DNA of 35,478 nt from Pseudomonadota bacterium (GTDB lineage: Bacteria; Pseudomonadota; Gammaproteobacteria; Burkholderiales; JALYOK01): positions 1 through 35,478 of the forward strand of contig JANOGO010000055.1 of assembly GCA_031406045.1 (NCBI GenBank). Reading direction: 5' to 3'. The notes below the pieces were generated by a model. The model saw only the letters and a list, made by a program, of their open reading frames with translations, did no database searches and had not been told where the DNA came from. Below, in pieces: positions 1 to 35,478 of this stretch. The stretch's first letter is position 1, and the number at the start of each line of letters is the position of its first letter. A program made the position numbers and the translations under genes.

Positions 1-282
1 GCGCTATTGGACACAATCGTTTGGCATAACCCCTCGGATGTGTTTCGCGATGTAATTCTAAAAATGACGTCTACCGATAAATCTGGCGCCATTGACATTG
101 ATGAAGTCATTCTTAGGGTTGGTGTGGGATCGGGCTCCGCCTCCGAGGGGGGGGGCGTGATTCTGCCGTCGCAAATATTTTCGAGTGGTTTCGTCGGTAC
201 GACGGACACCTTTATGCCTGCGCAATCGATCACTGTAACTAATTTGATCGGGGACATACACCAGGTGCCGACGTCTGCTTAA
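1..282 (+). CDS. C-terminal fragment of a protein truncated by the window edge; probable T1SS substrate (large secreted protein or adhesin)
   Basis: Frame is open from position 1 (ALLDTIVWHNPS...) to TAA at 280-282. The sequence is Gly/Ser/Thr/Asp-rich, is followed by a terminator and lies directly upstream of a T1SS operon. The substrate role is inferred from position only. Confidence 0.55.
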   Translation, partial: ALLDTIVWHNPSDVFRDVILKMTSTDKSGAIDIDEVILRVGVGSGSASEGGGVILPSQIFSSGFVGTTDTFMPAQSITVTNLIGDIHQVPTSA

Positions 283-337
283 TGGCATTCGCGCTCGCTG
301 AAGTTAGCGAGCGGGCAACTTTGCGCGCGGTTAAACA

Positions 338-380
338 AAAACCCCAATCGTCGTCCCGGCGGTTGGGGTTTTGATTTTTT
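338..380 (+). terminator. Rho-independent terminator, possibly bidirectional
   Basis: Stem AAAACCCCAATCGTCG / CGGCGGTTGGGGTTTT (with G-U pairs), followed by GATTTTTT. A second hairpin, CGCTCGCTG-aagt-TAGCGAGCG, lies just upstream at about 292-313. Confidence 0.75.
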
Positions 381-596
381 GTACGCCGCTAAAACGACTT
401 ACCCACTACTAATTGGGCGGACCCTAGCGAATCCGGTATGGCAAGGTGATTAAGAATGTGTCGTAATTTTGGAAAAGTTCAATTTTTTCAAAAGCTAACA
501 ATAGAATTATGTTTATTCACTGGAGATATCTGATAAAGTTAGTCGCTAAACCTCATCTCGCCGGCTACGATGCGAACACAAAAATTCAGTAACCAC

Positions 597-1907
597 ATGA
601 AGTGGTTCATTTTCCCCGCCCTGGTTTTGCTTAACTTGACGCCGGTGCACGCGGACACCCTCGCCCAAGTCGTCGGCCAAGTGGTCAAAACTCATCCGCG
701 TATCAAAGCGGCGCAATCCACCGCGCGTTCGGTGCGATACGAAATCGAGCAAGCCGAAGCGGGCAACAATCCCAAGTTTGGTTTGATCGCTGATCCCGGC
801 CGCTCGTATAACTCGGCCACAAAAAAATGGAGTGCGGCGGGTGATTTCGGCGTGCGCGGCACGCAATTGTTGTTCGACGGCAATCGCACCGATAACGAAA
901 TTGATCGCCAACGCGCGCGTTTTCTGTCGGCATCGGAGCGCGGGAAATTGACCGAACATCAGCTCGCGGCGCAAGTCACCGATACCTACATCGAGGTGCT
1001 AAAGCAAGAAAAGCTCGAGCAGCTCGCCAGCCAAAACGTTGATGCCCATACCGAGCTGTACGACAAAACGCAGGAAATCGTGAAGCTCGACAAAGGCCGC
1101 GCCTACGATTTGGCGCAGGCCGGCGCGCGCTTGCAGCAAGCAAAAGTCACGCTGTCATCCCGGCGCGGCGCGTTGCAGGAGGCACAATTATTTCTCGCTG
1201 ATCTGGCCGGCTTTCAGCCGAGTGGATTAATCATGCCGGCCGATCCGGTGAAAGCCGTTCCACCGACACAGCGCTCGGCGTTCGAGCAACTGGAATCGCA
1301 TCCGTCGCTTAAAGCCGCACAAGCGGAAATCGAGAGCGCGCGGCGCGCTTCGGCGATTGCGGCGGCGTGGTTTAAGCCGCGCGTCGATTTTCAGGGCACG
1401 ATCAATAGCCCGCAAGATTTCGAAGGCCATCGCGACTATTTGCGCGGCTATGACGTGCGCTTGGCGATGCAATGGAATCCGTTCGACGGCGGCGCCGGCA
1501 AAGCCGGCTCGCAAGCGGCGGCGGAACAACTCAATGCCGCCAAAGACAATGCCGATGCAGTGCGCCGCGATTTGTCGAATGAAGTCACGCGCTTCTGGTC
1601 GCAAATCGAAACGCGGCGCGGGCGCATGAACGCGTGGGAAGATCTGGCGAAACAAAATATGAAGGTGCGCGATGCCTATTGGCAGCAATTTAAAATCGGA
1701 CGGCGCTCGATGCTGGATTTGCTGAACGCCGAAAACGAATTATTCCAAACTCGCTCCAGCGCCGAAACCGATCGCATGGAATTATTACAATCGCAGTATC
1801 GCTTGCTCGGCAGCCTTGCCCAACTCACGCAGTGGCTTGGCGTTTCGACGGCATCATTCGGTAACGAGAAAGATAGTCGCGGCATCACTAAACCCGCTGC
1901 ACGATAA
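597..1907 (+). CDS. TolC-family outer membrane protein of a type I secretion system (LapE/AggA-like)
   Basis: Signal peptide MKWFIFPALVLLNLTPVHA from ATG 597 (the ORF track starts at 570). Two outer-membrane-efflux repeats, QLLFDG and the QQFKIGRRSMLDLLNAENELF motif. Confidence 0.9.
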   Translation: MKWFIFPALVLLNLTPVHADTLAQVVGQVVKTHPRIKAAQSTARSVRYEIEQAEAGNNPKFGLIADPGRSYNSATKKWSAAGDFGVRGTQLLFDGNRTDNEIDRQRARFLSASERGKLTEHQLAAQVTDTYIEVLKQEKLEQLASQNVDAHTELYDKTQEIVKLDKGRAYDLAQAGARLQQAKVTLSSRRGALQEAQLFLADLAGFQPSGLIMPADPVKAVPPTQRSAFEQLESHPSLKAAQAEIESARRASAIAAAWFKPRVDFQGTINSPQDFEGHRDYLRGYDVRLAMQWNPFDGGAGKAGSQAAAEQLNAAKDNADAVRRDLSNEVTRFWSQIETRRGRMNAWEDLAKQNMKVRDAYWQQFKIGRRSMLDLLNAENELFQTRSSAETDRMELLQSQYRLLGSLAQLTQWLGVSTASFGNEKDSRGITKPAAR

Positions 1908-1924
1908 TCAAACCAGGAGCCGCC

Positions 1925-4114
1925 ATGGCCGCCGAACCGTCTTATATTCACACTGCAAATCAGGCGATGTTTAAGTCCGATCAGGGCGATGCACTGCTGA
2001 CGACTTTTTCGTTATTGCTGCAACATTACGGCATCACAAAAAGTGAAGAAGTGCTGGTCGCCGGGCTGCCGATCAAAGAAAAGGTCACGCCCGAATTATT
2101 GTTGCGCATCGCCGATGCCAATGGCTGCAAAGCAACGGTCAAAGTACGCGGCCTGCAAGAAATTTCCGATTTGTTGTTGCCGGTGATCCTCGAATTGCAC
2201 GACAACCAAGCTTGCGTGTTTCTCAAGCGTCTGGACGATAAACGCGCGCTGGTGCTGATGCCGGAAACGGGCATGCAAGAAGTCGCGGTGGATCTTGCCG
2301 ACATTCGCGATGAATATGCCGGACGCTGCTATTTTGTGAAGCCGGAACTTAAACCGGACGAGCGTTCCGGCATCGAAGTTAAAGCGGCGCCGGGCCATTG
2401 GTTTTGGAGCACGTTGTGGCGCTATAAACCCTATTACATCGAAGCGGCACTTGCGGCGTTACTGATTAACGTTCTCGCATTGGCGGGTACATTTTTTACC
2501 ATGAACGTCTACGATCGCGTGATCTCGAATCAAGCTTACGTTACGTTATGGACACTCGCAATCGGCGTAACCGTGGCGCTGCTGTTCGAATTCGTCGCGC
2601 GTATTTTGCGCGGTTGGCTGATCGACAACGCCGGGAAAAAAGCCGACTTGGTGTTGGGCGCAAAAGTATTTCGCCAAGCGTTGATGTCGCGGCTGGAATA
2701 TCGCGCGGCATCGGCCGGCGCGTTCGCCAACAACTTGCGCGAGTTTGAATCGCTGCGTGATTTCGTTACGTCGTTGACGCTGGTGGCGATCACCGATTTG
2801 CCCTTCTTATTTTTGTTTATCTGGGTGATTTCGTTAATCGCCGGCCCGCTATTTTGGGTGCCGTTGCTGGCGATTCCGGTGATGGCCCTCGTTTCCGGCT
2901 TGGCGCAAATTCCATTATCGCGCTACGTTAACGAGAACATGCGCGAGTCGTCGATGAAACATGGCTTGCTGGTGGAAGCCGTAGAAGGCGGCGAAACCGT
3001 CAAAGCGCTGCGCGCCGAAGGTTTGATGCAAGGCAAGTATGAATTGTCCAGCGCGGTCACGGCGCGCACCGCAATGAAAAGCCGCTTGGTGACCAGCTTC
3101 GTTTTAAATTTCGCGTACGTGGTGCAATCGTTGTGCACCGTCATTATGGTGGTATGGGGTGTTTACATCATCGGCGAGGGCAAACTGACGATGGGCGCGT
3201 TGATCGGCGCGGTGATTCTGTTAGGCCGCGCCATGGCGCCGATCAGCAGTCTTACGGGCCTTGCCGTGCGCTTCCAGCAAGCGCGCACCGCGCTGGGCAT
3301 GTTAAACAAAGTGATGGCGACGCCGACCGATCGCGAAGAAGGCCGCAACTATTTGCACAAACCAAAACTGACCGGAAATATGGCAACCAAGGAACTCGCT
3401 TTCAGTTACGGCCAAGATTTGCCGCTGGCGATTAATGGCGTCGATCTGCAAATTGCGCCGGGCGAACGCATCGCGATGCTCGGCCGAATCGGCAGCGGAA
3501 AGTCTACGTTGCTGAAATTAATGTCGGGGCTTTATCGCGCGCAGAAAGGCAGCGTGCTGGCCGACGGCGTCGACATCCAACAAATCGAGCCGGCCGATTT
3601 GCGACGCAACGTGTTGTACGTCAGCCAAGAAGCGCGCTTGTTTTATGGAACGTTGCGCGAAAACTTGAAAGCCGGCAATCCACGTGTTGACGACGATACG
3701 ATGGTGAAAGTATCGACTGCGTTTGGCGTGCACAATTTTGCCGCGAGCCATCCGCGCGGTTACGACATGATGATCGGCGAGCAAGGTGCCGGGCTCTCCG
3801 GCGGCCAGCGTCAGGCGGTCGCGCTTGCGCGGGCAGTGTTGACCAACCCTGCGGTGTTGTTACTCGACGAACCGACCAGCGCGATGGATAACGGTACCGA
3901 ACAAGCGGTGATGCAAGCGCTACTGCAATTCGGCCAAGATAAAACCATTATTTTTGTCACGCATAAATTACAATTATTGAATTTTGTCGAGCGCGTCATC
4001 GTCATTGATGCCGGCGTGCGTGTCGCCGATGGACCCAAACAATTGGTGATGCAGGCGTTGAGTGAAGGGCGTGTGAAAGGTGTGCCGAAAGCCGCCGGCG
4101 GAGGGAGTGAATAA
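1925..4114 (+). CDS. Type I secretion permease/ATPase (LapB/LssB family) with an N-terminal C39-like domain
   Basis: RBS AGGAG, FFTMNVYDRV transmembrane motif, Walker A GRIGSGKST, signature LSGGQRQ and Walker B LLLDEPT. Confidence 0.95.
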   Translation: MAAEPSYIHTANQAMFKSDQGDALLTTFSLLLQHYGITKSEEVLVAGLPIKEKVTPELLLRIADANGCKATVKVRGLQEISDLLLPVILELHDNQACVFLKRLDDKRALVLMPETGMQEVAVDLADIRDEYAGRCYFVKPELKPDERSGIEVKAAPGHWFWSTLWRYKPYYIEAALAALLINVLALAGTFFTMNVYDRVISNQAYVTLWTLAIGVTVALLFEFVARILRGWLIDNAGKKADLVLGAKVFRQALMSRLEYRAASAGAFANNLREFESLRDFVTSLTLVAITDLPFLFLFIWVISLIAGPLFWVPLLAIPVMALVSGLAQIPLSRYVNENMRESSMKHGLLVEAVEGGETVKALRAEGLMQGKYELSSAVTARTAMKSRLVTSFVLNFAYVVQSLCTVIMVVWGVYIIGEGKLTMGALIGAVILLGRAMAPISSLTGLAVRFQQARTALGMLNKVMATPTDREEGRNYLHKPKLTGNMATKELAFSYGQDLPLAINGVDLQIAPGERIAMLGRIGSGKSTLLKLMSGLYRAQKGSVLADGVDIQQIEPADLRRNVLYVSQEARLFYGTLRENLKAGNPRVDDDTMVKVSTAFGVHNFAASHPRGYDMMIGEQGAGLSGGQRQAVALARAVLTNPAVLLLDEPTSAMDNGTEQAVMQALLQFGQDKTIIFVTHKLQLLNFVERVIVIDAGVRVADGPKQLVMQALSEGRVKGVPKAAGGGSE

Positions 4115-5322
4115 TGGCAACGACGGTAGTTACGCGCAGCGACGAGTTGCTCTACATGCGCGACATGCATCAAGCCATGGTCGCGGAGAAACAAAATGTC
4201 ATCGGCGTGACTTTGCTTTTGTTAATGGCCTGTTTGGGCGCAGCGCTGTATTGGGCCAATACGTTTAAGCTTGAAGAAATTACGCGCGGCAATGCTAAGG
4301 TCATTCCGTCCAGCCGCGAACAAATAATTCAAAGCTTGGAGGGCGGGATTTTGTCGGAGTTGATGGTGAAGGAGGGTGACGTTGTAACGCAAGGTCAGCC
4401 GCTGTTACGCATCGATCCGACGAAGGCGAAAGCGTCGTACCAAGAGGGACAAAACAAAGCGCTGGCATTGCGCGCGACGGCCTCACGGCTGCGTGCCGAA
4501 GCGCGCGGCACGCAGTTGCAGTTCAGTGCTGATGTGAAGCAATTGCCGGAGTTGGTCAAAAACGAAACCAATACCTATCAAGCGAAACGTCAGGCGCTCG
4601 AGCAAAGCACCACGACAATTAAACGCAGCAAAGAATTAATCGCGCGCGAGCTGGCGATGACCGAGCCGATGGCCGCCAAAGGCTTGGTTTCCGAGATCGA
4701 ATTGTTGCGCATGCGCCGCCAAGTCAACGAACTGGAATTGCAAATACAGGAGCGCTTTAACAAATACCGCGCCGATGCGGCGAACGAATTAAACAGGGTC
4801 GAGGCGGAACTGTCGCAAACCACCGAAGTGGTCGGCGCGCGCCAAGATCAAGTCAAACGTACGACGATCAACGCGCCGCTGCGCGGCACAGTGAAAAATA
4901 TCCGCATGAATACCATCGGCGGTGTAGTGCAGCCGGCGCAGGACATCATGGAAATCGTTCCGCTGGAAGATCGCTTGCTAGTCGAAGCAAAAATTCGTCC
5001 GCACGATGTTGCGTTCCTGCATCCCGGCCTGCCCGCGACGGTAAAAATCAGTGCTTATGACTACAGCATTTATGGTGGACTCGAAGGCGAAATCGAAATC
5101 ATCAGCCCCGACACATTGCGCGAAGAAAAAAAGAGCGAAGACGAAAATTATTATCGGGTATTGATCCGCACAAAAAATTCCACGCTAACCAACAATGGAA
5201 AAGAACTCCCGATTATTCCCGGCATGACCGCCAGTGTTGAAATTCGCACCGGTGAAAAAACCGTGCTGGATTACATTTTGAAGCCGGTGTTAAAAGCGCG
5301 TGAAGCTATGCGCGAGCGTTAA
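4114..5322 (+). CDS. HlyD-family T1SS membrane fusion protein (LapC-like)
   Basis: N-terminal transmembrane helix, IQSLEGGIL, a coiled coil, YDYSIYGGL and a PGMTASVEIRTGEKTVLDYILKP C-terminus. TAATG overlap with the ABC gene. Confidence 0.95.
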   Translation: MATTVVTRSDELLYMRDMHQAMVAEKQNVIGVTLLLLMACLGAALYWANTFKLEEITRGNAKVIPSSREQIIQSLEGGILSELMVKEGDVVTQGQPLLRIDPTKAKASYQEGQNKALALRATASRLRAEARGTQLQFSADVKQLPELVKNETNTYQAKRQALEQSTTTIKRSKELIARELAMTEPMAAKGLVSEIELLRMRRQVNELELQIQERFNKYRADAANELNRVEAELSQTTEVVGARQDQVKRTTINAPLRGTVKNIRMNTIGGVVQPAQDIMEIVPLEDRLLVEAKIRPHDVAFLHPGLPATVKISAYDYSIYGGLEGEIEIISPDTLREEKKSEDENYYRVLIRTKNSTLTNNGKELPIIPGMTASVEIRTGEKTVLDYILKPVLKAREAMRER

Positions 5323-5395
5323 GCCAGGCGGCACGTCCTGCTTGCCTCTTGACAAGGCATGGCTGGAGAAGCACTATCCATGCGGTTCCTGGAGC
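5322..5395 (+). repeat. Copy A of a degenerate ~70-bp intergenic repeat
   Basis: 5336-5372 matches 35170-35206 at 30 of 37 nt without gaps. Related copies lie near 21820 and 25160. Confidence 0.6.
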
Positions 5396-5412
5396 GATTG
5401 CAAAAGACGCCT

Positions 5413-5895
5413 TTACTGGTAGGGCGTTCCGTCTTTGTGGGCGAAGCGCCATTTGCCTTCCACCGATATGGCCACAATATCGTCATCCGGATAAATTACT
5501 GAATCGCCCGGCGTTCGATCGCCGACTTCTAGATAGACGACGTCCTCGCTCGTATTGTTGATCAGCCGGTGCGCATCGTCGCTGCCCGCCTTGAAGCCCG
5601 CACACATCCCCGCCGAGAGTAAAGTTTCGCCGCAATCAGTCACAAGCATCGGAGTACCTTGCAAAATGTAAACAAACTCATCTTGCCTAGAATGCGCATG
5701 CCGCAACGCCGACACGGTTCCCGGTGGCAGCCTAGCGAGATTCACACCGAAATTACTCAAGCTGAACAGATCGCCGAGCGGATGCTTCTCACGTCCCTTC
5801 ATCTGCGAAGCAAACGGCTCGGGATAGTTGGACGGCTTGGTTCGCAGCGGCGCAGCGGCGGCGAAGATGGCAACAGGAAGGTTTTGTTCGAACAT
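5413..5895 (-). CDS. Cupin-domain protein
   Basis: Cupin motifs LRHAHSRQDEFVYILQG and GFKAGSDDAHRLIN, with a YPDDD...FAHKDGTPY end. Start placed at ATG 5895 (the ORF track starts at 5943). Confidence 0.85.
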   Translation of the reverse strand: MFEQNLPVAIFAAAAPLRTKPSNYPEPFASQMKGREKHPLGDLFSLSNFGVNLARLPPGTVSALRHAHSRQDEFVYILQGTPMLVTDCGETLLSAGMCAGFKAGSDDAHRLINNTSEDVVYLEVGDRTPGDSVIYPDDDIVAISVEGKWRFAHKDGTPYQ

Positions 5896-5969
5896 ATTCA
5901 GTTTCAAGCGATCATTCCCAAACTGTTCATTGACTGGGAGCACCTTACGCCTGCCGCGAAATGGAGGGT

Positions 5970-6224
5970 TTAGACCGATGCATCGCGGAACGCGCGAAGA
6001 ACTATGTTGATTCGCGTTTGGTACCCAGGCCCTTGCGCCTTAAACCATTCCAGGACGTCTTGGTCGACCCTAAGCGAGATGGATGTTTTGGATGGCAAAG
6101 GCATTAAACCGCGTCGAACGACGCCACGAACGATGTGACGGATATCGGCTTCAGCATGGTCCTCGACCGATCGAGATGGCCGCTCACTTTTCTTGAGACG
6201 CGCCCAATCAGTTTTGGATTTCAT
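5970..6224 (-). CDS. brnA: BrnA-family antitoxin
   Basis: KTDWARL N-terminus and KTSISLRVDQDVLEWFKAQGPGYQTRINIVLRAF C-terminal motif. Start is ATG 6224 or GTG 6245; the 182-aa ORF in the track is over-extended through the toxin gene. Confidence 0.88.
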   Translation of the reverse strand: MKSKTDWARLKKSERPSRSVEDHAEADIRHIVRGVVRRGLMPLPSKTSISLRVDQDVLEWFKAQGPGYQTRINIVLRAFRDASV

Positions 6225-6483
6225 TGAAGAAGATGTTGGCTTCACGGTTAGTTGCTTTGCGGAACGAGATGATGCGGATTTCATGTTCGGTCTCCGTATG
6301 AACGATTGAAACGGGAATGCCCGCGAGCAGTCCAAGCGTGATAAAGCGCTGCTCACCTTAGGAGAATCGATCATCTTCAAAGGTGTAGGTGACACCCTCA
6401 AATACACGAGGTGCATCAACAAAATCCAGCCCGTGAGCTTTTTGATTCGCGGCGCGCTTCGCAACTGACCACGTGAACTCCAT
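6208..6483 (-). pseudogene. brnT: BrnT-family toxin with an in-frame stop codon
   Basis: Manual translation: MEFTWSVAKRAANQKAHGLDFVDAPRVFEGVTYTFEDDRFS*GEQRFITLGLLAGIPVSIVHTETEHEIRIISFRKATNREANIFFNEIQN. The TAA is at 6358-6360. HGLDF, GExR and RIISxRKA are BrnT hallmarks. Not in the ORF track. Confidence 0.85.
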
Positions 6484-6812
6484 ACGAGAATCGTATATAC
6501 GTTTAGTAGTGGCGTCAATCAGCGTCGATCACGCCTAGCATAAGTACCCGTGCGGTCACGGGCTGGTCTCTGGCTACCGGGAGCGAACCCGCTGAGCAAC
6601 TTGCATTCGGTGCGATGGTCCTTGGTGACCTTGTGCGCTTCGCTGATGGACCTACTCAACGGTTCATATGTGGGTTGTGTGGTTACGGGACACCGAGTCC
6701 GCGTGCGCCGTGCGCACCTCGCCTGCTATAAGACCATGCCGGAGAGCCAGTGGCCCAAGGTCACTCAGTAGCCATGCGGTTCTTCGGCATGTTTCATTCG
6801 CATCGCGTTGTT

Positions 6813-6910
6813 TGTTGGGGTTCGTACCTCACCCCAACCTACGCGCCGGATAAGCCTCGTGGTAATGCTTTGATCGTAGTAGGGCGGATGAGTCGAAGCC
6901 GTTATCCGCC
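6813..6910. repeat. Two GTAG-type REP elements
   Basis: 6813-6842 reads GTAGGTTGGGGTGAGGTACGAACCCCAACA on the reverse strand. 6879-6910 reads GTAGGGCGGATGAGTCGAAGCCGTTATCCGCC. Each is a GTAG foot followed by a hairpin. Confidence 0.75.
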
Positions 6911-6995
6911 GCATGCACACATACGTCGGAATGGCCCACGGCCAACCGGGGCGTTTCACTTTTCCTACGAGCGATTAGTCGTAAAGCAGAATTCG

Positions 6996-7859
6996 TCATA
7001 GACTCTCAAACCACCCGGCATTTATGCTTACTCGTTCAACGAGTTCGGTTTTCACTCCGAGGCCTAACTCCTTCAGTTTCTCAGCGAGTTCGTCGCCGTC
7101 AACAAGATCAATTGGCGGTGCACCATCGCGTGTTGCTTCCTTTACCGCTGCCGGCGTAAAAGAGCCTGTGGTAATGAATAAGCCTTTGTCGGCACGCCCG
7201 ACCATCGCGCCACGGAAATCTCGAATTTCTCCGGCTGCAACGGAGCCTTTGTAGCGTTTACATTGAAATAAAACGTGAAAACTCATGAAGCCATGGATGC
7301 GAGCGATACCCTTTCCATCAATTCCACCATCCCCCGTTCGGCCAGTAACTTCAACATGGATAAACCCAGACTCGCGCAAAATTCGTTGTACTAATCGCTC
7401 GAATCCCGCTGGTTCAAGGCGTTGCGTGAGTACCGCTGAAAGCTTATCTTTCCATCCCTCTTCTTCTGACAGTTCTCTCGCGGTTTCATCAGGTGGGCGT
7501 TTTTTGGGAGCATCTAATTTATCAAGGGCGCGGACAAAGCGCACAACCTCTGTGGAATCTACGGTTTGAGATATCCTAGCTTTTTCTGTGAGTGACCAAA
7601 CGCCGCGGCTTGAGTTTTCCAATAAACCGTACTTCCGCAAATAAGTTCGTGCCCACGCAAGACGATAGCCAACTTCGGTTTGGCTACTCTTTTCCGGGTC
7701 GTGAAGTTGGGCAAGGACTTCATCAGACAGACCCGTAATTTCAACGGTCTTGGCATAAATCTCCTCGATTGAGCCCGACCCGCCGAGCTTTCGAAGAGCT
7801 TCAAGTAGCGGATTCATCAAGTCGTCAAAAGTCGGAAGCGTGGTTGTCGTGGCCATCAT
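6996..7859 (-). CDS. mrr: Mrr-family (type IV, modification-dependent) restriction endonuclease
   Basis: Mrr N-terminal domain (PTFDDLMNPLLEAL...RLAWARTYL...RGVWSLT) and catalytic domain (FERLV, TGRTGDGGIDG, QCKRY, GLFITTGSFT, IDLVDG). Start is ATG 7859 or 7856. Confidence 0.92.
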   Translation of the reverse strand: MMATTTTLPTFDDLMNPLLEALRKLGGSGSIEEIYAKTVEITGLSDEVLAQLHDPEKSSQTEVGYRLAWARTYLRKYGLLENSSRGVWSLTEKARISQTVDSTEVVRFVRALDKLDAPKKRPPDETARELSEEEGWKDKLSAVLTQRLEPAGFERLVQRILRESGFIHVEVTGRTGDGGIDGKGIARIHGFMSFHVLFQCKRYKGSVAAGEIRDFRGAMVGRADKGLFITTGSFTPAAVKEATRDGAPPIDLVDGDELAEKLKELGLGVKTELVERVSINAGWFESL

Positions 7860-7930
7860 ATCCAGCGCAAAGTGTTGATCTATTTTTCGGAAATCCAAAT
7901 TGACGTTGGCGCTTTAGGTACTCAGCGCGT

Positions 7931-8006
7931 GTAGGTTGGGTTGACAAAGGAAACCCAACATCGGGTAGCGTAGTGATGTTGGGCTTCGTTCCTCAGCCCA
8001 ACCTAC
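7931..8006. repeat. Inverted REP doublet (REPIN-like); may also terminate the pdh operon
   Basis: GTAGGTTGGGTTGACAAAGGAAACCCAACATC (7931-7962) and GATGTTGGGCTTCGTTCCTCAGCCCAACCTAC (7975-8006) in inverted orientation. Same family as 6813-6842. Confidence 0.8.
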
Positions 8007-8017
8007 GAAAACGCTTG

Positions 8018-9778
8018 TTATTTCTTCGGCACATAAAGATCAGTAATCGTCCCCTCAGCCATTTCCGCTGCCATCGCGAACGTTTCCGATAACGTCGGAT
8101 GCGGATGAATGCTCAGGCCGATGTCTTCCGCGTCGGCGCCCATTTCCAACGCGAGGACGGCTTCTGCGATTAGCTCACCGGCGTTGACGCCGACGATTCC
8201 CGCGCCGAGGATGCGTTTGGTTTTTTTGTCGAACAATACTTTGGTAAGGCCTTCTTCGCGTGCGGTGCCGAGGGCACGGCCGCTGGCGGCCCAGGGGAAT
8301 ACGGCTTTGTCGTATTCAATGCCGGCGGTTTTTGCTTCGGCTTCGGACATACCCATCCACGCGATTTCTGGGTCGGTGTACGCGACGTTCGGGATTGTCT
8401 TCGCGTCGAACGCGGCTTTGTGGCCGGCGATGACTTCGGCAGCAACTTTCGCTTCGTGCGTCGCTTTATGCGCGAGCATCGGTTCGCCGACGATGTCGCC
8501 GATGGCGTAGATGCCGGGGACGTTGGTGCGCTGTTGTTTGTCGACAGGGATGAAGCCGCGCTCATTCACGGTGATGCCTGCGGCTTCGACGCCGATGAGT
8601 TTGCCATTTGGCCGGCGGCCGACGGCGACGAGAATGCGATCGTAGACTTGCGGTTCGGGCGCTTGTTCGCCTTCGAAGTAGGCTTTTAGGCCGGCTTTCG
8701 ATGCTTCGATTTTCGTGACTTTGGTTTTGTGTTAATTTTTCTCGTAGCGTTTTTCGATGCGTTTGGCTAAGGGCTTAACGATGTCGGGATCGGCGCCGGG
8801 GATGAGTTGGGGCATCAATTCAACAACGCTGACTTTCGCGCCGAGCGCATCGTACACCGTCGCCATTTCCAAACCGATAATGCCGCCGCCGATAATCAAC
8901 ATGCGCTTCGGCACATCGGCGAGTTCCAATGCATCGGTGGAATCCATCAGGCGCGGATCGTCCCAGGGGAAGCCCGGCAGCTTCACCGCTTGTGAACCCG
9001 CGGCGATGATGCAGTGATCGAACGATAGCGTTTTCACGCCATCTTTAGTTTCGATGCTCAGCGATTTCGGCGAGGCGAATTTCGCCGTGCCGTGAATGAC
9101 CGTGACTTTGCGTTGCTTCGCTAATCCGCTTAAACCTTTGGTTAATTTTCCGACGACAGATTCCTTGAACTTGAGCACTTCCGGCAAGTCGATTTTTGGC
9201 AAACCAAAAGTCACACCGTGATGCGCCGCGTCGGCCGCGTCGGCGATGACTTTCGCGGTGTGCAGCAAAGCTTTCGATGGAATGCAACCGACGTTCAAAC
9301 AAACGCCGCCCAAGGTTTCGTAGCGTTCGATCAGCGTGACTTTTTTGCCGAGATCGGCGGCGCGAAACGCGGCGGTGTAGCCACCGGGTCCGGCGCCGAG
9401 CACAACAACTTCTGCATCGAAATCGGCGTTCGGTTTTGCACTTGGCGCGGCGACAACTGCGCCGGGAGGTGGCTGGAGAGGCGCGCCCTTATTGGCTTCC
9501 GGCGATGTTACCGCGGGCGCCGGGCTTGCCGTTTGGCCCGATGCCTCAAGCATGAGAATCAACGAGCCTTGGGAAACTTTATCGCCCAATTTCACTTTCA
9601 ATTCTTTGACGACGCCGGCGATTTCAGTCGGCACATCCATCGTGGCTTTGTCCGATTCCAGCACGATCAGCGATTGTTCTGCCTTAACCGTTTCGCCGGG
9701 CTTAACCAGCACTTCGATCACTTCTATATCTTTGAAATCGCCGATGTCGGGGACTTTTATTTCGATTGGGTTGCTCAT
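8018..9778 (-). pseudogene. lpdA: Dihydrolipoamide dehydrogenase (E3) with an N-terminal lipoyl domain, interrupted by an in-frame TAA (real lesion or sequencing error)
   Basis: Lipoyl motif LESDKAT, FAD motif GAGPGG, redox CLNVGC, GGGIIG and HPHPTLSE. ORFs 8732-9778 and 8018-8569 share one frame and read RYEKN*HKTKVTKIEA across the TAA at 8732-8734. Confidence 0.9.
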
Positions 9779-9789
9779 TTTTTGTCAGG

Positions 9790-9890
9790 GTGAAGAGTGA
9801 GGAGTGATGTGTAAGGGGCGAGGAGAGAGAATCATCCGTTAACTCGGCAATGAAGGTTCTCCGCCTCACGCCTAACGTCTCACTCCTCAC
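9790..9890. repeat. Inverted arrays of degenerate heptamer repeats (GTGAGGA-like)
   Basis: Left arm 9790-9831: GTGAAGA GTGAGGA GTGATGT GTAAGGG GCGAGGA GAGAGAA. Right arm 9856-9890, reverse strand: GTGAGGA GTGAGAC GTTAGGC GTGAGGC GGAGAAC. Confidence 0.75.
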
Positions 9891-9894
9891 GAAT

Positions 9895-11232
9895 TTAAAG
9901 TACCAAGCGCCGAATATCGGAAAGCGCGCCGTTCAAAAATGTAATGAAGCGCGCACCGAGGGCGCCGTCGACGACGCGATGATCGTAAGAGAGTGAAATC
10001 GGGACGATCAAGCGTGGGACGAAACTTTCTTTTTCTGCGTTCCAAACCGGCTTCATGTTCGAGCGGCCGACGCCGAGGATGGCGACTTCCGGCGCGTTGA
10101 TGATCGGCGTGAAGTGCGTGCCGCCGATGCCGCCGAGGCTGGAAATGCTGAAGGTGCCGCCTTGCATGTCGGTCGGTTTCAGCTTGCCTTCGCGGGCGAG
10201 GGCGGAGAGTTCGGCTAGCTCCTTCGCGATTGCCATCACGCCTTTTTGATCGGCGTTTTTGATCACCGGAACGACCAAGCCATTCGGCGTGTCGGCAGCG
10301 AAACCGATGTGGTAATAATTTTTAAAAATCAAATTCGCGCCGTCACGATCGAGCGAGCTGTTGAACTCGGGAAATTTTTTCAGCGCGGCGACGGCGGCTT
10401 TGATGACGAAGGCAAGCGGCGTGAGCTTGACGCCTTGCTTTTCGGCGTCAGCACCTTGCGCTTTGCGGAAGGCTTCGAGCTCCGTCAAATCGGCTTCGTC
10501 GAATTGGGTGATGTGCGGAATCGCCAGCCAGTTGCGATGCAGTGCTGGGCCGGAAATTTTCTTGATCCGCGACAACGGCTTTGTCTCGACCGGACCGAAT
10601 TTACTGAAATCCACATTCGGTAAATCGGGCAAGTTCGGCGCAAAGTTGACGCTCGTCGCCGCGCCGCGCGTGGTCGGCGAGCCGCCGCCGGCCATGGCTT
10701 GTTTGACGAAACCCTGTACGTCTTCTTTCGTGATGCGGCCTTTTTCTGCGGTACCCGTGACCGTATTCAAATTCACGCCGAGTTCGCGCGCGAATTTGCG
10801 CACCGACGGGCTGGCGTGAGGATTGCCGCCGGATGCTGGTGCAGACGTAACGTCCATCGCCGGTGGCGCGATGATGACGGTGCGCGCCGGATCGAATGCG
10901 GGCGCGGCCACTGTTTCTTTTACCGGCGCGGTAACAACGGCGGCGCGCTCAATCGCACTTTGCGCAACGGCTTTTGCCTGCTGCTCGGCGGCGGCCATTT
11001 CTAGCATCATGAACAACGTACCTTGCGATACTTTATCGCCGACTTTCACTTTCAATTCGTTCACGATGCCAGCGGAAGGCGAGGGGATTTCCATCGTCGC
11101 TTTGTCCGACTCCAACACTAAAACACTGGACTCGCTTTTCACCGTATCGCCGGCCTTGACCAAAATTTCGATGATTTCAACATCCTTGAAATCGCCGATG
11201 TCGGGGACTTTTATTTCGACTAAGTTGCTCAT
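9895..11232 (-). CDS. aceF: Pyruvate dehydrogenase E2, dihydrolipoamide acetyltransferase (single lipoyl domain)
   Basis: LESDKATMEIP lipoyl domain, HASPSVRKFARELGV E3-binding domain and catalytic SYDHRVVDG. Confidence 0.97.
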   Translation of the reverse strand: MSNLVEIKVPDIGDFKDVEIIEILVKAGDTVKSESSVLVLESDKATMEIPSPSAGIVNELKVKVGDKVSQGTLFMMLEMAAAEQQAKAVAQSAIERAAVVTAPVKETVAAPAFDPARTVIIAPPAMDVTSAPASGGNPHASPSVRKFARELGVNLNTVTGTAEKGRITKEDVQGFVKQAMAGGGSPTTRGAATSVNFAPNLPDLPNVDFSKFGPVETKPLSRIKKISGPALHRNWLAIPHITQFDEADLTELEAFRKAQGADAEKQGVKLTPLAFVIKAAVAALKKFPEFNSSLDRDGANLIFKNYYHIGFAADTPNGLVVPVIKNADQKGVMAIAKELAELSALAREGKLKPTDMQGGTFSISSLGGIGGTHFTPIINAPEVAILGVGRSNMKPVWNAEKESFVPRLIVPISLSYDHRVVDGALGARFITFLNGALSDIRRLVL

Positions 11233-11345
11233 GAATGTTCCGTAAAATTATTAGAAATTCTGGATGCTTCGTATTATAGGGGATTAGAGAAGTACACTTT
11301 CTAGAGCCATTGTTAATTGAGCGGGAGGCGATGTTGCTAAGTTAC

Positions 11346-11458
11346 GCCCACCCCCTCACCTTAGCCCTCTCCCGCATAGCGGGAGAGGGGAAGATACTCC
11401 CTCGGCCCGGCCCGCTTCAATAAGTGGGGGACGGGGAGAGGGCGGGGCGAAGGGCGGG
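11346..11458. repeat. CCCTCTCCC/GGGAGAGGG-type palindromic REP-like element
   Basis: CCCTCACCTTAGCCCTCTCCCGC-ata-GCGGGAGAGGG hairpin plus an inverted partner, GGGGAGAGGGCGGGGCGAAGGG, between aceE and aceF. Confidence 0.7.
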
Positions 11459-11493
11459 CCTGAAATCACTTAACTAAGTTCTCAAAAATCCAC

Positions 11494-14154
11494 TTACACC
11501 AAACGCGGATTATCTTTCTCAGGATCAATGCCATATTTCTTGATCGCCTGACTCACGACGCTTGACTTAATCGTACCTTCATCGGCTAATGCTTTCAGCG
11601 CGGCGATGGTAACAAAATGACGATCGACTTCGAAAAATTTGCGTAATTGCTGCCGGCTGTCGGAGCGGCCGAAACCATCGGTACCGAGTGCAACATAGCG
11701 CCCAGGCATAAATTCGCGAATTTGATCGGCATAGGATTTCACATAGTCGGTGGCCGCAACGGCAGGCCCAGCTTGGTTCTTCAGGCATGCACTCACGTAA
11801 GGCAAGCGCGGAGCGGCTTCCGGGTGCAGCATGTTCCAGCGCGAGCAATCAAGCGCCTCGCGGCGTAGCTCGTTAAAACTGGGCGTACTCCAAATATCCG
11901 ATTCGACGCCCCAATCTTTTTTCAGCAACTCAGCGGCGGCGATGACTTCGCGGAAAATCGTGCCGGAGCCGAGTAATTGCACGCGCGGCGCTTTAGATTT
12001 CGCCGCGCCGGCTTGAAATAAATACATGCCTTTGATGATGCCGTCTTCGGTGCCTTTCGGCATTTGCGGATGAACGTAGTTTTCATTCATCAACGTCAAA
12101 TAATAAAAAACGTTTTCCTGTTTTTCGTACATGCGTTTCATGCCGTGCTGAATAATCACCGCGACTTCGTACGAGAAAGTTGGATCGTAGGAAATACAAT
12201 TGGGAATAAAGGATGCATGCAAATGGCTTTGGCCATCTTGATGTTGCAAGCCCTCGCCGTTTAGCGTGGTGCGCCCCGCAGTGCCGCCGAGCATGAAGCC
12301 GCGCGCTTGAATATCGCCCGCCGCCCAAGCCAAGTCGCCGATGCGTTGGAAGCCGAACATCGAGTAATAAATGTAAAACGGAATCATGTTGACGCCGTGA
12401 TTCGAATAGGCGCTGGCGGCGGCGATCCATGACGACATCGCGCCCGCTTCGTTGATGCCTTCTTCCAAAATCTGTCCCGCTTTATCTTCGCGGTAATAGA
12501 GCAATTGGTCTTTATCGACCGGCGTGTAGAGCTGGCCTTGCGACGAATAAATACCGAGCGTACGGAACAAACCTTCCATGCCGAAGGTGCGCGCCTCGTC
12601 GGGCACAATCGGCACAATGAATTTGCCGATTTCTTTGTCGCGCGTGAGCATAGTGAGCATGCGGACGAATGCCATCGTCGTGGAAATCTCGCGCTCTTCG
12701 GTGCTTTTCAACAACACTTCGAAAGTTTCCAATGTCGGAATTTTGTGCGCTGGTGCGGACTGGCGGCGTGACGGTAAGTAACCGCCGAGCGCTTTGCGAT
12801 GTTCTTTCATGTAGACGATGATTGGATCGTCATCGTCCGGTTTGTAGAACGGCACATCGGCGATTTTATCGTCGGCAATCGGCACGTTGAATCGATCGCG
12901 GAATTTCTTTAGCGCTTCCACGTCCATTTTCTTTTGCTGGTGCGTGGTGTTCTTCGCTTCGCCGATGGCGCCCATGCCGTAGCCTTTGACGGTCTTGGCG
13001 AGGATGACGGTCGGCTGGCCTTTGTGTTTCGTAGCTGCGGCGTAGGCTGCGTAAATTTTGTGCGGATCGTGACCGCCGCGATTTAAGCGCCACACGTCGT
13101 CGTCGGTCATGCGCGAAACCAGCTCCAGCGCTTTGGGATGCTTACCGAAAAAATGTTTGCGGACGTAGGCACCGTCATTGGCTTTGTAGTTTTGATATTC
13201 GCCGTCGACAGTGTCTTCCATGATTTTTTGCAGCACGCCGTCTTTATCGCGGGCGAGCAGGGGATCCCAATAAGAACCCCAGATCAGCTTGATGACATTC
13301 CACCCGGCACCGCGAAAATCACCTTCCAGTTCCTGAATGATTTTGCCGTTGCCGCGCACCGGGCCATCGAGACGCTGCAAGTTGCAGTTCACGACGAAAA
13401 TTAAGTTATCGAGATTTTCGCGTTGCGCCATGCCGATCGCGCCGAGCGACTCCGGCTCGTCCATTTCGCCATCGCCGCAGAAACACCACACTTTGCGATT
13501 TTCTGTATTGGCGATGCCGCGGGCGTGCAGATATTTCATGAAGCGCGCTTGGTAGATCGCCATCAGTGGCCCGAGGCCCATCGACACGGTGGGAAATTGC
13601 CAAAAGTCCGGCATCAGCCAGGGATGCGGATACGACGTGACGCCTTTGCCGGTGACGTCGCGGCGAAAGTTATTGAGTTGATCTTCCGTCAAGCGACCTT
13701 CCAAAAAGGCGCGAGCGTAAATGCCCGGCGCTGAATGGCCTTGGAAATAAACGAGATCACCGCCATGGTCGGCACTAGGCGCATGCCAAAAATGATTGAA
13801 GCCAACGCCAAACAGCGTCCCCACCGACGCGAAGCTGGCGATGTGGCCGCCGAGCTCGTCATCGTTTTTGTTGGCGCGAACGACCATCGCCAGGGCATTC
13901 CAGCGGCAAATGGAGCGAATGCGTTCTTCCATCGCGGCATCGCCGGGCGAACGCTCCTCCATTTGCGGCGGAATGGTATTGATGTACGCGGTATTGGCGC
14001 TGTACGGAATATGAGCGCCGGAGCGACGCGCCTTGTCCGTCAGCAACGCAATCAGTTGGTGGGCGCGCTCGGGACCTTCGCGTTCGATAACGGCGTCCAG
14101 CGCGTCAAGCCATTCTTGTGTTTCGCTTTGGTCAAATTCCGGCACAGCGGCCAT
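11494..14154 (-). CDS. aceE: Pyruvate dehydrogenase E1, homodimeric type
   Basis: 886 aa. ETQEWLDAL, GGHIASFAS, FPTVSMGLGP, TPP motif GDGEMDEPES and TLNGEGLQH. RBS AGGAG. Confidence 0.98.
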   Translation of the reverse strand: MAAVPEFDQSETQEWLDALDAVIEREGPERAHQLIALLTDKARRSGAHIPYSANTAYINTIPPQMEERSPGDAAMEERIRSICRWNALAMVVRANKNDDELGGHIASFASVGTLFGVGFNHFWHAPSADHGGDLVYFQGHSAPGIYARAFLEGRLTEDQLNNFRRDVTGKGVTSYPHPWLMPDFWQFPTVSMGLGPLMAIYQARFMKYLHARGIANTENRKVWCFCGDGEMDEPESLGAIGMAQRENLDNLIFVVNCNLQRLDGPVRGNGKIIQELEGDFRGAGWNVIKLIWGSYWDPLLARDKDGVLQKIMEDTVDGEYQNYKANDGAYVRKHFFGKHPKALELVSRMTDDDVWRLNRGGHDPHKIYAAYAAATKHKGQPTVILAKTVKGYGMGAIGEAKNTTHQQKKMDVEALKKFRDRFNVPIADDKIADVPFYKPDDDDPIIVYMKEHRKALGGYLPSRRQSAPAHKIPTLETFEVLLKSTEEREISTTMAFVRMLTMLTRDKEIGKFIVPIVPDEARTFGMEGLFRTLGIYSSQGQLYTPVDKDQLLYYREDKAGQILEEGINEAGAMSSWIAAASAYSNHGVNMIPFYIYYSMFGFQRIGDLAWAAGDIQARGFMLGGTAGRTTLNGEGLQHQDGQSHLHASFIPNCISYDPTFSYEVAVIIQHGMKRMYEKQENVFYYLTLMNENYVHPQMPKGTEDGIIKGMYLFQAGAAKSKAPRVQLLGSGTIFREVIAAAELLKKDWGVESDIWSTPSFNELRREALDCSRWNMLHPEAAPRLPYVSACLKNQAGPAVAATDYVKSYADQIREFMPGRYVALGTDGFGRSDSRQQLRKFFEVDRHFVTIAALKALADEGTIKSSVVSQAIKKYGIDPEKDNPRLV

Positions 14155-14600
14155 AAAATCTCCTAAAAGTCACAATTTCGTCCGCGTCAGTCGCAGGAAA
14201 ACCAATTACTTCAACTTACTAAAAGGTTTTATTAGATTTTTGTTGAAAAAACATATACATTTCGGCTAAACTAAAGGTAAATACGAAATAACGACATTAA
14301 CCGGTTATTACGGTTAAAGAAAAACCCGTAGCGTGATGACAGTGCGAAGTCGAACACCGTAATGGCGGTGACGTTAGCTGCTTGGGTAGCGCAGTTTTGT
14401 GTGCTTATCATGGCGGCAACTCCATGGATCGCATGAAGTGCGTAGTCAGCATTGAATAGATGACTGTATTATAAAGACTTTGTGCCGTAAACGGAAGTGC
14501 TGGCGACAGTTTTTTTAAGAGATTGTGAGTATTTAAACTAGCGCGCTGCTCAGGAGGCAAATGATTTGTCCCGCTGCAGCATTGAGGATTCGTACCAAGA

Positions 14601-15437
14601 ATGACAATGAGTGGCGCAATCGAGGTGGTAAGTCGAACAGACCCCGGAAAGGTTCGTTCGCACAATGAGGATTTTGTCGCGCATGAAGCTGAGATCGGTG
14701 TGGTACTTTTAGCGGACGGCATGGGCGGTTATAACGCCGGCGAAGTGGCCAGCGGTATGGCGGCGCGCATTATCGTCGAAGGCTTAAGCCATGCTTGGCG
14801 GGGCCTCACGGCGAATACGCGTGCCGTCGAAAACAGTATCGGTATCGCGGGAAATTCGATACAACAACAGGTCGAACGAGCGAATTGGGCGATTTTTGAG
14901 AAGGCGCAAAATGAACCGCAATGCGCCGGCATGGGCACGACGCTGGTCACCGGTTTGTTTTACGATAACCATCTGACGGTTGGGCATATCGGCGATTCGC
15001 GCCTGTATCGGCTGCGCGGCGAGGCGTTGGATCAAATCACTAAGGATCATTCGCTGTTGCAGGAGCAAGTCGACAGCGGCCTAATCAACAAGGAAGATGC
15101 GCGCAAATCGCGCAACAAAAATTTGCTAACGCGGGCCCTTGGCATCGATCCTAAAGTCGAAGCCGAAATTCATAGCCACGCAGTGTTACCGGGCGATATT
15201 TATTTGATTTGCTCGGACGGTCTGAACGATATGGTCGACGATGAAGAAATTCGTTTGACCTTGTTAACGTTGCAATCGAATTTAGCGTTGGCGGCGGATC
15301 AATTAGTATTGTCCGCGAACGATAACGGCGGCCGCGACAACGTCTCGGTGGTCCTGGCGAAAGTATTGCAAGCCTTTCCAGCCAAACGCGGTTGGTTGGC
15401 AAAAATGAAGTCCTGGTTTAGTTCACGAGGAAATTAA
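14601..15437 (+). CDS. PP2C/PPM-family Ser/Thr protein phosphatase (Stp1-like)
   Basis: RSHNED, LADGMGG, GMGTT, HIGDSRLY, DHS, TRALG, CSDGL and GGRDNVS motifs. Confidence 0.95.
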   Translation: MTMSGAIEVVSRTDPGKVRSHNEDFVAHEAEIGVVLLADGMGGYNAGEVASGMAARIIVEGLSHAWRGLTANTRAVENSIGIAGNSIQQQVERANWAIFEKAQNEPQCAGMGTTLVTGLFYDNHLTVGHIGDSRLYRLRGEALDQITKDHSLLQEQVDSGLINKEDARKSRNKNLLTRALGIDPKVEAEIHSHAVLPGDIYLICSDGLNDMVDDEEIRLTLLTLQSNLALAADQLVLSANDNGGRDNVSVVLAKVLQAFPAKRGWLAKMKSWFSSRGN

Positions 15438-15438
15438 G

Positions 15439-16206
15439 ATGGCAGGAAAACTTGTTTTAACGCTTGATGGTTCGGTTCTTGGGGAATATTTCCTAGGCAA
15501 GGAACGCGTCCTGATTGGACGTAAACCCCATAACGATATTCAGATCGATAACCTTGCGGTCAGCAGCGAGCACGCCGCGGTGATTACCATACTCAACGAT
15601 TCCTTCATGGAAGACTTGGGGAGCACCAATGGCACCTTGGTTAACGGCCAAATGGTGAAGAAACACTTCTTGCAAAATGGCGACGTCATCGAGCTCGGGA
15701 AACATCGGTTGAAATACCTGAACGATACGCCCAGCGCGACCACTGCCGAAGACTTCGAAAAAACCATGGTGATGCGACGTCCGATGACTGTCACGGCGCC
15801 GGTCGCGCAAGTCGCGATGGTAGGAGGCGATACGATGGTCGGTAAACAAGCGTTTACCGGCACGGCGACTTCGCGCCCGGTGAGCTTGGCTGCGGCGCCC
15901 GCACCCGTTGCGCCGTCGCCGGCTGCGCCGATCGCAACGAGTGCTTCGATCCAAATCCTCAATGGCGGCAACGCCGGCCGTGTGATGGAATTAACGAAAA
16001 CCTTAACCACTCTCGGTAAACCCGGCGTGCAGGTTGCGGTAATTACGAAACGGCCTACCAGTTACTTCATTACCCACGTTGAAGGCTTGACGTATCCGGT
16101 GTTAAACGGCGTTAACCTCAGTGCTCAAGCGCAGCCGCTAGCGGATCACGATATTATTGAAATCGCCGGTATCAAAATGGAGTTTTTTATGAGTGCAGCA
16201 CACTAA
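15439..16206 (+). CDS. FHA-domain protein (intact N-terminal FHA, Ala/Pro linker, degenerate C-terminal FHA-like domain)
   Basis: IGR...VSSEHA...DLGSTNGT...LQNGDVIELG. The second domain ends LADHDIIEIAG but lacks the GR and SxxH residues. Confidence 0.9.
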   Translation: MAGKLVLTLDGSVLGEYFLGKERVLIGRKPHNDIQIDNLAVSSEHAAVITILNDSFMEDLGSTNGTLVNGQMVKKHFLQNGDVIELGKHRLKYLNDTPSATTAEDFEKTMVMRRPMTVTAPVAQVAMVGGDTMVGKQAFTGTATSRPVSLAAAPAPVAPSPAAPIATSASIQILNGGNAGRVMELTKTLTTLGKPGVQVAVITKRPTSYFITHVEGLTYPVLNGVNLSAQAQPLADHDIIEIAGIKMEFFMSAAH

Positions 16207-16224
16207 TCGAGGGCAAAGCGGCCA

Positions 16225-16989
16225 ATGAGGTTCGAGGTTCTCGGCTGTAGCGGAGGCGTTGGCGCGAATTTAAGAACAACGTCGTTCTTGGTTGACGAAG
16301 ATATCTTAATCGATGCCGGTACCGGTGCAACGGATCTCACGCTCGCGCAACTCGCCAAGATCGATCACGTCTTCGTAACCCATTCACACCTAGATCATGT
16401 GGCCGCGATTCCGTGGATAGTCGATACCGTCGGCAGCGCCAGAAAAAAACCGCTGGTGGTGCATGCGCTGGATGCAACGATCCGAACGCTGAAAGACCAT
16501 ATTTTTAATTGGCGTATCTGGCCCGATTTCACACGTATACCGACCGCCGAACAACCCTATTTGATGTTCGAATCGATGACCATCGGGGAAGAAATGAAAA
16601 TGGGCAATCGGACCATTCAATCAATCGCGTCCAACCATGTTGTGCCGAGCGTGGGCTATCGCATCGACAGTGGTAAAGCCAGTTTGATTTTCAGCGGTGA
16701 CACGAGCACCAGCGATGCGCTGTGGCAGGCAGCCAACCAATGCGAAAATTTGCGCTACATTTTGATTGAAACGGCATTTTCGAATCGAGATAAAGCGGTT
16801 GCCGACGCCTCGAAGCATCTTTATCCGCTGCAATTGGCGGCAGAACTGAAAAAATTTACCGGGCAGGCTGAGATTTATATTACGCACATGAAGCCTGGCG
16901 AAGAAGATTCGATTATGAACGAGATCGCGGCGGCGATGACGAATTTTAAGCCGAGAAAACTCGATCATGGCCAAGTTTTCGAGCTGTAG
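16225..16989 (+). CDS. Class II-like 3',5'-cyclic-nucleotide phosphodiesterase (metallo-beta-lactamase fold)
   Basis: VLGCSGG, IDAGTG, THSHLDH, LKDHIFNWRIWPDF, FSGDT, IETAFSN, HLYP and ITHMKP. No signal peptide. Confidence 0.82.
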   Translation: MRFEVLGCSGGVGANLRTTSFLVDEDILIDAGTGATDLTLAQLAKIDHVFVTHSHLDHVAAIPWIVDTVGSARKKPLVVHALDATIRTLKDHIFNWRIWPDFTRIPTAEQPYLMFESMTIGEEMKMGNRTIQSIASNHVVPSVGYRIDSGKASLIFSGDTSTSDALWQAANQCENLRYILIETAFSNRDKAVADASKHLYPLQLAAELKKFTGQAEIYITHMKPGEEDSIMNEIAAAMTNFKPRKLDHGQVFEL

Positions 16990-17161
16990 AAAGGGCAGAA
17001 TTTGTTTGAAATTTGCCGTGCCGCGCCCACAGCAGTTTGGGATCCGATTTAACAATAAGCCACGCGGGGCAAATGAGGAATTGTTAACAATGATTAAAAT
17101 ACTTGTGTTGATAACTGAAAAGTTTATGCTATCGAGTCTAGTTGCTTAGGGTAGGGTTGAA

Positions 17162-19540
17162 ATGAGTGCCGTACTTGAGCCAAAACGCGCTGCAGCGGAC
17201 GGTGAATCGAACCCGAACGCCCGGGCGGATTTTGCAAAAAAATTGCAAGGTATCAGCGATCGCGCGCTCGCCGCGACGACGCTGGATGAATTTATGGCCG
17301 ACCTCAGCAAAGAGGTCTGCGAATTATTTGAGGCGGATCGCCTAACGGTCTACACGATTACCGAGGATAAGTCCTCATTGATTTCCCGCGTTAAGACCGG
17401 GCTTACCTCATTCAAAGATCTCAAACTTCCGATTACCGAAACCAGTGTTGCGGGGTATTGCGCTTACCATAAAGCGGTTTTTAAAGTAAACGATGTTTAC
17501 GATGAAAACGAGCTAAAGAAATACAATCCGCGGTTACATTTCTTGAAAGAAGTGGATCGCCGAACCGGCTACCGCTCAAAGCAAATGTTGCTTGCGCCGG
17601 TGTTAAGCGGCGACGAACGGCCGCAACTTCTGGGCGTGTTGCAACTAATCAATACCTTGTCCGGCGTGCCGTTTCCCGATGGCGAACTGGCGCGTATTTC
17701 GGAGTTATCGAAAGTATTAGCGCCGGCGTTTCGACCGCGCCAGCAAACGGCACAGATTGGCACCAAGTACGATTTTCTCGTTTCCGATAATGTTATCTCG
17801 TCCGGCGAACTAGACCTCGCCGTTCGTTCGGCGCGACGCAAAAATGTCGATATCGAAGACGTATTAATCGAAGAATTTCAGATCAAGTCATCGGTCTTGG
17901 GCCAAGCGCTGGCGAAATTTTTTCAAGTCGCACACGAACCCTACAAATCCGATCGCATGAAGCCGATGGATTTGTTGCGCAACATCAAGCGCGAGTACGC
18001 CGCGAGTGCGCAATGGATGCCGATCGAAGAAAACAAAGACGGCATCGTTATCATGACGACGGACCCGGAGAGAATCCGCGCATCCCATGTCGCGCGAAAC
18101 GTGTTCGTTAAAAATAAATTGATCTTCAAGGTCACGACTCACCGTGAGTTTGTCCAGACCCTCGATCAGTTTTTCTCGGATGGCTCCACCGCCGGCGGGT
18201 CGATCGATGAAATGTTGTCGGGCATGGAGCAGGATTCCGGCGACGATGCGTTGGCGCCGGAAGATGTTTCAGCCGCGTCGGACAATGAGCTGGTTAAATT
18301 TGTAAATAAAGTCATCATCGATGCCTACAATCAAGGTGTCTCTGACATTCATGTTGAGCCGTATCCGGGAAAAAATAAAACCGAAATTCGCTTCCGTAAA
18401 GACGGCTCGCTGATGCTCTATATTGAAGTGCCGGCCAGCTACCGATCGCCCTTGGTGACGCGTTTGAAGATCATGTGCGATCTGGATATTTCCGAGCGTC
18501 GCAAGCCGCAAGACGGCAAGATCAAGTTTAAGAAATACGGCCCGCTCGATATCGAATTGCGTGTCGCCACGATCCCCACTGCCGGTGGCCTTGAAGACGT
18601 GGTCATGCGTATTCTTGCGGCCGGCGAACCGTTGCCGCTGGATAAGCTGGGGTTGTCTAGGCGCAACGAAGAAAACCTAAAGAAAGTGGTCAGTAAACCC
18701 TACGGCTTATTTTTCTGTTGCGGCCCAACCGGTTCGGGTAAAACGACAACGCTGCACTCTGTGCTGAAACACATCAACACGCCGGATACCAAAATTTGGA
18801 CGGCAGAAGATCCGGTTGAGATTACGCAAAAGGGCTTGCGCCAGGTTCAGATGAACAATAAAGCGGGGCTGAATTTCGCGACGGCGATGCGGGCATTTTT
18901 GCGTGCCGATCCCGACGTGATTATGGTCGGTGAGATGCGCGATAAAGAAACCACGCAGATCGGCATCGAAGCCTCGCTGACCGGTCATTTAGTGTTCTCA
19001 ACCTTGCATACCAACAGCGCGCCGGAAAGTATTTTGCGTTTGCTGGATATGGGCATGGATCCGTTTAACTTTGCCGACGCAATTCTCGGCATTTTAGCGC
19101 AGCGTTTGGCCAAGCGCTTATGCGCCAATTGTAAAAAACCGCATGTTTCGACACAAGAAGAAATCAAGCGATTGCTCACGGAATATTGCGAAGAACTCAC
19201 CAATACCTCGGACTGGAAAAGCGATCCGCAAGGCGCATTCCGCAAAGTTTATGAGGATTGGGTAAAAGATTTTGCCAACGAAAAAGGCGAGTTCACTCTC
19301 TATACGCCGGTCGGATGCGATGCCTGCGGCGGCACCGGTTACCGCGGACGGATCGCGTTACATGAGCTGATGGTCGGCAGTGATACGGTGAAAAAAGCGA
19401 TTCAAGAAAAAGCGCGTGTGTCCGAACTTTTTGCGATTGCGCTGTCGGAAGGTATGCGTACCTTGAAGCAGGATGGCATTGAAAAGATCCTGACCGGTAT
19501 CACCGATATCGCGCAGGTGCGAGCAGTTTGTATCAAATAA
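17162..19540 (+). CDS. GspE/PilB-family traffic ATPase with an N-terminal GAF domain
   Basis: GAF (NDVY...DRRTGYRSKQMLLAPV...GVLQLIN), SDIHVEP, PQDGK, Walker A GPTGSGKTTT, TAEDPVE, RADPDVIMVGEMRD, His box GHLVFSTLHTN and CxxC...CxxC. Confidence 0.92.
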   Translation: MSAVLEPKRAAADGESNPNARADFAKKLQGISDRALAATTLDEFMADLSKEVCELFEADRLTVYTITEDKSSLISRVKTGLTSFKDLKLPITETSVAGYCAYHKAVFKVNDVYDENELKKYNPRLHFLKEVDRRTGYRSKQMLLAPVLSGDERPQLLGVLQLINTLSGVPFPDGELARISELSKVLAPAFRPRQQTAQIGTKYDFLVSDNVISSGELDLAVRSARRKNVDIEDVLIEEFQIKSSVLGQALAKFFQVAHEPYKSDRMKPMDLLRNIKREYAASAQWMPIEENKDGIVIMTTDPERIRASHVARNVFVKNKLIFKVTTHREFVQTLDQFFSDGSTAGGSIDEMLSGMEQDSGDDALAPEDVSAASDNELVKFVNKVIIDAYNQGVSDIHVEPYPGKNKTEIRFRKDGSLMLYIEVPASYRSPLVTRLKIMCDLDISERRKPQDGKIKFKKYGPLDIELRVATIPTAGGLEDVVMRILAAGEPLPLDKLGLSRRNEENLKKVVSKPYGLFFCCGPTGSGKTTTLHSVLKHINTPDTKIWTAEDPVEITQKGLRQVQMNNKAGLNFATAMRAFLRADPDVIMVGEMRDKETTQIGIEASLTGHLVFSTLHTNSAPESILRLLDMGMDPFNFADAILGILAQRLAKRLCANCKKPHVSTQEEIKRLLTEYCEELTNTSDWKSDPQGAFRKVYEDWVKDFANEKGEFTLYTPVGCDACGGTGYRGRIALHELMVGSDTVKKAIQEKARVSELFAIALSEGMRTLKQDGIEKILTGITDIAQVRAVCIK

Positions 19541-19543
19541 TAA

Positions 19544-21199
19544 GTGATCGCCGATAATCGAAGCGACGCTGCCAACACGAAGATATCGGGCAGCGACGTA
19601 CTCGAACGGCTTAATTTTCTCTCCCGCGTAAGCAAAGAACTCTCCAGCGAGCACAATACCGCACGCTTGTTGGAGACGATTCTGAACGCCGCGCAACACA
19701 TCACCAATGCCGATGGCGGTACGCTGTATCGCGTCACGTCCGACGACAAGCTGATGTTCGAAATTGTCCGCACCGATTCCCTCGGCGTCATTATGGGCGG
19801 CACTAGCGGTTTGCCGGTCGCGATTCCTCCGATCGCGCTGCACGATGCAGCAGGCAATCCCAACCTCGCGATGGTGGCGCCCTATGCGGTGCTGAAGGAT
19901 GAGACGGTGAATATCGCCGATGTCTATTCAGCGAAGGACTTTGATTTTTCCGGGACGCGCGCCTTCGACGAGCGAACCGGTTATCGCTCGGTTTCGTTTC
20001 TGACGGTGCCGATGAAAAATCACCAAAACGAAATGATCGGCGTGTTGCAATTAATCAACGCCCGCGACGACACAACACAATCGATTATTCCATTCAGCCA
20101 AGCCGACCAACAATTCACCGAAGCGCTGGCATCGCAGGCGGCGATCACGCTGACCAATCGCTCATTAATTAATCAACTGCAAGAATTGTTCGAGTCGTTC
20201 GTCGGTTTGATCAATAAAGCAATCGACGAAAAGTCGCCGCACACTAGCCGCCACTGCTCACGCGTTCCGGAGCTGACAATGTTGCTCGCCGACGCCGCGC
20301 ACGACGTCGACTATGGCCCGTTGTCGAGCTTTCGCATGACCGATAAGGATCGCTATGCGTTGAAGCTGGCCGGGCTGTTACACGATTGCGGAAAGATCAC
20401 CACGCCGGTTCACATCATCGATAAAGCGACTAAGCTTTCGACCATTTTTGATCGCATTGAGCTGATCGATACACGATTCGAAATTTTGATTCGCGATCTC
20501 AAAATGAAGGCGATTAAAAATCTACCGGCTATCACGAAACAATCCGATATCGATGCGGTCGATGCGCAACTCGCGAGCGCGCTCGCTCAATTGGACGACG
20601 ATCGTGCATTCCTGCGTCGCGTAAACCAGGGCGGTGAAAGCATGCGGCCAACCGATCAAGCGCGAATCGAGGCGATTGCGCGCTACACCTACATCGACGC
20701 CGCGGGTCATTCCCAAGCGTTTCTGAGCGCCGATGAAAGCGATAACCTAAAGATCGACCGCGGGACCTTAACGCCGGCCGAACGCTCGACCATCAATCAC
20801 CACATCGTGTCGACCATTAGCATGTTGGAAGCACTACCGTGGCCAAAGCATTTAGAAAAAGTACCGGAATACGCCGGCGCGCATCACGAGCGCATGGATG
20901 GCAAAGGCTATCCGCGCGGGCTGCGCGGCGATCAGATGTCGGTGCCGGCGCGGGCCATGGCGATCGCCGATATTTTCGAAGCACTCACTGCGAAAGACCG
21001 GCCGTACAAATCGGCGAAAAAGCTTTCCGAATCGTTGCAGATTCTCGGCAAATTCAGCGAGAACGGCCATATCGATCCGGACCTTTTCCGTGTGTTTGTG
21101 CGCGAAAAAATCTATTTAAAATTTGCCGAGGCGTTTCTCGACCCCGAGCAAATTGATCCGGTCGACCACGCCAAAATTCCCGGTTTTCGACCCGAATAA
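19544..21199 (+). CDS. GAF-domain HD-GYP protein (putative cyclic-dinucleotide phosphodiesterase)
   Basis: N-terminal GAF, then KSPHTSRHC, LHDCGK, HHERMDGKGYPRGL, IADIFEALT and RPYK. Confidence 0.92.
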   Translation: MIADNRSDAANTKISGSDVLERLNFLSRVSKELSSEHNTARLLETILNAAQHITNADGGTLYRVTSDDKLMFEIVRTDSLGVIMGGTSGLPVAIPPIALHDAAGNPNLAMVAPYAVLKDETVNIADVYSAKDFDFSGTRAFDERTGYRSVSFLTVPMKNHQNEMIGVLQLINARDDTTQSIIPFSQADQQFTEALASQAAITLTNRSLINQLQELFESFVGLINKAIDEKSPHTSRHCSRVPELTMLLADAAHDVDYGPLSSFRMTDKDRYALKLAGLLHDCGKITTPVHIIDKATKLSTIFDRIELIDTRFEILIRDLKMKAIKNLPAITKQSDIDAVDAQLASALAQLDDDRAFLRRVNQGGESMRPTDQARIEAIARYTYIDAAGHSQAFLSADESDNLKIDRGTLTPAERSTINHHIVSTISMLEALPWPKHLEKVPEYAGAHHERMDGKGYPRGLRGDQMSVPARAMAIADIFEALTAKDRPYKSAKKLSESLQILGKFSENGHIDPDLFRVFVREKIYLKFAEAFLDPEQIDPVDHAKIPGFRPE

Positions 21200-21200
21200 A

Positions 21201-21779
21201 TTACTCGCGCCGCTCGAAGTCTTTTAATTCGTTCGCGGTATTGATGTTAGCAAATGACTCGGGTTGATCGTCAAAACTCACTTCAATCGTGTTGAGCGCT
21301 GCATACCAAACGTCAATTTTTCGTCCACCGCTGTTCAGAAAATCCCGAAGATGTCCGTGCACAGAACGGCGCACTAAACAAAACACCGGATGCACTTGAG
21401 CGCCGGTTTTAGCGACCGCCAAATCAATGCTATTTTGTTCAAAAGCCGCGCCTAAATGCCTGACTAAATCCGTTGGCAAAAATGGTGAATCGCACGGGCA
21501 GGTCACGACGAATTCGTGCTTCGCTTCCGCCAACCCACACTCCAATCCCGCAAGCGGCCCGGCAAAGCCCTCGATCGCATCGCGGATCACGCGATGGCCA
21601 AACGCACGATAAGCTTCCAGGTTACGATTAGCGTTGATCAATAGCTCGTCAACTTGCGGAACCAGGCGATCGATCACGCTCGCGATCATTGGCCGCGCGT
21701 TGAACATCACTAAACCTTTGTCGACGCTGCCCATGCGCCGGCCCAGGCCGCCCGCGAGAATGACTCCGGTGGTTTTCAT
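21201..21779 (-). CDS. mobA: Molybdenum cofactor guanylyltransferase
   Basis: ILAGGLGRRMGSVDKGL, GPLAG, PCDSPFLP and FANINT. Start placed at ATG 21779 (alternative 21794). Confidence 0.95.
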   Translation of the reverse strand: MKTTGVILAGGLGRRMGSVDKGLVMFNARPMIASVIDRLVPQVDELLINANRNLEAYRAFGHRVIRDAIEGFAGPLAGLECGLAEAKHEFVVTCPCDSPFLPTDLVRHLGAAFEQNSIDLAVAKTGAQVHPVFCLVRRSVHGHLRDFLNSGGRKIDVWYAALNTIEVSFDDQPESFANINTANELKDFERRE

Positions 21780-21819
21780 TCGTGTTTGATTCAATAAGCT
21801 TGATGAAAAAAAGTAATCG

Positions 21820-21896
21820 AGCCAGGAGCCTCATGGTTATTGCCTCGTGGCATGGCATGCTTCAAGCGCCGCTCCAGTGTTGCATCTTCAGGCATC
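21820..21896 (+). repeat. Copy C of the degenerate intergenic repeat
   Basis: AGCCAGG-N13-TTGCCTC spacing is identical to copy A. The GGCATGC...CCGCTC...TTGC...TCAGGC tail matches the copy at 25187-25226. Confidence 0.5.
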
Positions 21897-21900
21897 GAGT

Positions 21901-22989
21901 CTAAGTATTCTGAATCACAATTTTCGGAAATTTTGAGCTCATATCTTTCTGCAGCTCACTAATTTTTACTGCAACCCGCCGCGCGATTTGTTTATAAATT
22001 TTTGCGATCGCGCCATCTGGGTCGGCGATAACCGTTGGATTGCCGGAATCGGTTTGCTCGCGAATTTGCAGCGTTAACGGCAACGATCCCAACACATCGA
22101 GGTTATAGTCGGCCGCCATGCGCATGCCGCCGCCGCTACCGAAAATAGATTCTTCGTGGCCGCAGTTTGAACAAATATGTGTGCTCATATTTTCGACGAT
22201 ACCAAGGATCGGTACGTTTACTTTTTCAAACATTTTGAGGCCCTTGCGGGCATCCAGCAACGCGATGTCTTGCGGTGTAGTGACGATCACCGCGCCGGTA
22301 ACCGGCACGCGTTGCGCTAACGTGAGCTGAATATCGCCGGTGCCCGGCGGCAAATCGACGACCAGATAATCCAGATCTTTCCAATTGGTATCGCGCAACA
22401 ATTGTTCCAACGCGCCGGTCACCATCGGGCCGCGCCACACCATCGGTGTTTCCGCGTCGATCAAAAATCCGATCGACATGGCTTGGATGCCGTGGTTGAT
22501 TTTTGGCTCCATGGTTTTGCCGTCCAAGGTTTCCGGTTTCCCGGAAAGACCGAGCATAGTCGGCTGCGACGGGCCGTAAATATCGGCGTCGAGCATGCCG
22601 ACATTGGCGCCTTCTGCGGCGAGCGCGAGGGCGAGATTAACCGCCGTGGTCGATTTTCCGACGCCGCCTTTACCGGAGGCGACGGCGATGATATTGCGTA
22701 CGCCGGGAATGAGTTTGACGTTGGTTTGCGCAGCATGGCTGAGGATTTTGCTGGAAACGTTGATGGTCGCGTTACCCAAGCCGGGAACGGCCGCCAGGCA
22801 ATTCTTGAACGCCGCACGAATATCGTCAAACACACTTTTTGCGGGGTAGGGCAGTTCGACGACGATCGTCACGTCATTGCCGTTAAGCTCAATTTTTTTG
22901 ATCGATTTTCCGGCCGCGAAAGTCTTGCCGGTATTGAGATCGATTAACTCGTGCAGCGCTACTTGGATCGTTGCTTCGGTAAGAGCCAT
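21901..22989 (-). CDS. apbC: Fe-S cluster carrier ATPase ApbC/Mrp
   Basis: SGKGGVGKST, DADIYGPS, WRGPM, DLPPGTGD and ENMS...CSNC. Confidence 0.96.
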   Translation of the reverse strand: MALTEATIQVALHELIDLNTGKTFAAGKSIKKIELNGNDVTIVVELPYPAKSVFDDIRAAFKNCLAAVPGLGNATINVSSKILSHAAQTNVKLIPGVRNIIAVASGKGGVGKSTTAVNLALALAAEGANVGMLDADIYGPSQPTMLGLSGKPETLDGKTMEPKINHGIQAMSIGFLIDAETPMVWRGPMVTGALEQLLRDTNWKDLDYLVVDLPPGTGDIQLTLAQRVPVTGAVIVTTPQDIALLDARKGLKMFEKVNVPILGIVENMSTHICSNCGHEESIFGSGGGMRMAADYNLDVLGSLPLTLQIREQTDSGNPTVIADPDGAIAKIYKQIARRVAVKISELQKDMSSKFPKIVIQNT

Positions 22990-23102
22990 TGAGTGGAAAT
23001 TCCGGATGCGTTTAATGCGTCATTTTAGCAGTTCGCTTGATACGCATTACTGTTTGCGGTATTGCTTTGTTACAATTCAAGTTGGTTAAACCGTTGCACA
23101 AA

Positions 23103-25136
23103 ATGAAAAAACAATTTCTAGTTACGACCGCGTTACCTTACGCCAATGGTTCGTTTCATATCGGCCACATCATGGAATATATCCAGGCCGATGTTTGGGT
23201 GCGCACGCAGCGCATGCATGGGCACGAAGTTCATTTCGTTTGCGCCGACGATACCCACGGCGCGCCGATCATGCTCAAAGCCGAGAGCGAAGGCATCACA
23301 CCGGAACAATTGGTGACGCGCATCGGTGAGGAGCACAAACGCGACTGGGCAGATTTTCGTATCAGTTTCGATCATTGGCACAGCACGCATTCGCCGGAAA
23401 ATCGCGAGTTGGCGGAAATGTTTTATAGCAAGCTCGACGCCAATAATCTGATTGTTAAAAAAACCATCGAACAATTTTACGATCCGGTCAAAGGCATGTT
23501 CCTGCCCGATCGGTACATCAAAGGTGAATGCCCGAAGTGCGGCGCCAAGGATCAATATGGCGATTCGTGCGAAGTATGCGGCGCCGTTTACGCACCGACG
23601 GAATTGAAGAATCCCTATTCGGCGCTGACCGGTGCGAAACCGGTGATGAAGCAATCGGAGCATCATTTTTTTAAGCTTTCTGATTCGCGCTGCGTCGAAT
23701 TTTTGAAGGATTGGACTCAGGCTTCCGGCCGGCTGCAAGCGGAAGTCGCGAACAAAGCCTCGGAATGGTTCGAAGCGGGCTTAAACGATTGGGATATTTC
23801 CCGCGACGCGCCGTATTTTGGTTTTGAAATTCCCGGCGCGCCTGGAAAATACTTTTATGTTTGGCTCGATGCGCCGATCGGTTACCTCGCCAGCTTCAAG
23901 CACTGGTGCGGTTTGCAGGGCATTGACTTCGATAGTTTTTTGAAGTCGGATTCGAAGTCTGAGATGGTGCATTTTATCGGCAAAGATATTTTGTACTTTC
24001 ATACTTTGTTTTGGCCGGCAATGCTGAAATTTGTCGGCTTGCGTGTGCCGACCAACGTATTTGTTCATGGTTTTGTCACGGTCGACGGCGAGAAAATGTC
24101 GAAGTCGCGCGGCACGTTTATCAATGCCCGCAGTTATCTCGATCACCTGAAAAATCCTGAGTATTTGCGCTATTACTTTGCGGCGAAACTCAATGCGTCG
24201 ATGGAAGATATCGATCTGAATCTTGACGATTTTGTCGCGCGGGTGAACAGCGATTTGATCGGAAAATTCATTAACATCGCCAGCCGCTGCGCCGGATTTA
24301 TCACGAAGAAATTCGATGGCAAACTGGCAGCGGACTTGCCGAAATTGGAATTACTGGACAGGTTGCAAAGCGCAGCGCCCGGCATTATTGCGCTGTACGA
24401 AGCGCGCGAATCAGCCAAGGCGATTCGCGAAATCATGGCGCTCGCCGACCTTTGTAATCAGTATGTCGACGAGATGAAACCGTGGGAGCTGGCCAAGCAT
24501 CCCGAGCAAGCGGCGAAGTTGCACGAGGTGTCGAGCGTTAGCTTAAATCTGTTCCGCTTGCTGGCAATTTATTTAAAGCCAGTTTTACCAAAATTAGCTG
24601 ACGATGTCGAAGCATTTTTGTGTATAGTTCCATTAACGTGGGGTGACGCGAGTGCCTTGTTGCAAGGCCACGCGATCAAACCCTACAAACATTTGATGAC
24701 CCGAATAGAGGCAAAACAAATCGAAGATTTGATCGCTGCTAACCAGGCTGGGCTACAAACGGAAAAGCCGGCCGCTCCACCCGCACCCGTTGCGACCATC
24801 GCGCCGATCGGCGAAACGATCGGCATTGACGATTTCAGCAAACTCGATCTGCGAATCGCAAAAATCGTGCACGCCGAGCATGTTCCCGACGCGGAAAAAT
24901 TGCTCAAACTCACCCTCGATATCGGCTCGGAAACCCGCACCGTTTTTGCCGGAATCAAATCGGCGTATGCGCCGGAAGCGCTGATCGGCCGTCATACGGT
25001 CATGGTCGCGAACCTCGCGCCGCGCAAAATGCGCTTCGGTGAATCGCAAGGAATGGTCTTGGCTGCCGGCGACGGCAATGGGCTTTATATCTTGAGCCCG
25101 GACGACGGCGCAAAGCCGGGGATGCGCGTTAAGTAG
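23103..25136 (+). CDS. metG: Methionyl-tRNA synthetase with a C-terminal tRNA-binding domain
   Basis: [12 protein letters not shown], Zn knuckle [19 protein letters not shown] and KMSKS. Start placed at ATG 23103. Confidence 0.98.
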
Positions 25137-25159
25137 TTTCTAAATAGCGCATCGCTAAG

Positions 25160-25228
25160 AGGCAGCACCGGTGCGCTTTCCAGTACGGCATGCCTGAAAA
25201 TCCGCTCTGGTATTGCCTGTCAGGCCGA
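25160..25228 (+). repeat. Copy D of the degenerate intergenic repeat
   Basis: GGCAGCAC...GGCATGCCTGAAAATCCGCTCTGGTATTGCCTGTCAGGCC aligns without gaps to 35190-35229 (GGTATGCCTGGAGAGGCTCATGGATATTGGCTCCCAGGCC). Confidence 0.5.
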
Positions 25229-25927
25229 TGGTGTTTTACGTTTCCACCAACCGGTATCGATCAAATCGTCGTTCGCATCGTCGACTAAAATGATGTGAAC
25301 GCGATACGGGCCGTGGGCGCCGATAACCAAGGTTTGTTCGATGTCAGCCGTGCGCGATGGCCCGGAGATGAAGCTGCAGGCGCGTGGTAATTGTTTAAGT
25401 TCGGCGCGCACTAAGTTCCACGCGTCTTCCATCCCGACCACCATACGAGATGTGCTCACGATCGCAACGTGAGTATCGGGCAACAAGCTAGTCTTGTTCG
25501 GCGTCGATGGGCTGCTCGTCAATAACAATGTTCCCGTTTCCGCAATCGCGCAAAAGCTGCCGGTGATGCCGAGCTGGTCGCTTTCGATCGCGCTACGCGG
25601 CTCGATTGCGAGTCCCGCGCTTTGCCAATCCAGATTAGATAAAGTTGGCCAACAAATGCCTTTTGCCGATAGTTCTTTTTCCCGCAAGTAGCGAGCGAGC
25701 GCGTGTGGTACCGCGGAAATCGACGCGACTTCATCGACCGTGCTCGATAACCGAATCGCCTGTTCTTTAAATCGCGCGATCAGGTCGGGCCAATCGGCAT
25801 TCGGACGCGGCCCCTGCGGATGGCTGGCGATGAAATTCGCGGTATCAGCTAATTCGCCAGGAGTCGTTAGACCGGACTTTTTTTGATTAGTCCGAATTCG
25901 ATTCAGGATATTGTCGCGGGCGGACAT
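25220..25927 (-). CDS. lutC: Lactate utilization protein C (LutC/YkgG, LUD domain)
   Basis: MSARDNILNRIR, AIAETGTL, SLLPDTHVA and ISGPSRTADIEQTLVIGAHGP. Confidence 0.92.
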   Translation of the reverse strand: MSARDNILNRIRTNQKKSGLTTPGELADTANFIASHPQGPRPNADWPDLIARFKEQAIRLSSTVDEVASISAVPHALARYLREKELSAKGICWPTLSNLDWQSAGLAIEPRSAIESDQLGITGSFCAIAETGTLLLTSSPSTPNKTSLLPDTHVAIVSTSRMVVGMEDAWNLVRAELKQLPRACSFISGPSRTADIEQTLVIGAHGPYRVHIILVDDANDDLIDTGWWKRKTPSA

Positions 25928-25935
25928 GGGGCCAA

Positions 25936-25970
25936 GGATGAAGGGGGAGGGATGAAGGATGAAGGATGAA
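25936..25970. repeat. Heptamer tandem repeat (GGATGAA)n
   Basis: GGATGAA GGGGGAG GGATGAA GGATGAA GGATGAA between the aminotransferase and lutC. Confidence 0.75.
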
Positions 25971-25974
25971 AAAA

Positions 25975-27177
25975 CTAACGCTTGTTCCGCTGGATAAAGT
26001 CGGCCATGCGCGCTACGCCATTTTTGATTGCGTCGTTCGACGCCGCGTAGCTGAATCGCACATGCTGGCCTTCGTCCGGCACGCGTGGGCCGAAATGGAT
26101 ATCGGCGAGCAACGCAACGCCGGCTTCGTGTAATAACCGGGTGCGAAATTCTTCCGAATCTTTTGCATTAATCATGCTGCAGGCTTCGGTCACGTTTGGC
26201 CAGGCGTAGAAAGCACCGCCGGGCGATTGGCAAGTTACGCCGGGCACTTGATTTAGCAAACCAACAATTAAATCGCGGCGCTGCATGAAACTAACGCGCA
26301 TCATTTCGGCATGTTCTTGCGTGCCGTTCAGTGCTTCGACCGCCGCCCATTGCGTGATCTGCGAGGCGCAGGAATCGGTATTCGTGACCCAACGGACAAA
26401 ATGCGGCGCCAAAGTTTTATTCGCGGCAAATCCGAGGCGCCAACCGGTCATCGCCCAGGTTTTTGATGCGCCGTCGGTGATGATGGTGCGCTCTTGCATA
26501 CCGGGTAATTCGGCGATCGAAATAAACTTACCGTCGTACACCAAGCGGCCGTAAATATCATCGGCGTAGACCCACACTTGCGGATGCTTGTACAAGACCG
26601 CGGCGACGTCTTCCATATTCTGACGCGTCAAAATTCCGCCGGTCGGATTTTGCGGTGAATTCAAAATCAACAATTTCGTTTTCGCGGTGATTTTATCGGC
26701 GAGTTCGTTCGGATCGAACGCGAATTGACGATTTTCACGCAGAAAAATCGGCACCGGCACCGCGCCGTGGACGCGAATCTGAGACTCATAAATCGGAAAT
26801 CCCGGGTTCGGGAAAATCACTTCATCGCCGGCGCCATAGTCGGTGCAACATAGAATCGCATAGGCGATGAACGGCTTTGCGCCGGCGCCGATCACAATAT
26901 CGTCCGGCGAAATAGTGAGCCCGCGCATGCCGCCGAGATAACGCGCAGCCGCTTCGCGTAGTTCCTGAATCCCCGCTGACGGCGTGTAGCCGTGCTTACC
27001 GGAGCGAATGGCTTCGATTGCCGCATCTTGAATGTTTACCGGCGTTGGGAAATCCGGTTGGCCGATACAGAAGGAAATAATGTCTTTGCCTTCGCGCTGA
27101 AGCTTATTCACTTCAGCGAGGACGACGAATGCGTTTTCGGTGCCAAGAGAATTAGAACGATTGCTGACCGTAGGCAT
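25975..27177 (-). CDS. PLP-dependent class I/II aminotransferase (aspartate aminotransferase-like)
   Basis: IGQPDF, GAGAK, NSPQNPTG, DDIY, PLP-lysine motif GASKTWAMTGWRLG and RFSYA. Confidence 0.93.
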   Translation of the reverse strand: MPTVSNRSNSLGTENAFVVLAEVNKLQREGKDIISFCIGQPDFPTPVNIQDAAIEAIRSGKHGYTPSAGIQELREAAARYLGGMRGLTISPDDIVIGAGAKPFIAYAILCCTDYGAGDEVIFPNPGFPIYESQIRVHGAVPVPIFLRENRQFAFDPNELADKITAKTKLLILNSPQNPTGGILTRQNMEDVAAVLYKHPQVWVYADDIYGRLVYDGKFISIAELPGMQERTIITDGASKTWAMTGWRLGFAANKTLAPHFVRWVTNTDSCASQITQWAAVEALNGTQEHAEMMRVSFMQRRDLIVGLLNQVPGVTCQSPGGAFYAWPNVTEACSMINAKDSEEFRTRLLHEAGVALLADIHFGPRVPDEGQHVRFSYAASNDAIKNGVARMADFIQRNKR

Positions 27178-27179
27178 GG

Positions 27180-28583
27180 CTATAATTTTTTCTGAGTGTA
27201 AAGTTCACGAAAGGTTTTTCCGGCTGGGGCCGGCATGTCGCGTCCCTTAGTCCAGCCATCCAAGCGCGGCAGACTGTGGATGAGGCCATCGCGACCACCG
27301 AGTGCTTTACCGAATCGTGCCGCCAGCTTGGTCGCGAACGCATAGAGTCGCGGGCGTAACGCGACGTAGCGCCAAACATTGATCGAAACTCGTTCGCCGA
27401 ATGGACGAAGGTTTTGCTCGACCTGTTTTTCGCGCAAGTGCCGCATCAGATCCGGCAACGGAATTTTAACCGGACAAACTACGCCGCAAGCGTTACACAA
27501 GGTCGCTGCTTGCGGCAGATCGAGCGCGTCTTTGAGGCCGACATAATTCGGCGTTAACACGGCACCGATCGGGCCGGGATAAACCCAGCCATAAGAATGA
27601 CCACCGATATTTTGATACACCGGGCAGTGGTTCATGCACGCGCCGCAGCGAATGCAACGTAACGCTTCTTGCATCTCGGTGCCGAGCATCGCCGAGCGGC
27701 CGGAATCCACGAGAATGACGTGGGACTGCTCAGGGCCATCGATATCGTCCGAGCCCTTGGGTCCGGTTAATACCGTGACGTAGTTGGATATCGTTTGACC
27801 CGTTGCGGAGCGCGGTAACAAGCGCATAATCGTTGATAAATCATCTAGCGTCGGCAATACTTTTTCAATGCCGGTGATGGCAACGTGTATGCGCGGCGCG
27901 GTGGTGACCATGCGGCCATTGCCTTCGTTGGTTACCAGCGCCACCGAACCGGTTTCCGCAATCAGGAAATTACCGCCAGAGATGCCCATATCCGCCGATA
28001 AGAAATGCGGACGCAGAATTTGCCGTGCTTCTCGCGTGAGCGCGGGGATATCGAGCTTATAGGGGAGATTGTGGTGCTGCTGAAATAACTCGGCGACGTC
28101 TTCTTTGCTCTTGTGAATCGCCGGGGCGATTAAATGAGATGGCGGCTCTTTCGCGAGCTGAACGATGTATTCACCCAAATCGGTCTCGATCGCTTGAATG
28201 CCAACATCAGCCAATGCGTGATTCAGCCCAGACTCTTCACTGACCATTGACTTCGACTTAACGACTTTTTTTACGCCATTGGCCTGCGCGATTTCTATGA
28301 CGATGCGATTGACGTCCTGCGCCGTCTCGGCCCAATGCACGACGGTTCCGCGCGCTTTCGCCATTTCTTCAAACTTAATTAAGTAGGCGTCGAGATTTTC
28401 CAGGCCGCGATTGCGGATTATTTTTCCGGCTTCACGCAAATCTTCGAAAATGTCGAGTTCCGCGACGGCAGCGGCGCGCTTTTCGGCAAAACCGCGGCCG
28501 AAGCGCCGCATGTTTTTTTGGAAATGAGCATTTTCCAATTGCATGGACGACTTGCTCTTAAAGTGCATCGAGGCGACTTGCAT
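27180..28583 (-). CDS. lutB: Lactate utilization Fe-S protein B (LutB/YkgF/LldF)
   Basis: KSKSMVSEE, ETDLGEY, NEGNGR, CIRCGACMNHCPVY and a second Cys cluster LCNACGVVCP. Confidence 0.95.
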   Translation of the reverse strand: MQVASMHFKSKSSMQLENAHFQKNMRRFGRGFAEKRAAAVAELDIFEDLREAGKIIRNRGLENLDAYLIKFEEMAKARGTVVHWAETAQDVNRIVIEIAQANGVKKVVKSKSMVSEESGLNHALADVGIQAIETDLGEYIVQLAKEPPSHLIAPAIHKSKEDVAELFQQHHNLPYKLDIPALTREARQILRPHFLSADMGISGGNFLIAETGSVALVTNEGNGRMVTTAPRIHVAITGIEKVLPTLDDLSTIMRLLPRSATGQTISNYVTVLTGPKGSDDIDGPEQSHVILVDSGRSAMLGTEMQEALRCIRCGACMNHCPVYQNIGGHSYGWVYPGPIGAVLTPNYVGLKDALDLPQAATLCNACGVVCPVKIPLPDLMRHLREKQVEQNLRPFGERVSINVWRYVALRPRLYAFATKLAARFGKALGGRDGLIHSLPRLDGWTKGRDMPAPAGKTFRELYTQKKL

Positions 28584-28594
28584 AAATTCAGGGG

Positions 28595-29317
28595 CTAGGG
28601 TCGAGAGGTTAGAATTTCAGCGATGTGTAACACTTTAGTTTTGTGATCGCCGTTACGGCGCAAACGGCCTTCGATACTGAGTAGGCAGCCAAGATCGCCG
28701 CCGACGATGGCGCTAGCGCCGGTGGCTTGGGCGTTCACGCATTTATTGTCGGCCATGCGCGTTGAGATATCGCCGAGCTTGATCGAAAATGTGCCGCCGA
28801 AACCGCAGCAGATTTCGGCATCTATCATTTCGGTGACTGCCAACCCGCATTGCTTTAACAGCGCGCGCGGCTGCTGTTTAACGTTGAGTTCACGCAAGCC
28901 TGAGCAAGAATCATGATAAGTGATCGAGCCGGAAAAATCCGTTTGCAGTTTTTCCAGCTTGACGACATTGACGAGAAAATCCGTTAACTCGTAGGTTTTT
29001 TCGGTCAGCTCGCTAAGTCGCCGCAGAATTTCCGGTTCATCTTTAAAGATCACCGGGTAGTGTATGCGGATCATGCCGCTGCAGGAACCGGAAGGCGCAA
29101 CGACGTAATCGCAATCTTGAAATTCTTCTAGAAATTTAAGTGCCATATCACGGCCTGATTTGACGTCGCCGGAGTTATAGCCGGGTTGGCCGCAACAGGT
29201 TTGGCTGGCCGGAACGACCACCTCGCAACCCGCCGATTCCAGCAGCTTAATCGCCGCGAAACCAATATTCGGACGAACTAAGTCCACGAGACAAGTGACA
29301 AATAAACCGACGCGCAC
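28595..29317 (-). CDS. lutA: Lactate utilization protein A (LutA/YkgE, CCG domains)
   Basis: GLFVTCLVD, QTCCGQP, PSGSC, YHDSC and CCGFGGTF. GTG start. Confidence 0.95.
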   Translation of the reverse strand: MRVGLFVTCLVDLVRPNIGFAAIKLLESAGCEVVVPASQTCCGQPGYNSGDVKSGRDMALKFLEEFQDCDYVVAPSGSCSGMIRIHYPVIFKDEPEILRRLSELTEKTYELTDFLVNVVKLEKLQTDFSGSITYHDSCSGLRELNVKQQPRALLKQCGLAVTEMIDAEICCGFGGTFSIKLGDISTRMADNKCVNAQATGASAIVGGDLGCLLSIEGRLRRNGDHKTKVLHIAEILTSRP

Positions 29318-29467
29318 AGGGGAAATTGGATATTTTTAGAGACACAAATGATAGCACAAGCAACATAAATTCTCGCCGGGCGAAACCAGGTATTGCACCG
29401 TGATTTAGGCAAATGCGTTACACTTTTGGGCTGTGTATACCAACAAGCAATAACGCGGGGCTTGACC

Positions 29468-30289
29468 ATGGCTCGAGTAGCAAAGAATTTGGAAAAAGCG
29501 GCGCCGGCGGAAGAAAAAGAGACCAAAAGCACCATTAAGGTCATCGTCCGCATGACGCAATTGCTCGACGCGCTTGCGGCGCGCTCGGGCGCCGTGCATT
29601 TGAAAGACTTGAGTTTAACAACCGGGCTACATCCTTCAACCGCCCATCGAATTCTCAATGTCATGTGCGACCAACGCATGGTGGAGCGTGTCGATGCCGG
29701 TAGTTACAAGCTCGGTATTCGCCTACTCGAGCTTGGCAACTTGTTCAAGCAGCGCGTATCGGTGCGCGAGCAGGCTTTACCGCATATGCATCAGTTGCAG
29801 AACGAAACCGGTGAATCGGTGACGTTGAGTATCCGCCATCGGGATGAAGTGATCTTTGTCGAGCGTGCGGTGGGCAGTCAATCGTTGATGCGGGTGGTGC
29901 ATGCATATGGCGCGCGGGCGTTATTGCACGTCACGGCGACAGGAAAATTATTCCTCGCCGATGACGGGGAAATGGCCTGGGTCAGCTACGCGGAACGCAC
30001 TCGGCTGCATGCGCTGACGTCGCGCTCAATCGAAACGCTGACCTCGCTGCAAGACGAATTGCGCGAAGTAAAACGCCGCGGCTATGCGTTCGAAGATCAG
30101 GAAGAAGAAGTCGGCGTCGGTTGTATCGGCGCGGGAATTCGTAACGATGAAAACCGCTTGGTCGCGGGCATTTCGGTGCTTGCGCCGTCCGATCGCATGC
30201 GTTGGAGCTGGGCCGATCGCGTGAAAGAAATTGCCGACACCATCTCCAAGTCAGTCGGTTATTTGCCGTCGGACGGTACGGTTAAATAG
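29468..30289 (+). CDS. IclR-family transcriptional regulator
   Basis: HTH (TGLHPSTAHRIL...YKLG) and effector domain (LHVTATGK, RGYA, GVGCIGA). Divergent from lutA. Start placed at ATG 29468. Confidence 0.93.
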   Translation: MARVAKNLEKAAPAEEKETKSTIKVIVRMTQLLDALAARSGAVHLKDLSLTTGLHPSTAHRILNVMCDQRMVERVDAGSYKLGIRLLELGNLFKQRVSVREQALPHMHQLQNETGESVTLSIRHRDEVIFVERAVGSQSLMRVVHAYGARALLHVTATGKLFLADDGEMAWVSYAERTRLHALTSRSIETLTSLQDELREVKRRGYAFEDQEEEVGVGCIGAGIRNDENRLVAGISVLAPSDRMRWSWADRVKEIADTISKSVGYLPSDGTVK

Positions 30290-31245
30290 TGCACGCTGAA
30301 TAGCTTTGCCGAATCGGTCCATACATCGCGAGCCTCCAGGCCGGCGAGCTTAGCGAGCGACTGAAACTCCTCAATGCTGTATTTGCACGAGATCTCGGTG
30401 TGGATCGTCTCTCCCTCGTGAAATAAGAACGGTTGCGATGCGATCGTAACCGTTTGCGCGCGAACGCTGAGCAAATGCATTTCGATTCGGCCCAGTGTTT
30501 CATCGTAAAACGCATGATGGCGAAACGCGCTTAAGTCAAAGTTTCCACCCAATTCGTTATTGATGCGGCATAGGACATTCAGATTAAATTCAGCCGTCAC
30601 ACCGGCCGCATCGTTGTAGGCATCGTGCAGCGTGGAAGGATTTTTCTTCAAATCGACCCCGATCAGCGCCGCACCGCTAGGCCCTGCAACCCGCGCGATT
30701 TGTTGCAGAAAACGGTGGGTCTCGGCGCGATCGAAGTTACCGATGGTCGAGCCGGGAAAATAAATCAGTTTGCCCGCGAAGTTAATCTCGTCCAGTGCCG
30801 GCAACGCGAACGGTTGAGTATAGTCCGCACATACCGCGCGAACTGGGAATCCCGGCCGGGTTTGAGCGAGTGCCGATGCCGATAACGCAAGCTGCTCGCG
30901 AGAAATGTCGATGGGCACGTAGGCCGCAGGCCGCATGGCATCGATTAAGATCGGGGTTTTAGTGCTGCTGCCGCTGCCATATTCAATCAACAAGGCATTA
31001 AGCCCAATTCGTTTCGCCATGCCAGTGGCATGTTCGCGCATCAGCGCGATCTCGGTTCGGGTCGGGTAATACTCGGGCAGATCGCAGATTGCTTCGAACA
31101 GCGACGAGCCACGTTCATCGTAGAAATATTTTGCCGATAAACGTTTTTGCGGCTGGCTGAGTCCGCTTAAGACGTCGTCCAAAAACGATCCCAGGTTTGG
31201 CGCGAGATCGTGGAAGCGATAATCGACGTTTGCCGGTGCGTTCAT
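30259..31245 (-). CDS. egtD: L-histidine N-alpha-methyltransferase (ergothioneine pathway)
   Basis: KYFYDERGS, LPEYYPTRTE, EYGSGSSTKT, FPGSTIGNF, AYND, RIEMHL and TEISCKY. The ATG at 31245 overlaps the pbpG stop (ATGA). Confidence 0.95.
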   Translation of the reverse strand: MNAPANVDYRFHDLAPNLGSFLDDVLSGLSQPQKRLSAKYFYDERGSSLFEAICDLPEYYPTRTEIALMREHATGMAKRIGLNALLIEYGSGSSTKTPILIDAMRPAAYVPIDISREQLALSASALAQTRPGFPVRAVCADYTQPFALPALDEINFAGKLIYFPGSTIGNFDRAETHRFLQQIARVAGPSGAALIGVDLKKNPSTLHDAYNDAAGVTAEFNLNVLCRINNELGGNFDLSAFRHHAFYDETLGRIEMHLLSVRAQTVTIASQPFLFHEGETIHTEISCKYSIEEFQSLAKLAGLEARDVWTDSAKLFSVHYLTVPSDGK

Positions 31246-32162
31246 AATTTTCCGATGGAAGGACGCAAACGTTCCTCGAGCCATTTTTTTATGCGGTTGG
31301 CATCTCCAACCCGGGAATATCGCCCATAGGAATCGAGCAACACGATATCGACGACGCGACGTTCAATGACTGCCTGCAATACTAGGCAATAACCAGCCTC
31401 ACTCAAGTAGCCCGTTTTCGACACTTGAATATCCCATCCGGCGGCGTGGCGCAATAGTAAATTGGTGTTGACGTAATTGATCTGAGTGCCGCTGTCCAAG
31501 CGGGTCAACGAGACTTGCGGGGTGGTCGAGTAGTCGCGAATGAGTTCATATTTAGCCGCCGCGGCGACGAGCTTTGCCATATCGCGCGCCGTCGATACGT
31601 TGCGGCTGGACAATCCACTGCTGTCGACAAACCAGGACGAGAACATACCGATTTGCGCGGCGCGGCGATTCATCGCGGCGACGAATGCGTCGCGCCCCCC
31701 AGGGTGGGTGCGCGCCAACGCCGAGGCGGCGCGATTTTCTGACGACATCAGCGCGAGACGGAGCATATCGCGCCGCGCCAAGATTTCGCCGATGCGCATT
31801 TTGGAACGGGAGCCGCGTTCCATATCGATGTCATCATTTTCCACCCGAATCGTCGCATCAAGCGCGAGCCCGCTATCCAACACGATGATCGCGGTCATTA
31901 ACTTTGTTAACGAAGCGATCGGATGAATCGCGGCTACATTTTTCTGGAACAGTATCGCGCCGGTATAGTGGTCCAGCACCAATGCGGCATTGGAATACAG
32001 CGCGAGATTCCGAGCCGAATCGCCGGCGACGGGAAGTAACGCGCGCGGCGCGTCGGCGTTGGCAAACGCCGACGATACAAAATTAGTGAATATGATTAAG
32101 CAGCCCGCCACCCAAATTAGAACCAGGGCTTCGCGGGAGTGGTTTAGAGACAAACGATGCAT
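31242..32162 (-). CDS. pbpG: D-alanyl-D-alanine endopeptidase (PBP7 family, peptidase S11)
   Basis: SxxK (PIASLTKLM), SxN (ALMSSEN) and KTG (SKTGY), with a hydrophobic N-terminal signal. Start uncertain. Confidence 0.88.
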   Translation of the reverse strand: MHRLSLNHSREALVLIWVAGCLIIFTNFVSSAFANADAPRALLPVAGDSARNLALYSNAALVLDHYTGAILFQKNVAAIHPIASLTKLMTAIIVLDSGLALDATIRVENDDIDMERGSRSKMRIGEILARRDMLRLALMSSENRAASALARTHPGGRDAFVAAMNRRAAQIGMFSSWFVDSSGLSSRNVSTARDMAKLVAAAAKYELIRDYSTTPQVSLTRLDSGTQINYVNTNLLLRHAAGWDIQVSKTGYLSEAGYCLVLQAVIERRVVDIVLLDSYGRYSRVGDANRIKKWLEERLRPSIGKL

Positions 32163-32329
32163 GTCGAATGGGGGTGATGGCAAAAAACCGAGGCTAACAC
32201 AATCTAACTATTCGATAAACTCGCGCTTGCCTCGGCACAATTCGTAGTTCGCGGGAACGCGGCAAAACCCGGTTAACTTAAGCCGCGCTAAATCGCTTGA
32301 ATTGAGTTGTAAACCAGTACAGCGGGGAA

Positions 32330-32355
32330 ACGGACTGTCAGGACAATCCGTCAGC
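32330..32355 (-). terminator. Possible hairpin downstream of the DUF3567 gene
   Basis: Reverse strand reads ACGGATTGTC-ct-GACAGTCCGT, followed by only a short T run. Confidence 0.3.
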
Positions 32356-32380
32356 AAGAAAATTGCCGACGGCGTCGGAC

Positions 32381-32614
32381 TTAGTGGAATGTGAGGTGCT
32401 GTTCCGAGGGCGCTTCGTAGTCGTCGAGAAATTCATCTATCGATTCCACGGTGGGGCTGGCGGAAAATACATTTTCCATTGATGTGCGAAATTTAACGGC
32501 CGTGTCACCCACCAGAAAAGCAGATGTTTTGCCTTGCTTATCGATCAACTCAAAGCTGCCATGGGTGGGGTATTCCACCACCGAAAAGTGTTCACTGTTG
32601 TAGACTAAATTCAT
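32381..32614 (-). CDS. Small acidic protein, BTH_I0359/DUF3567-like
   Basis: MNLVYNSEHFSVVEY...FELIDK...PTVESIDEFLDDY pattern and a terminal His. GGAG RBS lies upstream of ATG 32614. Confidence 0.72.
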   Translation of the reverse strand: MNLVYNSEHFSVVEYPTHGSFELIDKQGKTSAFLVGDTAVKFRTSMENVFSASPTVESIDEFLDDYEAPSEQHLTFH

Positions 32615-32786
32615 TCTAAACACTCCTATTCACGAGCTACCGTTAAGACCGTTCGATCTTGGCTACATTTTTAATATAGGGCCAAGTGCCTGGAATTCAA
32701 GAACAGCCCGACAGCCGGTCGAAAAGCCGAGCTATTCGTATTGGCTTAACGCGAACTTAGCTTTATCGGACTACAAATGGATTACG

Positions 32787-33218
32787 CTAGTGCGCTGCAA
32801 GCGCAACAAACCAATAGCGAGAGAATTTTCCGACAGCGATAAATACCGCACATTGCCATACATTGAGGCGCAGCCAGCCCGCCGCAACGCACAGTGGATC
32901 GCCGATCCAGGGCAGCCACGCGAGCAACAGAATTGGGCTACCAAAGCGTTTTACCCTGTTGAGCGGCGATTGTCCGGCGGGCGGGGTTGTCGTAGGAAAA
33001 AATCGGCCGATCACATAGGAACTAAGGCCACCTAGCGTGTTTGCAGTCGTTGCGCAGGCCAGAGCAGGCCAAAATAACGCGGGATTAAGTTTAAGAACGC
33101 CAAAAAGAATCAATTCCGAACTGACAGGGATGATACTCCCGGCCAGAAAACTCGCGATGAACAAAAACATGAGTTCGCTGCCCGGGCCCAGGCTTTGCGC
33201 CAGCCAATCAAGCATCAA
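32787..33218 (-). CDS. yqaA: YqaA/DedA-family (VTT domain) membrane protein
   Basis: FLAGSIIPVSSE, NTLGG, LLLAWLPWIGDPLCVAAGWLR and GKFSRY. Confidence 0.88.
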   Translation of the reverse strand: MMLDWLAQSLGPGSELMFLFIASFLAGSIIPVSSELILFGVLKLNPALFWPALACATTANTLGGLSSYVIGRFFPTTTPPAGQSPLNRVKRFGSPILLLAWLPWIGDPLCVAAGWLRLNVWQCAVFIAVGKFSRYWFVALAAH

Positions 33219-34336
33219 AAAAGCGAAAGTTGCGTGGTAGCGGCACCCGGCACCCGAAACAGGGAGGTCGTTAGCGCCGGCCGTTCTTGAGTGAGTTTAA
33301 GTCGTACGCAGGCATTGCGAAAGCGTTGCGCCAGCAGTCGTGCAAATTCCCCTTCGCCACGCATGCGGCTGACGAAGTTTGGGTCGTTGTCCTTACCGCC
33401 GCGCATCTGCCGGATGATGCTCATGACATGGCCGGCGCGCTGCGGAAAATACTGTTCGAGCCATTCGGCGAATAGCGTTTTTACCTCATGCGGTAAGCGC
33501 ACCAATATATACCCGGCGGACTGCGCGCCGTTGGCCTTAGCGGCCTCTAGCACCGACTCAATGTCTTTATCAGTCAGCGCCGGAATCACCGGCGCGACCA
33601 TCACGCCGGTTGGAATGCCCGCAACACTAAGAGCCTGCACGGCCTGCATGCGCCGCGCGGGCGCGCTGGTACGCGGTTCCAGATGGCGCGAAATGCTGTG
33701 GTCGAGCGTACCGATCGACAGGAATACGAGCGCCAAATTGCGTTCTGCCATCGCGGACAAAATATCGATGTCACGCTCCACCCGCGCCGATTTCGTGACG
33801 ATCGCGACAGGATGATTAAATTCGTTTAGCACCTCGAGGATCGCACGCGTGATACCGAATTTTTTCTCGATCGGTTGATACGGATCGGTATTGGCGCCCA
33901 GCACAATGAGGGCAGGGCGGTAGCTTGGTTTGCTCAGTTCTTTTCGCAGCAGCGCCGCTGCTTCCGGTTTGTAAAATAGTTTGGTTTCAAAATCCAAACC
34001 GGGCGACAGCCCAAGGTAAGCATGTGCCGGCCGGGCGTAGCAATAAATGCAGCCGTGTTCGCAGCCTTTGTACGGGTTGATCGAGCGATCGAACGGAATA
34101 TCCGGCGACGCGTTATAGCTGATGATCGAGCGTGCCGGGTCTTCGCGAACTTCGGTTTTAAACGCCGGTAACTCGTCATTTTCCTCGGCGTAGTCGCGAT
34201 AATCGCCATCGGCCTCGCGCGACCAGGCTTCGAATCGAGCGGTCGGTTGGCTCAGGGCACCACGGCCTTTTGCGAGTTTTTGCGCGGGATCGTTCACATT
34301 ATTTCGCTTAGAATGATTGGTTGAATTGTACGCCAT
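33215..34336 (-). CDS. PA0069-family radical SAM protein (spore photoproduct lyase-like superfamily)
   Basis: KGRGA, SINPYKGCEHGCIYCYARP (CxxxCxxC), GANTDPYQP and a QLSLF C-terminus. The real start may be GTG 34297. Confidence 0.92.
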   Translation of the reverse strand: MAYNSTNHSKRNNVNDPAQKLAKGRGALSQPTARFEAWSREADGDYRDYAEENDELPAFKTEVREDPARSIISYNASPDIPFDRSINPYKGCEHGCIYCYARPAHAYLGLSPGLDFETKLFYKPEAAALLRKELSKPSYRPALIVLGANTDPYQPIEKKFGITRAILEVLNEFNHPVAIVTKSARVERDIDILSAMAERNLALVFLSIGTLDHSISRHLEPRTSAPARRMQAVQALSVAGIPTGVMVAPVIPALTDKDIESVLEAAKANGAQSAGYILVRLPHEVKTLFAEWLEQYFPQRAGHVMSIIRQMRGGKDNDPNFVSRMRGEGEFARLLAQRFRNACVRLKLTQERPALTTSLFRVPGAATTQLSLF

Positions 34337-34356
34337 GCTGCGGGTAAACTGACCTC

Positions 34357-35151
34357 ATGCTGATTGCGCAAATCACCGATCTTCACATCATGCTTCCGGG
34401 CCAGCTATTGCAGCGGCGCGTCGATACAGGAAACTATTTACGCAAGGCCGTGGCGAAGCTTCAGGCGCTGGATCCTGCGCCGGATTTGCTGCTGATCAGC
34501 GGCGATTTGGTCGAATCCGGTAGCCCGGAAGAATACCAATATCTGCGAAGCCTCCTGGCGCCGCTAAGCTTTCCGTATTTTGTCATTCCAGGCAATCACG
34601 ACGAGCGCGAAGCCTTGCGCGCGGCATTTTCAGATCACGCTTGCTTGCCAAAAATTGGCTTTTTGAATTACGTCATCGACGATTATACGGTGCGCATAAT
34701 CGGGCTGGACACCGTTATTGCCGGGAAAACCGAGGGCGAGTTGTGCGCCGAGCGGCTCGCTTGGCTGAATGAAAAATTACCGCAAGCGCCACAAAAGCCG
34801 ACTTTGATCTTTATGCATCACCCACCGTTTACCACCGGGATTGCGCACATGGATCAGTGGGGGTTTCGCAATCCGGATGATTTTGCTGCTGTTGTTAGAA
34901 CCCATCAGCAAATCGAACGCATCGTCTGCGGTCACGTGCATCGGCCGATTCAGGCGCGCTTTGCAGGCACGCTGGCCGTGACCTGCCCGAGCACGGCGCA
35001 TCAGATTGATTTTGATCTCAATCCCGCGGCGCCGGTGGCTTTTATTATGGAGCCGCCCGGATTGATGCTGCATATTTGGAACGGCCAAAGTATGGCGACC
35101 CATACGATTTACACTGAATCCTACGATGGCCCGCACAAATACGGATCGTGA
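34357..35151 (+). CDS. Calcineurin-like metallophosphodiesterase (CpdA/Icc/GpdQ-like)
   Basis: QITDLH, SGDLV, PGNHD, MHHPP and CGHVHR motifs. Confidence 0.9.
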   Translation: MLIAQITDLHIMLPGQLLQRRVDTGNYLRKAVAKLQALDPAPDLLLISGDLVESGSPEEYQYLRSLLAPLSFPYFVIPGNHDEREALRAAFSDHACLPKIGFLNYVIDDYTVRIIGLDTVIAGKTEGELCAERLAWLNEKLPQAPQKPTLIFMHHPPFTTGIAHMDQWGFRNPDDFAAVVRTHQQIERIVCGHVHRPIQARFAGTLAVTCPSTAHQIDFDLNPAAPVAFIMEPPGLMLHIWNGQSMATHTIYTESYDGPHKYGS

Positions 35152-35232
35152 GGCACGCCACAAGCCTTATCCTGCTTGACTCGTGGCGAGGTATGCCTGG
35201 AGAGGCTCATGGATATTGGCTCCCAGGCCATG
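35150..35232 (+). repeat. Copy B of the degenerate intergenic repeat
   Basis: 30 of 37 nt identical to 5336-5372. The tail matches 25187-25226. Confidence 0.6.
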
Positions 35233-35322
35233 CCGTCCTACGTAGCGGTTGCGGTGCGGCAGTATCCATGTAGGGTGCATTCATGCACCACACCAATCAA
35301 ACGCTGCATGAATGGGCCCTAC
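35226..35322. repeat. GTAG-type REP cluster including an inverted doublet
   Basis: GTAGGGTGCATTCATGCACC (35270-35289) pairs with GCTGCATGAATGGGCCCTAC (35303-35322). A further GTAGGACGGCATGGCC lies on the reverse strand at 35226-35241. Confidence 0.7.
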
Positions 35323-35478
35323 CCAAAGAGAGCGGTGCACGGTAAATTTGTTCTCAAGAACCGCATGTCGTGGGAGCCGAGTTCTTTGTCATGCGCAAGT
35401 AGTCGAAGACGAGGCGCGTGCGGAAACTGAGTTTGCGCATCAACGCTGCGATGGATTGAGACGGTTTCTGGAATGACT

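Follow-up and report, generated by a model that had tools for sequence, protein, structure and literature searches.

A reduced, writer-less form of a conserved betaproteobacterial gene cluster, predicted to link cyclic mononucleotide, phosphothreonine and c-di-GMP signalling to an accessory pilus motor

Five genes in a 35,478-nucleotide stretch of DNA (all of which was analysed and is called the window) probably constitute a reduced operon-like module; sequence features and analogy to characterised systems suggest that, as a whole, it comprises a cyclic mononucleotide (cNMP)-gated HD-GYP protein, an accessory pilus motor and a phosphothreonine layer. On balance, the locus was judged to have arisen by reduction of a cluster that is conserved in betaproteobacteria: it adjoins aceE and is without the CHASE2 kinase, the CHASE2 cyclase and the pilin. 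Features were assigned as follows.

11494-14154, minus strand: aceE, divergent neighbour of the PP2C gene
14155..14600, no strand: aceE/PP2C intergenic region, presumed promoter region (divergent genes on either side)
14601..15437, plus strand: Stp1/IreP-type PP2C Ser/Thr phosphatase, 278 aa, predicted phosphothreonine eraser (NF033484, PF13672, PF00481)
15439..16206, plus strand: FHA protein, 255 aa (PF00498)
16225..16989, plus strand: putative YhfI-like MBL-fold atypical class II cNMP phosphodiesterase, 254 aa, predicted cNMP eraser (PF12706, PF02112)
16990..17161, no strand: 172-bp gap between the MBL phosphodiesterase and ATPase genes, no element matched
17162..19540, plus strand: GAF-MshEN-PilB/GspE-family ATPase, 792 aa (Pfam and NCBIfam)
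17282-17722, plus strand: ATPase GAF domain (Pfam GAF, 29.8 bits)
17963-18187, plus strand: ATPase MshEN domain (Pfam MshEN, 36.7 bits)
18275-19519, plus strand: ATPase T2SSE core (PF00437, 379.5 bits against 24.9)
19544..21199, plus strand: predicted GAF-HD-GYP phosphodiesterase, 551 aa (Pfam)
19664-20152, plus strand: GAF domain of the HD-GYP protein (Pfam GAF, 56.9 bits)
20249-21085, plus strand: HD-GYP domain (HD, 43 bits; HD_5, 135.7 bits)

Open reading frames were re-called, and the co-oriented row described in the initial annotation was recovered at exactly the same coordinates as five intact plus-strand frames with gaps of 1, 18, 172 and 3 bp. The absence of a pilin, secretin, platform protein, T6SS gene, kinase or cyclase from the window was likewise upheld by a Pfam scan of its 22 other ORFs of at least 150 aa, and a prepilin-motif scan of the window gave no match. 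Consensus scans for promoters and terminators (14100-21900) returned no more sites than shuffled sequence; this applies to the two sigma-70-like sites at 14243-14272 and 14443-14472. Neither a terminator-like site, a promoter-like site nor an Rfam match was found in the 172-bp gap, and nothing in the whole window exceeded an Rfam gathering score. The five proteins were compared with columns conserved in at least 95% of orthologues (36 orthologues for PP2C) and agreed at 75/75 (PP2C), 299/308 (ATPase), and 122/132, 59/61 and 82/86 (the others), which was counted in support of selection on the window proteins. As far as sequence can tell, every one of the five retains its catalytic or binding motifs. 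It is reasonably likely that the genes form one operon-like module. A search of sequencing runs listed no RNA run covering the locus.

The PP2C protein passed the NF033484 Stp1/IreP equivalog model (240.1 bits, cut-off 230), matched PF13672 and PF00481 and carries the DGMGG motif. The FHA protein begins with a canonical FHA domain (PF00498, 69.7 bits, residues 24-87; GR, SxxH and TNGT motifs), after which come a disordered linker rich in Ala and Pro and, at residues 168-252, a second beta-domain that is conserved. The phosphothreonine-pocket residues R28, S42, H45 and N64 were invariant in 26 sequences. Over residues 1-95, the AF2 model of the protein matched a chain of 6i2q (Z 16.8, rmsd 1.8 over 95 residues) and also aligned to FhaA (3oun) and DgcB (6hbz, Z 15.5). 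With a modelled FHA fold and an Arg/Ser/His/Asn pocket, the protein has the predicted features of a phosphothreonine reader. Its C-terminal domain gave nothing in Pfam beyond a YscD match below threshold (E 0.096), and the matches listed in the structural search were taken up by the N-terminal FHA domain, so that residues 168-252 have no assigned fold. The T6SS of P. aeruginosa is under threonine-phosphorylation control by PpkA, PppA and Fha1. The present system resembles it as a kinase, PP2C and FHA trio tied to a nanomachine, but the machine here is predicted to be pilus-type and not a T6SS, and the window's cluster has no kinase. A further parallel is the Bdellovibrio FHA-GGDEF protein DgcB (6hbz), which likewise joins FHA to c-di-GMP metabolism; here, unlike in either system, the FHA domain belongs to a separate protein of two domains.

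The third protein had been called a class II cNMP phosphodiesterase. Its MBL and PDEase_II features agree with this (PF12706, 60.5 bits; PF02112 PDEase_II, 47.8 bits, cut-off 23.7, matching residues 45-110 only), but at 254 aa it is a short, YhfI-like 'atypical class II' protein and not a typical one of 330-370 aa; this grouping, by PF12706, is given in PMC9293780. The HSHLDH motif lies at residues 53-58, and H53, H55, D57, H58, H138, D159, H198 and H221 were invariant in 47 sequences. In Foldseek searches, the AF2 model (pLDDT 95.9) matched YhfI best (E 1.8e-16, TM 0.78/0.81), followed by RNase Z, yeast PDE1 (TMq 0.81) and Apyc1, with RNase Z-type enzymes as near-equal fold matches. YhfI (6kns) was also the closest solved relative by sequence; its preference is for cAMP/cGMP according to PMC9117128. 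Like YhfI (B. subtilis), Rv1339, C. glutamicum CpdA and Apyc1, the protein combines a length of ~250 aa, an MBL fold and HxHxDH; unlike them, it has an invariant FNWxIWPDF segment specific to its clade, and identity to them is only ~20%. Sequence and modelled fold together make it a putative cyclic-nucleotide phosphodiesterase.

The fourth protein is assigned by its domains and motifs to the PilB/GspE (T2SSE, PF00437) secretion-ATPase superfamily, with Walker A (GPTGSGKT, 521-528), Walker B (DPDVIMVGEMRD, 583-594) and two CxxC motifs (CANC at 654, CDAC at 719). Its best NCBIfam score was to the PilB model, but it fell below both the PilB equivalog cut-off (TIGR02538; 488.5 bits against 675.65) and that of GspE (TIGR02533; 448.6 against 630.25), and it was placed in neither equivalog. 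The c-di-GMP-binding MshEN motif model NF053729 was absent from its NCBIfam matches at E <= 0.001. The organism's own genome also encodes an MshE-like ATPase paralogue (contig C388; NF053729, 58.7 bits, cut-off 38), a GspD-E-F locus (C60) in which a GspE scoring 738 bits lies between GspD and GspF, and a PilB C-terminal fragment adjoining a PilC-like gene (C270); canonical PilB above cut-off (828-868 bits) was also present in 4/5 other carrier genomes. No GspF/PilC homologue was found in the window or in the best 80 related loci, and the sequence shows the window ATPase to be an additional paralogue that has no platform protein of its own. Pilus ATPases gated by c-di-GMP through MshEN include V. 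cholerae MshE, M. xanthus PilB and Thermus PilF. The window ATPase shares with them a hexameric-type PilB/GspE core, an MshEN-type N-terminal domain and, likewise N-terminal, a predicted sensor of a second messenger; it differs in giving no NF053729 match, in the putative cNMP-type GAF fused in front and in having no platform gene.

The fifth protein carries HDCGK at 280 and HHERMDGKGYP at 447-457, and its domains and motifs are those of a predicted HD-GYP phosphodiesterase; the HD-GYP domain is split by a ~100-aa insert common to all orthologues. The closest solved structures to this part were V-cGAP3 (5z7c, 7.4e-23), then PmGH (4mcw) and the c-di-GMP phosphodiesterase 4r8z. Since V-cGAP3, the best match, is 3'3'-cGAMP-specific, the substrate may be either c-di-GMP or 3'3'-cGAMP. 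The best solved relatives of the GAF domains overall were CyaB2, PmGH and PDE10A/PDE5/PDE2A: CyaB2 (1ykd, E 2.6e-23) was nearest for the ATPase GAF, and PDE5 (4e-17) and CyaB2 for that of the HD-GYP protein. The two GAFs are 28% identical to each other (E 8e-9), and by their nearest solved relatives both appear to be of the cAMP/cGMP type. At one GAF position where at least 95% of the orthologous ATPases have Asn, the window has Lys and one related locus (L001) has His. The GAF-HD-GYP architecture with HD and HHExxDGxGYP is shared with Tlr0485 (Thermosynechococcus vulcanus) and PmGH (Persephonella marina, 4mcw), the latter matching both the GAF and HD-GYP halves; unlike these, protein 5 has the ~100-aa insert, a catalytic domain nearest to V-cGAP3 and an operon-linked GAF-ATPase. 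The activity of Tlr0485 depends on cAMP at its GAF domain, as stated in PMC8846402 and bioRxiv 10.1101/2021.11.05.467447, which cite that work.

Related loci were collected from 601 candidate stretches, 595 of which encode a relative; the best 80 were used, 54 of them well flanked (at least 8.6 kb upstream and at least 1.7 kb downstream). The full order is CHASE2-Ser/Thr kinase, PP2C, FHA, CHASE2-class III cyclase, MBL phosphodiesterase, (cNMP-binding-rhodanese), GAF-PilB-like ATPase, GAF-HD-GYP and type IVa pilin, the domains of the extra genes having been identified in loci L003 and L005. Kinase, PP2C, cyclase, MBL, ATPase and HD-GYP genes occurred in the same order in 35/54 well-flanked loci (16 with the cNMP-binding-rhodanese gene, 16 without it and 3 in which FHA coverage alone fell below threshold), the CHASE2 kinase lying before PP2C and the CHASE2 cyclase between FHA and the phosphodiesterase. 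In 16/54, the position of the window's 172-bp gap is occupied by the cNMP-binding-rhodanese gene. The class III cyclase and Ser/Thr kinase that had been expected to co-occur with the five genes were thus located within the same operon in most relatives, and a lack of conserved synteny, which would have spoken against a module, was not what was seen, since gene order is strongly conserved across relatives. The suggestion that similar gene sets may be widespread in betaproteobacteria was also supported: the cluster is conserved in many of them, including loci labelled Gallionella/Sideroxydans, Nitrosomonas and Rhodocyclaceae. Literature searches gave no paper characterising the cluster, as the initial annotation had supposed. 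Its view that the five genes make up a signalling circuit's 'eraser and effector' half is supported by the writers in relatives' operons, the cNMP-type nearest neighbours of the GAFs and the Tlr0485 precedent, all biochemical steps being predicted. The cluster can be tested experimentally because cultured strains carry it (Chitinimonas viridis, Parachitinimonas caeni and Nitrosomonas sp. Nm51).

The writer-less state is a fixed, family-wide derived state and not a mere limit of the window. Gene order was identical to that of the window in 5 same-genus loci from independent assemblies, and the aceE/PP2C junction was found in 12 related loci. These 12 aceE-adjacent clusters formed one clade in the ATPase tree (SH-aLRT 99; both ATPase trees were quick LG+G4 searches without bootstraps); the first tree had set locus L049 apart from the window, and a single clade was obtained when nine aceE-adjacent sequences were added. 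Among 13 genomes of the same family, the ATPase was found in 13/13, a CHASE2-cyclase in 0/13 and a CHASE2-kinase in 0/13, together with a REC-kinase (13/13), a REC-cyclase (12/13, adjoining the kinase) and a cNMP-binding kinase (13/13). Across 27 other families of the order, the corresponding counts were 14/27 (ATPase), 10/27 (CHASE2-cyclase), 8/27 (CHASE2-kinase), 2/27 (REC-kinase), 3/27 (REC-cyclase) and 13/27 (cNMP-binding kinase). Each sample includes an unpublished genome (G017 among the 13, G047 among the 27). The organism's own genome is a metagenome-assembled genome, 87% complete in 425 contigs, so that gene absences mean 'not found'. It holds four class III cyclase-domain genes, an adjacent REC-cyclase/REC-kinase pair unlinked to the cluster (C128) and a cNMP-binding Ser/Thr kinase (C305). 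The pair and the cNMP-binding kinase are the most likely candidate replacement writers. The association of the REC-type writers with the reduced cluster depends essentially on a single lineage, and related genomes are not independent; REC-kinase and REC-cyclase also accompany full clusters in genome G035, and three other writer-less cluster genomes (L049, L065 and L078) keep a CHASE2 cyclase elsewhere. An origin of the REC proteins as simple domain swaps of the CHASE2 proteins is not claimed, because the catalytic domains are only 31-32% identical.

The motor had initially been placed in 'a pilus or T2SS'; of these, a type IV pilus is favoured and a T2SS less so, because a type IVa prepilin gene adjoins the cluster in relatives. 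Of 61 eligible loci, 30 have a same-strand prepilin start within 1 kb downstream and another 8 have one at 1.7-6.9 kb; the downstream gene of L002 matches PF00114 and N_methyl. This linkage is far above chance, since even a looser prepilin motif occurs just 7 times in the 3.48-Mb own genome. The ATPase could instead be PilB/GspE-derived without being a pilus motor, powering a T2SS or MSHA-type system elsewhere or acting as a nucleotide-gated scaffold, with the pilin linkage incidental. Such a role would accord with its scores under both equivalog cut-offs, with the T2SS and MshE-like system in the own genome, with the absence of platform, secretin and prepilin peptidase genes from the window and the best 80 loci, and with the 23/61 eligible loci which, like the window, have no same-strand pilin nearby by motif search. 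It is nevertheless unlikely given the prepilin linkage, the top NCBIfam score for PilB and the two loci without HD-GYP (L001 and L045) in which the pilin directly follows the ATPase gene.

Rather less likely again, the GAFs might sense another nucleotide or metabolite, the family's module running without a dedicated cyclase and the MBL protein having a different substrate. Retention of the module while no CHASE2 cyclase was found in the 13 family genomes, replacement of the conserved GAF Asn in the window ATPase and L001, and the match of the MBL fold to RNase Z and PhnP-type enzymes would fit this, as would the PmGH GAF, which has no identified ligand according to bioRxiv 10.1101/2021.11.05.467447. 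Against it, the first GAF matches were the cNMP-binding domains of CyaB2 and PDE5, a cyclase and a YhfI-like phosphodiesterase share the operon in most relatives, a cNMP-binding-rhodanese gene is present in 16/54 well-flanked operons, and the own genome has four class III cyclase-domain genes. That the five genes are adjacent yet functionally unrelated is very improbable: the 172-bp gap ahead of the ATPase gene would allow it, but the remaining gaps are 1, 18 and 3 bp and gene order is constant across families at 50-70% protein identity.

In the favoured reading, a cNMP-gated module with an accessory pilus motor, a class III cyclase would supply a cytoplasmic cNMP (most likely cAMP) and the YhfI-like phosphodiesterase would degrade it. 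Bound at the GAF of the HD-GYP protein, the nucleotide would switch on c-di-GMP hydrolysis, as in Tlr0485; bound at the GAF of the PilB-like ATPase, it would gate an accessory motor for type IV pilus extension, one that would have to take PilC and all other machine parts from genes elsewhere. A phosphothreonine layer, set by a Ser/Thr kinase together with the PP2C eraser and the FHA reader, may be added on some target. In the family of the window's organism, both membrane CHASE2 writers have left the cluster (neither was found in the genomes searched), and two-component and cNMP input through the REC-cyclase/REC-kinase pair and the cNMP-binding kinase may replace direct CHASE2 sensing. The joint proposal that a fused GAF gates a pilus extension-type ATPase directly by cAMP/cGMP, that a cNMP-activated HD-GYP acts in step and that the family exchanged CHASE2 for REC writers is offered tentatively and is, in its entirety, doubtful.

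Known control of type IV pilus motors is by binding of c-di-GMP and, at one remove through transcription, by cAMP. To our knowledge, direct cAMP/cGMP gating via a fused GAF has not been described for any PilB/GspE ATPase. If the motor does read cAMP/cGMP directly, three signalling currencies would converge on one nanomachine in a compactly encoded form, the maker, the breaker, a phosphothreonine switch and a c-di-GMP hydrolase being co-encoded with it, in a cluster common in environmentally important Betaproteobacteria. One cNMP pulse would then engage an accessory pilus motor and lower c-di-GMP, and the writer swap would put a two-component phosphorelay in place of direct envelope sensing as the input. 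The writer-less family form is a natural experiment in which erasers and effectors have long been kept without the cluster's own writers.

Five open reading frames were recovered on the + strand at exactly the coordinates of the initial annotation, with gaps of 1, 18, 172 and 3 bp, and were assigned as follows:

14601-15437, +: PP2C phosphatase of the Stp1/IreP type, above the equivalog cut-off (Pfam, NCBIfam)
15439-16206, +: FHA protein, FHA domain at the N-terminus (Pfam, NCBIfam)
16225-16989, +: MBL-fold protein, 254 aa, with a PF12706 match and a local PF02112 (class II phosphodiesterase) match
17162-19540, +: GAF-MshEN-T2SSE ATPase, 792 aa (Pfam, NCBIfam)
19544-21199, +: GAF-HD-GYP protein, 551 aa (Pfam, NCBIfam)

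Catalytic and binding motifs were complete in all five proteins. The module is flanked by divergent aceE, aceF and lpd (pyruvate dehydrogenase) on one side and by mobA, apbC and metG on the other. The window is an entire 35.5-kb contig of a metagenome-assembled genome (G000; 425 contigs, 87% complete), and its 22 other large ORFs were confirmed to include no pilin, secretin, platform protein, T6SS gene, kinase or cyclase. Region 570-7898 encodes a type I secretion trio (TolC-like outer membrane protein, ABC exporter, HlyD) and then, on the opposite strand, a cupin, a BrnA-antitoxin-like protein and an Mrr-type restriction endonuclease. The lpd gene (E3; 8018-9778, minus strand) carries one in-frame TAA at 8732-8734 (...YEKN*HKTKV...) with the frame open on both sides, which reflects a recent nonsense mutation or else an error in sequencing or assembly.

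Relatives of the ATPase were sought in one genome per species (595 among 601 candidates) and the best 80 loci of the 595 were retained, nearly all from Betaproteobacteria (Gallionellaceae, Rhodocyclaceae/Azonexaceae, Nitrosomonas, Chitinibacteraceae and many unnamed Burkholderiales bins); L045, L049 and L072 are labelled otherwise yet nested within the same clades of the ATPase tree. A tblastn survey of these relatives revealed two features absent from the window: the FHA and MBL genes stand ~2.3 kb apart, and the PP2C gene is preceded by a long gene. At loci L003 and L005 the ~2.3-kb space holds a gene for a CHASE2-class III cyclase (742 aa), and the long gene encodes a CHASE2-Ser/Thr kinase (846/862 aa); in L003 the MBL and ATPase genes are additionally separated by a cNMP-binding-rhodanese gene. 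Of the 54 loci with enough flank, 35 shared one gene order (kinase, PP2C, cyclase, MBL, ATPase, HD-GYP): 16 included the cNMP-rhodanese gene, 16 did not, and in 3 only FHA coverage was below threshold. The remaining 19 were assorted reduced forms, such as Nitrosomonas loci with MBL and ATPase alone. The cyclase and kinase predicted as writers for this 'eraser and effector' half-circuit are thus normally encoded within the same operon, and the window module, composed of erasers and effectors, is a reduced form derived from that conserved operon.

The window module is without both CHASE2 genes and a pilin. An assembly accident is not the explanation, because the order aceF-aceE, divergent PP2C-FHA-MBL-ATPase-HD-GYP, then convergent mobA-apbC, then metG, was identical in five other same-genus assemblies. 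The ATPase was present in 13/13 same-family genomes and the CHASE2 cyclase and kinase each in 0/13 (12/12, 0/12 and 0/12 without the unpublished G017). In the ATPase tree (quick search), the 12 aceE-adjacent clusters grouped as a single clade (SH-aLRT 99). Within it, L099 has the cyclase still in place and no kinase; in L065, L049 and L078 the cyclase is gone from the cluster and a full-length CHASE2 cyclase (48-50% identity) lies elsewhere in the genome; and none was found in genomes of the window's family. Two genera of that family (L001/L097 and L098) are also without an adjacent HD-GYP gene. Further writer-less forms (L017/L071, L037, L052) fell in different clades, so writer losses have recurred. 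Highly conserved columns were matched at 59/61 to 75/75 positions in the small window proteins, 299/308 in the ATPase and 122/132 in the HD-GYP protein; judged by sequence, all five are maintained despite writer loss.

In the window's own genome, a REC-class III cyclase and a REC-Ser/Thr kinase are adjacent beside mfd (contig C128, 475-3096; L089), and the end of contig C305 truncates a Ser/Thr kinase gene that also encodes a cNMP-binding domain. As lineage-level correlations among related genomes, the REC-kinase was present in 13/13 genomes of the window's family and in 2/27 other families of the order, the adjoining REC-cyclase in 12/13 and 3/27, and the cNMP-binding kinase in 13/13 and 13/27 (the count for G047, in other families, comes from an unpublished genome). 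The cNMP-binding kinase was often 8-30 kb from the cluster, and it was found in 10/14 of the other families with the ATPase versus 3/13 without. Genome G029, which has lost the CHASE2 kinase alone, has a REC-kinase (55% identity), a second hint of a writer swap. On these correlations, which are not proof, the REC-cyclase, REC-kinase and cNMP-binding kinase genes are candidate replacement writers.

Among solved structures, the ATPase GAF was closest to Anabaena CyaB2, whose GAFs bind cAMP (E 2.6e-23), followed by PmGH and PDE10A; the HD-GYP protein's GAF was closest to PDE5, CyaB2 and PmGH, and the two module GAFs are alike (28% identity, E 8e-9). The NCBIfam c-di-GMP-motif model matched an MshE-like paralogue and was not among the GAF-ATPase matches. 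An Asn of the ATPase GAF (17162-17770; consensus ..lNi.DVYd..), at least 95% conserved in 63 orthologous ATPases, is replaced by Lys in the window and by His in L001, two members of the family without CHASE2 writers; writer-less lineages outside it keep the Asn. The nearest solved matches of the HD-GYP half were V-cGAP3, PmGH and 4r8z, a c-di-GMP phosphodiesterase. An insert of ~100 aa (20440-20760; residues ~300-405) between the HD and HHExxDGxGYP motifs was present in 57/57 aligned orthologues but not in V-cGAP3 or PmGH. Turnover of c-di-GMP is plausible given 18 GGDEF matches in the genome; the best solved match is a cGAMP enzyme, so the substrate may also be cGAMP. Tlr0485 is described in citing work as a GAF-HD-GYP protein dependent on cAMP (PMC8846402; bioRxiv 10.1101/2021.11.05.467447).

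The MBL protein (predicted fold pLDDT 95.9) was closest to B. subtilis YhfI, then to RNase Z, yeast PDE1 and Apyc1, and its metal ligands were all invariant across 47 orthologues. YhfI favours cAMP/cGMP (PMC9117128); short PF12706 enzymes have been named atypical class II PDEs (PMC9293780). In the FHA protein, a canonical FHA domain (Z 16.8) leads through a disordered linker into a C-terminal beta-domain (residues 161-255; 15919-16203; pLDDT about 90) that is strongly conserved, matched no Pfam family and could represent a second, degenerate FHA domain.

ORF clustering of the neighbourhoods identified a type IVa prepilin (PF00114 and N_methyl) as a recurrent gene immediately 3' of HD-GYP. By motif scan, a same-strand prepilin start lay ≤1 kb downstream at 30/61 eligible loci and 1.7-6.9 kb downstream at 8 more, with none at 23 (not counting 16 loci too short to judge and 3 arranged divergently); in L001 and L045, where HD-GYP is missing, a pilin is directly 3' of the ATPase. 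Members of the Chitinibacteraceae (two strains) and Azonexaceae (one bin) carry two or three very short pilin genes after HD-GYP (GFTLIE motif to stop, 55-57 residues; L005, 14087-15960; L030, 14390-17340; L041, 14821-15240); we take these to resemble truncated Geobacter-type pilins. No GspF/PilC-type platform gene was found in the window or any of the best 80 loci, and the ATPase fell short of the NCBIfam equivalog cut-offs for PilB and for GspE. Canonical PilB (828-868 bits) was additionally present in 4/5 other carrier genomes, and the window's own genome encodes GspD-GspE-GspF (C60), an MshE-like ATPase bearing the c-di-GMP motif (C388), a C-terminal piece of PilB adjoining a PilC-like gene (C270) and three PilT-like genes. 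The GAF-ATPase is thus an extra paralogue without its own platform.

The full-text literature searched, largely outside subscription journals, yielded no account of the cluster or of any PilB fused to a GAF domain. From family knowledge and the gene neighbourhood, we infer that a cNMP would gate the ATPase and the HD-GYP protein alike, that the ATPase would serve as an accessory motor for type IV pili, and that a phosphothreonine layer would act on some target.
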